Origin: Trypanosoma brucei
Taxonomy: Eukaryota
Assembly (NCBI GenBank): GCA_000002445.1
Contig: CM000208.1
Coordinates: 3,552,001-3,616,000 of the forward strand
Length of the DNA: 64,000 bases
Direction of reading: 5' to 3'
Shown here: positions 1-64,000 of the stretch, piece after piece
How the letters are laid out: every line of letters starts with the position of its first letter
Position numbering within the stretch: the stretch's first letter is position 1
The notes under the pieces: model-generated
What the model was told of the DNA's origin: nothing
The model's input: the letters and a program-made list of their open reading frames with translations, nothing else
The model's database searches: none
Position numbers and translations under genes: made by a program

Positions 1-1179
1 CATCTGGTCGTGGTGCCTTTGCGATTTAATGTTACGGCCGGGCTGTACAGTGTCCTCCCCGTAGACCGTAAGGACATCAAGCGAATCTTTTTTTATGTTG
101 TTGCCGGTGCGCGGAGCTTTTGCCTCCGTTCTGGTTATGTTGCTTATAGTTCTTGGCCGTGAGGTGGCGGCTTTCTTCGCTTGCGTCGTCGGCGTCTCAA
201 TCGGCGCCGAGTGCTATTCGCGTTTCTGAGGATAGAAGATTGCCCTCATTGTCTCTTGAGCCGCTTCCGTGAGAGGCGCGGCTGCCGGCTATGGAGAAGT
301 GTAGAGACTGGCTGTGCCCGCCGCGATGAGTGAGAATTGGCAGCTAATCTGTAGCTGCTCTGTACGGTCCTGGCGCTATTTGAGGTATGGGTCCGTTGAA
401 ATTGAAGCACGTAGGCTTTCGGCCTTAAAATGTGTTACCCGCTTTTGTGGGAGGTGTTGCCGTGGGGCGAAGAGCGGCTTGCTTTCGGGGAGGGCTGCTT
501 CAGATAGCTATCTCTAACTCCTTTGAATTTTCCAATGGTCGTTTTCGTCGGTCACTGTCATCGCACGGTCGGCTACGCATCTTCCTTTTCATTTGTCGGA
601 TCTCGCTGCCACAGATCTTTTGCGCGGTCCCCTCTTGTGGTTTTAAAGACAGCGATTGCTTGTCGCACTAGTTGCCATTATTGTTGTTTTGGATGAATCG
701 TACCGCACCCTCGTCCAGTCCTTTAGCACGCCTCGCTGCAGGTTCTTTCACTGCTCTTCGCCCACCTTTTACGCTGAGGTGTTGGTGGTGCGAGGACAGG
801 TTGGTAATTTGACTCCTAGGGCGTTTTTGTCCGTTTTCAGTGCTCTTCTGCTGCTACTTCTCATGGCGTATATGCGGTTGCTGTCGCTTCTTGTCCCTGC
901 TATTCCTGCGTTTCCGACTGCCTTTCGCTGACTGTGCGTGTGCGTAGCATTCCGTATCCTCTGAGACTATTTTAGGGATGTAGGAACTGAACCTTCATGC
1001 AGCAGAAGGCCGTACCCCTTCCACAGTGTGCTTCACGGAGCTTCTTCATGTGACTCTATATCTTGCACTTCTTCTGGTGAGCTGCGGTTTCAGAAAGGTG
1101 CTCGTGCGGCCCCTCCCCTTTCACTTCGTGATATCGTGTTCGATGCTTGGTCTTTTCTTTTTGATTGCTAACCGCATAT

Positions 1180-1246
1180 GTTTTTGTTTCCTCCCTTATC
1201 ATACCCCTCGGTGACTCGATATTGTGGGGATTTTGTTTTGTCTTAG
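1180..1246 (+). promoter_or_regulatory. Polypyrimidine tract plus AG: candidate trans-splice acceptor for the 1262 gene.
   Basis: tttttgtttcctcccttatcatacccctc...ttttgttttgtcttAG lies 16 nt before the ATG. Confidence 0.5.
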
Positions 1247-1261
1247 GAAAATACGAAGAAT

Positions 1262-3403
1262 ATGCTTCGTCGAGCATGCCTTGCTGGTAGGGTGAGCGCC
1301 ATCGCTACCCCTGGGTTTGCTACTTGTAAAATACTTTCAAGTGTTTCCTCCAGTGGGAACGACAAGAAAAACACTAAGGCTGGACTGCTGTCTGGAAGTG
1401 GAAGTGAAGGACATCATACTGGTCCTATTCCTGGCGCCACTGGGAAGGATAATCGACAGGGGATATATTCTACAAGGGGTTCACCTTCCTATTTTGAGAA
1501 ACGCTATCCCCGAAAAGAAGGCGAGTTGGTGAGTAAGCAGGTTGTGGATCCAAATGAGCCAAGAGATCGCTCTGATAATTTGAAGGCTCCTGAGTTTGAT
1601 ACTTCGTTAGGCAAGTTTGAGCAAGCACCATACTTTACTGGAGGACCTGGTGCCATGAGGTACAATAACTATGTGCGGGAACCGGTGGATAAAGAAGGTG
1701 TAGATTATCGTGATGTTGTTCCACTTCCGCCATTTGAGGACCATCACCCAGATTTCTCGTACGCATCAGCGACAGGAAAGCGCGAGGGGGACATTACCCT
1801 TTTAGCAAACACTGTCGTAAACTGGGAGATAAAGGCCGCTATGATGTCTCTCTATCGCTCTTGCCTTAAGGGGCTTCCAATGGTTAAACACTACTACTGG
1901 TTGCTTACGCCACTGCCAGAGATGAAATCGAAGATACGAGAGCGTTTCCTTCAAAATCAGCACACGAAAGATCCTGATGCTATTAGACATTTGTTACATA
2001 ATGGATGGATGGAATACCAGGAGGTTATTTTGTTTAGGCGAACACGGGCATCGGTTGCCAAATTTTTTGAATGGGAAAGCCAAGACGAACTTGTGCGTGG
2101 CTACACACGGGAGGAGGGGAAGATGCAAGAGGAACGCGCCTTCTGGAACGGAGAGGAACAACGAAGGGAGGGCCCATATGATGGACATTGGTCTTGGCTC
2201 GGAAAGGAGAGCGAAAAGGAGTTCGCTAAGATTGCAGGTAGGATTCCCATTTCGTGGTCGACGTCGAAAGGCTACTTTGAAAAAGGACAAGCTGATGGCA
2301 CCAATTATTGGGAGAAAAACCTGGATTACGAAGGTTGGTATATTAAAAATGTGGACCCTGATCGCCAGAACGCAAGGCGTGAAATGCAGGGTTGGATTGA
2401 AAGCGGGTATAACCAACCGAAACATTATGCTAGCAAAAACAGACGTGGGTATCGTAGACTTGTTAAGGACATTGAAACTATGATGGAAACTTCGATGGAG
2501 GATTTATATACAAAGAACAGAGAACAGCTGTTCCAATACCTTATTAGGGAAACACATCCGGAATCAAATCGTATTAACGCGGAACGTGTTCTTGCGAGAC
2601 AAGACGATGACTTTTACTCTACGAGGTTTGATGAGTACGAGAAATACCTGAAGCAGGCAATGCGTGAGATGCCCAACCCGCGCTTATGGAAGACTGATGC
2701 TTTTTACTTTCGATTACGGTACCTGCTTGCTCCCCTCGAATACAACTGGGCAAAGGTTCCTATTGGTATATCGCAGGAGAAGTTGTACAACGAATGGATT
2801 TCTGACAACGCCAACTACGCAATTTTAAACAGTGCAACGTTTTCAAATATAAAGAACAATAAACTAAAAAATCCAATGGCCAGAACCTGGGCCGATTTTT
2901 ACAACGACTACGATCCAGATGTCCCGGAGACGCGGAGACTTCCTTGGTATCATCCCGATTTTGACTATGATCGCCGGCACAAATGGGATGAAAGGTGCAT
3001 GCGAATGAAGCGGTGGGTTCAGGGGGGAACTATTGACGGCAAGCTGCCATACTTCGACAGTATCATAGCCGAGTGGGAACAATATGTCAATCGTCCTGAG
3101 CGATTTCGAGCCTCGGATAGTGCTGAGCGTCGGTATGCCGCCCCAAGAATGGTTCAGCTCTATCGGTCGTTGAACCGGTTAATGGATGTTGCCTTAGTAA
3201 ATCAAATGAGGGCTGTTGTGGAGAGTAGTCTCTTAAATACTCAAGTGGAGCTATCACGTGCCTCTGTTACGGACATCCAAAGGATGTTAATATCCGTGGA
3301 TTTCACGGACTTTCGATTCGTGGTTCCAACTATCATATACCCAGATGGGGTCCAGCAGCCGGTGGTAGGATTAGACGGAAATGTGGTTGTCTCGCAGATT
3401 TAG
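1262..3403 (+). CDS. Hypothetical protein (713 aa), W/Y/D/E-rich. The N-terminus MLRRACLAGRVSAIATPGFATCK resembles a mitochondrial presequence.
   Basis: Long ATG-initiated ORF. A polypyrimidine tract (1180-1244) plus AG (1245-1246) sits 16 nt upstream of the ATG. Codon usage matches the neighbouring genes. No recognisable catalytic motif. Confidence 0.55.
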   Translation: MLRRACLAGRVSAIATPGFATCKILSSVSSSGNDKKNTKAGLLSGSGSEGHHTGPIPGATGKDNRQGIYSTRGSPSYFEKRYPRKEGELVSKQVVDPNEPRDRSDNLKAPEFDTSLGKFEQAPYFTGGPGAMRYNNYVREPVDKEGVDYRDVVPLPPFEDHHPDFSYASATGKREGDITLLANTVVNWEIKAAMMSLYRSCLKGLPMVKHYYWLLTPLPEMKSKIRERFLQNQHTKDPDAIRHLLHNGWMEYQEVILFRRTRASVAKFFEWESQDELVRGYTREEGKMQEERAFWNGEEQRREGPYDGHWSWLGKESEKEFAKIAGRIPISWSTSKGYFEKGQADGTNYWEKNLDYEGWYIKNVDPDRQNARREMQGWIESGYNQPKHYASKNRRGYRRLVKDIETMMETSMEDLYTKNREQLFQYLIRETHPESNRINAERVLARQDDDFYSTRFDEYEKYLKQAMREMPNPRLWKTDAFYFRLRYLLAPLEYNWAKVPIGISQEKLYNEWISDNANYAILNSATFSNIKNNKLKNPMARTWADFYNDYDPDVPETRRLPWYHPDFDYDRRHKWDERCMRMKRWVQGGTIDGKLPYFDSIIAEWEQYVNRPERFRASDSAERRYAAPRMVQLYRSLNRLMDVALVNQMRAVVESSLLNTQVELSRASVTDIQRMLISVDFTDFRFVVPTIIYPDGVQQPVVGLDGNVVVSQI

Positions 3404-3820
3404 GAAACGTGAATTTTTATTCCTAGTTTTGTAGTATGTACGGCGAGGGCGCAAATATAGGGAAGAAAGGCGATAGGTAGGAAGGGCAACATTTTTTCTA
3501 TTTATTTTCTCAAATATTTTTCTAAATCTTCGCTTACGTTCGTTACGAATATAACTGCATATACGTATGTGAGTGGGTGATGATTTTTATTTTTTTAAAT
3601 ATCGTGGAAGATTCACTTAGCAGCGGTGTCCAGACAAAGGGACTATTTCCCCTTTCTTTCCCATTTTTATTATTACATCAAATGGTTGTGTATAGCCCAT
3701 TTCCGTTTAGATTTAACCTATTCCTGTACGAGGTGTGCAGTGTATGTTCATACATATTTTTTGCTTGCTCTTCAATTCAAATTTTCTTTATTCTTTAATT
3801 GCTAGTAGGTTGCATTGCGT

Positions 3821-3844
3821 TTCTGAATCTTTTTTTTTTTGAAG
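3821..3844 (+). promoter_or_regulatory. Poly-T tract plus AG: candidate trans-splice acceptor for the GNL3-like gene.
   Basis: tttctgaatcttttttttttttgaAG lies 21 nt before the ATG at 3865. Confidence 0.5.
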
Positions 3845-3864
3845 GTGCGCTCAGTAGAAGTCAA

Positions 3865-5910
3865 ATGCCTAAAGTAAAGAGTGGGGCTTCAAAGCGCGTG
3901 ACGTCCCGTCAGCGTCACAAGGTAGAGCGGAAGAAAAGGGAACATAAACGTGATCTACGTAAGGCAGCCAAAGCAATGAAAAAATCTGGACTGGGCCCGA
4001 AAAGGACGAAAAGGACTAGAGAGCTGGCGAGGTTGGCACTGAAAGTCTCAAATGCTCATCCTGACAAAGAAAGCATACTTCGACGAGTGCTTCAGGTCCG
4101 TGAGGAGGCCCGCGTCGAGCGGGGGAGACAGAAGGGCAAAAATAAAGAAGACAGTGATCATGAAGCTGCTAAAAATGTTGGGAAGTCGACCAAGGTAAAA
4201 GAGGGTAAGAAGTGCTTTACATTCATACCCGTTTCTGAATCCAATAACTTTTCTTATCAATTTAACAGAACCTTGATGGAATTGGTTTTCCCTACCTCCG
4301 AAACGTCTACCGAGGTACCTTCTGTCGCCTACGTGGTGACCCTCGACGCTCGATGTGCAGTCCAGTGCTTACCGTGGGGGCTTCTTGACGCTATCGTGCG
4401 CGAGGGCAATGCGTACAGGAACGCTGGGGGAAAAAGGAAGATACTGGTTCTATTCGCTCTCACCAAATGTGATCTTGTGTCGGTTCATGCGTTGATCAGT
4501 CAGATTTCTTTGTTGGCGCATGTGTTGTCCGAGCAATACATCGGTGTCAGTGACGGAGACGATGATTTGAATATTGGTGACAGCATTTATTTTACGTTCT
4601 GCCTGGTTTCGAATCGGTTTGAAAAAACCGTTCACCATCTGAGTACCCTTTTGAAACGGTTTCGTGCAAGCAATGGGTGCTCGAAGTATAATAATAAGAG
4701 CAATCTCAATGGAAAGATCTGTTGCTTCGTTATTGGTCTTCCAAACACGGGTCGGCGAACTTTGTGTCGCATGCTTTTTCAACACGACGACTCCAACACA
4801 AGTATCGTCCCAGTATCCGCTGCTCAGTTGCAGGTTGTAAATGGCCCCACTAATGAGTCGTGTGAGGGTCATGTGAAGTTTGCCTTTCCGAATGCAAAGG
4901 AAGTTACGGTGCTACAATTTCCGGAGGATGCCACTTTAAAGCGAGAACTATTCAATCTTTGCGGAAGTGAGGTTATATTTAAGCCTCAGACCTTTATTGA
5001 GAGCTTGGCTGACCCCGAGGTTGTTGGTCACGTGCTTTACGAAGCCGTAATGAACAAGGATGACCTGGCTCAGGGGTTCTGTCAACCTAATGAATGCAAC
5101 AGCGACACTACAAGTGAACGGAAGGAATTCTATGCTGCCAGACGCTTTTTTACACGACTGGGACAAACAGTGCGGAGGGAGAAGGGGTTTTACGTATCTC
5201 CATCACTTGTTTCTAACGCGGGAACGATGAGCAGAATGTGCAGCAGCTCCTTGACGGCTTCTACGACCTTCACCTCTTGTCAGCAGAGCACACAGAATGC
5301 CCCTCCTGACGCATCATACAGTAATGCAACCCCTAACAGACTTGTAAGAATTTCCTCCGTTGTTTCCAGAAGAAATGGGAAGAGGGGATGTACAACTCCT
5401 ATGAAGCGCGCTGATTATCGCAACGTGTTGAAACTGGGGGCACGCACGTTTATCCGTGAAATCCACCATGGAAGGAATGTCCCGTGGGCAGTGATGCGCT
5501 CTCCGTTGAAGGATTGCCTGACATTGTCGGATGTGGAGCGCGCCTCCACTATTTTTAACCTTTCCCTGTGCCTTGGTAAGGCTGTCGGCTCCGCCGAGGA
5601 TGCGAAAAGCCCTTCTGAGCATCTCACCGCGCTGCTGGATCACGTTGCCTCCCAGATGAAGCAGTATCTGGTGTTGCTGCCGAACAGCGTTGTCGAATTT
5701 AGTCCCAGTTCTATTGTGGCTCCTATCCATAAATTGGGTTTCACTCGAGAGAACGAGGGAGGATCAAATGGTTGTGGGGATGAGGACGAAGAAATTGAGG
5801 ATTATTGTGAAGGTGAGGAAGAGTGTGAGGATGACGATGAACAAGATGAAGGGGATGATGAAGAAAATGAAGACGAGTCGGAGGAGGGAGAGGATGATCG
5901 ATCTTGTTGA
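3865..5910 (+). CDS. GNL3/nucleostemin (Nug1)-like circularly permuted GTPase, divergent. It has a basic N-terminal domain, a G4-like TKCD, a G1-like GLPNTGRRT and an acidic D/E tail.
   Basis: N-terminus PKVKSGASKRVTSRQRHKVERKKREHKRDLRKAAK parallels the GNL3 basic domain ([37 protein letters not shown]). LTKCDL (G4) comes before VIGLPNTGRRTL (G1), the permuted order. C-terminal DEDEEIEDYCEGEEECEDDDEQDEGDDEENEDESEEGEDD. The ORF track starts at 3799, but the poly-T tract and AG (3821-3844) lie inside that extension, so I chose the ATG at 3865 (MPKVK). Confidence 0.5.
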   Translation: MPKVKSGASKRVTSRQRHKVERKKREHKRDLRKAAKAMKKSGLGPKRTKRTRELARLALKVSNAHPDKESILRRVLQVREEARVERGRQKGKNKEDSDHEAAKNVGKSTKVKEGKKCFTFIPVSESNNFSYQFNRTLMELVFPTSETSTEVPSVAYVVTLDARCAVQCLPWGLLDAIVREGNAYRNAGGKRKILVLFALTKCDLVSVHALISQISLLAHVLSEQYIGVSDGDDDLNIGDSIYFTFCLVSNRFEKTVHHLSTLLKRFRASNGCSKYNNKSNLNGKICCFVIGLPNTGRRTLCRMLFQHDDSNTSIVPVSAAQLQVVNGPTNESCEGHVKFAFPNAKEVTVLQFPEDATLKRELFNLCGSEVIFKPQTFIESLADPEVVGHVLYEAVMNKDDLAQGFCQPNECNSDTTSERKEFYAARRFFTRLGQTVRREKGFYVSPSLVSNAGTMSRMCSSSLTASTTFTSCQQSTQNAPPDASYSNATPNRLVRISSVVSRRNGKRGCTTPMKRADYRNVLKLGARTFIREIHHGRNVPWAVMRSPLKDCLTLSDVERASTIFNLSLCLGKAVGSAEDAKSPSEHLTALLDHVASQMKQYLVLLPNSVVEFSPSSIVAPIHKLGFTRENEGGSNGCGDEDEEIEDYCEGEEECEDDDEQDEGDDEENEDESEEGEDDRSC

Positions 5911-6162
5911 GTGGACTGCACGGGTAGGGCATATAACAGTAGCGTTTAAGTGGGATAATAAGAAGGGAATTTAAAATCCACCCCGTGTTTTCAAATGCAA
6001 TTGGAACTGCATTAACACTATGCAAAAATATTCATTTTCTGTTACTATACTTGTTTCACCTCCTGCTTTAAGCAAAAATTTTTTTGTTTCCTTTATCCCA
6101 ATGTCGTTGTGTGGTCAACTTTGTCTCGTTCCGGTACGGGGGAACAACTGAAGGCGAGGTGC

Positions 6163-8715
6163 ATGGCAGAACATGCTTTTGCGTCCGAGACTAAGTATGG
6201 TCGTAGGCTGAATATGTATTTGTGTCACTGTTCCTCCGAAGAGGCAATTTTCCCTGCGACTGCGTTACGCTTGCACACCCAAACCTCAACCGGTTGGCAA
6301 TCTGCCAGGTTGTGTACATATCCTCAAGAACTTGGACTCAGTTTCAGTGGCGAAGTGGAGCTAGATTATATTCGTGTACTTTGTCACGAAAGCAATATAC
6401 CAACACGCATTGAAGTATTCGTTGCTGAGGCTAGTGATGGGAGCACAAAGTTGAATGTGGTTACGCCCTACGAAAACAGCAACTTTCAGCGGATAGGTTA
6501 TGTGCACTTTTCTGCTGGGAATGAAAGTGCAGTCGGTATCCGTGAACTTAAGACCATTAAAGTGTGTCGCAAGTGCGTTTTCGTAAAGTTTTTGATACTA
6601 AATCCATATAGTTCCAGTTTCAATACCTTTAATCAAGTGGGTATCATTGCCATGGCGGGCCACGGGCGGCTTGTGAAGAGTATACAACGTGAATCCACAA
6701 AGCGCATATGCGTGGTTGGGGAAACGGTGGAGGTGCCGCTGGAGAAGATGTTGCCACCGATATTAAATAAGTTACCATCTGCTCCTTCGGGATCCGATAA
6801 GTTCGGGGAGGTCGACGCCGTAACGAGACGCCGCCTTGCGGAACTTCTTCGTGTAAAAGAGCATGCAGTGATGACCGAGGATTATGACCTAGCTGGTGCG
6901 TTGAAACCAGTGCTGGCCACTTTGGAGGATGTTGGAAGGGAGATTTACGCATTAGAGCAGCGGAAAAATGCTGCCGTGGAGGAGGAAGACTATGCTTCCG
7001 CGAAGAAGTTAAGGGATGATATCGAGGGTATGCGGAGAACCGCCTACTTGGTCTCGATAAATCGGGTACACACGATTCGTAGAAGGTCAGTCGACAACGC
7101 AGTGGAAGTGCGGAATATTCAACACAACAATATATGTTCAGATGAAAAGCAAAAGGAAGAAAATCAATGCAGGGGTCTTTCACCACCTCCAGCGCCTAGG
7201 GTGTTTTCACCTTCGACGTTTGATGAAATGCCTGTAGGTGGTGCTGGATACTACCGACTCGTTGACGGCGAAACGGGTGCAAACGACCGGAACCACGGTA
7301 TTGCGGATGTCGTCGGTGATGTAGATGTACTTTCTGCATGTGTCATTCAAGGGAAAGAGAAATGGGAGGAGCTACTTCTTCGTGCAATAGTAACGATTTC
7401 TGGTTGTCAAAGTCTTGAGCTTGACGTAGAAGACGAATCGGTTGCGGAGGGAAAGAGATTCGAGAAGGTGTTCGGGTCTGTTTGTTGTGGCTGCTTATTT
7501 GGGAAAAGGGGGAAACTTCGGGAGGCAGCCATTCGAGCCATATGCACCCCATCTGTTTTTGTTTCTCTTTTGGGCCACGCGGATAACATTACGGAAATGC
7601 TACTTTCGTACGTGGTTCTTCCCACTCGTGGCCTAAACGATGCGACTACGTCAGTTGTCATCGCTTCTTGTGACGCGGTTCGTGCAATTGCCGAACAGTT
7701 AGAGGGAGTTCCACCGTTATCATCTCTGAATTCACACTTATCACCAGTTTTGTCGGCTCTAGTGGCCCGCCTAGGTGACAGCAACAACCGTATACGGGAG
7801 CGCGCAGAATCTGCTCTTCTATCAGTTGCCAAATCAGCGCTTGATGTCGTTGTGGTGGCCCTGGTTAGCAACCCCCAAAAGAAGAAACAACATACGGTGC
7901 CGCATAGGGTGCACGCCTCGCGCATAGCTGTACTGAATAACCTGGTAGATATGTACGGTGCCGACGGTGCAGTTTCAACAAATCTTGAGGCCCAAAATAT
8001 TCTTTCAGAAGTTGTGCTGCCCTGTATGCAGCACTCTAGCGGTGAGGTGCGGGACGCCGCAAGTTCCCTCTTTGCTAAGTTATTACTTGTCGCCCCCAGT
8101 ATTGCGCAAAGGAGTATCGGAGTTCTTAAACCAACTCAGTGGAGTGCCGTCGAACATTATTTGTCTGAGCTGACGGGCGGGGCGTGCGATGAGGGATTTT
8201 CTCGGGAGGTTGATACCAGTGATAGATTGCTCCCAAGGACCGGATTTGTTCCGTGTGCGACGCCAACTTCTGCTGAATCCGTAACAGGAAGTGCCTCTGC
8301 AGGACGTGACGCTGCATCAAAAACGTGTCATTTTTGTGGAGAATTCAACGAAGGGTTTGTGGAAGCCTCTTTGGATATTCACTTCATTCGCGCGTGCCCC
8401 ATGCTTTGCCCATGTCCTTTGTGTGACCAGGTTACCGAAATCGCAACGTTGCAACAGCACCTCACTGGCGAATGCGAGAACCGGCATTTGGTTCGTGAAT
8501 GCCCGAGATGCAAGGAGGCGGTGCGCGTAGAGGATATCGAGAGACATATTGCAGCAGAGTCCTGCATCAAAGCAGTCCCCACGCACAGCGTTTGTCCACT
8601 CTGCCACGCGCGGTTCAAGGCTGGAATGAAAGGGTGGTTAACACATTTGGCAGCGCCTCCAGGTTGCCCAAAGAACCCCAAAAAGTACGATGGATCAGGG
8701 CCCATTACCGAGTAG
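6163..8715 (+). CDS. CEP104: CEP104/FAP256 homologue (ciliary tip protein): N-terminal jelly-roll-like domain, central HEAT/TOG-like region, C-terminal Cys/His zinc-finger array.
   Basis: RLCTYPQELGLSFSGEVELDYIRVLCHESNIPTRIEVFV...FQRIGYVHFSAGNESAVGIRELKTIKV...NQVGIIAMAGHG aligns with human CEP104 FCQFPQEIVLQMVERCRIRKLQLLAHQYMISSKIEFYISE...FRRLGYVSLCDNEKTGCKARELKSVYV...NQVALVAINIIGD. C-terminus CHFCGEFNEGF...CPMLCPCPLCDQV...ECPRCKEAVRVEDIERH is ZNF-like. Start moved from 6109 to the first ATG after polyY+AG (6079-6153). Confidence 0.7.
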   Translation: MAEHAFASETKYGRRLNMYLCHCSSEEAIFPATALRLHTQTSTGWQSARLCTYPQELGLSFSGEVELDYIRVLCHESNIPTRIEVFVAEASDGSTKLNVVTPYENSNFQRIGYVHFSAGNESAVGIRELKTIKVCRKCVFVKFLILNPYSSSFNTFNQVGIIAMAGHGRLVKSIQRESTKRICVVGETVEVPLEKMLPPILNKLPSAPSGSDKFGEVDAVTRRRLAELLRVKEHAVMTEDYDLAGALKPVLATLEDVGREIYALEQRKNAAVEEEDYASAKKLRDDIEGMRRTAYLVSINRVHTIRRRSVDNAVEVRNIQHNNICSDEKQKEENQCRGLSPPPAPRVFSPSTFDEMPVGGAGYYRLVDGETGANDRNHGIADVVGDVDVLSACVIQGKEKWEELLLRAIVTISGCQSLELDVEDESVAEGKRFEKVFGSVCCGCLFGKRGKLREAAIRAICTPSVFVSLLGHADNITEMLLSYVVLPTRGLNDATTSVVIASCDAVRAIAEQLEGVPPLSSLNSHLSPVLSALVARLGDSNNRIRERAESALLSVAKSALDVVVVALVSNPQKKKQHTVPHRVHASRIAVLNNLVDMYGADGAVSTNLEAQNILSEVVLPCMQHSSGEVRDAASSLFAKLLLVAPSIAQRSIGVLKPTQWSAVEHYLSELTGGACDEGFSREVDTSDRLLPRTGFVPCATPTSAESVTGSASAGRDAASKTCHFCGEFNEGFVEASLDIHFIRACPMLCPCPLCDQVTEIATLQQHLTGECENRHLVRECPRCKEAVRVEDIERHIAAESCIKAVPTHSVCPLCHARFKAGMKGWLTHLAAPPGCPKNPKKYDGSGPITE

Positions 8716-9610
8716 GTGGAGTTGAAGGGTGAAATATGTGATGAATTCCTATTTTGTGATTGCTTGCCGACCACATCGGTACCCCGCAGAGCTTCGGTTC
8801 GAGGGTACTGAGGGTGTACGCGATATATGCAAATACTCGTGCTTCGCGTTCTCACGGAAGGTGTGGTCATTAGACCCGTGTTTCTTGCTACTTTATGAAA
8901 GTTAAACATTGTTTGTTGAAATTACATACATAAATGGGGGCGATAAGTCAGTCGCCGTTAATTTGTTCTTGGAACGCCCCGCGGAACGCTTGGAATTCGT
9001 TTAAGGTGAGGACCACTATTCTCTCACTCACACACACTTATGTATTCCCATTGTATCAAGTTATTTTCGCTTCTGGTCTGTGGGAAAGGGAAGTGTTCGG
9101 GGATGGAGAGGGGCCGCTTCATTAGACACCGCATCACTGCTCTCGAGCCACACCGCCTTTCTCGCGGCAACTTCTGACTGTTCGGTATTAGGCGGTGTCG
9201 AACCAACCCTTTCCACCTGTCCCGCTTACGCCATGCATTTGTTGGTATGTGGTGGAGATGTACCAGTGACGTCCTGGGAGGAGTGCGGTGTGCGATGTCT
9301 CCAGTCTGTATTACTGCGTTTTGTGACAGGTCATGTTTTTTTACCATTTCCTTTTTCTGAGTTTGGATGGTACCATAGAATGGCCACGTCAGGGTCTCCC
9401 TATCTTATCCTACTTTCTACAAGTTTTACACTCTTGTTTCGCTTCTCGGTGTGGGGGCTCGGTGCTCCAGGCGTCAATATCTTCATATACCTTTTACTCA
9501 ACTATCTGCTAAAATTCTATCTCTAGTGTAGGAAAAGGAAAAGAATTAGCTACTATAATTGCGTAATATAAAGAGGAACGCCTCACTGATAGTTTTTTCA
9601 ACGTTTGCTA

Positions 9611-9642
9611 TTGTTTGTATTCCATCCTTAATTGTGCTGCAG
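9611..9642 (+). promoter_or_regulatory. Polypyrimidine tract plus AG: candidate trans-splice acceptor for the kinesin-14 gene.
   Basis: ttgtttgtattccatccttaattgtgctgcAG lies 5 nt before the ATG at 9647. Confidence 0.5.
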
Positions 9643-9646
9643 AAAG

Positions 9647-12109
9647 ATGTCTGTGGAACAACCCGAGCAGCAAATAAGTGGACTTCTGGAGCAGCTGTAC
9701 CACAGTTCCAACGTGTCCGCAGAGCGTGAAACCATTATGAACCTGTCGAACGTCGTCAGGCAAGGAGGCGCAGAGTTTCTGCTTGACGTCGTCAAAACCA
9801 ATTTGAAGAGTGGAGTGCCCGAAAAGCAGGAGGCAAGTATGACCATTCTGGACGAGGTGACTCTCAACTGTGGTCCGTCGTTTGCTGTCATGCTTTCCTC
9901 ACAAAAGTGGATGGATCGCCTTATCAAGTTGGCTAAGGCAGGGCCGCCACAAGTAACTACCAAGATAATTTCTACTGTCATTGGGTGGCAAAAGCGGTAC
10001 CACACTGTTTCCTTTGCCCAGTGCATCAAGAAGCTGTCTCAGAGCAAAACTACGGGTGAGGCGTGCAAGCAGGCACTGCGTCAGGCAGGGGATGATGGTA
10101 CCGGGTCCTCACTGGGTTACGACGCGAGTTCTCCTGCTTCTCTGCGTTCGACAGGAGTAACCGACAGCCGGAAAAGTAAGAAGTGCGATGCCGTGTTGGC
10201 CGAGCTTCAGAGTGACCTTGTTTCTCTGGAGTACTCCCTTGAGAACCCCAAGTTTGTCCAGGATGATGCCATTGCAAGGGAGTGCAAGAATCACAAGATG
10301 AAGTGCATGCAAATGTTGGAATCAGGAAGCTATGAAAGCATTGCATCTGATCTTATGCAGTTGATTGAGCGCTTTTCCCGCGCTCTCGAGCTCTACGAAT
10401 GCATGACAGGCGTTGATTTGGGTGAGGGTGAAGCGGCAAGGTCGCGGGCTCTGACGAGGGGTAAGGATAATGGCGGTGACAGTGATGACGAGTACTCGAA
10501 ACAACTCCGTGCTCGCGTTGCGCCTAAAAATGCCCAACAAGTTATGCTTCAGGCTCAGGAAGCTACACAGCAGCTCGTGGAGAAGGAGCGTCATGAAACG
10601 ATGCAGCTGCGTACTCAGCTTGAGGAAATGCGCCGTAAGTACGAAGACATGCATAACAAGTACAAGGATGCTAAGGCAAGAAATAAAGAAGCGGTGGGTG
10701 CCTTGCAGGAGTATGCTAAACGCATAGAGGTGCTCGAGAAAAGCGGGGGCGGCGCCGCAGCCGCCGCTGCCGCACTGCCACCACCACCGCCTATTTCTGA
10801 AGAGAAAGACAAAGGAAAAGATAAATCGGGACCTGCCCTTAATGTGGGGCCAATAGCAACGGCCATGAGGGACACTGTGCAGGTTTTACGGCAGTCGCTG
10901 CGTGAGGTGCGGGAGCAGTACGTAAGCGATATCCAAAAGGAAAGCGCATATTACTCCTCTCAGCTCACTAGTGCTATTGCTTCGATTGCCGCTGCTGCCG
11001 AAAAGGATCGCGGTTCTAACAGCCAACTGTTGGTTCGCACCCAGGAGTTGTATAAGAGGGAAATGAAGCTGCGTAAGCAGTACTACAACCAGATTCAGGA
11101 GTTGAAAGGCAACATTCGTGTGTATTGCCGTGTTCGTCCCCTGCTACCAAGGGAAGTTGCTGCTGGCCATACGAATATTATGGACTTCCCCTCTGCCGAC
11201 GAGATCAGGGTCAACGATCCCGCTGGCCGGCAGAAGGTTTACGAGTTTGATGAAGTGTACCCGCCGCATGCACCCCAGGCCCGTGTCTTTGAAGACACGT
11301 CGCCTCTCATTGACAGCGTTGTGGATGGCTACAATGTTTGCATCTTTGCCTACGGCCAAACGGGAAGTGGCAAGACCCATACAATGGGTGGGTACGGGGA
11401 AGACAGAGGTATCAACACCCGTGCCTTGCAGCGACTGTTTGAGATCATTGACGAACGTAAGGACACTGATGAATCTACCGTTACCGTCTCTGTGCTTGAA
11501 ATCTATTGCGAGATGATCCGAGACCTACTGGTTCCGAAGGAGAAGTCCAAGTCCACGACTTATGAGGTGAAGCAGGGTGGCCAGTTCGGTACCTATGTGA
11601 CAAACCTTTCCGAAGTTCCCGTTCAGTGCGCTGACGAAATTACAAAGATTATGGAGAACGCAAACAAAAACCGCAGTGAGGGCCAGACGAATATGAATGA
11701 ACACTCTTCCCGATCCCATATGGTTTTGTATATCACTGTCCGAACAACGAACAAGGAAACCAATATGCAGTGCTTTGGTAAGCTCTCGCTTATTGACTTG
11801 GCGGGAAGTGAGCGTCTCGACAAGACAGGTGCAGAGGGACAGATGTTGAAGGAGGCTGTGGCTATCAACAAGTCGCTATCGTCGCTGGGAGATGTCATCT
11901 CCGGGCTGGCGCAGAACAGCAAGCACATCCCATTCCGTAACTCCGTGCTGACGTACTTGCTGCAAGACTCCATGGGTGGACAGGCCAAAGTTTTGATGTT
12001 TGTCTGCGTCAACCCTGCAAGTTACAACGCCAGTGAAAGTAACAGTTCGCTTCAATTTGCCTCTCGCGCTCGTGGCGTATCTCTTGGCCAGATCAAGAAG
12101 AATCCATAA
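9647..12109 (+). CDS. Kinesin-14 (C-terminal motor) with an N-terminal VHS/ENTH-like domain and a central coiled coil.
   Basis: Motor at nt ~11110-12109: neck GNIRVYCRVRP, P-loop IFAYGQTGSGKTHTM, switch I SSRSH, switch II LIDLAGSE. Residues 1-140 (MTILDEVTLNCGPSFAVMLSSQKWMDRLIKLAK...KIISTVIGWQKRY) resemble the VHS-domain core (e.g. GGA1 VLEACMKNCGRRFHNEVGKFRFLNELIKVV...KVIELLYSW). The ORF-track start at 9632 is TTG. The ATG at 9647 follows an AG at 9641-9642. Confidence 0.85.
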   Translation: MSVEQPEQQISGLLEQLYHSSNVSAERETIMNLSNVVRQGGAEFLLDVVKTNLKSGVPEKQEASMTILDEVTLNCGPSFAVMLSSQKWMDRLIKLAKAGPPQVTTKIISTVIGWQKRYHTVSFAQCIKKLSQSKTTGEACKQALRQAGDDGTGSSLGYDASSPASLRSTGVTDSRKSKKCDAVLAELQSDLVSLEYSLENPKFVQDDAIARECKNHKMKCMQMLESGSYESIASDLMQLIERFSRALELYECMTGVDLGEGEAARSRALTRGKDNGGDSDDEYSKQLRARVAPKNAQQVMLQAQEATQQLVEKERHETMQLRTQLEEMRRKYEDMHNKYKDAKARNKEAVGALQEYAKRIEVLEKSGGGAAAAAAALPPPPPISEEKDKGKDKSGPALNVGPIATAMRDTVQVLRQSLREVREQYVSDIQKESAYYSSQLTSAIASIAAAAEKDRGSNSQLLVRTQELYKREMKLRKQYYNQIQELKGNIRVYCRVRPLLPREVAAGHTNIMDFPSADEIRVNDPAGRQKVYEFDEVYPPHAPQARVFEDTSPLIDSVVDGYNVCIFAYGQTGSGKTHTMGGYGEDRGINTRALQRLFEIIDERKDTDESTVTVSVLEIYCEMIRDLLVPKEKSKSTTYEVKQGGQFGTYVTNLSEVPVQCADEITKIMENANKNRSEGQTNMNEHSSRSHMVLYITVRTTNKETNMQCFGKLSLIDLAGSERLDKTGAEGQMLKEAVAINKSLSSLGDVISGLAQNSKHIPFRNSVLTYLLQDSMGGQAKVLMFVCVNPASYNASESNSSLQFASRARGVSLGQIKKNP

Positions 12110-13018
12110 GGTAGGCTGACATTCCAGCCTGCAAATTACTTTTAATGTTTTATGCTTGAACTTCGTTTCCTTCTTCTCTTTTCTTTTCTGTGTTCTCCTT
12201 TTTGCTGTTGTTTTTCTCTTAATATTTGCTTACGTCGCTATCATATCTGGTGCCACAAAAAACAAGGTGGAGGAGTATCTCTCTTGGATTGTGACCACGA
12301 AGATGTCAGCGTCGCCACCTTGTCCATTGTTTTTCCCCTTTGAAATCAAGAAAAAAAAGGCCAGACAACAGGGAGAAGTGAGAAAAGGGGAGACGGACAA
12401 TGCATATGTGCTTACATTAAGGCTGTGTCCCCCTCCTCCCCCTCCTCTCTTTTAATATAGGTAATATAATGATAATATATATGTGTTATGTATGTATATA
12501 TATATATATATATTCCTCTTCATATTCGTGGATGCTACAAAAGGCATATTTTTACAATCCAAATTCGCGTCTCACTCCCCCTTTTGTACTTCAAAACACG
12601 AGTGAAAAAACAAAAAAGGGAAGGGTGCTGGCTGGAGGAGCGAAAGTGGAAAAGGAAAGGGAAAAACTTCTTTGGTTCGTCGATTACAATACTTTTGTTA
12701 ACATATCCTTGCTGTTGAGGGTGGGTTAACAGCTAAAAAAGTAGGGAAGTGAGATAACCTTCACTTTCCTTTTTGGGTTTGCTTTCCTGACCTTCTTTTT
12801 TTTTTTTCTGTTATTTACTCTGCGTGCTTGTTTGTTTTTAAAAAATTTTCTCAGTCCCCTTCTGTCCCTCCTCGTTCACCGTTTCCCACAAGGCGATGCC
12901 CAACCGCAGTATCGCCCTATGCATTTGCATCTAAATGACTTCATGTGCTACCCCCCATCCTCACGTCGCATCCGGTTTCATCTTTTCTTAAGCACCGGAG
13001 AAGAAATATTTCCCCCCC

Positions 13019-13062
13019 TATATATATATATATATATGCATATATGTATATGTGTGTGTGTT
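13019..13062. repeat. Compound microsatellite (TA)n(TG)n.
   Basis: tatatatatatatatatatgcatatatgtatatgtgtgtgtgtt read directly. Confidence 0.9.
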
Positions 13063-14076
13063 GCAGATAGTGAAGGCAGAGGGGGAAAAAGAAAAGAACC
13101 CACGCATGGCCATGTGGACTCGCCAGTGCATGGGGTTTAAGCTGGAAACAGTAGATGAATCTGAGAAACAATGATGGAAGCAAGAGGGGAAAGGGGTGTG
13201 AATGTGGAACAACTAAAACAATATGGAGGGGAATGTTCGATGAATATGAATAGGGTGAGGAAATAAATAAATTGAAAAAAAGCATTTGAGAGGAAAGGTA
13301 ACGAGAGGGAAGGATGTAATGGAAGAAAAACAGGGATGGGGAAACGGGACCGTGAAGTGACGGCAGAAGGATTAAGAGGTCCTTAGTAACGTCTCCATGT
13401 GCGTTGAGGCCTAAATTAAAGGATTAATGGGGGAGGTGTGAAGAGTGAAGAAAAAATAATATGAAAAATTGATATTTTTGTCATTTTCACTGATGAAAAA
13501 AAAAAATATCATGTAAAGAGGGAGGGTAGTAAATGCTTTGTTTTTTTTGCTCTTTTTGTTCTGCTGTATTTGGTATTGTTTCTACTGGTTACTGCTATTG
13601 ACTCCTTTTTTCGTCTCTGCGTTGCCTGAAATTGTGTATGCCATCTTTTTATTCAAATGTGATTCAGCGCCTATTTATACTTTTCCTTTCTTCCCCCTTT
13701 ACCTTTACCTATCATTGTCACTGTGTTTAGGGTATACTGCACGCTACTTGGCCACTTTTTTTAGCTTACCGACGCGTGTGCTCTTTTTTTTTTTTGCTTT
13801 CATATCTGGTGTTCAAGGTTATTTTTGTTGTTTTCCCCCTTTAGAGACGGTGACGTCAGCAACCGCACAATATTAAGGAATACAATTTCTGTGCTGGGAG
13901 GGGGAGTGATCCAAATTCTTATCCTGTGTTAATTATTAGGAGGTAACGTTCACCCAGGGGGGAGGGAGAGCGATTTAAAAGGGTTCTCGCCACCTACCTT
14001 TGAGCTAGCAGGCACGAAGGTAGCACTCAAGCACTGCAATCTCTCCGTCGCAGGCGGCCCGGACCTAATACACGAT

Positions 14077-15798
14077 ATGGAGTACCCAGCGGAGTTCCAC
14101 ACACCGTCCACAGTGTATCAAGAGGGATGTACGACGTCTCCAAGTCCCACACCGATGTTCCCCAAGGTTTCAAATTTGGTGACAGGCATTTGGGAGCGGC
14201 CTTCCGAATCTCACGATGCTGGCTGTCTTAAGGATTACGCTGTGCGTGAAATGCGGGATGCTACGCAATCTAACGCCCAACCGACGTCAGTGCCATCCCC
14301 TCGGTGCACATCCAATGTAAATGACGGTTTCAGGATCCCCCCTTACGACACGTTTCTGCCTACGTGTGATAAAGAGAGGTCCCAAATTTCTGCGCCCACA
14401 GTGGATGGGGTTTCCATCAATGCCCTCTCCAGCCTCTTCAGCAGTGAACCCATATTGGCCGAGAATACGGTACCAAGCGGTGACTGGGATGTCTTCTTCC
14501 CTTTGAGGGAGTGTTGGAACAGTTCTTCCCGCCCGCCGACACCGACCATACCACTCGGTGTTTGTGCTAACATTACTGATACTCCTCCAAAGCTGCATTT
14601 GTCGAACGCGATTGGGGAAGTTTGTCCGCAGAGCGCAGATATGCAAAGGCCCTTCTTTTCGCTAGAGGAGGATACAGAGAGTGAGGAAGTTTGCGCACTC
14701 CCGGTGAACTTTGGTACAACCTACTGTTCTGAGGGGAACATTGTCGAAGCCCTCATTGCGCAGCTCGCAGCGAATGGCGACAGCGTGGTGCCAACTTCGA
14801 TCAACAAAGTTTATGCACCCCAAGGCCAGAGGACATCATCTGCTATGTCTTCGTTTCAAGAGGGAACGGTACGCAACGCAAAACGGGGCGCAGCCGTCTC
14901 TGACCCTCTCGCAGCGCACCTTCTCGACAACACAACCGACATTTATGAGGGAGTCGCTGGTCGTCACGTCGCTGCCACGGCAGTGTGTGAGGGTCAACAG
15001 CGTCACGTGCCTCCATTCGCCATATGTTGTTCGCCCATTGACCTACCAGGTGTGGGCAATGGGCGTGCGATGAATGAACGGCACCGCGGGTTTATTCAGC
15101 ATCGCCAGCGCGGTGCCGACACTGCTTCGCGATCTGGAAAGGGAGGATTGGCTCCAGGCAGTTGGCATCTTGGCCGGAGACCTCTCTACTCTTTGCCGTT
15201 TCCTTTGGTGGATCACAGCATGCTGAGTGACTTATACCGTGATACCCCTCAAGATCAAGAGTTGAGGCGTATTATCAACTCTAACGGCCCCGGTGGACCG
15301 CTTATGTCGTCTGAGTGGCCGCCGCGTACGAAGAGTTGTGTGGTAAAAATGTTGAGGCAGTTGCACGCGAAGGTGTTGCTGCAGCATCTGCGGGTTGTGA
15401 GTTTTGCCCGAAGGGATCTCTACGGAGTGGTGCGCCTGTTTGACTCGTGGAACGGTAAAGGCATTCCGCCCCCTGGCGTCATGTTCGGATCATACTACTT
15501 CTATACCATGTCAAAATTTGGCAGAGAGATGTGCCTGAAGCATAACGGTCGCGAGCGGGCGGGTGGGTTTTGCCGAGGGTGTGACTATGCCCAGCGGGGT
15601 CCCAACTTTAGATGCCGCTACCAGCACGCTTGCCTCTTTTGCTTGTCCGATGATCATGGGTGGTTTGACGAAACATGCTGCCAGCGATATGTCGCCTTGC
15701 AGCAAAAGATGGTGGAGCTGAGGATAACTGATGCCGTGGCCCAAGCGCTCCTTGACGCGCTGGAAACTGAAGATGAACCCATTCGCCGCAAGGGGTGA
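14077..15798 (+). CDS. Hypothetical protein (573 aa) with a C-terminal Cys/His cluster that may bind zinc.
   Basis: ATG-initiated ORF on the coding strand, downstream of a 320-nt pyrimidine-rich block (13540-13860). C-terminus MCLKHNGRERAGGFCRGCDYAQRGPNFRCRYQHACLFCLSDDHGWFDETCC has about 8 Cys/His ligands with B-box/RING-like spacing. Confidence 0.5.
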   Translation: MEYPAEFHTPSTVYQEGCTTSPSPTPMFPKVSNLVTGIWERPSESHDAGCLKDYAVREMRDATQSNAQPTSVPSPRCTSNVNDGFRIPPYDTFLPTCDKERSQISAPTVDGVSINALSSLFSSEPILAENTVPSGDWDVFFPLRECWNSSSRPPTPTIPLGVCANITDTPPKLHLSNAIGEVCPQSADMQRPFFSLEEDTESEEVCALPVNFGTTYCSEGNIVEALIAQLAANGDSVVPTSINKVYAPQGQRTSSAMSSFQEGTVRNAKRGAAVSDPLAAHLLDNTTDIYEGVAGRHVAATAVCEGQQRHVPPFAICCSPIDLPGVGNGRAMNERHRGFIQHRQRGADTASRSGKGGLAPGSWHLGRRPLYSLPFPLVDHSMLSDLYRDTPQDQELRRIINSNGPGGPLMSSEWPPRTKSCVVKMLRQLHAKVLLQHLRVVSFARRDLYGVVRLFDSWNGKGIPPPGVMFGSYYFYTMSKFGREMCLKHNGRERAGGFCRGCDYAQRGPNFRCRYQHACLFCLSDDHGWFDETCCQRYVALQQKMVELRITDAVAQALLDALETEDEPIRRKG

Positions 15799-16393
15799 TA
15801 GGTCTTGTTGCTTTTCTCCCTTCCTCACCTCCATCGTGGTGGATCCCACTTCCAATGGGGGGGGGGCAAGGTTGAGAGGTCGATCGATAAAAATGAATCA
15901 AACAAATAAAGCGGTATGTACATACTTATTAGATTCTTATACATAAAGACAGCCGTCACCTACCGGTGTACGTGAGTGACAGTTTGCTTTTACCTTGGCT
16001 TTCACTGCGTTCCTATATGTAATCACACTGTGGGTGCCCTGAGTTTCAAAAAGATATATATGAAAGACGATTTGTTGCGCCTCATCCCCCTCTGCTTTAG
16101 CTTTTGTTATTATCATTATTTTTTTTGTTGAAGTTGTTGAGATGGCGGTCGATACCGGCACCAGACTCATTGCATCCCCTTCAAACCTCCTGATGTCATG
16201 AATTAAAACGGAGAATGAAAGAAGAATGGTGTGTTTCCCTTTTTTTTTTCACTGCATTTTTGCTTTTTTTTTGGTTATTTTCTTTTCCCGACGTCCTCCC
16301 CAGTGACGCGACACTATTCCGGCTCGCGGGGAGAAGTGTTTGAGAACAGTCATGGCTTCTTTTCCCCCTTCCCCCTTTCCTCCCTTTATCACC

Positions 16394-16415
16394 ATATATA
16401 TATATATATATATAT
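16394..16415. repeat. (TA)11 microsatellite.
   Basis: atatatatatatatatatatat read directly. Confidence 0.9.
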
Positions 16416-17346
16416 GCTTTAAGTATTGTGTGCATACGGATGCACGCAAAGTTATACACGCACGCGCCTTTTTTTTTTTCCACCTGATCGCGTTCAGTAG
16501 GCCGTGGGGATATCTTCAGAGGTGTGCTTATTATCGTTTTTATTATGATTATTTATTTAATTTGTTAAATAGTGTTAATACGGAGTTGTGGTGGGCGTCT
16601 CCGCCTTGCCTGCCGATTTTAATTATGTTTTCCGTTATTTTTACGTTTGTTATTTTGTCGCTGTTGTTGCTTACGGTTTCCCGTATTTAAAGTTTCCCCT
16701 TCTCTCTTTTTTCTTGTGCGTTGCCGTTCCAGCCCCCTTTTCTTTCAGCGTGGGTATTTTCCCACTATCCAAAGGTCCTTTTCCTTTTTTGGTTTCCTTT
16801 TTTTCTACTTATGTGTGCAACCTCTCTTTTCTATTTCTCCACGCAGCCATTTGGGTCCAGTGTCCCGTAACGTCCCGCTGTGTGGCGCGGCAATTTTATT
16901 TTTACTGGGATGAATTTAACAGTTTTCCACCACATTTTTTTCCTCTTCTTTTTATTTTGCTTTCCCAGATTGCTTGCTGTTTATTGTTATTGTTATTATT
17001 TTCTGTTACCTGGTTCCCCTTGTTTTGTACTCGCCAAATTAGCCTTTTCATTCAATAATAATAATAATAAAGTACCTGCTGACTTTTTTTGTGGGCCTGT
17101 TTTTAATCTCTTTTTTTTAAACTTCATGTGGTACTGGAGAGAGGAATGCAAAAAAAAAAAAGAAAGAGAGAAGGAAATGAAAAGCTGAGGAAGGAAACAA
17201 AACAAAGAATAGAGAGTTTCACTGATTGACAAGTGTCTTGCCATCGCATTTTCACACATTCTTCAGGCTTGAGGAGAGCAGCGCTCATGGCTTCGGGTGT
17301 GTGGAGTGGCGTTACACCTTAACCCAACGAAAAAGACTATACGTGC

Positions 17347-17440
17347 ATGTATACATATATACATATACATATATACAAATGGTATTTTTTTTAAAAATAA
17401 ATAAATATACATATATATATATATATATATATACATATAT
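17347..17440. repeat. Imperfect (TA)n/(TACA)n microsatellite cluster.
   Basis: atgtatacatatatacatatacatatatac ... atacatatatatatatatatatatatacatatat. Confidence 0.85.
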
Positions 17441-18569
17441 TAATTGAAAGCACTAAACGTAATAAAATGAAACAGTGCAAATAAATCATGTGAGACGACA
17501 AGGGAATGTTTTGCACATGTAATTATTTATCTTCTTATATAACCCAAATATATCCATATATATGTGCTTAAAAATATTTTTTTTATACAAGAGGTAGAAT
17601 CGGTTTGCAGTAAATACGGCTGAGTGGTGGTGCGCAGCGCGAAAGCATACGACAATTACCTCCCTTTCTCCCATTTTTTTTAATGATGAGATTATGTGTG
17701 AGGTGTATAAGCAACTGAGAAACGAATGAATAAGCGAATGGAAACCGGAGAAGCAGGTATACAGACTGATAAGATGAGGAAGAAACAGAGTGTAGTAGGA
17801 ACGAGAACCTGACAAAGAAGGTGAATGAAACTGAGGGCGGGTGAAGTTAGATTTCAATAGGAATTCATGGGGGAATAGCATGATACATCACCTCATGCGT
17901 GTATGCCCGTAGGCGCTACAGAAGATTATATGGGGGAGGGGGAGGGGTATTTAATCGCACTCACGCTAAGATGTGAGCTTTGTTACGTGAAGTTGCAGTC
18001 AAGCGGCCTCACACGCCGTGCGTTGCTAAATGAGCGCTACCGCGGTCAGTGTCATTCTGAGACACATTTATCCTTGCAATCTCATTTTTGTGTTTTTCCC
18101 TAAAGCGCATTATTGATTTTATTTTGATTTCGGGTTTTATTTCGGGTCTATTTCCATCAGAGCATAAAAAGTGTTGCGATTTATACGGGGTTGCTAGGGA
18201 AAGGGGCTCACACCCTCTGTGCGGTGTTGTTTGGTGCTTCTGGTGATGTGTTTGCCACAGAGACTGTCATAATTCTTCTTTGGATTTTCCCATTCTTTCC
18301 CTATTCTGTTCCTTCTCTTTTGTTTTGTTTTGGTGCTGCTGACCTTGCTGAACCTCCTGTTTCTGCCTTGGTGAGCCTCTCGAGCGAAGCAAGCACGCAC
18401 TCCCGTAGCGCACTAACAGGGTGATAACTTTACCCGTGACAGGTAAAACATTGCCTGTGCAAAGGTGAAAAGAGGATAGTGTGTTGCTTTCTTGTTCTGT
18501 GTGTGTGTGTGGAGTGACTAGCGGCAATTGTCGTAGTGGGAAGAGGAGGGTAAACGAAAGCAAGGGTAA

Positions 18570-18650
18570 AAGGTAATCTTCTTGTTTATTGCCTAATTAT
18601 TCCAGTTGCTGTTTCGCACTCTTTCTGTTGCGCCGCGCGGCTCCTACACA
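18570..18650 (+). promoter_or_regulatory. Polypyrimidine tract plus AG: candidate trans-splice acceptor region for the EHD-like gene.
   Basis: cttcttgtttattgcctaattattccAG followed by ttgctgtttcgcactctttctgttgcgcc, upstream of the ATG at 18687. Confidence 0.45.
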
Positions 18651-18686
18651 GAGGCAGTGAACAGACGATATTCCACAAGCGAACCA

Positions 18687-20240
18687 ATGAGTTCGGGTAA
18701 TAGGGACCTTTCAGTGGACAATCCGTTGCAATGGAGAGATCTTAATAACACAGAGGAATTTATGCGAAAATTGCATGAGATTTACATGAAAAGTGTGAAG
18801 CCTCTTGAGGACATATACCTGTATGAGGTACTTTCCCCTCGGTGGTTTGAAGAGACTCTTTCCAGTTATAAACCTATAGTTACCTTCTTGGGACCGTGGT
18901 CAGCCGGGAAGAGTACATTTATTAATTACCTCTTGCAGGACAATTACCTTTTTACGGGACCTCAGCCAACCACTTCAGAGTTCACCGTCATCACTTATGG
19001 CGATGATGTGACCACGTTGGACGGTCACGTCGTTGCCAGCACAAAGGACCTCCCTTTTAGGGCTTTAGCCAACTTCGGAGAGGGATTTATGGGCAACTTC
19101 TGTGGGTTGCAGGTCCCGCATGAGCTCTTAAAGCGTGTTGTACTCGTTGACACTCCAGGTGTGTTGGAAAATTCCACCGACGATAGGGAGCGGCGCTACA
19201 ATTATACTGAAGTGTGCCGATGGTTCGTGGAACGTAGTGACATGGTTTTCCTGCTGTTTGACCCCGCTAAGCTCGACGCTGGTACCGAGTTGCGTAATCT
19301 GTTCAGGTACACTTTCAAGGGAATGGAGGGGAAACTTCGCATTGTTCTAAATAAGGCCGACAGTGTCGCGAAAAAGGAACTGATGCGTGTGTACGGCAGC
19401 CTTTTTTGGAATCTGTCTACGTTGATTCGCTGCACAGAACCACCGCGGGTGTACATTGGCAGTTTTTGGGATCAGCCGTACAAACCGGGTACGTTTGCGC
19501 TGCTCTTCACGAAGGAAAAGGAGGATCTGCTTTATGAGCTGACGGAGTTGGTTCCCCGGCAGGCACGGGACAGAAAAGTCGCTGCTCTTATAAGCCATGC
19601 AAAGAAAGTCGTTTGCCACGCGTACATTGTAGGTGGAATCCGGGCAGATCTCCCGATGTTTTTCGGTAAAGAAAAGGCTAAACGCAAAGCATTGGAGAAT
19701 TTGCCGAAAACATATCAGTTGGTTGCATCCAGAAATCGACTCAGCCCGAAGGATCTTCCTCCTGCGCAGCTGTACCATGAATACTTCGAGAAGGTGCACC
19801 TTGAAAAACTCCCAGATATAAAAAAGGTTGAGAAAACGGGGATGATAACGACCGCTCAACATTACATTTGCAATATTTTGCCCAGTATGTTCTACCCTAT
19901 GAAGCAAGTCCCCGTTCCAGACCCACGGAATAAGACGGAACAAGGGAAGTTGCGGGAAATGTACTACGGGGGTCTGCGTGACCAATATGATGGAAAGGAA
20001 GGTAAACAGGGAAGCAGTGATACAGTGCCAATCGCCTTTCGGGAGACCGCGCTTGGTCCAAATCCAGAACTACGTGGTGGATGCGGCCAGCTTACTGTGC
20101 CGGGGGCAACGGCAAACACCACTCCCGCTATGAATAACGTCCAAATGAATGAACAGCAACAACAAATGCTCATGCAGATGATGATGATGATGCAGCAACA
20201 GCAGCAGCAAGGGAACAACCAGTTCTATGCTCCACGGTAG
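18687..20240 (+). CDS. EHD-family dynamin-like ATPase (EHD/sarcalumenin G-domain) lacking the C-terminal EH domain. Ends in a Q/M-rich tail.
   Basis: VTFLGPWSAGKSTFINYLL...GPQPTTSEFTVI...VVLVDTPGVLE...RIVLNKADSV...LMRVYGSLFWNLS...RVYIGSFWDQPY aligns collinearly with EHD1 LFLGQYSTGKTTFIRYLL...GPEPTTDSFIAV...ISIIDTPGILS...RVVLNKADQI...LMRVYGALMWSLG...RVYIGSFWSHPL. C-terminus MNEQQQQMLMQMMMMMQQQQQQGNNQ. The ORF-track start at 18606 is TTG. The first ATG is 18687, after polyY/AG (18570-18650). Confidence 0.8.
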   Translation: MSSGNRDLSVDNPLQWRDLNNTEEFMRKLHEIYMKSVKPLEDIYLYEVLSPRWFEETLSSYKPIVTFLGPWSAGKSTFINYLLQDNYLFTGPQPTTSEFTVITYGDDVTTLDGHVVASTKDLPFRALANFGEGFMGNFCGLQVPHELLKRVVLVDTPGVLENSTDDRERRYNYTEVCRWFVERSDMVFLLFDPAKLDAGTELRNLFRYTFKGMEGKLRIVLNKADSVAKKELMRVYGSLFWNLSTLIRCTEPPRVYIGSFWDQPYKPGTFALLFTKEKEDLLYELTELVPRQARDRKVAALISHAKKVVCHAYIVGGIRADLPMFFGKEKAKRKALENLPKTYQLVASRNRLSPKDLPPAQLYHEYFEKVHLEKLPDIKKVEKTGMITTAQHYICNILPSMFYPMKQVPVPDPRNKTEQGKLREMYYGGLRDQYDGKEGKQGSSDTVPIAFRETALGPNPELRGGCGQLTVPGATANTTPAMNNVQMNEQQQQMLMQMMMMMQQQQQQGNNQFYAPR

Positions 20241-20795
20241 GAGCACTGCTAGCAAAAAGTAAGATCTTAAGCAGTAAAGTAGTACTGAACTGCTTCGCTG
20301 TGCTAATGCCGCGCTCGTTGCTCACACCATTGGTGAAGCCGTTAACTAGTTGGTGCCTTCATTCGTGCTTTTGTCGGTTGTTTTGTTTGTCCTACCGTCA
20401 TGGCTTATCTCAGACGGTTTCTGGCTTCGGAGGTTTGGCCAATAAACGAACATGGTTGCGCACTGGATGAGGGGGGGGGGTATTCCGAAACAAACTAAAC
20501 GACTATGTTATTGCTTTTGCTGGAGCTTACTTGCCCATCCTTACACTCCTTTCTTCCTATGCGCATACCGTTTTTATATATGTGCACTTGGGGTTGTATG
20601 CGTATTTGCTTCTTCAAGTTTCCTAAACGCCTTCGTCACTGTTGGCATATATACGCTTTTTTGCTGTCAGGGGTTGCGCCATGTCGTTTCTTGGTGGCAT
20701 ATTTGCTTTTGCTACTTCGGTAAGAAAAGGGGGAAAAATCGGTGAGAGAGTGTGTCTCCCATTGTGCAACGTTCTCATACTTGCCAAAGTGCTCA

Positions 20796-20843
20796 TTTTC
20801 CGATTTTGTCTCCCAACGTTGTTTTCCTTTCTCTTTTTTTTAG
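20796..20843 (+). promoter_or_regulatory. Polypyrimidine tract plus AG: candidate trans-splice acceptor for the 20861 gene.
   Basis: gctcattttccgattttgtctcccaacgttgttttcctttctcttttttttAG lies 17 nt before ATG 20861. Confidence 0.5.
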
Positions 20844-20860
20844 AGCGACGGAGCCCGTTC

Positions 20861-23800
20861 ATGACTCAACCGGTGGATGACAGTTGGTATGATGCTGAAC
20901 TCCTTGATGCGCTGCTGGGGAAAGAGGACGTTGACCCTTCACATGTACCGCTCTCGTCGCTGGCGGCCGCAGCACCCGCGACAACACCGAAGGGGTCTTG
21001 TAGGGCTTTAGAGATTACTGATTTGGGTCATCCGCGCCTCTTTATGATTGGCGGTTCCCTCTTTTCACGATACTGCAGGCCTTCTCCAGCCCTGCAGTAT
21101 CATCGAGCTCGTTTTCACTGGTCTCGCCTCTCGTGGCTGGATTACAGTGCCATTTACTGTCCTTTCACAAAGCAGTTTCTCTCTCCGCGTTCCCCGCATT
21201 GGAGTCACCTCGTCTCAGCTGGTTTTGGCACCCCTCGCCGTTTGCTTTTTGGTCGAAGCATCGTTCTGGTGGAGCCCCAGAAGCTGCAAGCACTAGCAGC
21301 TCACATTCAACAATCGAAAGAGGGGAATGCTGTTTCCGGGAAGAACCCAACTGCAATGTGGAGTCCTCCACTGCAGCAGACATTAGGCCTTCTTCTCGAG
21401 ACGCTGCCCTACCATGACGAGACTTCTTTAGCGCGGCGAGTGCAAGAGGTGTTAAGTGCGGGGGATACCGGAGCTGGCACCGGTCGCCGCATACCGCTGG
21501 GTCTTTATAACCATGTGCCCGATGTGAAACGCGTCATGCCGCCGCCGCGGAGTTCTCAGGAGGGGGAGGAGGAGGAGCTCGCACAAAATGACGTTGATGC
21601 CGTTGAAGTTGTGGCCCTGGGGGAAAGTTACTTGCGACGGGTTCTTCCCTGGCGCACTGCAGTGCTGCAGCACCGTCCCAAAATGAAGTTAAATATGAAG
21701 GTGGGACACAAGGAAATGGTGGGTTTGTCATCTGAAGGTGCCGACCTGCATCCTGCACACAGCAAAGCCGATGTACTGGTAGAACGTTATTCCTTACTGT
21801 GTTCCACCCCCTGTTGTGTTCCGAAGACCCAAATGGCTTATTTGTCTCTCCGTTACGTGCCCGATGTTCCGGTGATGCAAGTTGTTGTGGACGCGCTGCT
21901 TCGCACTGAGGAAACAGAGTATGTGTTTTACTGCCCAATTGAACACGGTGTCGACTGTCACACAGTGGTGGATATTGTAGCATACCGGGTACGGCGCACG
22001 GGGGACGGAGATGTGCGGGCCGCTGAACGCTTCCCAGTGCTTCATTTGGGGCTGCATGCAAACCCTACCGACTCTTCCGTTGCGCCTGTCATTGTCGTCA
22101 TCGGAAATGCCCATCTACTTTCACAGCGTGCTATTTCCCGCCTTCTGGATCAGTGGACACGTAATGGTGCCGCCGCCGTCGCGGTTAGACGAAGGAATGG
22201 TGGTAGCGGTGACAACGGGAACAGTGATGTCGGCATCGATGCGGATGAGGCCGTTGGGCGGAGTTGGCGGGGACGGGAGTTACTGCTGCGAATAGGGGAT
22301 CCACTGCGCGCTATCGCTTGTGGCGTGCCCCTCTTTGGGAATGTCCGTGCAGTGTTTGTCTCCTACTCTGCATTTGATTGTGCTCCTAGTGATTGCTCAG
22401 CTCACTCCCCGGGACTAAATAACAGCGTGTCATGCGTTCGTAGTGCCAACGCCACCGTTCACGTTCTTAAACCTTTGCGTGAAGGTGTTTTCACTCTCGA
22501 AGAGCCGGTTGTTGCAGCGCTGAGACGAGTAGCCCCGACGTTCCAGAGGCGAATGGACGTGTCGGATAGACGTTTGTTTATTAAGGAAGTGTGTGATGTC
22601 ATTTCAAGCACACACGTTTCCACACTCTCCAACAGGGGTGCGGACAGACATGGGTGGACAACGTCACCCGATGACAGTTATCGCGAGGAAGATGTCTTAT
22701 TACACTTGTATGAGGCTGTGGAAGCGTTTCTAGAATGCCCAGTGAAGAGCGGGGATGTCAGCCTCCTATCGTGTGCCCATTTGATGACAAAGTACCCTGA
22801 ACTCGCGACGGCGCGCATCCGGCATGAGCTTATTCGCGAGTTCCCCCTCTACGTGGAAATGAATAAAAGTGAACTAACGGTTTGCTCAGCTGTTTCGGCT
22901 CCGGCACCAGACAGTGTCGTTGAGTGCGCGGCTGGTGGGTCCGGGTCTTGTGAGTGTGCTGCTGGATTTAATATTCCCCTGGTGAGCAGTCGCCGTCTCG
23001 CACGCAAGAAAGCTGAGGAAGAACACGACTCACTCAAGAAAACGTACGTTCTAAATGCGACACTGGATCGTGTCGTCACCTCTGACGCCAGTGGTTGTGG
23101 CTCTTCATTCACATCCGTTATCATGCGGGGCTCTGAGCATCAACGGTACGAATGCCCGATTGAGCACAGTTACCAACCCTTCTTTGAGCCCCCTCTGTTG
23201 CTGGGTCGTTGGAGTCAAACACTTCTTTTCTGCGCTCCTGTGGTTGCCGATACGGTAGCGCTGCGGTGCGTGCTGCTGCATGCCGCGGAGGCTTCGGTTC
23301 GTGACGATGACACTATCAATGTGGTTGACGTGGATATATTTTGTGTGGATTACGTGAAATATCCCCCTGAACGCCGCTGTCGCTTGTTTGGAGTGAGATT
23401 GCGCTTCGCTACACGTGATGGGTTCACAAAAGGTACCGTTAAGGATTGCTCAGCACGTGAGTGGGCGACGGAAATGTTGGAACATGCGCTCGCTAAGTGC
23501 GCCGTCAGTGCAGAGTTATTTCCGCTGTGGACCAGTTCTGAACTAAGGAAGCAGAGAACCTGTCGTCATGTTACACAAGGTAGTGGAGTGGCCGGCACCT
23601 TCGTACCACACTTTCGTTTTGAGGCGTTGGATGAGTGTGTGAGAGCAGCACAACCTAACGTAGTGGAACAGCGACTATTTGCGCTTGGATTTGTTCAATG
23701 TGGCCCACTATGCCTCACTGTCGGCTCCCACGTAATTGCGTTACGCGACATATCCTCCAATATAAAACGAGGGACACTGTGCCGCGTTGTTCGCTTCGCT

Positions 23801-24403
23801 CCGATGATGGTCGCACACGAGTTCGGGGCGCCAGTGGATCGAATGGTCCAATGCTTTTTTGAGCAGCAGAGATGTAAAGGTGGCGGTATGGGGGCATTAC
23901 CCGTAGTGCGGCCAGTGTTACAACCAAATAATTTGCAGGTCACCCCATTCGGGGAAGCGGATGAAAGTGAGAGGGAAACAAGAGATGAAGAGGCGTTAGT
24001 TATTCCCGCCGTAAGTTTGGTCGGTGGATACCGGTCGTTACACTATTATGCACTGCCGGCACTGCAGCTGCCGCTTCTCGTGCCGTCTCAAGCCGCAGCC
24101 GCCTCCACTCTTTTTCATCCACTCTTTGCACACCAAGACAGTTTACTGGAGTTCGCTTCAGCGGAGACTCGCTCAAAGGCTGCGACGATGATAATGTCGC
24201 TACCACCTTCCTTAGGTGCGCGGAGAAGTGTGTCATGCGCGTTTTTGTATGATGCTGTCTTTGACGACGGAGAGTCCGGAGCTGAAGTTCATGAAGAGGG
24301 CGGGCAGTTTCCCCCTCATGGGAGTAAGGGCAGTGCTTCTCCCTCTTATACTGTGTGTTGTGATGTACTATCGGCGCTTTCACTTTTCCCATTGAGGGTG
24401 TAG
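20861..24403 (+). CDS. Large hypothetical protein (about 1180 aa), no recognisable domain.
   Basis: Continuous ORF with gene-like codon usage. The ORF-track start at 20642 is TTG, and the in-frame N-terminal 73 aa are F/L-rich translation of a pyrimidine tract. ATG at 20861 (MTQPVDDSWYDAELLDALLGKEDVD) follows polyY+AG 20796-20843 directly. Alternative ATG at 20681. Confidence 0.55.
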   Translation: MTQPVDDSWYDAELLDALLGKEDVDPSHVPLSSLAAAAPATTPKGSCRALEITDLGHPRLFMIGGSLFSRYCRPSPALQYHRARFHWSRLSWLDYSAIYCPFTKQFLSPRSPHWSHLVSAGFGTPRRLLFGRSIVLVEPQKLQALAAHIQQSKEGNAVSGKNPTAMWSPPLQQTLGLLLETLPYHDETSLARRVQEVLSAGDTGAGTGRRIPLGLYNHVPDVKRVMPPPRSSQEGEEEELAQNDVDAVEVVALGESYLRRVLPWRTAVLQHRPKMKLNMKVGHKEMVGLSSEGADLHPAHSKADVLVERYSLLCSTPCCVPKTQMAYLSLRYVPDVPVMQVVVDALLRTEETEYVFYCPIEHGVDCHTVVDIVAYRVRRTGDGDVRAAERFPVLHLGLHANPTDSSVAPVIVVIGNAHLLSQRAISRLLDQWTRNGAAAVAVRRRNGGSGDNGNSDVGIDADEAVGRSWRGRELLLRIGDPLRAIACGVPLFGNVRAVFVSYSAFDCAPSDCSAHSPGLNNSVSCVRSANATVHVLKPLREGVFTLEEPVVAALRRVAPTFQRRMDVSDRRLFIKEVCDVISSTHVSTLSNRGADRHGWTTSPDDSYREEDVLLHLYEAVEAFLECPVKSGDVSLLSCAHLMTKYPELATARIRHELIREFPLYVEMNKSELTVCSAVSAPAPDSVVECAAGGSGSCECAAGFNIPLVSSRRLARKKAEEEHDSLKKTYVLNATLDRVVTSDASGCGSSFTSVIMRGSEHQRYECPIEHSYQPFFEPPLLLGRWSQTLLFCAPVVADTVALRCVLLHAAEASVRDDDTINVVDVDIFCVDYVKYPPERRCRLFGVRLRFATRDGFTKGTVKDCSAREWATEMLEHALAKCAVSAELFPLWTSSELRKQRTCRHVTQGSGVAGTFVPHFRFEALDECVRAAQPNVVEQRLFALGFVQCGPLCLTVGSHVIALRDISSNIKRGTLCRVVRFAPMMVAHEFGAPVDRMVQCFFEQQRCKGGGMGALPVVRPVLQPNNLQVTPFGEADESERETRDEEALVIPAVSLVGGYRSLHYYALPALQLPLLVPSQAAAASTLFHPLFAHQDSLLEFASAETRSKAATMIMSLPPSLGARRSVSCAFLYDAVFDDGESGAEVHEEGGQFPPHGSKGSASPSYTVCCDVLSALSLFPLRV

Positions 24404-25525
24404 GATGTGACTGTGGTGCTCACCTGTATTTAGTTCCGCAACATCAAGCAAATGCCAACGAAGCCTTACATTGTATCGTCTTGCTAATGTTTTCTGTGTC
24501 TTGTTGCTATTTATCCTTTGCTCCCTCGGCTTAGATTGTTGTTGGTGTAGGTGCATGACATCCCTTTCGCACTCCCAGCATTTTATTCTTCACATTTGTC
24601 TCTCCACAGATTTTAAAAAAATTTTCCAAACTCATATAATGTTACATCTGCCTCGTGAAGTTTACCCTCAGTTTATCATAATGCGCTGACAGCAGTTGGT
24701 ACGGAGGGCAGTAAATAATGGCTTATTTTTTTTTTTAATTGTTAAACTGGTGTGGTTAATATTCACAGGGTTGCTTGCGCGCCCCTTTCTCTTCTTGTCA
24801 CTGAGTTTTGCTCCTCAGTGCTGTCTTTTTTTTCTTTGCTGTTGTTTCATTTCCTATTTTCATTCTTTTTTTTTTCACCTCCCCCCCATAGCTTCGTCGC
24901 TGTGGTTTTCGTGAGCACCTTATAAAATCAAATTGTGGAGGTGAAGAACTTATTTATCAACTGCTTTTCACTCCCTTTTTTCATTTCCCTCCATTAACGG
25001 CAGGAGCATCTTTTTTTTTTTTCGGTCTCACACACAAAGCCCCTCGCAGCGGGCTATTTTTCGTAGCAAGAGAGAGCCCGAAATTTTTTTTTTAAAAAAG
25101 GAAAGTTAGGAAGATATTAAAAGGAGAAAAACAGGAAAAAGGTTGACACAAGAAAACCACAAATTCCGTCAGCGGTCGCTGGTGAAATCTATCAACAGGG
25201 AAGGTGAGGGAGCGAATTTTCTTCTTTTATTATATATACATACATATATATATATAAAGAAAACGAAGCTAGCAAGGTGAAGCAAATTTTTTTAAAAAAA
25301 CAGGCAAACAAAGCACTCCTGCACGTACTATCACGTGGTTGTAGCATTTTCGCACAGTGACCCCCTTTAAAAACAACAACAACAACAACAACAAAAGGAT
25401 CCATTGAGGTTATTAGCGATTAAAACAGGTTTACCACTTACTTCATTCCGTCAGGGAGGGATTCCTTACACGCGCACACAAACGTCGTATCTACACGTAA
25501 ATTTATTTCATATTATTTTTCTACC

Positions 25526-26383
25526 ATGAACGATGCCGGTATGGGAAACTGGAGGGGGCCGCACATGGAAGTGAATGCCTCAGTTCCTCACAGCGGCGGC
25601 CCAATAATGACGCCCGCCGACGCCTACCGCGCTGCTCACGGCTCAATTCTTAAACTCCAACAGGGTTTGATTGGCCATGAGGAACAAGTAATGGGAGTAG
25701 TGCATCACATTCACTCTCTTGTCAGCGTGATTGAATCTCTACGGAAGCATTATGAAACGGTGGTAGAGGAACGGGATTACATTAAACGAACTCTGGAGGA
25801 GGCGGAGGAACGTTTGAAGGGTGTTCAGCGCTTACTGCAGCGCTACACGTCGGTAAATGATCCCGTGGTTGCCTCGGATGGGTACACTTACGAGCGGGAA
25901 GCGATCACCTCATACCTGGAGGAGTGCCAGTCGATGAATAATGTACCCGTGTCGCAACAAACAGGGGAGGAGCTGACGATGATGTTACTTCCCAATCGTT
26001 CTTTCCAGCGTTTTTTAAGCCAATTAATGGACGCAAAACCAGTGGAGGGCCGACACAGCAGCGGTAGCAGTGGAAACAGCAAGACTAACGCTACTGCCAT
26101 AAACACAGGTTCAGCAAATGGACAGAACACCGTAAGGGAAGAAATTGGAGGTGAAGACACTTCAGCGGGACCTAACAGTGAGCGATTGCACCCATGCATT
26201 CGGGTGTATGGCTACTGCAACTATAAGGATAGTTGTGCTTATGCGCTTTACCCATATGATGCTTGTCTTTCACATTTAAAGGGGAAATGCCGATTCCGCT
26301 CGCAGTGCCACGAGCGTCACGTGGACTTCCGTGGTCAATTAAATCAGGGCGATGCTGGTGGTGACACTCGAGGTGGTGGTTAA
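25526..26383 (+). CDS. U-box (PRP19-like) plus CCCH zinc-finger protein, paralogue A (285 aa).
   Basis: Coiled-coil, then U-box core YTSVNDPVVASDGYTYEREAITSYLEECQ...VPVSQQTGEELT (cf. PRP19 [44 protein letters not shown]). Then HPCIRVYGYCNYKDSCAYALYPYDACLSHLKGKCRFRSQCHERH = C-x6-C-x5-C-x9-C-x7-C-x5-C-x3-H, whose last four ligands form a canonical CCCH. Confidence 0.7.
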   Translation: MNDAGMGNWRGPHMEVNASVPHSGGPIMTPADAYRAAHGSILKLQQGLIGHEEQVMGVVHHIHSLVSVIESLRKHYETVVEERDYIKRTLEEAEERLKGVQRLLQRYTSVNDPVVASDGYTYEREAITSYLEECQSMNNVPVSQQTGEELTMMLLPNRSFQRFLSQLMDAKPVEGRHSSGSSGNSKTNATAINTGSANGQNTVREEIGGEDTSAGPNSERLHPCIRVYGYCNYKDSCAYALYPYDACLSHLKGKCRFRSQCHERHVDFRGQLNQGDAGGDTRGGG

Positions 26384-26405
26384 TGGCTGGTGTTATGAAA
26401 GGGGC

Positions 26406-26430
26406 GTGCGTGTGTGTGTGTGTGTGTGTG
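26406..26430. repeat. (GT)n microsatellite directly after the stop codon of U-box/CCCH paralogue A.
   Basis: gtgcgtgtgtgtgtgtgtgtgtgtg. Confidence 0.9.
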
Positions 26431-27448
26431 AGACATTGTTACGTTTTCTCTCGATTGATATATGCATATACATATATATACCAAAGGATGTATACATACA
26501 TATATTTCTGCTTCAGAGGGTTAAATGAGAAGGAAAAAAAAACTGAAAGTGTAAGTGAACATTTATGTGAACGTGTTAGTGCTTGCGTTTGTGAGGTACT
26601 GAGTCGTGGTGGGTTTGGGTACCACGGGTTGTGTGAGAATAACATGCAAGTGAAAGCCAGTGACTCGTCAGTGGAGGGTGGAGAAGAATGAAGTTGGAGG
26701 TTAAAATAAATGAGGTGATGCATCATACGGCCGGTTACCTCAACGTGTCGGGGGCTGCGGCGTTTTCGTTGTGTTGATGTGCTTTTTGGGGTCCACAACT
26801 CGAGCCGCACTGCTGCTTTTCTTTCTTTTTTTTTGTTTTGTTTTGTTTAGGATTTTGATTTTCTCCCTTGTATCCGTGGTTATGTTGTAGTTGGTGTTGC
26901 CCGGGATAAATTTCACATGCTTTTACCTGAGGATGCGGAAGGGAAGAAAACTGCTGTTTTGTTCGGTCGGTCGTTTTGTTTTCACTTTTATCTTCTTGGT
27001 AATAACTGTTTGTTCTTTTTGTTTTTTTTTGCTTTTTTTTTGTTTCGTTTTTTTAAAAATATTTTCCTCACCTCGATTCTCTCATTGTTGACGTTGTCGT
27101 TGATGGTTGCATTTCTCATTTTTCGTTTGTTTGTTTTGAATTAAAGTTTTCCTTTTATGTTTCCTCCACAGTTTCCCCTCTTCGATTCGGTACGATGTGC
27201 TTATTTTTCCTCACACACGCACGCACAAACTCCGCCTCCGGTCGCGTCTTCTCGTCGGAACTTCAACTGGAGGAGAGAAGAAATAATATATATATATATA
27301 TATTTAAAGAAAGAGAAAGAAATGAATTACAACAAAAGCAAATAAAAGAGTAAATAACGTAACGTCACGCAACGGAGGGGAGGGGAGGGGATGGAAGGGG
27401 AAAAGAAAAGTATGCGAGTGAATGTAATTGAATAAATGAAGTTAAGAA

Positions 27449-27471
27449 TATATATATATATATATATATAA
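27449..27471. repeat. (TA)n microsatellite. A second (TA)n lies at 27286-27304.
   Basis: atatatatatatatatatatata. Confidence 0.9.
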
Positions 27472-29160
27472 ACGGGTATGAATGGGGAGCAGGAGAAAAG
27501 AAGAGGGAAAAGAAAAGGGTGGGAAATGCAGGCGCATGTAACCAAGCAAGAACAACTGAATCAAATAAACAACATGACAAAAGGAAATAAAAGGGAAAAT
27601 GAAAGGGGATATAAAAGGAGGAGGAGGAGGAGAAAAAACAAAATTCCATAAAATGTCTTATGAGAAAAGGAAACACGGGTGGAAGGGGATGCCAATATTA
27701 GAGAGGGAGATTATTACTAGTAAAAGAAAGGTTTGATTAAGTGTGGGGAAAGGGCTGGTTTAACAACGATAATAACAAGGGGGGAGTGTTGCTTTTTATT
27801 TTGTTTCTGGTTGTTGTTGGTGTTGTTGGTTTTCTTTTCCTTTTTTTTTTGTGTGGGGAGGGAGAGGTGTGAGGAGTCGTGGGGGAGCTTTGTTAAATAG
27901 GGCGAAATGTTGCCATGAAAGGCGGTGAGGAAAGTAAAGGAAAGAAAAAAAAGGGTGGAAAGGAGTAATAATAAAAATAATAGTGGTAATAATAATAATG
28001 TGAGGGAGGGAGAGAGTGACACTTTCGCATTGCGCAACCGTCGTGCTTGTCTTCCTCTTTGGATGTCCGTTTTCCTTTTCTTTTCTTTTCTTTTTTTCTT
28101 TTTTGTTTTGTTTTGTTTTTTGAGCGAGAGAATGAGCAGGAGCGTCATGTTAACGGTGGACTGAATTGGTTTCCGTGTGCAAGTGATGTTGGAGAGAGAA
28201 ATGTGGGTTCATTTTATTTATATGTTGGACTCTTCACAGACTTTACTCTTCTTTCTTTTTCTTTTTCTTTTTGTTGTTGTTGTTGTTGTCAGCTTCCTCG
28301 TCCCCCGCGTGGCTTCACAAGCGTTGCTGAGGATTTGCTCATGCGCGCATGCTGTCGCTCAAAATCTCACAGAGAATGCAAAGGAAAAAAAAACATGTAA
28401 ACACAGAATAATATGCGCAACGTTTGCAGGGGGAATAGATGGCGACATTTTTCTTTTTCTTTTTTGTTTTGTTTTTCTTTTGTCATTCTTCTTCTGCGTT
28501 TTTTAAAGTTTTTTTAGTTTTTTTTCCCTCTTCTGTTCAGGTTCTTTGAAATTTTGTATATGTTATGAGTTTGGGCATCTTTTGCTCTTTGGTTACCGTA
28601 TTCTGCGTGAAGGAAGTTGTGAATGTTCGGATGGTAGAAACATTATGTCTTCGCGTTTGTAGTTGAATATGTGCGTGATTTTGCTTCCCCCTTTTTCGTT
28701 TGTTTTTTTTTGTGTTTTTTTTGTTTGTTTGTTTGCTTGTGTGTGTGTGTTTGTGTGTGTTTGTGTTTTCCCTCACCTTCACCACCAGTACCGTTTCTAT
28801 ATAAACACGGAAGGTGGAAATAAAACGAAAAAAAAAAAGAAGAAACGAAGCAAAACAAAAAAAAACTAATAATAATAATAAGGCAGGTACAAAAGGAAGC
28901 AAATAAACCTGGGTGACACGAAGTTATTGTGTGAGTTCCATGGAAGATCTTATTTTTGCAGAAACAAGTGTTTGGATATCCCCATGTGTCCGCGTATTTG
29001 CGGAGAATGCGAAGGGTAATCACACATTTCTGTGCTTCAAAGAAAAAAACAAACAAACAAATAAATAAATAAATGTATAAGTTGAGTGGGTGTTTTTGTT
29101 TTTTTTTCATGCGTTTGTTTGGCGTGCGTTCAAACTCTCTAGTCAGTTTCGTTCTGCCCT

Positions 29161-29222
29161 TGTTTTTATTTTTATTTTTATTTTTATTTTTATTTTTGTA
29201 CTTTTCTTTTCTTTTCTTTTTT
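29161..29222. repeat. Hexamer (TTTTTA)6 followed by a pentamer (CTTTT)n.
   Basis: tgtttttatttttatttttatttttatttttatttttgtacttttcttttcttttctttt. Confidence 0.9.
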
Positions 29223-29323
29223 ACTTTACTTTTCATGCCTCCTTTCCTGCCTCTCATACATACCAAACACACGCGCATAAACATTTCTCCTTTCTTTTCT
29301 ACAGTGACATAGCACAACTACAA

Positions 29324-29370
29324 CTGCTGCTGCTGCTGCTGCTTCTTCTTCTAGAGGAGGAGGAGGAGGG
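29324..29370. repeat. Adjacent trinucleotide runs (CTG)6(CTT)4 ... (GAG)5.
   Basis: ctgctgctgctgctgctgcttcttcttctagaggaggaggaggagg. Confidence 0.9.
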
Positions 29371-30418
29371 AAGCAGAAACTTGCAGACCTGCATGCTTTT
29401 CTTTTTTCTTTTTCATTTCATTTCATTTCTTTTTTTTTTGTTACCTCTTCCTTTTCTTTTTTCTTTCTTGTTAACGAAAGGAAAACGAAAAAAAAAATGA
29501 GAAAAATGAAAAGAAGAAGAGAGAACACACGAGTATCATTTGCTGTTGTTACGTACGCTTCACATACTCTTCCACCATACTCTCTCTCCCCCTCCATCTG
29601 TCTTAACTGTACTGCTGTCTGTTTATTGTTGTTTTTCTCGCACTTATCTGAACGGCATGACTACTGTTATGATATTCTCATCTTTTTGTCGCCCTATTGT
29701 TTTCTTTTTTCTTTTTTATTTTTTTACTTTTTGCTTCTTTGTATAAAAGTGTATGTCTATATAACAGTGAAGCGAGAAAGTATGAGATGTTATCATTGTT
29801 CATCCTTTACTTCCCTGATCCGCAAAACCCCTTAAAAAAAAAAAGAGAAAAGAGGAAGAGAGAAAGAAAAAAAAAAAAAGAAACACCTCTCCCTCCCCTC
29901 TTCCCTATTTCATTATATCGCCCCACCTCCCATCTCTTCTCTCCGTCTTTTGTTTACCTGATGTGGCTTTTTAAACCGGTTCCCGCATGCCGGAAATGAC
30001 TGTGCAGCGACTTGGGCATCGCTTTTATTTCATTTGTGCATAATGTGATGCAGGGGAGGAGATGGGTTGGGGTTAATGAAACCAGACACCACCACCGTGG
30101 GCTCATGAGGAGAGTGTAGTGGTAGTGGTGGTGGTGGTGGTGGGTTGTAGAGGGAGAGGGAATTCCATACGTGCGGGTAGGATTGCCTTTCCGTGCATAT
30201 ACACGTGTGGAGGGAAAAATAAATTGTGTTATTTAACGGCTTCACGAAGGGGGAGGGTGGGTGGTTTGCAAGGGAAGTTCTGTGGGAAGGTAAGCCATAG
30301 AGGTGCGTATGTGTACGTGCGTGGGGGTAGAAATCGGAACAAAATGGACAATGACCTGCCAGCGTGGTGCTATTGCGATGTGATTTGTGTTCCATTTTGA
30401 CGTTTCTTGCAGGGTGTT

Positions 30419-30431
30419 GGGGGGGGGGGGG
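30419..30431. repeat. G13 homopolymer. Similar G10-12 runs at 15857, 20471, 32337, 50551 and 52891, and C10 at 34486.
   Basis: agggtgttggggggggggggggctccacc read directly. All these runs are intergenic and on the sense strand. Confidence 0.8.
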
Positions 30432-30977
30432 CTCCACCGACGCCCTCCTGTTGTTGCAGAGTTGACTCTGTAGATATTTGTGGGAGTCTTTTCATGTTTA
30501 TTTGCTCCAATTTTGATGATCTTCTTCATCAGGTTGAACGATTCGATTGTGCTGCTGAGGGTGGAGGAGTGCAGTGCGCTGCACGGACTTGCAACCGAGA
30601 GTTTTGTTGTTTGTTTGTAATCGCCATCCTATTCCCTCCTTCCCCACCCCAACAAATGATTCCCCCGACCTTATTTCGTGTCTTGCTACTTTTACTGCGG
30701 TTACGCCCCTTTGTTAAGGGTATTGTCTCATGTTTTTATTTCTACTTTTCACATGCTGTTATCTCTCTCGCTCACACACACATGCATATATATGTATATA
30801 TAGTTTTTTTTATATTTTCATACCCTTGGCGACACTCAATTCCACGTAGGGGCGCGCCTCGGTTTAGCACCACAAGTAGAAGCAAATAAGAGACAATAAT
30901 CACGCGCAAGCGCGTACACGAGAGATCAAGTAGCTGTACGCGTACTGGAAACAAAAGCAAATCTTTCGCGGTGGATC

Positions 30978-32276
30978 ATGTACGGTAACCAGTCTAGTGG
31001 TGGACCGGAAACCCCACCGTTAGTGTGGAATGTCGCAAAGGTGCTGCAAGACGGTTTCAACAACCACCGCAGTTCCCTGCCGCAACTTCTCGGGATTGCG
31101 CACAATCTAGAGGAGACCTTGGAAAATACAAGACTAATGTACAACAAGGCCGTGAAGGAGCGTGATGAACTGCGCAACAAACTTGTCGCCGCACAAAATA
31201 GTATCGTCGCGGTGAAACGAGTCGTTGAACAATACGCCACTGTCAATGAGCCGGTTGTGGCTTCAGATGGCTTCACATACGAGAGTGAACTCATCCGTGA
31301 TTACCTGCGGGAATGTGCCAGTTCTCAGACCAAGGCATACTCGCAATTAACAAAGGAGGAACTGCTAGATGTACTGGTCCCCAACCAAACGTTGAGCCGG
31401 CTTGTAAAAATGCTTCAACAAGTTTGCCCCATGGATGTGCCACCGGTTTCTGTGCGCACTCCGATACCACCCTTCAAACCGCTTCAGCAAGGTGAAGTGG
31501 GAAGCAAGGGGGTGGGGAGTAACCTCAACTGGGCCGGTGACGAGCGTGGACCCGGTACATCAGCCATACAGGCATCAGATGTGGAAACAGCGATGGTAAG
31601 TGCAGCTACCACCCCGGGAGTTAGCGGTGTGCACAGTTCCAATGCACAGGCAGTTACCAGCAACCCCAACGGTGCTACCGCACGGCGGTGGGAAAACCGG
31701 CAGGCACAACAACCGCAGGTTTCTGGATTTACCGGGAAGAATTCCAACAGGAAACATCCTTGCCTTCGAGTGTATGGTCGATGCAACTTCTTGGAGGACT
31801 GTGCCTTCGCTAATTACCCGTATGGAGCGTGCCTCAACTACATTAAGGGTAAGTGCCGCTTTGGACAACACTGCAAGGAGCTTCATGTCAGCTCTGCTTA
31901 TCCTCGCTACGGTGACCAGCGTGGGGGCGGGGGCATTAATAGCGGCAACAACACCGCTAACAATTCCACCGCAAATGCCGATATTGCCACACCCACTGCA
32001 ACAGGAAGAGGAGGTTCCGGAGCAAATCCCACTACAACTCCTCGTTCGGAGGAGAAGGGCCAGTCCACCAGCACCAAGGCGAAGAAAGGTGCGAGAGAGT
32101 CCAGCAAATGTAGCAGTGTAAAGACGGATGCGTGTGCAGGGGGCGATGTGGAGGCGGAAGCGGTGAAGGAACTGAAGGCAGCGCCACCCGACACATCACC
32201 TCAAGAGGCGACGGGAGGCGAAAGGACGGAGCGGGAAGTAATGGAGGCTCCGGAACCTTCTGAGGGAAGTACTTAA
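30978..32276 (+). CDS. U-box plus CCCH zinc-finger protein, paralogue B (432 aa) with an extended low-complexity C-terminus.
   Basis: Same architecture as 25526..26383: YATVNEPVVASDGFTYESELIRDYLRECA...SQLTKEELLDVLVPN, and HPCLRVYGRCNFLEDCAFANYPYGACLNYIKGKCRFGQHCKELH with identical Cys/His spacing. About 50% identity in the conserved blocks. Confidence 0.7.
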   Translation: MYGNQSSGGPETPPLVWNVAKVLQDGFNNHRSSLPQLLGIAHNLEETLENTRLMYNKAVKERDELRNKLVAAQNSIVAVKRVVEQYATVNEPVVASDGFTYESELIRDYLRECASSQTKAYSQLTKEELLDVLVPNQTLSRLVKMLQQVCPMDVPPVSVRTPIPPFKPLQQGEVGSKGVGSNLNWAGDERGPGTSAIQASDVETAMVSAATTPGVSGVHSSNAQAVTSNPNGATARRWENRQAQQPQVSGFTGKNSNRKHPCLRVYGRCNFLEDCAFANYPYGACLNYIKGKCRFGQHCKELHVSSAYPRYGDQRGGGGINSGNNTANNSTANADIATPTATGRGGSGANPTTTPRSEEKGQSTSTKAKKGARESSKCSSVKTDACAGGDVEAEAVKELKAAPPDTSPQEATGGERTEREVMEAPEPSEGST

Positions 32277-34084
32277 GCTGTTGTAGCGAAAAGCTGGTCA
32301 CGTATAGGCGAGTGCCGGGAGACGGAGAGCTGGCCCGGGGGGGGGGGGAGGAAGGAAGGAGGGCGAGTGGATGGTGAAAACAGAAAAAAAAATGAGTAAA
32401 ACAGGAGTAGAAAAGGAAAAAAAAAAGAGAGTAGGGCGAGCTGGTGGTATAGTGGATTTAAGAGAGAGAGGGAGAAAAAAAAATTAAACAGCTAACTCAA
32501 TTCGACGAGTCTTGAGACAAGGAGGGTAAAAAGAGTTTTTTACTGCGAGATTTGAAATGGACCGCAGAAGGTATTTGAGGGGATTTTTATCGAAAAAAAA
32601 AGGTAAGAGGGAGAAAGTTTTTGTTTTACGTGATAGTGAGGAACCGATCGAGCGGAGCGAAGGGGAGCCCTCACGGACATGTGTATTTTTATCCCGTGCT
32701 TTATTTACTTTATTTCATCTTAAACTAAGTTTGACGACGGTAAGCGGACGAACCCGAAGGAGGAGGGTGCAAAAGAAGGAAACACTTAACTTTTCAAGTG
32801 AAAAAGAAAAGGATTATAAAGCGGTGTGCACATGCCAATCCGCCAAATTGATTAAACCGAACTGGATCGGGGGAAAAAGAAAGGAAGAAAAAAGAGAGAA
32901 TGAGCAGTTGTGTTGATCCAAAGATATGGTGCGAAGGGGCAGATATGTTGGAGAAAACATGTTGAGGATCTTGTGGTTATTTTTTTCTTTGTGTTATATC
33001 CAGCACAACTGCATCCCTACATCCCATGCGCTTTCATTTTTATATGTCTTTCTCTTTCTCTTTCTCTCTCTTTCCTTTCATCTTTCTACCCACCCACTCA
33101 AGCCCCTGCTATATGCAGTCGGCAAGTTGCCAGAGAAAATTGTGGAGAGGGCGGGGGAGAGGCAGTTTTTGTTTTTTTTGTTTTTCACTTCATTTCATTT
33201 CATCTCTTTGTTGTTGTTGTTGTTGTCCTGTACTCTTTCCTCTTTCCCTCTCCCTCCATTCTTTTTTTTTTCTCGTGTGGGCGCGATTTTGTTTTTGTTT
33301 TTCTTTTTGTCTCGGTTTGTTTTGCCAACCCTTCCGCACTTTTCTCCTTCCCCTTCTTCTCAGTTTATCTCTTTGTGCGTATGTGTGTTTGCAAGGGGGA
33401 GATGTGAAGGGGGAAGTGGGAATTACTTTTTAAAAAAAATGTGGCGAGTATACATCTCACCTTAACACGTATAAATGTGCGTAGGGACGGACGCACGCAT
33501 ATTTTACTCCAGAATTGAAGTCCCAACAGTATTTCGTAGAAGGTCAAAAAAAATGAGAGGCAGATACATAAATATATATATATAATAACGGCTGAAAAAA
33601 AAAGGTTAAAATGAGACAAATAAAATGAAGCGACAGATAAAGGGGAAATAAGAAATCGAGGAAAACAATGATTAGGTAGGAATCTCGTTGTACTTATACA
33701 TACTTACATATGCTCAGCGTACTCGTGAAGTATAATGCACAAGAGTGTAAGAGTTATTCTACTCACCATTGCAGCACGGATTGCTCCAACACCATGCATT
33801 TGGTGTCTTTTTCCACACTTTTTCAATTTCTGCTGTTTTACTTTCCTTTCCTTTTCACCCCCTTCTTCATTTCTGAATTTTATTTTTCCCTTTCTTACTC
33901 TTGTCAGTTCAACAACAACAAGAACAACAACAAAAAACGATTATCGACAGCCCCCCTCGGTTCCTTTATATCTATACATATATATACCTATATATATATT
34001 TGTATAAATATATATACCATTTTCGTTTCAATTTGCTACTGTTGTTGTTGGCAGTAGCGTAGATGGGATGTGGGTAATGTGAAA

Positions 34085-34178
34085 CATATACGTATATATA
34101 TATATATATATATGTTTGTATATATATATACACATATACACATATACATATATAAATATGTATATGCATATGCATATG
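34085..34178. repeat. TA-rich (TA)n/(TATACA)n microsatellite cluster. Another lies at 33961-34013.
   Basis: catatatacgtatatatatatatatatatatgtttgtatatatatatacacatatacacatatacatatataaatatgtatatgcatatgcatatg. Confidence 0.85.
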
Positions 34179-34828
34179 TTTACCACAAGCGTCTATTGCA
34201 TGCGACTGTCTGGTTGCTCTCCTTGTGCCGTCGCTCTCCTGCAAACGCGTACCAAGGGAAAAATTAAACCAGTAAACCCCTTTCATGTACGCGTTTGCGT
34301 AGGCAAGAAAGGATAGTATTAGGGCGGTTTTCTCTCTCTCTCTCTCTTGCTTTTGATATATATATAGATATATATATGTACGTGCATGTGCCGTTCACAT
34401 ATAGCTCTCTGTGCTACCTGTTCAAGTCACTCCTGCTTTTTCCCTTCTTCTTCTTCTTCTTAACTTTCGTGATTTCCCCCCCCCCTAGTGTGTGGTTGTT
34501 CCGACCGGGCGCGCCCTAGTAAACTACTGTCTTTATGTTGGCATTTGGGTCGGGAAGGAGGGTAGAGTCGTTGCACTGAAATCACTACATCAATGACAGA
34601 CGCGTACTGTGCGCTGTTTATTTACATTATTATTATTATTTTTTGTGGGATGTAGGCAACATTTAGCAGGAGTACAACCAGGGAGAATAGGGGTTATTTA
34701 TAAGTTAGAGGTCTGTGGTATTGATGGAACAGTCAGCACTGCCCGTCACGGAAAAGTGTTTGTGTGTGTTAATAAAGTGTCGTGTAATTTTGGGAGATGA
34801 GCAGTGCGGTTCTCACGTTGCTGTGATA

Positions 34829-34850
34829 CAACAACAACAACAACAACAAC
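34829..34850. repeat. (ACA)n/(CAA)7 trinucleotide repeat. A similar (AAC)n lies at 25372-25394.
   Basis: acaacaacaacaacaacaacaac. Confidence 0.9.
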
Positions 34851-35350
34851 TATCGTTTCCCCTCTCCCCTCTCTCTCTGTATGTGCGCGACCATGCACTA
34901 ACTGAAGCAGTGTTCGGTGCCTATGAATTGTGCGTTGCGTCTTCCATTTGTTTTGGTCTTGCACATTTTGTCATGTGGATAGCGAGTTGTGTAATGGCAT
35001 TTCTTTTTCTTTCTTTTTTCTCTCTCTCTCTCTCTCTGTCTCTGTCTTTATCGTACTTTTCTTTCATAGGCGTTGGGTGCCGTGTGATTGATCTTTATTT
35101 ACTTTCAGTGTCCAATTTTTTGACCATTGTTTTCTTTTCGTCACTACTCTTTACTTACCCCCCTTTACTAATTTTTGCATTGTCACTAAGGGAGAAAAGG
35201 AGGAGCAAAACAAAAACAAAAGGAAAAGCCACTGAGAATAGGAGGTAATAATATATAACAGAGAGGAAGAACGGTTGAGGAGCAATTCTTGAAGGTTATC
35301 CGTACACTCACAAGCTTCAGCGTATCATAGATTAGGGTGTTTATACACAT

Positions 35351-35411
35351 ATTTTTGTTGCTGCCGTTGACTGTTTCTTTATTTGCATTTAATTAAATCT
35401 CAAACAAAAAG
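35351..35411 (+). promoter_or_regulatory. Polypyrimidine tract plus AG: candidate trans-splice acceptor for IFT52.
   Basis: atttttgttgctgccgttgactgtttctttatttgcatttaattaaatctcaaacaaaaAG lies upstream of ATG 35443. Confidence 0.45.
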
Positions 35412-35442
35412 AAAAAAATCGTACACTCACAACTACTTTGCC

Positions 35443-37410
35443 ATGACGGATGCCCCAAGGGTCACTATTGCGGCCGATGGCGAGGAAACGTCGAATGGTC
35501 CAACGGCGGGTGCCGGGTTGAGGGAGCATCCACCAAAGATACTCTTCAACGTTTGCAGAAGGGAGTTATTTCACCCAAACAAGGGGTACAAGCAGTTGAC
35601 GCGGCGGCTCCGGCAGTTTTGTACGGTAGATGTTAACAAGGAGGATATCAGCATGGATCGTCTCGCGCCGTATGATATTGTTGTCTTCGGCTCACCCCAA
35701 GAGAGGTTGAGTACGGAGGATCTTTCGGTTATTCGGGAATACGTTCAGCAGGGCGGTTCTGTTATTATGCTCTTCGGAGATGGCCACGGGGGCCGCTACT
35801 CATACCTCAACGGCACGTTGGAGGAGTGGACTGGTATTACACTCAATGAGGATTGCGTGGTTCGTACGGTCATGAACAAGTACCTTCACCCTAAGGAGGT
35901 TTGTGTTGTCAATGGTATAACAAACCGGGCTATCAACAAAGCGGCAGGTAAAAATGTTCCTGGAGTCACCGGCTACCAGGGCTACCGCACGGGTTTTGCC
36001 ATGGGCGGCACCGCCCCGTTTGGAAACCGCGGCGCCCCAACGACGCTCAACCGCACTGCTACGGCTGGTGCTCTCGGCAACGCGGCAACGACGGTCGCAG
36101 CAATGGCTATGCAGCAACAACTAGTGGACGAGGCTGCAGCGGAGGCTCCAACTAACTTAACTTTTGTCTACCCGCACGGTTTGAGTTTCAATGTCAACCG
36201 TTCCGCAGTGCCAATTCTTAGCAGTGGTTTCATGGCGTACCCACTTAACCGTCCCATTGCCGTTGTATGGGAAAATAGTGATGAGGCGGAGCACAATGGG
36301 CGAAGGAAGCGAGGCAAACTGCTCCTCGTTGGTACCGGTCTCCTTCTTGAGGACTCTTGGCTTGGAAAAGAAGAAAATGAGCTGTTATCTACTGTTCTCT
36401 TTGACTATATGAACCATCATATTAAATTAAACCAAATCGATGCTGATGAGCCCGATATAACGGACTACCATCACGTACCTGATATTGCATCCCTTTCGGA
36501 GCGGCTGCGTGTTGCTGTCGAGCAGCAGGAGGAACTCCCACGTGATTTCACTAAATTATTCCAAATCGAGACATTTAAACTTGATACAGATATGATTCCA
36601 GAGGTTGTTGAGGCGTATGAGAAACTTAACGTGAAGCAGGAGCCTCTGACACTTATCCCCCCGGAATTCTTAACACCTTTGCCACCCGTCAAACCTGCTG
36701 TCTTTGAACCAACACATCGCGACCCTATGCAGCCGGCTTTGGATCTTTTCGACCTGGACGAAGAGTTTGCCCCTGATAAAGTGCGGTTGAGCCAGTTGAC
36801 CAACAAATGTAAGGCAGAGGATGTTCACTTTTACATTCTTCAGGCGTCGGAGATCCTTGGTGTCACGAAGAAATTACGGAGTCCACGAAACCGCGACCCT
36901 CGTGCACTTTTAGACCACGTGTTCCGTCATGTGATGCAGTATAAGATGAGTACAGCAGGCCCGAGGAATTCATCAGCCAGTGGGTTAGATGGGATGAACG
37001 CGGATACGAATGCTGCGGCTGCGGCTGCGGCTGGAAGTATGATGAGAGTCATTCGGGTGCTAACCAATGAGAATGGAAATAAGGATGCAACACCCTTCGA
37101 TAACAACGTCCCGTGGATGCTGGAAATCCGGGCGGACTTTGGTAGCGGTGACATTACAGGAAAACTGACACTACAGGAGTCGTCCGACCAATTCCCCGCC
37201 CAGGAAGCCCTCCTTGAAGGAACCATCAGGCCCCCTGGTGAGAGGGAATACCCAATGGAGTACGGCACGGCGCTGCGTGGTGCGGCGGGTGAGCAGGTAT
37301 TCTTTGTGTTCCTTGCTATACTTCAGGGAAATTCACTGCGCGGTGTATGTGAAGTAGCAGGAGGTGTTAACAATTCGCGCCATTTCGTCTATGAAATTGA
37401 GGAGCTTTGA
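35443..37410 (+). CDS. IFT52: Intraflagellar transport protein 52 (IFT-B core, GIFT domain).
   Basis: KILFNVCRRELFHPNKGYKQLTRRLRQ...VVFGSPQERLSTEDLSVIREYVQQGGSVIMLFGDGHGG...NEDCVVRTVMNKYLHPKEVCVVNGITNRAINKAAGK...LTFVYPHGLSFNV...YPLNRPIAVVWE...GKLLLVGTGLLLEDSWLGKEENELLSTVLFDYM...IKLNQIDADEPDITDYHHVPD...LNVKQEPLTLIPPEF...PAVFEP is collinear with human IFT52 throughout. The ORF-track start at 35383 is TTG. The first ATG is 35443 (MTDAPRV). Confidence 0.85.
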   Translation: MTDAPRVTIAADGEETSNGPTAGAGLREHPPKILFNVCRRELFHPNKGYKQLTRRLRQFCTVDVNKEDISMDRLAPYDIVVFGSPQERLSTEDLSVIREYVQQGGSVIMLFGDGHGGRYSYLNGTLEEWTGITLNEDCVVRTVMNKYLHPKEVCVVNGITNRAINKAAGKNVPGVTGYQGYRTGFAMGGTAPFGNRGAPTTLNRTATAGALGNAATTVAAMAMQQQLVDEAAAEAPTNLTFVYPHGLSFNVNRSAVPILSSGFMAYPLNRPIAVVWENSDEAEHNGRRKRGKLLLVGTGLLLEDSWLGKEENELLSTVLFDYMNHHIKLNQIDADEPDITDYHHVPDIASLSERLRVAVEQQEELPRDFTKLFQIETFKLDTDMIPEVVEAYEKLNVKQEPLTLIPPEFLTPLPPVKPAVFEPTHRDPMQPALDLFDLDEEFAPDKVRLSQLTNKCKAEDVHFYILQASEILGVTKKLRSPRNRDPRALLDHVFRHVMQYKMSTAGPRNSSASGLDGMNADTNAAAAAAAGSMMRVIRVLTNENGNKDATPFDNNVPWMLEIRADFGSGDITGKLTLQESSDQFPAQEALLEGTIRPPGEREYPMEYGTALRGAAGEQVFFVFLAILQGNSLRGVCEVAGGVNNSRHFVYEIEEL

Positions 37411-39448
37411 GGTGGAGAGCTCTACTGGTGGAAACAGGAGGCAAAGGTGGGATAGATGAGTACTACTGAAGAATGGAAGGGATAAGAAAGGTGGGTGAAT
37501 ATAGATGGTTTGGGTGTGGAGGGCACAAAAAAAAAGAAAAAAAAGAGGAATACGGAGGGCCATGAGAAAAAAAAAAGAGGAAGTGTGGGTGTGAGCGGGT
37601 GGGATGGGAAAAGTGAAGGAATAAGGGTGATCACTTGTGTTCGTTGCTTTTGTGTGGAGGTTATGTTCGGAACCTGAAGAGGGGGGTTAGCTCCCTTCCT
37701 TCCCTCGTGATTTAGTATATTTTTACTGGGTTACGGTTCAAGTTAATGCAGTGCCTCCAGTTAGGGCATGGACCGCACAACCGGAACTGTTGACTTGTAA
37801 CTTCTGATATGGTAAGTTTTGTCTGCATACATTTTCTAACCACCTGTTGAGCGTGGGCAAACTTCAGCTTGTGTTCGTGTGTGTTCCTTTGATTGAGTTG
37901 TTGCCGCTCATAGTGGAGTGCGTCACTGGATTTGTTTTGCGTTGTTATCTTCCCCTTATTTCCACTACATATTGGTAGCTGCAACTCTTTTTTGGCTCAG
38001 CGCACATCGTTATCACTCGTCGGCGCCGTGAGTTCAGTGAGTATGCCACTTCTGTGCGTCTCTATACGCGAGTCCCCGTTATTTATTTATTTCAGCCCCT
38101 TTCTTATCTTTAGAGTTTTGAGAATACCCGACCGTTTCCTTTTTATTTTTCCTTTACCCCCTCCCCCTTCCCTCCGAGTGTTCGGAATATGTTTAACTTT
38201 ATATCTAATTTACTGCTTTTTCGTTTTTTCTCCCCTCCTCTTCCCCCTTCTATCAACACGGCGCCGATGCCACATGGAGCAGACTGGAAGAAATGAAACA
38301 GGGGAGGAGGTGAAAGCGAAGAAAGGGAATATGGCAACGGCCCGTATAGTTGTGTCTTTTCGTTCAGTATATATTTATATATATTCTCGTGCTTACAAGC
38401 AAAACAACGACAGAGATCAAAGAGGACCCGAATTGTGTGAAAATAGCAAAAACACAACAACAACAACAACAATAACAATCACAAGAAGGGGGGAAAGAAA
38501 AAGAAGACAAAGGTAATGCGGGGTGAGGAGGGGGAGAGAAAGGAAGGGGAAGAGGAATGGGTGTTGACTTTGGGCTGAGTGCAGGATATACAGTTGGCTT
38601 AAGCCGCTAGCTGCTTATATGATCGCTTCGCTTTTCTTTGGTTTTTGTGTGTCGTGTTTTGCTCTGTCCTCGGTGAGTGCCAATTAGACGTAGCAGCATG
38701 CCTTTCTCTTTGCAAACGGGTGTGCGTAGGTGTTTGTGTATGTGTGTTTGTCCGCAATGCTGTGGAATTGCAGAGTTTTGCGGGTGCTTCGGTGACGGAG
38801 AAAAAAAAAAAGATGTTTTCAGCTTCCTCCCCTCTTTTCCAACTGTGCACGTGTTGCCGCGTTGCCTCCGTGCGGGGAGGCACACCCAAGCGCGTATGTG
38901 CACTGCAACACTTATGTGACTGTTTGAAATTCCATACATGTTTTGCATGTTCTGCCACCATTAAAAAACTCTTTTTTCTTTATTGTAATATAATGCTGTT
39001 ATTATGCATGCTAACTTTTCCTTTTTACCTTTCCCCGCTTTTGCTTTGCCACGCCTCTAATATGTAAATGTACCGGTGAAGTGTCGTCAAGAGTGGAGCA
39101 ACAAAGACAAAAGGAAAGAAGAGTTAGAAGGAACACTACTAACAAATAAAGAAGTCGTCAATTTGGTTACCAGCTCCTGGGTGCTTTTGGTGGTTTGCGT
39201 GTGTACGTTTTAGGTGTTTCACTACTGCCACTAGAGGTGACGGGATAATATTTTATATTCGGAAGAAGAAAAAAAAAAGAGGGCTTTTGCTCTGCGGGTG
39301 CACTGAGTGAAGTTGAAGGCAAAGGAAGAATTTCACTCACTGTGTGAAGGTTTCGGCACGTGATCGTTTAGTATAGAGAATCGCAGTGGTGTGGGCGAGC
39401 AGTCGTGCCCTGAGAGACGAGTAGGGTTCGCCAGTGAGAATTTTCTAC

Positions 39449-39472
39449 ATATATATATATATATATATATAT
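39449..39472. repeat. (AT)12 microsatellite about 45 nt upstream of the IFT80 start.
   Basis: atatatatatatatatatatatat. Confidence 0.9.
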
Positions 39473-39513
39473 TGTTTTTACTTATATTTTGAATCCCCAT
39501 ATTTCCTTGAAAG
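39473..39513 (+). promoter_or_regulatory. Polypyrimidine tract plus AG: candidate trans-splice acceptor for IFT80.
   Basis: ttgtttttacttatattttgaatccccatatttccttgaaAG lies 3 nt before ATG 39517. Confidence 0.5.
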
Positions 39514-39516
39514 CAC

Positions 39517-41865
39517 ATGCGGTTGAATATTACGATTCCCAATGAGCACCACGATGATGCCTGCACTTGCGTTGCGGTGTCGTTGACGGGCGATGTGCTA
39601 AGCGCAGGTGATGATTTCGTCTTACGGCGCTGGAGCCCTAACGGGGAGCCGATGGGTAAAGTAAAGGAATTTGATAGCTGCATCACGTACATTGCGTGGG
39701 TGCCGCTACAAGGCGGACGCAAAGGTCGCAGTGCCAATACCGGATCTGTAGAGGGGAAGGGAAATTACCTTGTGGCTTGCGCTGATGGAACAATCTCATT
39801 TATGAATACGTCTTCTGACCGTGTGGAACGTACCATCGACGCGCACACTGGCACGATAACAGGTGTTGTGTACTCTGGAGATACCTCTTCTATCATTTCT
39901 TCTGGTGAGGATGGGTGTGTTAAGGTTTGGTCACAGGCTGGTATCCCTCGCACAACTCTCGTCTCGGCGGGGAGGTGTGTCTATGGCATTTGCTGGGGTT
40001 CGGAGACAACAGAGCTCGGTGGCGATTGTGTGCTTTACTGTGTTGGTAGCGAGGTGACCATCAAACCTCTCAATCCAGCGGTGAAGAAACAGTTGAAGTG
40101 GAAGGCTCACAATGGGATTGTTTTGGCCGCAGACTGGTCACTTATGACAGGGTTCATTGTCACAGGTGGCGAAGACGGGACCTACAAGGTATGGGATCCG
40201 TACGGCCGCAGTATTTACGTTTCCGCTGCAGGTGGACATCCATGTACTGCTGTGAAGTTTTCAGCTGATGGTGAAATGTTTGCGGTGGGGTCCTTTATGA
40301 ACATTCGGGTATGTGACAAGACGGGGTGGAGTCACACATATGAACGACTTTCTGAGGGAAGTGCGCTTTCACTGCAGTGGACCGCTGATGGAACGCAGGT
40401 GGTTATGGGGTGTGGGAGTGGTTCTGTGTGTACTGCCCAGCTTATAGACCGAAAGATGTACTGGAGCCACTTCTGCGTCACTTTGGTAGACGGAAATAGA
40501 CTGCTTGTTCAGGATGTACTCACAGACGCGGTCGAGGAAGTAGAACAACGTGACAAGGTCATCAAAGTAGAAGTGGGTTACGGATACCTTGTTTCATGTA
40601 CCACAACGCAATGCGCATGCTATCCTATTGACCGCCTTTCTGCACCAGTGCAATTTGATCTCCGTGATGTCGTCATTACGCTAATCCTTGGTCAGAAACA
40701 CTTGTTGCTGGCAGATTGCAACTCTGGAATGCAGATTTACTCGTATGAGGGTCGTCTCATTTGCACCCTTCGTCTCCAATCGTTCCTGAGACCAGAGATT
40801 ATGGCGCCCGATCTTGTCTCCCTTTCGCCGGACACAGTTGCAATTCGAAATCCCGCTGATCCAAGAAAAATCCTTTTCTTTGACACCACTAATGGGAAAG
40901 CGATGGAAGATGCAACCATTACTCATCATCTTGACGTCATTTCGCTGGAGTTGTCGCAGCACGGCGAACTGAGTGAGCGCAAGATTGCCTTCGTGGATCG
41001 GAACCGCGACATGCACTTTGGAGCAGTGCATCGCAAAGTTGGAGCTGCGCAAAAAATCAGCACCATGACTTCCAGTTTAGCGTGGCACGGTGAGCATGAA
41101 ATCCTCGTTGCGATTGCGGATGGACGACTCACGACGTGGTACTATCCAACCATTCTGTTTTCCGACAGGGGTCTGCTGCCCACGACAAAGACTGTGAGAG
41201 ATGATGGTGGAGACGAGTTTTCGCGGAATGATCGAATTGTTTCGTTTTCTGGCACCCGAGTAAGCATTCGACGGGGAGTGGATGGCGCCCTCTTAACATT
41301 TAACACCTCACCGTATCCCTCCTTCATTTTCGAGCACGTGGCACGACACGACTTTTCGAGCGCCACGCGCCTCGCGCGCTTCTTGGATGAGAAACCTCTA
41401 TGGGGCATTTTGGCCGGCCTCGCCCTTCGGCACGGTGACCTGAATGTGGTGGAAATTGCATATGGTGCCCTCTTTGAACTTGACAAGGTACGCTATATTC
41501 GGTACCTAAAGAGCATTCCCACACCGGAAGGTCGGCAAGCGGAACTAGCTTTGTTTCAGCGCCGCTCAGCTGAGGCGGAGCGCATTTTACTTCAGGCTGG
41601 TCTCATATACCGCTGTATTGATATGCATACCCGATTGTTCAACTGGGAGCGCGCTTTGGAAGTCGCAGCGGAGCGGAAGACTCATGTAGACACCGTGCTT
41701 GCGAGGCGGCGGAGGTATCTCGATGCTGTAAAGAGGACAGAGGATATTCCTCTCTTTAAGGAGCTCGGTGCGTCTGTCCGTGTAGATTGGGAAACGGTTG
41801 TTGAGAAGGTGAGACAGGAGGAAGAGAAGGAAGCTCAGCGGCCTGGTGCCAAGCCCTACCAGTAG
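39517..41865 (+). CDS. IFT80: Intraflagellar transport protein 80 (IFT-B, WD40 beta-propellers plus a C-terminal helical region).
   Basis: MRLNITIPNEH...SAGDDFVLRRW and TIKPLNPAVKKQLKWKAHNGIVLAADWS...GGEDGTYKVWDPYGRSIY...FSADGEMFAVGSF...IRVCDKTGWSHTY...LQWTADGTQVVMGCGSGSV match human IFT80 MRLKISLLKEP...CSDDHQIVKW / [27 protein letters not shown]...AGEDCKYKVWDSYGRPLY...WAPDGELFAVGSF...LRLCDKTGWSYAL...IAWSIDGTQIAGACGNGHV. Confidence 0.9.
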   Translation: MRLNITIPNEHHDDACTCVAVSLTGDVLSAGDDFVLRRWSPNGEPMGKVKEFDSCITYIAWVPLQGGRKGRSANTGSVEGKGNYLVACADGTISFMNTSSDRVERTIDAHTGTITGVVYSGDTSSIISSGEDGCVKVWSQAGIPRTTLVSAGRCVYGICWGSETTELGGDCVLYCVGSEVTIKPLNPAVKKQLKWKAHNGIVLAADWSLMTGFIVTGGEDGTYKVWDPYGRSIYVSAAGGHPCTAVKFSADGEMFAVGSFMNIRVCDKTGWSHTYERLSEGSALSLQWTADGTQVVMGCGSGSVCTAQLIDRKMYWSHFCVTLVDGNRLLVQDVLTDAVEEVEQRDKVIKVEVGYGYLVSCTTTQCACYPIDRLSAPVQFDLRDVVITLILGQKHLLLADCNSGMQIYSYEGRLICTLRLQSFLRPEIMAPDLVSLSPDTVAIRNPADPRKILFFDTTNGKAMEDATITHHLDVISLELSQHGELSERKIAFVDRNRDMHFGAVHRKVGAAQKISTMTSSLAWHGEHEILVAIADGRLTTWYYPTILFSDRGLLPTTKTVRDDGGDEFSRNDRIVSFSGTRVSIRRGVDGALLTFNTSPYPSFIFEHVARHDFSSATRLARFLDEKPLWGILAGLALRHGDLNVVEIAYGALFELDKVRYIRYLKSIPTPEGRQAELALFQRRSAEAERILLQAGLIYRCIDMHTRLFNWERALEVAAERKTHVDTVLARRRRYLDAVKRTEDIPLFKELGASVRVDWETVVEKVRQEEEKEAQRPGAKPYQ

Positions 41866-42763
41866 GAACCTGAAGGTTTTGGATATGGTGTTCGTGATGA
41901 AGGCGGGAGGTTTTGATGCCTATGCGGAGGTGGGTGGAGGGGGGTGGTGAAGGATTGGACAAGGCTGCGTGAAGAAAGGAGGGAAGAGAAGAAGAAGAAT
42001 AGGAAATTGCATTGTGTAGTAGTGCTGGCTGTTAAATCAAGGACCCTATTTGTTAGTGCAGGAGTGTATAGATCAACAACAAGGACAGCGGGAAGTTTTA
42101 TAAAGGAGGAGGAAGGAGAAAGTTTGGGAGTATCATGTGGGGTAAATGGAAGGAAGGGAGAGTACTTGCTTCTGCTCAGCACCTCTTAGCCTTCCTCTCG
42201 TTTTCCCACCGTTTCTTGGTTTTGCGTGCCAACTCTCTTAGAGGTGAATGCTTTTATATTATATTTTACTTTTTAACCTTGTCTTTACTTCTGAGCCTGG
42301 CATCTCTTATTCCTCTACGTTGCTACTAAAGACACGGTGCAAGCGATGCCTTGCGTGCATAATTTGCGGACCTTAACGGATGAATGTCTTGTACCGTGTT
42401 GGAAAGGGAAAAGAATGTGAACATGCGGAGAGAAAACAGTTTTCCCCCCCTTTCCCCGTGACATGTGGACGCTTTTTTATTCTTCTATCTACACAGTCGC
42501 ACGCGGGAGCGCATCCGCACTGCTAGGTTTTTTTCTTTTCGCGCACCGTGAATTGTTTCTTCCCGTTTGTCGAATGACACTTTTGTTTCGGTTTGACGAC
42601 TGAAGTGTGCCAAAGCTGATCAAGACAGAGGAAGGTTGTACATTAGGAGGTGTGGAGAGCGAGAACAGCCGGAAATCCAGTGAAGCCAAAGGAACATCTG
42701 CTTATATACTCAGGGACGCGAGAGAGCAAAAGGGTTGGTAGAGGATATTTGGACGGAGCAGCA

Positions 42764-44032
42764 ATGATAGGCGGTCAGCACAAGAAGGAACGCATCAGTG
42801 AGCGGCTCCAAAACTGCCAGAATCAGCCAAAGAACCGCTGCTACCTTCCGGGCACGCAGTTGCTGACAGGCGGATATAGTACCAAAACATTACAGGGTAA
42901 CTGGAGTGAGGAACGGGCGGATGCCGGCTACTACGACGGAAAGGCAATTGTTCCAACACATCTCTCCAAAATTTGGACGACGGAGTACACAGTCATGACA
43001 AACCATGCAATGAAGAGGGCTCAGGAGCAGGCGCCCGTCTTTGATCAGGCAACGTTGGTTGATATTGTGGACCGCAATCACCGTGCATATCCCACTCATC
43101 AGCCGCACCTCGACCCTCAACTTCCAAAATTGAAGGAAGAGGCGTTTAAAACAACAATGAGGACCTCGTTTAACCACCCGCAGGAAGTTAAGCTGCGTGA
43201 GGAGGCGTATGTCCGACCAGTTATCGGAAACACACCTGCCGCCCAGGCCAGGGCAATCATAATGCGCTTTCGGCGGCAGCTGCTGATTTCAATGGAAGGA
43301 CAGTCCGCTTTTCCGGGGAACGTGCTCCGGCAGGTGCGCCTCGCGCTGGAGAGGAATGATGTCGTCGGCAACGGAGTGCTCAACGTTGAGGAGACATTTC
43401 GCGGCTTCACTGAGGCTGGTGTAGAGACGAGTATACCGGAGTGTGTTGCTCTTGTTCGCGGACTTGACATGAAGGGTGATAACATGCTCTCGATTCGTAA
43501 GGTCATGGATGAAATGCGTGGGGAGGAACGGGATCGCCGGTACAGTATTATTGAGGGTGTGTATGAGTTGCTGAAGAAGCTGTGCAGTAATGGGGTTGTG
43601 CGGCTACACCACCTCGTCGATCTGATTGATGTCGACTCCATGGAGTCGGTGTTAAACGGAACTGTGTCTTCTGCTGACGCTCTCCGCGCGTTTACCACCC
43701 AGTGGGATCTGCCTTTGGAGGCACACATCAGCTTTGAAACGTTCCACACCTTTTTTAGAGATTCTTCGTTTGAGCTGAAAACCGATCAGGAATTCGAGAT
43801 CCTCATGCGCAACGTGTGGCACCTTAGTGGAGGTAATGGAAAGAATGTAAACACATCATGCCGGAGATTAAATGTGGTGCATAAGGATGGACGTGCCAGC
43901 GTACAGGAAGTTAAGGATGATCTAGATATCAAAGATGATGACCCGAATTTGATGGAGCGTATTTTGGCCAACCTGGCGACGCAGGGAATAAAGGATGTTT
44001 CCTCACTGACCATCATCCCGAAACGCCGATGA
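42764..44032 (+). CDS. Calcyphosin (CAPS/CAPSL)-like EF-hand protein with an N-terminal extension.
   Basis: ARAIIMRFRRQLLISMEGQS...LERNDVVGNGVLNVEETFRGFTEAGV...LVRGLDMKGDNMLSIRKVMDEM and TDQEFEILMRNVWHLSG parallel calcyphosin [40 protein letters not shown]...WDRNGSGTLDLEEFLRAL and TDEEFVAMMTSAWQL. The EF loops are partly degenerate. The ORF-track start at 42650 is GTG. The first ATG is 42764. Confidence 0.5.
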   Translation: MIGGQHKKERISERLQNCQNQPKNRCYLPGTQLLTGGYSTKTLQGNWSEERADAGYYDGKAIVPTHLSKIWTTEYTVMTNHAMKRAQEQAPVFDQATLVDIVDRNHRAYPTHQPHLDPQLPKLKEEAFKTTMRTSFNHPQEVKLREEAYVRPVIGNTPAAQARAIIMRFRRQLLISMEGQSAFPGNVLRQVRLALERNDVVGNGVLNVEETFRGFTEAGVETSIPECVALVRGLDMKGDNMLSIRKVMDEMRGEERDRRYSIIEGVYELLKKLCSNGVVRLHHLVDLIDVDSMESVLNGTVSSADALRAFTTQWDLPLEAHISFETFHTFFRDSSFELKTDQEFEILMRNVWHLSGGNGKNVNTSCRRLNVVHKDGRASVQEVKDDLDIKDDDPNLMERILANLATQGIKDVSSLTIIPKRR

Positions 44033-44826
44033 GGATTGGATTTCATTCGTTTGTGGTTCCTACCGTTTTTTTAAACCAAAAAAGAAAACAGCTGTTTTTT
44101 CGTGTGTTTAGCTTCAATGCGTGCGCCGGTAGAGGACGGATTTCAATGTAAGGGGTTGTGGGTAGAGAACTAGGCGGGGGAAAGGGCGGGCGAAGGTAAT
44201 TGTTTCTCCGTGATTTTTCTACTTTTGCTTTTCATGTTGTACAACTTTGGAGGTTTTTTCCCCTCTTTTAAGTGCGTTCCCTCGGTGGCAGTTGGGTGTG
44301 CCCCCTCGGTAAAAAGACAGTAGATGCTGTGAGGATGTTGTGGCTGAGCAATCCAATATATGTATAAGTTGAAGTGGTTCGTCTTTCTGCACCGATGCTC
44401 CCTTCGTAGCAGTGCGCAGCTCCCTTTTCCTTGTAGGAAAGTGCGAGAGGTTGCAATGGGGTTTGCAGCGTTGCAGAAGGAGAAAGGAGGAAAAAGAGGT
44501 AGAAAACAAGAGTCTGCTCTGGGTGATTGTACTTACTGGTCATCATGTATAGTCATTTGTTTGTTATATCGGTGTTTGAAGTGCCATCCGCGTTGGGTAT
44601 TACCGATGGATAATTATATTTGTTTTGTTTTGCGTCTTCATCTCTCTTCCGCATGCCTGATTTGCCTCTTCGAAAAGGTTGAAAGAGAGCTTGCCTCACA
44701 CAAGCACTGGGGAAAACAAACGGGATAAAGAGGGGTGCCAAGGAAACACTGTTTTAAAGCAAAGGACGGAAAGTGAGTGAGATAAACTTGACAACCAAGT
44801 AAACATTTACGGAGTATACAGTTGCA

Positions 44827-46056
44827 ATGTTTCAGCGATGGTCGTTTGCCCTGTGTCGACCTATCGTTGCGGCAGCACAGGTATCGCAACAGCAAGTGCC
44901 TCCATCTGAGGAGCCACGGAACGAGTCAGGTGCCGCAAACCCTCCGCTGGTGAAGGAAGAGTTCCTTCGGCAGTTTCGCGAGCGTTTGGCGAATGACAAG
45001 ACGGGAAGAAATTCATTGGAGGGGTTTCTTGACCTTCCGGAGAATCTTCCACCCACCGCCGCCTCAATTGGACCACTGAAGCGAGGTAAGGAGCCTCTTC
45101 CTCCTTGGTTGAAACTCAAAGTTCCTATGGGAGCATCGAGGCAGCCGCGGTTTAACAAGATACGGCGCAATATGCGTGAAAAACGTCTAGCTACTGTGTG
45201 TGAGGAGGCCAAGTGCCCAAACATCGGTGAATGTTGGGGAGGAGGTGATGAGGAAGGGGACGGCACCGCCACTGCCACAATCATGGTGATGGGGGCACAT
45301 TGTACAAGGGGCTGCCGCTTCTGTTCCGTAATGACGAGTCGCACACCTCCACCACTAGACCCAGAGGAACCACGCAAAACTGCTGATGCAGTCGCTGACA
45401 TGGGTGTGGAATATATAGTTATGACTATGGTGGACCGTGATGACTTGGCTGACGGTGGCGCTGCTCATGTTGTGCGCTGCGTGACGGCCGTGAAGGAGAG
45501 GAATCCCGGACTACTTCTTGAGGCACTTGTTGGGGACTTTCACGGAGACCTCAAGCTGGTTGAAATGGTTGCTGGTTCACCTCTCAATGTCTATGCTCAT
45601 AACATAGAGTGTGTCGAGCGAATTACGCCAAACGTACGAGATCGACGCGCTTCTTATCGACAGTCCCTTAAGGTACTTGAGCACGTGAATAATTTCACTA
45701 AAGGAGCTATGCTCACCAAGAGCAGTATCATGCTTGGGCTCGGGGAAAAGGAGGAGGAGGTGCGGCAAACCCTTCGTGACCTGCGGACGGCGGGCGTTTC
45801 TGCTGTGACCCTGGGCCAGTACCTCCAACCCTCACGGACGCGGCTAAAGGTCAGTCGCTACGCCCATCCTAAGGAGTTTGAGATGTGGGAAAAGGAAGCG
45901 TTGGATATGGGCTTTTTGTACTGTGCATCGGGGCCCATGGTACGGAGCTCCTACCGAGCTGGTGAATATTACATTAAAAATATTTTGAAACAGCGGGAGA
46001 CTGTCGAAGCTCCGTCAGTGTCAGATGGAGGGAATGAACCAAAGGATTCCGAGTAG
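44827..46056 (+). CDS. LIPA: Lipoyl synthase (radical-SAM LipA/LIAS), mitochondrial type with an N-terminal extension.
   Basis: [16 protein letters not shown] (C-x4-C-x5-C auxiliary cluster), [22 protein letters not shown] (radical-SAM CxxxCxxC), [36 protein letters not shown] and [13 protein letters not shown] are collinear with human LIAS. N-terminus [18 protein letters not shown] looks like a presequence. Confidence 0.9.
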
Positions 46057-47130
46057 TGATTAGTGTGGTATAAATGCGTAGCTTCCGGGGTCGGGGATGT
46101 CTGTATGACCGTTGGGTTGTGGTTGTGGAGAGGACCGGTGAAGCATGTGGCCGCGACGGAGAAGATTGGGGCAGATTTGCCATTGGTGTTTCTGCTTGAT
46201 CGCTTCTTCAAAGCATATTCATCTACAGTTTTTGCGTCCTTTTTTTTTTAAAAGAAAGTAAATCGTTGTTTTAGCGTACTTGTGCTATATTTCTCCTCCC
46301 ATTTATACTTTAGTTTTCTTTCTGCGTACGAGCGGCACAATCAACTTCCCTCCTTTTTTAAAAAAATTTGGTCCATGCTGTATTGCTGGTTGTTTACGTT
46401 ACCTTACGTATCACAATACTTTACTTTTTTTTTTCCGCTTCTTCTGCTCTTGTACCTTTCTACGCATTCGCGCGACTCCGCACGGAATCACGTTTGGGGG
46501 TGTAGTAGTGTATTATCCGTACCGTATTGATCATTCAGCACAAGGGGTGGAAAAAGCACATTTCGTTTTTTTTAAAGGTGTTTTACAGGTTGTTGCTATA
46601 AACAAAGTTTCCAGCAGTCCGCTTGCAGACGGCGAGGGTTACGGTCAAGAAAGGCGCGTAACGGCGTGGAGCATCGGCGTTTCGCATTTTTCTGCGGGTC
46701 TTCTTTTTTTTTTTTTCCCTTCCTCCTCTCATTCCTACCTGCATTCTATTTTCCACACGGTTTGTGGTATCCTGAAGCCGCACTTAAAGCGGGGGAGGTG
46801 AATTGGATCTCCAACTACGAAATTGTGTTTGCTCCGTCTTTCTGTGAGTTGCAGGACAGCCCTTGTTTTCCAGGACTACTTCGCTTTTCAGGGAAGGGGG
46901 GTCTGTGGACGTGCACACACTCGCAAATAAGTACATCTCACAGTGCACGAGCCATTTTAATTTTACCGTTCCGTGTGCAACATTGGCAGCGGAGAAGAGG
47001 AAGAGGAGAGGAAAGAGTAGAGTGGTGAAATTGCCCAATCTTGACTAAAGGCTCACGTGTTTCGGCAATAGCGCCGCCACGATACCAAAGTTGTGGTTGG
47101 CAAGGTGTGAGTGGATCCACTAAATAGAAG

Positions 47131-50100
47131 ATGGACGCTGACGAGGGCAGTGCGCCGGACGAGGAGCAGAGTATGGTGGTTGACCGAGTTGCACTCTCAA
47201 TAAGTGATATTTCATGTATGCGCCTTGATGGTTGTCGTGTACCGTCGAGATCCTCCAGAGCGTCGCATAGGTGGTCACATCCACAACGGCCGCACCGTCA
47301 ACCTGTTGGAGATGTTTCCTCGTCGTTGTCGCATGCCGCATCGCAGGGAAGTAGAACGTCACCACCTTCTTTTGTCTTTGCGACTCGCGTGTGCCGAAGT
47401 TTTGACTCAGTGAGTCAATCCGGCGGTGTGTTCGATTCGGTGGTGAGAAATCATGATGGGGAGAGCGTCAGAAGCAACTCAGAGGTAGTTAAGCACAACA
47501 CGTGCTTAGAGCATTCGCAGAAAACATGCCTTTCGTCCGTTTCGCTCCCACCGTTGAGTGAAGCATGCAGGGGGCACGAGGTAAGTTATGGTCTCAGCAG
47601 AAGAAGAATGTCTTTCACTTCATCGTTTTCTCCTCTACCCTGTTCGCCGGTACCGAAAGAACTCTCCCCCGGCCTACTTACATCCATACCGTGGAACCTC
47701 CCGACGCTAGGGTGGAAAGGGATGACACCAACCGCTTCTAACGTGCATGAGGGCCAAGCGACGAATTACGGTGAGGAGCAATGTGGGGAAAGAGTTGCAA
47801 ATGATACCCGCGCGTACAGAATTCTCAATATGAGCAATTCTGGAGGCGCCGTCGCGACCGATGCGAGTGTTTCTAGGGAACGGTGGTTCCACGTGCAACA
47901 TCAGAGCTTCCGCAAACGCTACATAGGGCACCTCAATTGTGTTTACGCAATATACAGGTCTCTCGTGCCAAGGAACTCTCCCCCGGCGGCTTCGCAGAAT
48001 ATTTCTCTCGGAGACACCCCTACCCTTGACCGCCGCGTCCGGTCGGTGGCTCTGTCATCTGCGTCAACTGTTACCGGTGTGGCTGCCGGTTACTACACGC
48101 TGAGTGACAGTGCCTCGACACGGTGCTCAGGCGGGCAAAACGTGCCCGTCGTACCGCGTGCTGTGAGGGGTTTCTCGCCTCGGCGCCGTGGGAGGCAGCG
48201 GGCACTTTCTTCTAGGGAGATGGACCCATTTATTCTAGGACTTATCAAGAGAAGAGTCTTATTCAGGACCACCATATTTTGTGAGTACACATATAACTGT
48301 ATTAAACATTCGGAGGAGCTACGGCTCTCGTCGTCAGAGATAGTCGAACCGTATACTGAGCAGGAATATGCGGTTTCTTCTCATTCGCAAAATGGTAGTG
48401 CTTTTACAACTTCTGTGGGTCGAGCTGAGAGCGACCGTGTGGCTACCAGCGCATCTGACGGGTCGTCTTCCATATTTTTTGATGATACACATAGAACGGC
48501 ACCACCACCAGGGAATGATGGAAAAAGACGAACTTCAGTAGTGTCCCCACCGCATGAAGAAACACCAATGGCTGTTCACCACCGGACGCTAACCCGGCTA
48601 CAAACGTTAACAACAAAGGTCCACAGTGTAGACCGTGTCATGCGCACAGTGGATAATGAGGAGGATGATCTTGTTGTTTATGTAGGTATGATTTTAATGG
48701 GTTGGCTGGAGGTCGTTGATCTTCTTGGATCTGGTACGTTCGGGCAGGTTTTTCTCTGCAAGGACTTGCGAATCGCCAACAAAACTTTTGTACACCCAAG
48801 CCAGATAGAGGGAGATGACTTTCAGTACTGGCAGTGCTCTCACACGTATATACCATTCGGTGATCCCTCAATGGTACCAACCCATACACCACTTGTGGCT
48901 GTAAAGGTTGTCAAAAGCCGCGAACTATTTGAACAGCAATCTGCTCGTGAGGCTGAGATTTTAGTGCACGTCAGTTCGCAAACGGCATCGCAAGAAGAGC
49001 AACCCGCAGAGGAGCAGCAGGCGTTTCCGGCACTGTCCTTTTCAGATCCACCCGTGCCCGACTACCGTTGCGAATATGTGGGTAAGATACTTGCGCACGG
49101 AATATGCTATGGTCATCACTGCATAGTTATGGAACGATATGGTGTTAATTTGTTTGAGTACGCGATGGCACGTGGTTTTAAAGGTCTTCCCATGTATCAG
49201 ATACAGGACATAGGCCGAAAAATCTTGCTGGGGTTAACTCTTTTGCACGAGGAATGCCACGTAGTGCACTGTGACATAAAACCCGAAAACGTTTTAATTA
49301 CACTCGATTCCTGGCTTTCTGCCAATCCAGTCCATATGGCGCTCACGGTCGGTGCTCATACACCGGGTTCTGGTGCCTCCGGAGCCATTTCACTGGATGC
49401 ATCGGCTGGGCAGTTGCATCAATCGTTGAGATGGCCGGCAAGCAATGGCTTACCTCCACTCTCCGATTCGAAATTACCGAATGGCGCTGTGCACTCCCCT
49501 ACACCTCGGCGTATGCAGATTGCTGCTTCCACCGAACGGATGTCGATGTCCTCCATTTTGAGGGAGGTTGCACCAGCTGGTTCGGCGGCAGCGAGCTCTC
49601 CTGGACTGAATAACGGTGCTGAAGATGATCCGAACCTTCCTCGCATTCCTGCATCGCCGTCTCTTTTACCGCTGAACATAAAGCTCATTGACTTTAGCAG
49701 TAGCTCTTACATTGGAAAAGGAATCCATACGTATGTACAGTCCCGCTACTATCGCGCACCAGAGGTCATTGTTGGTGCCGGCTATGGGCCAGCCATTGAT
49801 GTGTGGTCTACTGGCTGTCTTTTGGCGGAACTGCTGTTAGGCCTTCCACTTCTACCGGGAGACTCGGATCATCATCAACTCTCCCTCATTGAGGAAATGC
49901 TCGGGCCGTTGCCTCTTTCATTGTTAGCGAAGGGTGCAGCCACGCTCGAATACTACGATGTGGATGATGTTGAATTGAGAAGTGAAAGTGCAGGCGCGTC
50001 TGCATCAGAGGAAACTCCTGCGGGTCACAAAAAATCACCCTCATTTCGTCTCTTGAGTGAGGAGGAGTATCTTCGCCATCACAGGGATGCAAAACCAACA

Positions 50101-50418
50101 AAGGGAAAACGGTATTTTCAGTTCCACACACTTGCCGAACTAATCAGGAAATGTACAGCTAGCAATGAGGAAAGGTGTATTGCAACAGGGTATAGTCCAT
50201 CCGCTGCCATGGATGCCAACGTGATGGAAATGGTCTCAACGCAGCAACCGAGGAAAGAGATTGCTGACGAGATTTCGCGTCATCGATTCCGTTTTTATGA
50301 TTTACTAAAAAAAATGCTCCACGGCGATCCCGAGAGGCGCCTTACGGCCCGTGAGGCATTGGCACACAGCTTTTTTCAAGAAACACCAAAATATTTACAG
50401 GTATACTCACAACGTTAG
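47131..50418 (+). CDS. DYRK-family (CMGC) protein kinase with a roughly 500-aa S-rich N-terminal extension and a large insert in the catalytic domain.
   Basis: DH-box-like DNEEDDLVVYVG. Gly-loop LGSGTFGQVF, VAVKVVK, catalytic loop HCDIKPENVLI (the DYRK HCD variant), then a ~129-codon insert (49300-49686) before IKLIDFSSSSY (DFS in place of DFG). Activation loop IHTYVQSRYYRAPEVI (DYRK YxY-region, H-T-Y). DVWSTGCLLAELLLG. Confidence 0.8.
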   Translation: MDADEGSAPDEEQSMVVDRVALSISDISCMRLDGCRVPSRSSRASHRWSHPQRPHRQPVGDVSSSLSHAASQGSRTSPPSFVFATRVCRSFDSVSQSGGVFDSVVRNHDGESVRSNSEVVKHNTCLEHSQKTCLSSVSLPPLSEACRGHEVSYGLSRRRMSFTSSFSPLPCSPVPKELSPGLLTSIPWNLPTLGWKGMTPTASNVHEGQATNYGEEQCGERVANDTRAYRILNMSNSGGAVATDASVSRERWFHVQHQSFRKRYIGHLNCVYAIYRSLVPRNSPPAASQNISLGDTPTLDRRVRSVALSSASTVTGVAAGYYTLSDSASTRCSGGQNVPVVPRAVRGFSPRRRGRQRALSSREMDPFILGLIKRRVLFRTTIFCEYTYNCIKHSEELRLSSSEIVEPYTEQEYAVSSHSQNGSAFTTSVGRAESDRVATSASDGSSSIFFDDTHRTAPPPGNDGKRRTSVVSPPHEETPMAVHHRTLTRLQTLTTKVHSVDRVMRTVDNEEDDLVVYVGMILMGWLEVVDLLGSGTFGQVFLCKDLRIANKTFVHPSQIEGDDFQYWQCSHTYIPFGDPSMVPTHTPLVAVKVVKSRELFEQQSAREAEILVHVSSQTASQEEQPAEEQQAFPALSFSDPPVPDYRCEYVGKILAHGICYGHHCIVMERYGVNLFEYAMARGFKGLPMYQIQDIGRKILLGLTLLHEECHVVHCDIKPENVLITLDSWLSANPVHMALTVGAHTPGSGASGAISLDASAGQLHQSLRWPASNGLPPLSDSKLPNGAVHSPTPRRMQIAASTERMSMSSILREVAPAGSAAASSPGLNNGAEDDPNLPRIPASPSLLPLNIKLIDFSSSSYIGKGIHTYVQSRYYRAPEVIVGAGYGPAIDVWSTGCLLAELLLGLPLLPGDSDHHQLSLIEEMLGPLPLSLLAKGAATLEYYDVDDVELRSESAGASASEETPAGHKKSPSFRLLSEEEYLRHHRDAKPTKGKRYFQFHTLAELIRKCTASNEERCIATGYSPSAAMDANVMEMVSTQQPRKEIADEISRHRFRFYDLLKKMLHGDPERRLTAREALAHSFFQETPKYLQVYSQR

Positions 50419-52284
50419 GTTCGTTGGGTAGTAGTTGTGGACGCGCGAGACATCGCTGCCTTTACCGATTACCGAAGGAAAAAAATAACGGAAAGATGGG
50501 GAAAGGAGAGAGAGAAGAGAAAAAAAAAGTTCAAATAATAAAAGATTGCAGGGGGGGGGGAGAGTTGAACAGATCATCAGCAGTTGCTTGCGCTGATGTT
50601 TGTGGAGGAAGGAAGGAGGAAGGAAGGAGGAAGGAAGGAACATGTGTAGCAAAGGGTACATATATATATATTTTTATATATATTGTGTGTGTGTGTGTAT
50701 TTTGAGTACCATAGCTAACAAACGGTGAAGCCCTTTTGAATGGGATTGATGCCAAGATCTAACAATGACAATACCAATAACAGTAACAGTGACAACATGT
50801 TGAGCACCCGTAATAGATGGGTTTATGAAAGAGGTGCAGGAGTGGGTGTTGTCAAATTCATTAATTATACCAATAAAGTGACGGAGTTTCAGTGGTGGGC
50901 AGGTGGTGTGGGTGCATGTGGACACGTTACGCATCACTGATGGGGGTGAAAACAGTGTTGTTGTTGTTGTTTCTCTATTTGCGTAGACGGAAATAACCAT
51001 TCGCTGCAACGCAGCGAGGAGGTGAGAGAAGCGATGTATGTGTTAAGGGGATTAAAAAAAAAAGAAGAGTAAAGGGTGTGAAGGGTGAAAATGAAGTTAT
51101 TGCCGCAGTGGCGGTGCGGAGAAATGACAGTAGTTTTGAATGGAATGTATTAAACTGCGCGACACTTTCAACTTTTCTCTGTTTGTCTGCTTTACTGAGG
51201 CTTACTGGCCCCCTTCCCTCAAACAAAAATTCCCCTTCTTACATTTCTTTTTCTATCTTTCCTTCTTATCCTCCTCCTTTCTGTTCTGTTATGTTCTGTT
51301 GTGTTGCGTTGCGTTGTGTTGTGCTCTGCTATTGTGTTTTGTGTGTGCATGTGTGCATGTGTGCATGTGTGTGTTTTTGTTTTTACGTCTCGCTTTAATT
51401 CTTTTGACTGTACCCTTCTGTTATTATTGTTGTTGTTGTTGGTATAAAAGCAGTGTTGTGCGTTGGGGGAAAAAAATGAATAACCAGGATGGACAGTCAG
51501 CAAAAGTAAACAGGGAGTGTTGTGGGGAGGGAGGGAGGGCGGGGGGAAGAAATAAAATGTTTTTTTTTTCATTTTGAAAGAAGAGTGGTTGAAACGAAGA
51601 GTTTTTGTGTTTTTTTTTTAAAAAAAAAGAGAAAGAGATGTAATGGAGCTTAACCATGTACAGACGCTCAAAGGCAGAGAAGGAGGTGCGAACAGAGAGG
51701 AATAGTGAAGTGAAGAGAAGAGAGGAGGGGAAGTGAATTCTTATGTTTTTTTTGTTTTTACGTGTTTATGTGTGTGTGGGAAATGTTTATTTTCCAGATT
51801 ATTCCCTTTTGTTTTTTCTTTTTGCTTGTGGTTGTGTTTTCCTCTACACGTTCCTCTTCTTCTCCCCCCCCCAAGTAGTCCCTTTTCCTTTTCTTTTCTT
51901 TTCTTTTGCTCTTTCGTTGGACTTTAGTTGGTGTTCCGTCCATGTCCCTGGGGAAATTTCCACCCTAAGTTTAAATCACTTATTTCTTCCTTTCCTCTCA
52001 TACGCAGCTGCGTCCTTTAGTTCCCTCTTGTTTTTTGTCTTTCCTTTTTAGTTTTGTTTTTCAGGAAAAAATATATAAAAAGAACAAATTTATTGCTCTT
52101 TTGTGGTCCTTTTAATTACCTTAAAAGGAGAAAGTGGTGTTGTAACCTTCCTTCATTTTCTACATCTTCCTCCTTCTTTTTATGATTTTTTTTTTACTTT
52201 TCCTATTGTTGCTTTGGTTGCCCCGGTGCCTGCATGCTTCCACGCTCACTTCATTCGCTCATTCGTTCTGACAGCTTCTACTTG

Positions 52285-52383
52285 CATGATGATGATGATG
52301 ATTATTATTATTATTATGATTATGATTATTATTATGATGATTATCACCTCCCGCCACTCCTCCTCCTCCTCCTCATCCTCCAT
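52285..52383. repeat. Trinucleotide repeat block (ATG)5(ATT)6(ATG/ATT)n followed by (CCT)n.
   Basis: gatgatgatgatgattattattattattatgattatgattattattatgatgattat ... ctcctcctcctcctcctcatcctcc. Confidence 0.9.
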
Positions 52384-53731
52384 TTTTTTTTTCTAAATTT
52401 CCCTCATATGTTCTTCGGTTTTGTGTGCCCAATGCGCCGCATGATAGGGGACGGACTCCTACAAAGACATTAGTGCGTATCTGAATACACGATTTCTCTC
52501 TTTCTATTCCTTTAATCCTTGTTTTCTTTTCTCTTCTTCTTTTCTTTTTCTTTTTCTTTTTATGTAGTTGTTGTTCGTAGCTTTGTTTTTTGTTTTTTTT
52601 CTTTTGTGCTCGAAGGAGAAAGCAAGCATTTACTTTCTTTCTCTTTTGTTTTTTTCCTTGCAATTGACAATTACTAATTGTTTCGATGGGATGAGAGAAG
52701 AGAAGAGAGGAGAAAAGAGATGAAGAGAGAAGTGCGGGGTGGGGTCTCGGGATGATTGGGCGAGTGAAGGTTTTTTTTTATTGTTTAACGTGTCCTGGAG
52801 TTATTGTTAAAAAAAAAAAAGAGAGAGAAGGAGGAAAAGAAAGGGATTTAAAAAAAGAAAAGCGACTGATAAGTTTTTTTTTTTTTGAAGGGGGGGGGGA
52901 AGGAGAAAAATAGGCATGGAACTCAAACGGTTAGAAGGCCATCTGGGGACATGCCCCAATTTTTACTTTTTTTTTCTTTTTAATTCCTATAGCGCATATT
53001 TGCGTACTGTGTGTGTACACGCGCAGGGCATTTGGGTTGGTCGTGCATGTATGTGTACGCATTCCATTATTTGGTTGTGGTTAGGTGCGGCTGCCGCAAA
53101 AGTGAGTATATTCATTCACCTGTGCAAAAAGTCAAGGAAGGCCGGTGGATTGTTTTCTTCTTCTTCACCTTTCTTCCTTCTTTCTTTCCTTTCTTTCTTT
53201 CTTTCTTTTCCCCCCTTTTTCTCTTATTTTCGTACCCCACACTTTACTCCCGTTTTGTGGGTATGTTTTTTTTTTCTGTTTGGATGGAGAGTGGTGACTC
53301 CTCCCTCCTGTGAAGTAAAAGTGTTGCGTTGTCGTCAGCCATACCATATTATTTTCCACCTTATCATTTTTCTGTTTCATGGTCTTCCTCGTGAACCTGT
53401 ATTTCATGTCCTTTGTTTTTTTTTTTGTTTCTCTTCTCTATATCTCTTTGAATTCTCCTTTACCAATATATTTTCTAATAACCCATACTGGTCTACTGTT
53501 TGCAGTGGTTGTTGTGGACTATTCGCGGGCAGCCACACAGTTCTTTTTTTTTTTCTTTCGTAGAAGGATTAGCATATAGCTCAAGTGTTAGCGAGCCGGG
53601 TTGTCCTTCCCCACCTGTCCGCCTCCGTTTATTTATTTATTTATTTCACCCGCGTGCGAATAGAGGGAGAAAAGTTAGGGGTAATTTAAAAAAAAAAAGG
53701 AAAGCAATACTTGTGACGGCTCTCCATAACA

Positions 53732-55300
53732 ATGGGGGGAGGCGCTTGCAAAATGGAGCGCCATGACGTGCAGCCGAGGGTTTCCAGTAGTCGGGTCAGC
53801 GATTGCTCCACGCCCAGGCAACAGGGAGTTACTTCCGATTCAAGTGAAACCGTTAAAAAAGAAGAGGAACAGCAACAACAACCGATTCTTATACCAAGAC
53901 AACCTTTGGGACCAGGAGCTACCACACCGCCACGGCCAATGGGTGTTGTTAAAATTGGTGACCCACTGGATATTAGAAGTGGTGTCGGAAGCCCACAATG
54001 TGATGTAACTCTGACAACAAACAACACTTGGAACCACTCAACCTCGGCCTTCACTACGAGGTTACCCCATTTTGTGAACACGGAGGGATTTGATGCCTCC
54101 ACAGGTGTTAGGTGGACGGACAACGATACGGCACCAAACCGTCCTCGATCCCGTCGAACATCTATACTAGTAGAAAAGGAAAGTGCGGCTTATCATAACG
54201 GTTATCCTGCTACATATGATGGTGACAGGCACCAGCGGAGTTACTCTCGTGGAGGAAGTTGGTACAAAAATGCCGAGAACAGTGTTTTCCTCCGTTCCAC
54301 TGATATGCCGTCCTTTGCTGGGAATAGCGCACGTTACCCTGGTGATGAGAATAGGAACAAGTCGTTTGCGTCGGCTGCAAATAGTTCATACTTTTTTGGT
54401 GCCAGTTGCAGCCGTCGGAGCGTTGCCCGCAGCGGGACTTGCGTCGTGAACCTGGCAGAAAGCACGAAAACTTTGAGAGGGGCGATGGCAACCTTAAGAA
54501 AGCATGTTCAGCAGGGAGCGAAACCTCTGTCATTGCGAAGTTCATATCGGGATGTTGGTGGTTCCATGGGTTGCTCTTATAATGACGACGTCCCCAGGTC
54601 GAGACTACCGAGCATTTTTACTGCTAACAACGCTATTACGCCTGCACCGGATGGGTCAATGTATGGTGAGTATAATGCATTTAATCGTGATTATGATGCT
54701 CCGGGGGTGTTGGGTGGTGGAAGGGGCGCGATGTTCCCCAACGTTCCCATCAATGGAGGTTTTAAAAAGTCTTCTGTACCCGCGCCACATGTGGGTTCCT
54801 TGTTAGAGTTAGTGGACACTTCTACCGTTTCAGTGTTTGCAGCGGATTCGCGTGCGGAAAGTACGGACGATGCGAATAAGCAACAGCTGCGACGAGTGGC
54901 AAACAATGTGGGGTGCAGTCCTGTTGTAAAGGTCGCATCACCTCCGCGGCAGGCTCAGAGAAATTGTAGGGTTGTTGTTCGGGAGGATTTGGATGGTGTG
55001 GAGTGGCACACAAAAAATGTCGAGTTCCCCGTAGTTGGTAGCGATGAAGGAAACAAAAGTCGCGAAGTTAGCACCACGTTTGCATTGCCCGGATCAATTT
55101 GTACATTTGGGGCCACTACTGACGTAAGTGAAGATAGTGGTCCACGCGGTTGGGTTGGCGTTGGGGGGGATTTTGGAGTTAGTAGTAGTGATTGGTATGC
55201 ACGGCAACGCAGTAAGTTAATGTCTGATGAGTCCGACGTAAACTCTAAGGATGGTGCAGGTGAAGTTGATTCCAGTGGTGACGCCGCGGAAGAGATGTAG
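53732..55300 (+). CDS. Hypothetical S/G/N-rich low-complexity protein (522 aa). N-terminus MGGGACK could be N-myristoylated and palmitoylated.
   Basis: ATG-initiated ORF on the coding strand in an otherwise gene-poor 8.7 kb stretch. Gly2 and Cys6 match the dual-acylation pattern of trypanosomatid flagellar membrane proteins (calflagin/HASPB-like MGxxC). No other domain. Confidence 0.45.
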   Translation: MGGGACKMERHDVQPRVSSSRVSDCSTPRQQGVTSDSSETVKKEEEQQQQPILIPRQPLGPGATTPPRPMGVVKIGDPLDIRSGVGSPQCDVTLTTNNTWNHSTSAFTTRLPHFVNTEGFDASTGVRWTDNDTAPNRPRSRRTSILVEKESAAYHNGYPATYDGDRHQRSYSRGGSWYKNAENSVFLRSTDMPSFAGNSARYPGDENRNKSFASAANSSYFFGASCSRRSVARSGTCVVNLAESTKTLRGAMATLRKHVQQGAKPLSLRSSYRDVGGSMGCSYNDDVPRSRLPSIFTANNAITPAPDGSMYGEYNAFNRDYDAPGVLGGGRGAMFPNVPINGGFKKSSVPAPHVGSLLELVDTSTVSVFAADSRAESTDDANKQQLRRVANNVGCSPVVKVASPPRQAQRNCRVVVREDLDGVEWHTKNVEFPVVGSDEGNKSREVSTTFALPGSICTFGATTDVSEDSGPRGWVGVGGDFGVSSSDWYARQRSKLMSDESDVNSKDGAGEVDSSGDAAEEM

Positions 55301-56552
55301 GCAAAAGAGTAGCAGAGGTGATTAATTTCTCCTACTTGGGTTCCATTTTATTACCATTATTAATTTAGGAACAACTAAATATTAACGAAATAAAGGAAGA
55401 AAACAAAAAAGAGAACGAAAAAAAAGAAAAAGAAAGAAAGAAGATAAATAAAGGGGACGTGGGAGAGCAGAAGAAAAAAAAAGGAAAAGCAAAAGGAAAA
55501 GAAGCTAGAAAAGTAATGGTGCCCATCACATGATGGCAAAAAGGGAAGTGTGTACGTGCCAATGTGGAGGTGAGGGAAGTGAACTGATCCTTTACTTTTG
55601 TCGCGCAGTTGTTATTATTGTAAGGGTTGACTATCATTATTTTTATTGGTGTTATTGTTACTATTATCATTTCAACGAGTAAAGTGAACGATCAGCAAGT
55701 GAATAAGCACGAGCAAGTAACCATTAATAATTATATTGCATACAGTTGTACAATTATGTGTGTAAATGTACCTGTGTGTACGCGTTTTTTTTCCCCCTTT
55801 ATGCTTGTATGTTCGAATCCGGGGATTTAAGTTGTTGTTTTTGTTGTTGTTGTTGGGGTTTTCAAATGTTGTGGGGGATTTCTTCTTCACTCCTCTTCTT
55901 CTTTTTTTTTCTACTTTTACGTTTGGAAGCTCGGCGATACAGAACGCAGAACTTTTCCTTTTTTTTTTTGGTTTAATGCTTATTATTGGTACTGCTGCTG
56001 CTGTTGTCGCTGTTGTTGTTCATTCTAGTCAACATCCTCTCTCAATCGGCCCTTTCCCGTCCTTTCCATGTTATTTTCATTATTTCCACCGCAGTCGCCA
56101 CCATCGTGTTTTCGATTCCCCATCCCTCTTTCTCTCTTTCTTTCCTTTCATTTTTTTTGTTATTATTACTGTTTTCATTGTTATTGTCTCTGTTGCTGGC
56201 CCTTATTAATCGCAATTGTTACTCTTCTTTTCACCTCCATCCCCCTCTTTTTGTGTGTTGTGTGTTTGTATGTGTTTGGCTGTTGTAATTTGTTTGTTTG
56301 TTCTTTTTTCACCTCCCTCCTTCCAACCCCGCATCTTATATTTCGGGTGTCGGGACTGCAACTTCTTGAAAATACCTTTTTTTTTTAATTTTTTACGTTT
56401 GTCGTCGTTCTTTTGCCTCCCTTTTTTTTTTCCTCACTTCGGTGATACTTCCTCCCTTCCTTCCCTTTCTTTTTCCCTTTCTTTTTTGTTTTTGTATGTG
56501 TCTTATATCCCACTTTTTTTCTTTTTTGAGCAGCAAAATAAAAAAAGAAACA

Positions 56553-56557
56553 CATAA

Positions 56558-56600
<43 letters not shown>

Positions 56601-56601
56601 A
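56553..56601. repeat. Compound (CA)n(TA)n microsatellite. A second (TA)n lies at 56675-56698.
   Basis: aacacacacacacacacacatatatatatatatatatatatatataatg. Confidence 0.9.
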
Positions 56602-58347
56602 TGATAATAATAACAACGGAAACGATGATGGTGATAATATGTATAGGTGTGGATGTATATGAGGATGTATGCGTACATATATATATATATATATATATGC
56701 ACGGGGGGTTCTGAAAAGGATATAAAAAAAAACGTAGAGGCGTCATAATTTGAGTTTACTTTTTTCTGTTTTTTGAAAGGGTTTCGTCTTATTGTTTCGT
56801 ACTTTTTAAAATATCATGGTAATATGGGTAAGGAGGAAGTTTTTTTTTTTGTTCAAAAATTAACATTATGTCCGACGGTGTGTGGTTTGTGGTGCGATTG
56901 TTGTCTGTTTCGTCCGCGGTGTGCGATTTGGGGTTTGAGGGAAGCAAAAAAAGAAAAGATTTGAAATAAAGGAGGGTGTAATTTCCCACTATGGTGACGT
57001 TATTGTTGTGGGTTTTATCAGATGATTGTTTATTATTACCATTATTAGTATTACTATTACTACTACTTTCCACTGTTTCGCTTTTCTTTTTTTTCCTTTT
57101 TCCTTTTTTTTAAAAATTCTATTCCCCTCCCTTGCATCAGTTTCGATGATTAAACACTTACGTTTTGATCACAAATTTTGTGTGAAGCTTCCTCTCTTTG
57201 ACTTTAGTTTTTTTTTGTTTTTGGCGCTCCCATTTGATTTGATCTCTCTTTTTAAGTTTCGGTTTCCCACTCTGTCACCTTCTCCCCTCCCTTTAAATCC
57301 TCACTTTAGTCTTTTGTTGTATTCGGGTATCCATGTTGCGCTACGCCCAGCTGTTTGGAATATTACTTCGGAAGATGAAAAGTTCGGTTTATTTATTTAT
57401 TTATTATTTTTTTTTACGTTCTTTCTTTCTTTCTTCGACATGTTTGTTTTTTCCTATTCTCGAAATCAAAGGCATCACCAACACCACCACCACCAGCAGA
57501 ATTAAGTGAACACATCCGCGAGTTACTGCCATGTGTTAATCCCTTTGCCTTTCTACCCTTCGATGATTTTAAAAAAAAAATTTCCCTTTCGTTTCATGTT
57601 TTTCATCTATATTTTCTTATTCATCCCTTTCTTTCTTTCTTTCTTTTTTCTTTCTTTTTTTCATCCCTTTACATATATAAATAAATAAATATATATATAT
57701 ATATATATATATTTGAGATGTCTTCTTCCCTCGTATCCTCTGTTGCCCTCATTTTACGCGTCCAGAAACTTCCATCATGAGGTGTGACTGCTTTCTTTCT
57801 CCTTTTTGGTGTTAATATGTCTTCAATTCCCTTATAACTTATTGTAATGTTAATTTACCATTCAAAAGGGTTGAAAGATAGAGGGAATGTGTTTTGTTTC
57901 TGTGATATCCTGCTTTAAATTTTTGTCTTTTAATATCTTATTAAGCTTTCTACTCTCTCTCTTTTTCTTTTTTTTCTTTTTGTCCCCCTCCTTTAAAGTT
58001 TTTTCTCGCATATTTTCTCTTGTCCCGTCATCTTTTTGTGCTGTGGTTGTTGGGTGCCGCACATTTTTATGCATACCTCGTTGATGCGGTGATGAAATGC
58101 TGACTTTTTTTTTTTAAAAAAAAGAATCTATCGCGAAGGAGGCTCGATATGTTTGTTGGTTCATCTGTGTGTAAACACATAAATATGTCTTTTTATGCAT
58201 GATTGCCATCAATTTGTTCGTTTCTTTGTTTGCTCGGTTTGTTTTCGTTACTTTTTGTTGTTCCTCATCAACCCGTGTTCCCTCCTTCCGTGAAGGTGGT
58301 TTTAATCTGTTTGTGAATCCGTTTTGTTTCTGTGTGTTTGTGTGTCT

Positions 58348-58392
58348 TTGTTGTTGTTGTTGTTGTTGTTGTTGTTTTGTTTTGTTTTGTTT
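58348..58392. repeat. (TTG)9 followed by (TTTTG)4.
   Basis: ttgttgttgttgttgttgttgttgttgttttgttttgttttgttttt. Confidence 0.9.
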
Positions 58393-59310
58393 TTTTGTGT
58401 CATCTCACTTCATCTCCTTCCCCATTTTTTGTCTTTCCATTATGCATGTGTACTTACATTGCGTATTCTTTTTTTTTTCCCCCTCTTCCTTCTTCTCTTC
58501 AGCTCTCGTACTTTTTGTCTTATTTCCTCTTTCCTTCGCTACATTCTGTTTTGGGGTCTGCAGCTGCCAAACATATATATATATATATGTTTTATTTATT
58601 TAAATGGTGTTACATTTCCCGCTGCTTCTTTACGAGCATTCAAAACTCTTCTCTTTTTCTTCTCCCTCTCTTCTCCACTTAATCCGTCTATAAATCTGCT
58701 TCTTCATGTATTTAGGCGTTTACCGGCTTCCCTTCAGTGGTTGCACCTCCTTACCCCACCAAAAAAAAAAAATGATTTTGGGATCGGAGAGGTTTAAAAG
58801 GTTGAAGGGAGACGGTGGGAAGAGGAAAGAGGAAGACAAACAGACAAACAAACAAATGCTCAAATATATAAAGAAAAGTACAAGGGACAAAATGTTAGTA
58901 GCGGTGGTGGCACGAGGAGATAATAAAAGAGGGGAAACCCTTCCGAATCGGAGATACGAGATGGAAATTAGGAAGTGCCACACACGCCGGAGAGCATCAG
59001 CGTAACAAAACGTGATGTCACTAATGCAGTAAGCAGGAATTAACCAGCCAAGCAGCCAGGACTGAATTACCAGAGGAAGTCCCAATAACAACAAAAGGAA
59101 ATTAAAACATTTGGTCATATATATACGCTTGTTTGTTGTATCTACTTCCCTCAGCTGGCGCTTCCTTTTTTTTTTTGGTGCGTGTGTGTGTTTTTGGATA
59201 GTCTCGTGAGCAGGTTTGTGAAAGTAAGTTTACTTTGAGATGCCCATTCTTGGTACAAATTATTATATTCTATTTGCTGTGACAGTTTGGACTATTACAC
59301 CTACTTGACC

Positions 59311-59360
59311 CGATTTTTTCCCTCTCTCTCTCTCTCACTACGACCCTTGTTTGTATTTAA
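59311..59360 (+). promoter_or_regulatory. Polypyrimidine/(CT)n tract upstream of the WD40/Sfi1-like gene: candidate trans-splice signal.
   Basis: cgattttttccctctctctctctctcactacgacccttgtttgtattt, followed by a (CA)n run and an AG before ATG 59466. Confidence 0.4.
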
Positions 59361-59465
59361 ATTCACATCCGCATTTATGCGTGCACACACACACAAACAC
59401 ACACACACACATACAAACATTCATTTAAGCATACCTGTGCGGCTCTCGGCCAAACATAACGCCAG

Positions 59466-62400
59466 ATGACGTATAAGGAAGTCGCGCTTTCGTCTCAGTT
59501 AAATGGTGTGTTCCACTGTGCCGCAGTTGTTACCCTTCGAACAGCACCGGCAGACACGCTTCACCACCCGGTGTCGAGCAGTGGGACACACAAGCAAGTT
59601 CCTGATGGAGGTGTGAAATGTGAGGAACTCGAAGGAGATAATCGCCGTAGCCGCAGCCCTTCCATAACTGTTTTCACAGTTTTAAACCCCAAAGCGGCGT
59701 CGTCTTCTCTGCAAGTCCGCCAACTCCCCCAACAACCCCCAGAGGAAATGCGTTGCACGCTGTGGGTAGGAGCAAGTAGCGGTGATATTGAGGTGCGGTC
59801 GGCGGTACAACCTGACCGTGTACTTCGTTTTGTACCAAAAAAGTCGCGGGCCGTTGTTACTTCACTCATTCAAATTGGTTCTAGCCGCGTGGTCGCCGGC
59901 CTTTCCGATGGGTATATTCGTGTATTTGACGCCGTCACGCTGTGCGAGTATCAGCAGACGCGAGCGCACACGTCTGCTGTCAGGTGCCTGATGGCCGTGG
60001 CAACCCCAATAGTACAAGGAGTTCAACCAGAATGTGAATTTACACCTGCCCCAGTTTTCCTGACGGCGTCTTCCGATCGTACAATAGCAAAGTGGGATGC
60101 TGTATCCTTACAGTGTCTCTGTAGGCTGAAGGGACACACGTGTTCCGTTTCAGCATTAGTGTCGACACTTAACGGTGTCTTTGTTTTTAGCGGTGCTGAC
60201 GATGGGTCGCTGCACATGTGGTCGATGGTCGATAATACACAAGTGGTGGGGAGGCCCACTACCGTTGCCAAGAGTGCGGGTAAAAAAAAGCGAACTGGAA
60301 AGGACCTTTTAGGACCTTCTCCTCATCGACAAAAGTCACAATTACCGAAATGTAGCTTGGAGGAACCTCAAGTAAAACAAACGAGCCAAGCGAGCGGTCG
60401 TGGAGCTTCTCAGGCCAGGCCGGGGAAGTGTCGTACGAGTAGGTCCGCTTCCGTAGGAATAATGAAGGTGCGGAGCCTGCTGCGCTCGCCTTCTATCGGA
60501 AGCCCTCAAAGGCATCGGGTTGACGGAGGGGGAACAGGGCGCTCGCGTTCAATTGCAGCCATGCAAAGACATGGTCTCTTGCCAAAAATTAACTGGGGAA
60601 AAGATCTTGCGTTGCCTACCACTGCCGCTAGGGCACCAAATACTGCCACGAGGGATTCTGACAGTGACAGGCAATTTGATGGAAGTTCAGATGACGAAAA
60701 CCTGTTGACTGCGGAGCCTGTTATACCTGTCGATGGCCAAGGCTCAGCAGTTTTCTGTCGGAGTGGGCGAAATGTTGGTGATGGTGTGGGCGCTCCGCGA
60801 GAGGGAAGGAAAGGTCGAGGCAAGCTGAAAAAGAAATCTGCGCAGCAAGTGCAGGTGTCACGCTTCGCGGATGTACTCGCAAAGCTTCAAGGCCCTGTTT
60901 CTGATAGCGCGATGGGTTGCCGCCTGGCGGCGGTGCATTCGGAGCCTGTTGCATCTGGAATAGAGGGTGGTACCCTCCTTTGGCCATTGAAGTGTGAGCA
61001 CGCTAAGCGGATTACTCACCTGGCCATTGTTTGGGACCGGTTTTTGCTAAGTGGGTCGTCTGATGGTGAAGTCAAAGTTTTAGCTCTGCCTTCTGGCCGA
61101 TCAATTCGCACTGTCCACAGAGGTTACACTCCTGTGACAGGTATGACTGTCGATAACGCTCGTTGTTTGCTGTGGATTGCAACAGCGGATGGCTGCTTTC
61201 ACGTGCACAATATGTTGACTCCGGATTTGCAACAACTGCATGCATGGCGAGACCTCAGCACTCCACGACCCCTTTTAGTACCAATGACAACGAATCGCTT
61301 GTTATGTCAGCTTTATCTACTGGCAGCACCTGGAAGTAAGAAGAAGTTGTTTGACAGTCGTAGTGCTGGAAACAAGATCAAGCCAAAGATCAACTTGGAA
61401 AGTAGAAATATCAATTGTAAACGGAAGAAGACGGGACAAGTAGCCCCTACCGACCAAGGAGCCCAGTCTGGGTTAGTTGAACCTGAAGAAGCGGTTCAAG
61501 CGCCGCCTAACGCAACATTGGCGTGTATTCAGGTGGATGATGGGGACGATGAGGCACTGGCCGATATAGGTTCGCTTCGCAAGTTGGACGTTGCTCATAT
61601 GAAAGCGCGCTGTACAATCGCCAAAATGGAATCGAAAGAGGAAGTGTTCCGTAGGGTATTGCGCCGACCTGTAACCGACGATGGCATGGAGTTGCGTGAG
61701 TGTTTGTTAAAGGAGCAAACACGCGTTGTCAACGCCTTATATGGTACTCGCTTTCATTTTTCTCTACGGGATTCGTTTAGGCGCTGGATGGCCTGGTCAA
61801 CGCGGCGCGTTAGACGGTACCAATGTATGCGAAGGGTGCGGTTTCTGGCGGCAACTAATCAGGAGCGCCTACTCGGCTGCTATTTTAGGAAATGGAGGCG
61901 GCACCGTGTCTCACAGAGACTTGTAGAGCAAGACGTGCAGATAAGATCGTTGGAGTCTCGTTCCTTCAGTACAACGGTGGAGCGCTGTGCGAAACCTTGT
62001 GGTGTGGCTCTTGGTGGCAGGGCATGCGTCGCCCTCGCAAGCACACAACGGCGCAACCTGCTGCATCGTTACTACAGATACTGGCTTCATCACGTCGTAG
62101 GTTTACGGCAGGCGCTGTCGCGTTCTGTGGCCTTCAACCGTTTGTTCCTCTCGTTTGACTCCAAAGTGTGTGACAGTGCCTTCGTGTTCCGTCGGTTAGC
62201 AACGACCAACCAGTGCGCACAACGACAAAAGCGGGCGCTACAACTGCTGCTGCTGCGGATGGAGGCTCACTACCGTCAACTGCAGCACCGCTGTATGCGA
62301 AGGTGGTTTTCCTTTCTCCAGGATCAAAGAGAGTCGCGGCAGACATACAATCTCGTGGAAACGCTCACATCTGTGTTAGTCAATGGGGAGGCACTTAGGA

Positions 62401-64000
62401 TGAGTGCCTACTTCAAGTGGTATAGGTTCGCATTGTTTGAAACAAAGCTTCACCGCTTTGATGAAGAGCGCGCGACGCTGCAGCGGGAGTGGATCGTTGT
62501 GCAGAACGCACTAGAAAGTAAGGAAACCGTGGCTAACCTGAAGCAGGAAGAGGTGCAGTTGGAGGTTGAAATTGCCCAGTTAGCATATGAGCGTGATGAA
62601 ATAGACTCACAGAATGTCTCGCTTCGTGCGGATATTGTACACATCCAAATGAGCAAGTCTCTTGACTGTATTCTCGCCGGGTACGTTGACGCGGAGGATA
62701 AACTGAAGACAGTTCCGCGGTTATTACCGGAACCTCCATTTCACAGCCGCCGTTTGTGGACTTCCAGCGGCGAGCGGTTTTCCCCTGTGAATGAGGATGA
62801 CTCGTCTGCTGAGGCAGCGTTACTCAGTCAGCTGTCCGCCGTGTTGCGCGCACTCAAAGCTACGGTTTTACGTTGTAGGCGGCACTGTAGTCTTATCACG
62901 ACATCCCATGACCGGGTGCTGCGAATTCCTATTTGGGACAAGCCGGTTGAAACGCGAGAGTGGAGCTCCGGAGTTTCACATTCATCCGTTGGCGGCGATT
63001 CGTCGGCCCTCCACGGAACGTCAGGGGCTTCTTTATCAGACACACGCTATTCGAGTGAGCGCCGCAGGAGCATCGCCAGCTCCACTCATACGGTGGCGTA
63101 CCTAGCTGATGAGTTTGGTCGAACTGTGGGACGTCTTCGTTTGCTTATTGAGGAGGTCGCCAGACAAGCCGGTGCTGATCTCGAGGAGTCGACGGACCAA
63201 ACCCTGTCCGCCTTCTTGAAACACAAGAATTCCATTGGTATGGGCAGTGAGAGCATTCGGGTGATAAACGCAGAGTGCCCGTCAGTGGAGTGGCTGAATT
63301 TTGTCCCCTCCACCAAACGAGCAGAGATCCTTCCGCTCCTTGCGGATTTGGTGACCATGTATGACTCGTTTAAAGCGCATAGCGATACTGAAATAGAGAC
63401 AGGCGGGAAGACATTGTCAACTAGGGGTGCGCTCACATCTGCACCACTGCCGCTGCGGAGTTTGTGCCGGACGCAAGCGGCGATGTGGCTGGTCCGCCAT
63501 TCCGCCGTAATATTGGAGTTAATGGCACCGGGCACATGGGAAAAGCATTTAAATGTGTGGTTTTTAGCGGATTCGATGAAGGATTCGGTGGCGCTGTTCA
63601 ACCAAAATCTGGACGTAGGGTTGGCAACACCAAAGCGAACGAAAAAGAAGGAGTCATCAGCCGAACTGAAGGACACTTCTTCAATCCTGTCAGACATCTC
63701 CTTCCAGCCATCAAAGGCAGTTGTGAAGGAGAAACGCAAGAAAATTCCCAAGACTGTTGCTAGTGGTAAGGGTACCCCTAGAAAGGCGTCTTCAGTTTCC
63801 TCCCCCATCACGTCACAGCCTAGTGTGGAGAGCACACCCGTAAGATTATGGGCGTCACCCAAAGCGGCGATTGTTCAGCCACAGCGAAAGCCTGCCGTAT
63901 CCTGTAGCAACCTCCACTCTCCGGTTAGCCGCAGCGTGTGTGGACCTCTGGATGGTGAGTTTGTTGTACATGCAGCGCAACGCTCTAATTCGGTTCCCCT
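59466..64000 (+). CDS. 5' portion (at least 1511 codons, 3' end outside the window) of a large WD40-repeat protein with central Sfi1-like (LLxxx[FY]xxW[KR]) repeats and a coiled coil. Candidate centrin-binding basal-body or centriole protein.
   Basis: I translated it by hand from the ATG at 59466 (an in-frame TAA lies 9 nt upstream) and found no stop to position 64000. It is absent from the ORF track because it is unterminated. WD motifs GHTCSVSALV...SGADDGSLHMWS and LSGSSDGEVKVL. Repeats FRRWMAW, LLGCYFRKWRR, LLHRYYRYWLH, CMRRWFSF, AYFKWYRF spaced about 35-40 aa apart. Coiled coil LKQEEVQLEVEIAQLAYERDEIDSQNVSLRADIVHIQ. Confidence 0.7.
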   Translation, partial: MTYKEVALSSQLNGVFHCAAVVTLRTAPADTLHHPVSSSGTHKQVPDGGVKCEELEGDNRRSRSPSITVFTVLNPKAASSSLQVRQLPQQPPEEMRCTLWVGASSGDIEVRSAVQPDRVLRFVPKKSRAVVTSLIQIGSSRVVAGLSDGYIRVFDAVTLCEYQQTRAHTSAVRCLMAVATPIVQGVQPECEFTPAPVFLTASSDRTIAKWDAVSLQCLCRLKGHTCSVSALVSTLNGVFVFSGADDGSLHMWSMVDNTQVVGRPTTVAKSAGKKKRTGKDLLGPSPHRQKSQLPKCSLEEPQVKQTSQASGRGASQARPGKCRTSRSASVGIMKVRSLLRSPSIGSPQRHRVDGGGTGRSRSIAAMQRHGLLPKINWGKDLALPTTAARAPNTATRDSDSDRQFDGSSDDENLLTAEPVIPVDGQGSAVFCRSGRNVGDGVGAPREGRKGRGKLKKKSAQQVQVSRFADVLAKLQGPVSDSAMGCRLAAVHSEPVASGIEGGTLLWPLKCEHAKRITHLAIVWDRFLLSGSSDGEVKVLALPSGRSIRTVHRGYTPVTGMTVDNARCLLWIATADGCFHVHNMLTPDLQQLHAWRDLSTPRPLLVPMTTNRLLCQLYLLAAPGSKKKLFDSRSAGNKIKPKINLESRNINCKRKKTGQVAPTDQGAQSGLVEPEEAVQAPPNATLACIQVDDGDDEALADIGSLRKLDVAHMKARCTIAKMESKEEVFRRVLRRPVTDDGMELRECLLKEQTRVVNALYGTRFHFSLRDSFRRWMAWSTRRVRRYQCMRRVRFLAATNQERLLGCYFRKWRRHRVSQRLVEQDVQIRSLESRSFSTTVERCAKPCGVALGGRACVALASTQRRNLLHRYYRYWLHHVVGLRQALSRSVAFNRLFLSFDSKVCDSAFVFRRLATTNQCAQRQKRALQLLLLRMEAHYRQLQHRCMRRWFSFLQDQRESRQTYNLVETLTSVLVNGEALRMSAYFKWYRFALFETKLHRFDEERATLQREWIVVQNALESKETVANLKQEEVQLEVEIAQLAYERDEIDSQNVSLRADIVHIQMSKSLDCILAGYVDAEDKLKTVPRLLPEPPFHSRRLWTSSGERFSPVNEDDSSAEAALLSQLSAVLRALKATVLRCRRHCSLITTSHDRVLRIPIWDKPVETREWSSGVSHSSVGGDSSALHGTSGASLSDTRYSSERRRSIASSTHTVAYLADEFGRTVGRLRLLIEEVARQAGADLEESTDQTLSAFLKHKNSIGMGSESIRVINAECPSVEWLNFVPSTKRAEILPLLADLVTMYDSFKAHSDTEIETGGKTLSTRGALTSAPLPLRSLCRTQAAMWLVRHSAVILELMAPGTWEKHLNVWFLADSMKDSVALFNQNLDVGLATPKRTKKKESSAELKDTSSILSDISFQPSKAVVKEKRKKIPKTVASGKGTPRKASSVSSPITSQPSVESTPVRLWASPKAAIVQPQRKPAVSCSNLHSPVSRSVCGPLDGEFVVHAAQRSNSVP

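Follow-up and report, generated by a model that had tools for sequence, protein, structure and literature searches.

Five conserved tryptophan-centred repeats resembling centrin-binding sites in the central region of Trypanosoma brucei WDR1

The open reading frame that runs off the end of the analysed window (the whole stretch of 64,000 nucleotides from Trypanosoma brucei) almost certainly encodes the first 92% of WDR1 (Tb927.10.15080, chromosome 10), a CUL4-DDB1 substrate receptor. This gene is already known, having been annotated, named and functionally characterised in 2017. The value of the locus for gene discovery is nil, and its possible value lies in a previously unreported central module of WDR1. 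What is new is confined to five conserved helical repeats, each centred on a tryptophan, which resemble centrin-binding sites and might explain the localisation of WDR1.

The open reading frame and the published role of WDR1

59466..64000, + strand: WDR1 codons 1-1511 (Tb927.10.15080; Tb927_10_v5.1:3682966-3687870), 100% identical to XP_827981.1 and to locus L001
63086..63862, - strand: antisense 258-aa ORF, not a gene

Translation from the ATG at 59466 gave 1,511 codons without a stop up to the window end at 64000, preceded by an in-frame TAA at 59457-59459. The sense frame contained no stop over 59466-64000, whereas each of the five other frames contained 36-93, and it was the longest ORF in the 64-kb window (runner-up, 1,253 aa). 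These data bear out the proposal of an earlier note on this DNA that the window ends inside a gene of very large size. The product was identical over its 1,511 residues to T. brucei WDR1 (XP_827981.1 / Q388A3). In locus L001 the frame ran on to ...GEKRRE followed by TGA, a stop that would fall at window coordinates 64368-64370; the ORF seems unterminated because the window stops 370 nt short of it. The full protein has 1,634 residues, and both length and coordinates agree with the TriTrypDB header (Tb927.10.15080, 'WD40 Repeat 1', 1,634 aa, 3682966-3687870(+)). The locus is anchored by its neighbours IFT52 (Tb927.10.14980) and IFT80 (Tb927.10.14990). The published DWD residues D204, W210 and D211 were all present in the protein, as were the published phosphopeptides SPSIGSPQR, DLLGPSPHR and KPAVSCSNLHSPVSR, at stated or expected positions.

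The earlier note had called this gene missing from the mechanical ORF list. It is indeed absent from that list, because the ORF tool skips ORFs that run off the window end, but it is annotated as Tb927.10.15080. The absence might have favoured a novel gene; an unannotated gene is ruled out by the records in NCBI, UniProt and TriTrypDB, which carry the protein with its name, and by the dedicated paper, while the stop counts argue against a chance open frame. We give practically no weight to either reading. On the opposite strand, three open stretches of at least 100 aa lie across from WDR1. One of them, 63086-63862, starts with TTG, has 240 aa from its first ATG and falls wholly within WDR1 coding sequence that is conserved in kinetoplastids. 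Its sequence context marks it as a by-product of the WDR1 coding strand, the artefact that the earlier note had taken it for.

[quoted passage not shown] In that study the N-terminal WD40 region, which includes the DWD box, bound TbDDB1/TbCUL4, the association being documented by co-IP and GST pull-down; the C-terminal region bound the TbPLK PEST motif, for which the PDZ domain was dispensable. [quoted passage not shown] 2017). The TrypTag entry reads 'hook complex (cell cycle dependent)', and a paper from 2025 counts WDR1 among the centrin-arm proteins; it is also among the proteins listed in the WDR2 BioID. The basal-body or bilobe location predicted by the earlier note is therefore correct and was already published. 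The established role of WDR1 is that of a CUL4-DDB1 substrate receptor for TbPLK, not of a structural centrin scaffold. [quoted passage not shown]

The CRL4 role of WDR1 is the work of one laboratory. The main table of an independent TbCul-D (CUL4) pull-down names the DCAFs Tb927.11.3190 and Tb927.8.840, not WDR1, and an independent survey of 27 human DCAFs found only three T. brucei matches, WDR1 not among them.

Domains flanking the central region

59748..60233, + strand: WD40 part 1, aa 95-256, about four blades (PF00400, propeller families, PDB WD40 matches at 147-255; conserved in orthologues)
60057..60104, + strand: published DWD (DDB1-binding) box FLTASSDRTIAKWDAV (D204, W210 and D211 verified; definition of Hu et al. 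2017)
60234..60959, + strand: S/T/P/G/K/R-rich insertion, aa 257-498, poorly conserved in the orthologue alignment (STPGKR fraction 0.51)
60960..61265, + strand: WD40 part 2, aa 499-600, about three blades (Pfam WDR55/WDHD1/TEP1 propeller at 499-587; conserved in all orthologues)
62529..62681, + strand: predicted long helix, aa 1022-1072 (AF2 model and crude heptad count)
62796..63575, + strand: conserved C-terminal blocks with invariant alignment columns, aa 1111-1160 (SAVLRALK) and aa 1270-1370 (DSFKAHSD...LSTRG...PLPLRSLC)

A Pfam scan placed a WD40 repeat (PF00400) at aa 216-253 with 41.8 bits against a cut-off of 27, and propeller-family matches at aa 125-260 and 499-587. This agrees with the WD40 domain that the earlier note had read in the first third of the protein, and the strings that it quoted lie at aa 223-232 (GHTCSVSALV), 243-253 (GADDGSLHMWS) and 529-539 (SGSSDGEVKVL). 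The two WD40 parts probably form a single seven-bladed propeller that is split by a phosphorylated low-complexity insertion of about 240 aa. This insertion carries the published phosphopeptides DLLGPSPHR at 280 and SPSIGSPQR at 341 (source PMC12222847). In the DWD box, D7, W13 and D14 match the 16-residue consensus, and position 16 is V, not R; some confirmed DDB1 binders likewise do not have this Arg16 (Hu et al. 2017, PLoS Pathog 13:e1006146).

Downstream of the central region, the AF2 model has a helix at aa 1022-1072 (pLDDT 79-89), which is probably a coiled coil, a feature that the earlier note had also named. In a crude heptad count, 7-8 of 8 a/d positions were hydrophobic only in 28-aa windows starting at aa 1053-1066. 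The conserved blocks at aa 1111-1160 and 1270-1370 fall in the 'C-terminal domain', for which Hu et al. (2017) reported binding to the TbPLK PEST motif. Beyond the part visible to the earlier note, the protein ends in a PDZ-like domain. Against PF13180 (PDZ_2) the T. brucei protein scored 20.2 bits and its scanned orthologues 22-26 bits, in each case below the Pfam cut-off of 27, and this sub-threshold match always lay at the extreme C-terminus of WDR1 and its orthologues, which in T. brucei is past the window end. This PDZ-like domain was annotated as PDZ by Hu et al. (2017, PLoS Pathog 13:e1006146). Their map of WDR1, consisting of 'two WD40 repeats' and the PDZ domain, is incomplete in that it omits the WD40 block at aa 499-600, the splitting insertion and the five central Trp repeats.

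Like other DCAFs, or DWD-box receptors, WDR1 has a WD40 propeller and a DWD-like box, binds DDB1 and CUL4 according to the published data, and recruits a substrate for ubiquitination. It differs from them in its very large size (1,634 aa), its restriction to kinetoplastids, the DWD box that does not end in Arg, the apparent division of the propeller by a 240-aa insertion, and the further presence of an extended, basic stretch of helical repeats, followed by a probable coiled coil and, at the C-terminus, a PDZ-like domain. WDR1 is orthologous to no human DCAF. A profile search against 1.84 billion representatives returned only kinetoplastid orthologues and one spurious match. One match of the deep search, P0110 (602 aa, five matched stretches), was an unrelated tandem-repeat protein and was discarded.

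Five tryptophan-centred repeats in the central region

61722..62516, + strand: central basic helical region, aa 753-1017, five Trp repeats and an R6-like unit (AF2, charge, family alignment)
61734..61808, + strand: R1, aa 757-781 (...SLRDSFRRWMAWSTRR); F771, W774, W777 and R780-R781 conserved
61842..61904, + strand: R2, aa 793-813 (...ERLLGCYFRKWRRH); sole exact match to LLx3[F/L]x2W[K/R]
62031..62093, + strand: R3, aa 856-876 (...RRNLLHRYYRYWLHH); conserved in orthologues
62130..62153, + strand: motif AFNRLFLS, aa 889-896, not part of a repeat but strongly conserved, where the R3 helix ends (alignment)
62253..62315, + strand: R4, aa 930-950 (...YRQLQHRCMRRWFSF), a looser unit; conserved in orthologues
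62367..62432, + strand: R5, aa 968-989 (...EALRMSAYFKWYRFA); conserved in orthologues

The central region (aa 753-1017) has a net charge of +32 over 265 aa, with a mean of +4.2 per repeat unit, and contains 17.5% Arg and 2.7% Trp (about 1% elsewhere). AF2 predicted four helices, at 753-834, 846-896, 904-956 and 974-1017, with a pLDDT of 72 for the region and of 59-87 for the helices over the units. A single uninterrupted helix is predicted to carry both R1 and R2, which are separated by 36 residues. We rejected a compact, globular domain of helices on account of a pTM of 0.23 despite this pLDDT, and the model suggests central helices that do not pack into a tertiary fold.

The five repeat Trp residues are W774, W810, W873, W947 and W985, with spacings of 36, 63, 74 and 38, and the linkers between R2 and R3 and between R4 and R5 differ in length between species. 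Each of the repeat strings quoted in the earlier note was located: FRRWMAW at 771-777, LLGCYFRKWRR at 802-812, LLHRYYRYWLH at 865-875, CMRRWFSF at 943-950 and AYFKWYRF at 981-988. All seven Trp residues of the central region are invariant in six species. Among 17 orthologues, the five repeat Trp residues were kept in 16-17 and a hydrophobic or aromatic residue at -3 in 16-17; position -8 was hydrophobic in 10-17 and position -7 in 3-15 across the five units. In R1, F at -3 and W/F at +3 were found in all 17 and the Trp in 16. R2 kept its Trp in 17/17, Y/F at -4 and hydrophobic residues at -3 and -8 in 16/17 each, and a hydrophobic residue at -7 in 15/17. R3 kept both the Trp and Y/F at -3 in every orthologue, with L at -7 in nine. 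In the looser R4, the Trp and hydrophobic residues at -3 and -4 were present in 17/17 and at +3 in 16/17 (aromatic in 13), -7 being hydrophobic in only 6/17. R5 kept the Trp, Y/F at -3, a hydrophobic residue at -8 and F/Y at +3 in all 17, and had A at +4 in 15. The resulting form, h(-8/-7)-x3-[Y/F](-4)-[F/Y](-3)-x2-W(0)-x2-[F/W](+3), is kept across kinetoplastids, and R1-R3 share a conserved hydrophobic residue (Leu/Met) at -16. Outside the repeats, N891 and L895 of the AFNRLFLS motif were invariant in 16 sequences and L893 nearly so.

An Arg-rich region with a raised Trp density could yield such units as a compositional artefact of R, W and L with no positional meaning, and the earlier note had named this as the finding that would undo its claim. 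We consider it very improbable and reject it because of the conservation data: the Trp and the -3 residue are conserved column by column in 17 orthologues that are otherwise 18-55% identical. In a leave-one-class-out PSSM, scored against 2,841 background Trp windows, every unit reached the 98.7th percentile or higher, and the five units were set apart from all 18 other WDR1 Trp residues. Shuffles of the region gave the strict motif 0.019 times against two observed. From their sequences, the five central repeats are real and mutually related.

Resemblance to Sfi1 and candidate partners

The consensus that the earlier note gave for about five repeats, applied here as LLxxx[F/Y/L]xxW[K/R], matched WDR1 literally once, at aa 802. 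Omitting the K/R, LLx3[F/Y]x2W matched twice against 0.019 expected (P ~1e-4) and did not occur around 106 Trp residues of neighbouring genes. This form is exact in R2 and R3, and the T. vivax R1 has it too, whereas R4 and R5 depart from it at LL. The five conserved units are real all the same, three of them fitting the consensus more loosely. Positions 1 and 4 of the generic centrin-target triad L8-x3-L4-x2-W1, a short helical motif that is less conserved at position 8 and not specific to centrin targets, were hydrophobic in 16-17/17 orthologues in all five units. The CBR pattern [F/W/L]x2W[R/K] had one match in the central region, which was not significant. The hSfi1 repeat R17 (PDB 2K2I, one verified repeat) reached the 99.8th percentile when scored with the PSSM of the WDR1 units (composition-controlled P 0.004 and 0.035), a single-repeat similarity driven mainly by polar positions, not by the hydrophobic anchors. 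The hydrophobic moment was no different from that of shuffled controls.

Profile searches gave no link to Sfi1. The Sfi1 HMM (PF08457), a check that the earlier note had proposed, matched none of nine family sequences; the scans, covering the window protein, full WDR1, the L. tarentolae orthologue, five central regions and four divergent orthologues, gave no match at E<=10, a range in which HMMER filters discard most matches above E ~0.1. A profile of the central region retrieved no chain of Sfi1p or of another centrin target from the PDB at E<=10, and a 27-aa repeat-unit profile retrieved nothing at this threshold, Sfi1p included. The only PDB match of the central-region profile, adenine DNA glycosylase (E 0.012-0.025), was weak and spurious. 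A synthetic Sfi1-consensus query of the PDB returned a designed helical protein only and no Sfi1p chains, and a homology search seeded with the hSfi1 R17 peptide and synthetic repeats returned only two single-exon fragments. Foldseek found no meaningful PDB match for the AF2 model, as expected because the model consists of isolated long helices. WDR1 is thus not a member of the Sfi1 family, by the criteria of profile matches in Pfam and the PDB, number of units (five) and regularity of spacing.

The likeness to Sfi1 consists of Trp-centred units on long alpha-helices, the LLx3[F/Y]x2W form in two units, hydrophobic residues in R1-R3 at four Sfi1-conserved positions (-16, -8/-7, -3 and 0) and residence at a centrin-containing structure. 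In contrast, Sfi1, a filament protein that binds centrin in centrosomes and spindle pole bodies, has 20-24 contiguous repeats spaced about 33 aa from Trp to Trp (23-36 in fungi) on one continuous helix, whereas WDR1 has five irregularly spaced units on four separate AF2 helices. The -16 position is Ala in Sfi1 (consensus AX7LLX3[F/L]X2W) but Leu/Met in WDR1 R1-R3, and WDR1 has extra aromatics at -4 and +3. Moreover, Sfi1 repeats make up the whole protein, while those of WDR1 sit inside an E3 receptor.

We infer that the repeats of aa 753-1017 would be docking sites for an acidic partner, and the candidates that appeal most are the centrins found at the basal body and in the centrin arm. The repeats could be genuine Sfi1-type centrin-binding repeats, each holding one centrin (TbCentrin2/4 at the centrin arm, others at the basal body) through a reversed triad L8-x3-[F/Y]4-x2-W1 and so tethering CRL4-WDR1. 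The conserved triad positions, the two exact motifs, the hydrophobic -16 residues, the placement of R1 and R2 on a single predicted helix, the R17 score and the co-localisation of WDR1 with the centrin-stained basal body and bilobe argue for this possibility, and basic units are expected for partners of acidic EF-hand proteins. The failed PF08457 and PDB profile searches, the single non-significant CBR match, the variable linkers and the polar origin of the R17 similarity argue against it, and we regard it as unlikely, though well short of negligible. We lean slightly towards a different reading, that the repeats form a basic helical module peculiar to kinetoplastids, with another partner, the Sfi1 resemblance being convergence on a generic aromatic amphipathic helix. 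This is supported by the restricted distribution of the family, the negative profile links, the extreme charge, the unremarkable hydrophobic moment and features foreign to Sfi1 (the aromatics at -4 and +3, WxxW in R1 and an invariant NRLxLS). The partner may be tubulin, through its acidic tails at the basal body or microtubule quartet, TbPLK, WDR1 itself by self-association with the adjacent coiled coil, or an EF-hand protein such as calmodulin. However, no evidence points to any one of these; reports on WDR1 do not place it along microtubules or on their quartet, and the TbPLK-binding part was assigned to the 'C-terminal domain' (Hu et al. 2017).

If the repeats did dock centrins, CRL4-WDR1 would be brought beside both TbPLK and its substrate TbCentrin2. 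WDR1 would then be the first CUL4-DDB1 substrate receptor with its own Sfi1-like centrin-binding repeats, its five Trp helices (aa 757-989) binding TbCentrin2/4 and basal-body centrins, a proposal that we put forward tentatively and do not expect to be the likelier outcome. Were it true, the ligase would be parked on the centrin arm and would remove TbPLK where this kinase phosphorylates TbCentrin2, the centrin arm would gain its first candidate centrin-binding protein, and a single protein would tie the turnover of Polo-like kinase to centrin structures and to the duplication of organelles. Our literature search found no published test of WDR1-centrin binding. The papers that matched 'Sfi1' in their full text did not include the one on WDR1 or the 2025 one on WDR2, and the word is absent from the latter.

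WDR1 can also be compared with POC5-type proteins (Azimzadeh et al. 2009), which are likewise not Sfi1 orthologues and carry a few Trp-centred repeats flanked by a coiled coil. The POC5 signature domain is absent from WDR1, and R3-R5 do not fit [F/W/L]x2W[R/K], the single unit of the POC5-type pattern [F/W/L]X2W[R/K]X21-34[F/W/L]X2W[R/K]. The R1-R2 pair reads FRRW-M...(31 aa)...FRKW-R and deviates at the residue after the R1 Trp, where T. brucei has Met and where Arg is confined to L. tarentolae, Novymonas and one further sequence; its gap of 31 residues lies within the allowed 21-34.

Identity of the large open reading frame

Translation of window positions 59466-64000 (+) gave 1,511 codons without a stop, preceded by an in-frame TAA at 59457, and all peptide strings quoted in the earlier note were present at the expected positions. 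The ORF is the longest in the window (the second longest has 1,253 aa). The sense frame contains 0 stops versus 36-93 in each of the five other frames of the same stretch, and the previous dismissal of the antisense ORF as an artefact was upheld. The large ORF was missing from the ORF list solely because the ORF lister skips ORFs that reach the end of the source.

The gene itself is neither missing nor uncharacterised, as had been supposed. A homology search showed 100% identity across the full window ORF to a 1,634-aa protein of T. brucei brucei TREU927 (XP_827981.1, EAN78869.1, UniProt Q388A3). IFT52 and IFT80 among the neighbouring genes are Tb927.10.14980 and Tb927.10.14990, and a search of nearby gene IDs led to Tb927.10.15080, WDR1. 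The TriTrypDB header in a supplementary table reads Tb927.10.15080, 'WD40 Repeat 1', Tb927_10_v5.1:3682966-3687870(+), 1,634 aa; these coordinates place the window at chr10 3,623,501-3,687,500 and the WDR1 stop at window coordinate 64,370. L001, a contig of T. equiperdum, was identical to the ORF at 4,535/4,535 nt, and its frame runs on to ...VVGEKRRE and then TGA. The published DWD-box residues (D204, W210 and D211) and three published phosphopeptides of WDR1 were located in the window translation. The gene is thus already known as the functionally characterised WDR1, published in 2017 and present in NCBI, UniProt and TriTrypDB.

WDR1 was found by yeast two-hybrid screening with the Polo-box domain of TbPLK as bait (Hu, Zhou, Han and Li 2017). 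In that study, the WDR1 C-terminal domain bound the TbPLK PEST motif, with the PDZ domain dispensable; residues 1-300 pulled down TbDDB1; and TbCUL4, TbDDB1 and TbPLK co-precipitated with WDR1. During G1 and S phase the protein localised to the basal body and to the region of the bilobe, which matches the location guessed from sequence. In 2025 the same group counted WDR1 among centrin-arm proteins, and the WDR2 BioID list includes it. A caveat comes from an independent TbCul-D (CUL4) pull-down, whose main table gives DDB1 and two DCAFs (Tb927.11.3190 and Tb927.8.840) as the chief adaptors and lacks WDR1, which is present in one supplementary proteomics table of the same paper (PMC12816148). 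We accept with high confidence the established, published mechanism: at the basal body and centrin arm, WDR1 forms a bridge between TbPLK and DDB1-CUL4.

Domain architecture and central tryptophan repeats

Features of WDR1
59748-61265 (aa 95-600), + strand: WD40 region, two conserved blocks of about 4 + 3 blades
aa 753-1017: central helical region between the WD40 and PDZ-like domains (AF2 helices)
aa 1022-1072: probable coiled coil, C-terminal to the helical region and before the PDZ-like domain
62796-63575 (aa 1111-1160 and 1270-1370), + strand: conserved blocks in an otherwise variable C-terminal half
aa 1532-1629 of the full-length protein (P0001), about 11678-11971 of L001, beyond the window end: PDZ-like domain, PYLGFRV...GDQLVRFAGY.VT.LAAFN

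The WD40 assignment was borne out by Pfam (41.8 bits, cut-off 27). Profiles of propeller families matched aa 125-260 and, separately, aa 499-587; the first stretch was also matched by PDB WD40 proteins. The intervening segment of ~240 aa is S/T/P/G/K/R-rich, of low complexity and poorly conserved, and two published phosphopeptides map inside it. The split arrangement is also present in the orthologues scanned. Our inference is that the two stretches belong to one propeller with the segment inserted into it, and a full propeller of seven blades, split in this way, seems likely. The 2017 paper described only 'two WD40 repeats'.

In the central region, the Trp residues at 774, 777, 810, 873, 947, 985 and 1009 are all invariant in six trypanosomatids, as are F771, L803, Y806, L865, L866, Y870 and L977. 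Five units, R1-R5, are centred on W774, W810, W873, W947 and W985. Across 17 orthologues, Trp is conserved in 16-17 and a hydrophobic or aromatic residue at -3 also in 16-17; -4 is usually Tyr/Phe, hydrophobicity at -8/-7 is partial, and the residue at +3 is as a rule aromatic. A different pattern surrounds W1009 (R6). When each unit class was left out in turn and scored with a PSSM against 2,841 background Trp windows, the left-out units ranked at or above the 98.7th percentile in T. brucei (family median at least the 99.86th), whereas the 18 other Trp of WDR1 fell between the 11th and 94th percentiles, indicating that R1-R5 are true internal repeats. The strict pattern LLx3[FLY]x2W occurred twice versus 0.019 expected in region shuffles (P about 1e-4) and 0 times around 106 Trp of neighbouring genes. 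The possibility that the units merely reflect composition is excluded by their conservation and left-out scores.

AF2 with 16 sequences predicted confident helices (pLDDT 72 overall, 76-87 over R1-R2). Despite this, pTM was only 0.23, and so there is no compact domain, as expected of partner-dependent helices. A literature search found no T. brucei report of repeats that are Sfi1-like or bind centrin, whether in WDR1 or in the centrin arm; the protein is known, but its repeats are newly observed.

The R3 helix ends in AFNRLFLS (62130-62153, aa 889-896), among the most conserved stretches of WDR1, which lies outside the Trp repeats and has N891 and L895 invariant in 16/16 kinetoplastid sequences. 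We know of no motif matching it.

Possible partners of the repeats

The earlier note called the repeats Sfi1-like. Five real, conserved units stand, but membership of the Sfi1 family is not supported by the sequence comparison. PF08457 matched no WDR1 family sequence scanned, and neither the central-region nor the repeat-unit profile retrieved an Sfi1 chain from the PDB. In Sfi1 (consensus AX7LLX3[F/L]X2W), 20-24 repeats follow one another without a break, most with a Trp-to-Trp distance of 33 aa, along a single centrin-wrapped helix. WDR1, in contrast, has five units spaced 36, 63, 74 and 38 aa apart with variable linkers, and Leu/Met instead of Ala at -16. POC5-type proteins have a shorter pattern, [F/W/L]X2W[R/K]X21-34[F/W/L]X2W[R/K]; the central region contains a single match to [F/W/L]x2W[R/K].

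The most attractive reading, which we put forward tentatively and rate as less likely than not, is that the repeats dock the CUL4-DDB1-WDR1 ligase on centrins. [quoted passage not shown] The units are strongly basic, a single predicted helix of 82 residues carries R1 and R2 at a distance of 36 aa, and helices without a compact domain fit such docking. Human Sfi1 R17 (PDB 2K2I chain B), the one verified Sfi1 repeat compared, ranked at the 99.8th percentile under the unit PSSM, with composition-controlled P of 0.004 and 0.035, although the signal is that of one repeat and stems mainly from polar positions. At least equally likely, with chances that we rate at slightly better than even, is another acidic partner, or a helical module specific to kinetoplastids whose likeness is mere convergence on an aromatic amphipathic helix. 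The remaining interest lies in centrin docking, which is testable, and in the published WDR1 domain map, which is incomplete.

WDR1 family and genomic neighbourhood

With the part of WDR1 outside the WD40 region as query, orthologues were recovered from T. congolense, T. vivax, T. cruzi and T. c. marinkellei. The central-region profile matched 17 proteins among 1.84 billion representatives, 16 of them long proteins or fragments sharing the WDR1 architecture. Named sources were Trypanosoma, Leishmania, Novymonas, Leptomonas and Phytomonas, the others being transcriptome or read-assembly sequences, and the family looks kinetoplastid-specific on these matches. The one other match, P0110, was rejected as a tandem-repeat protein unrelated to WDR1. 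P0104 (eukprot, 2,316 aa) is an orthologue with ~400 aa of proline-rich tail past the PDZ-like domain and an odd N-terminal extension, and is probably a mis-joined gene model.

Conservation across the family peaks in the PDZ-like domain; its PDZ_2 match scored 20-26 bits, below the cut-off of 27, in T. brucei and 5/5 orthologues scanned. The conserved blocks within aa 1111-1370 (SAVLRALK around aa 1123-1131; DSFKAHSD...LSTRG...PLPLRSLC around aa 1299-1334) are candidate parts of the surface that binds the TbPLK PEST motif.

Genes upstream of WDR1
35383-41865, same strand as WDR1: IFT52 and IFT80, adjacent
44827-46056, + strand: lipoyl synthase, downstream of IFT52/IFT80
47131-50418, + strand: protein kinase of 1,095 aa, after lipoyl synthase

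The + strand carries all large ORFs of the window, and the cumulative GC skew climbs steadily, which fits one polycistronic unit. Directly 5′ of the WDR1 start codon, the intergenic sequence (59130-59465) contains polypyrimidine tracts together with (CT)n and extended (CA)n runs, a picture typical of trans-splicing regions in kinetoplastids. Over the 2 kb before WDR1, collinearity with the contig from T. equiperdum is lost (1,276/2,000 position-by-position mismatches), presumably owing to indels in (CT)n/(CA)n-type repeats. Between a 522-aa ORF (53732-55300) and WDR1, there is a long AT-rich stretch (56001-58800; GC 0.34, AT skew -0.35) whose only ORFs are two short ones starting at TTG (57026-57505 and 58324-58797); it is probably either intergenic sequence or a long UTR.
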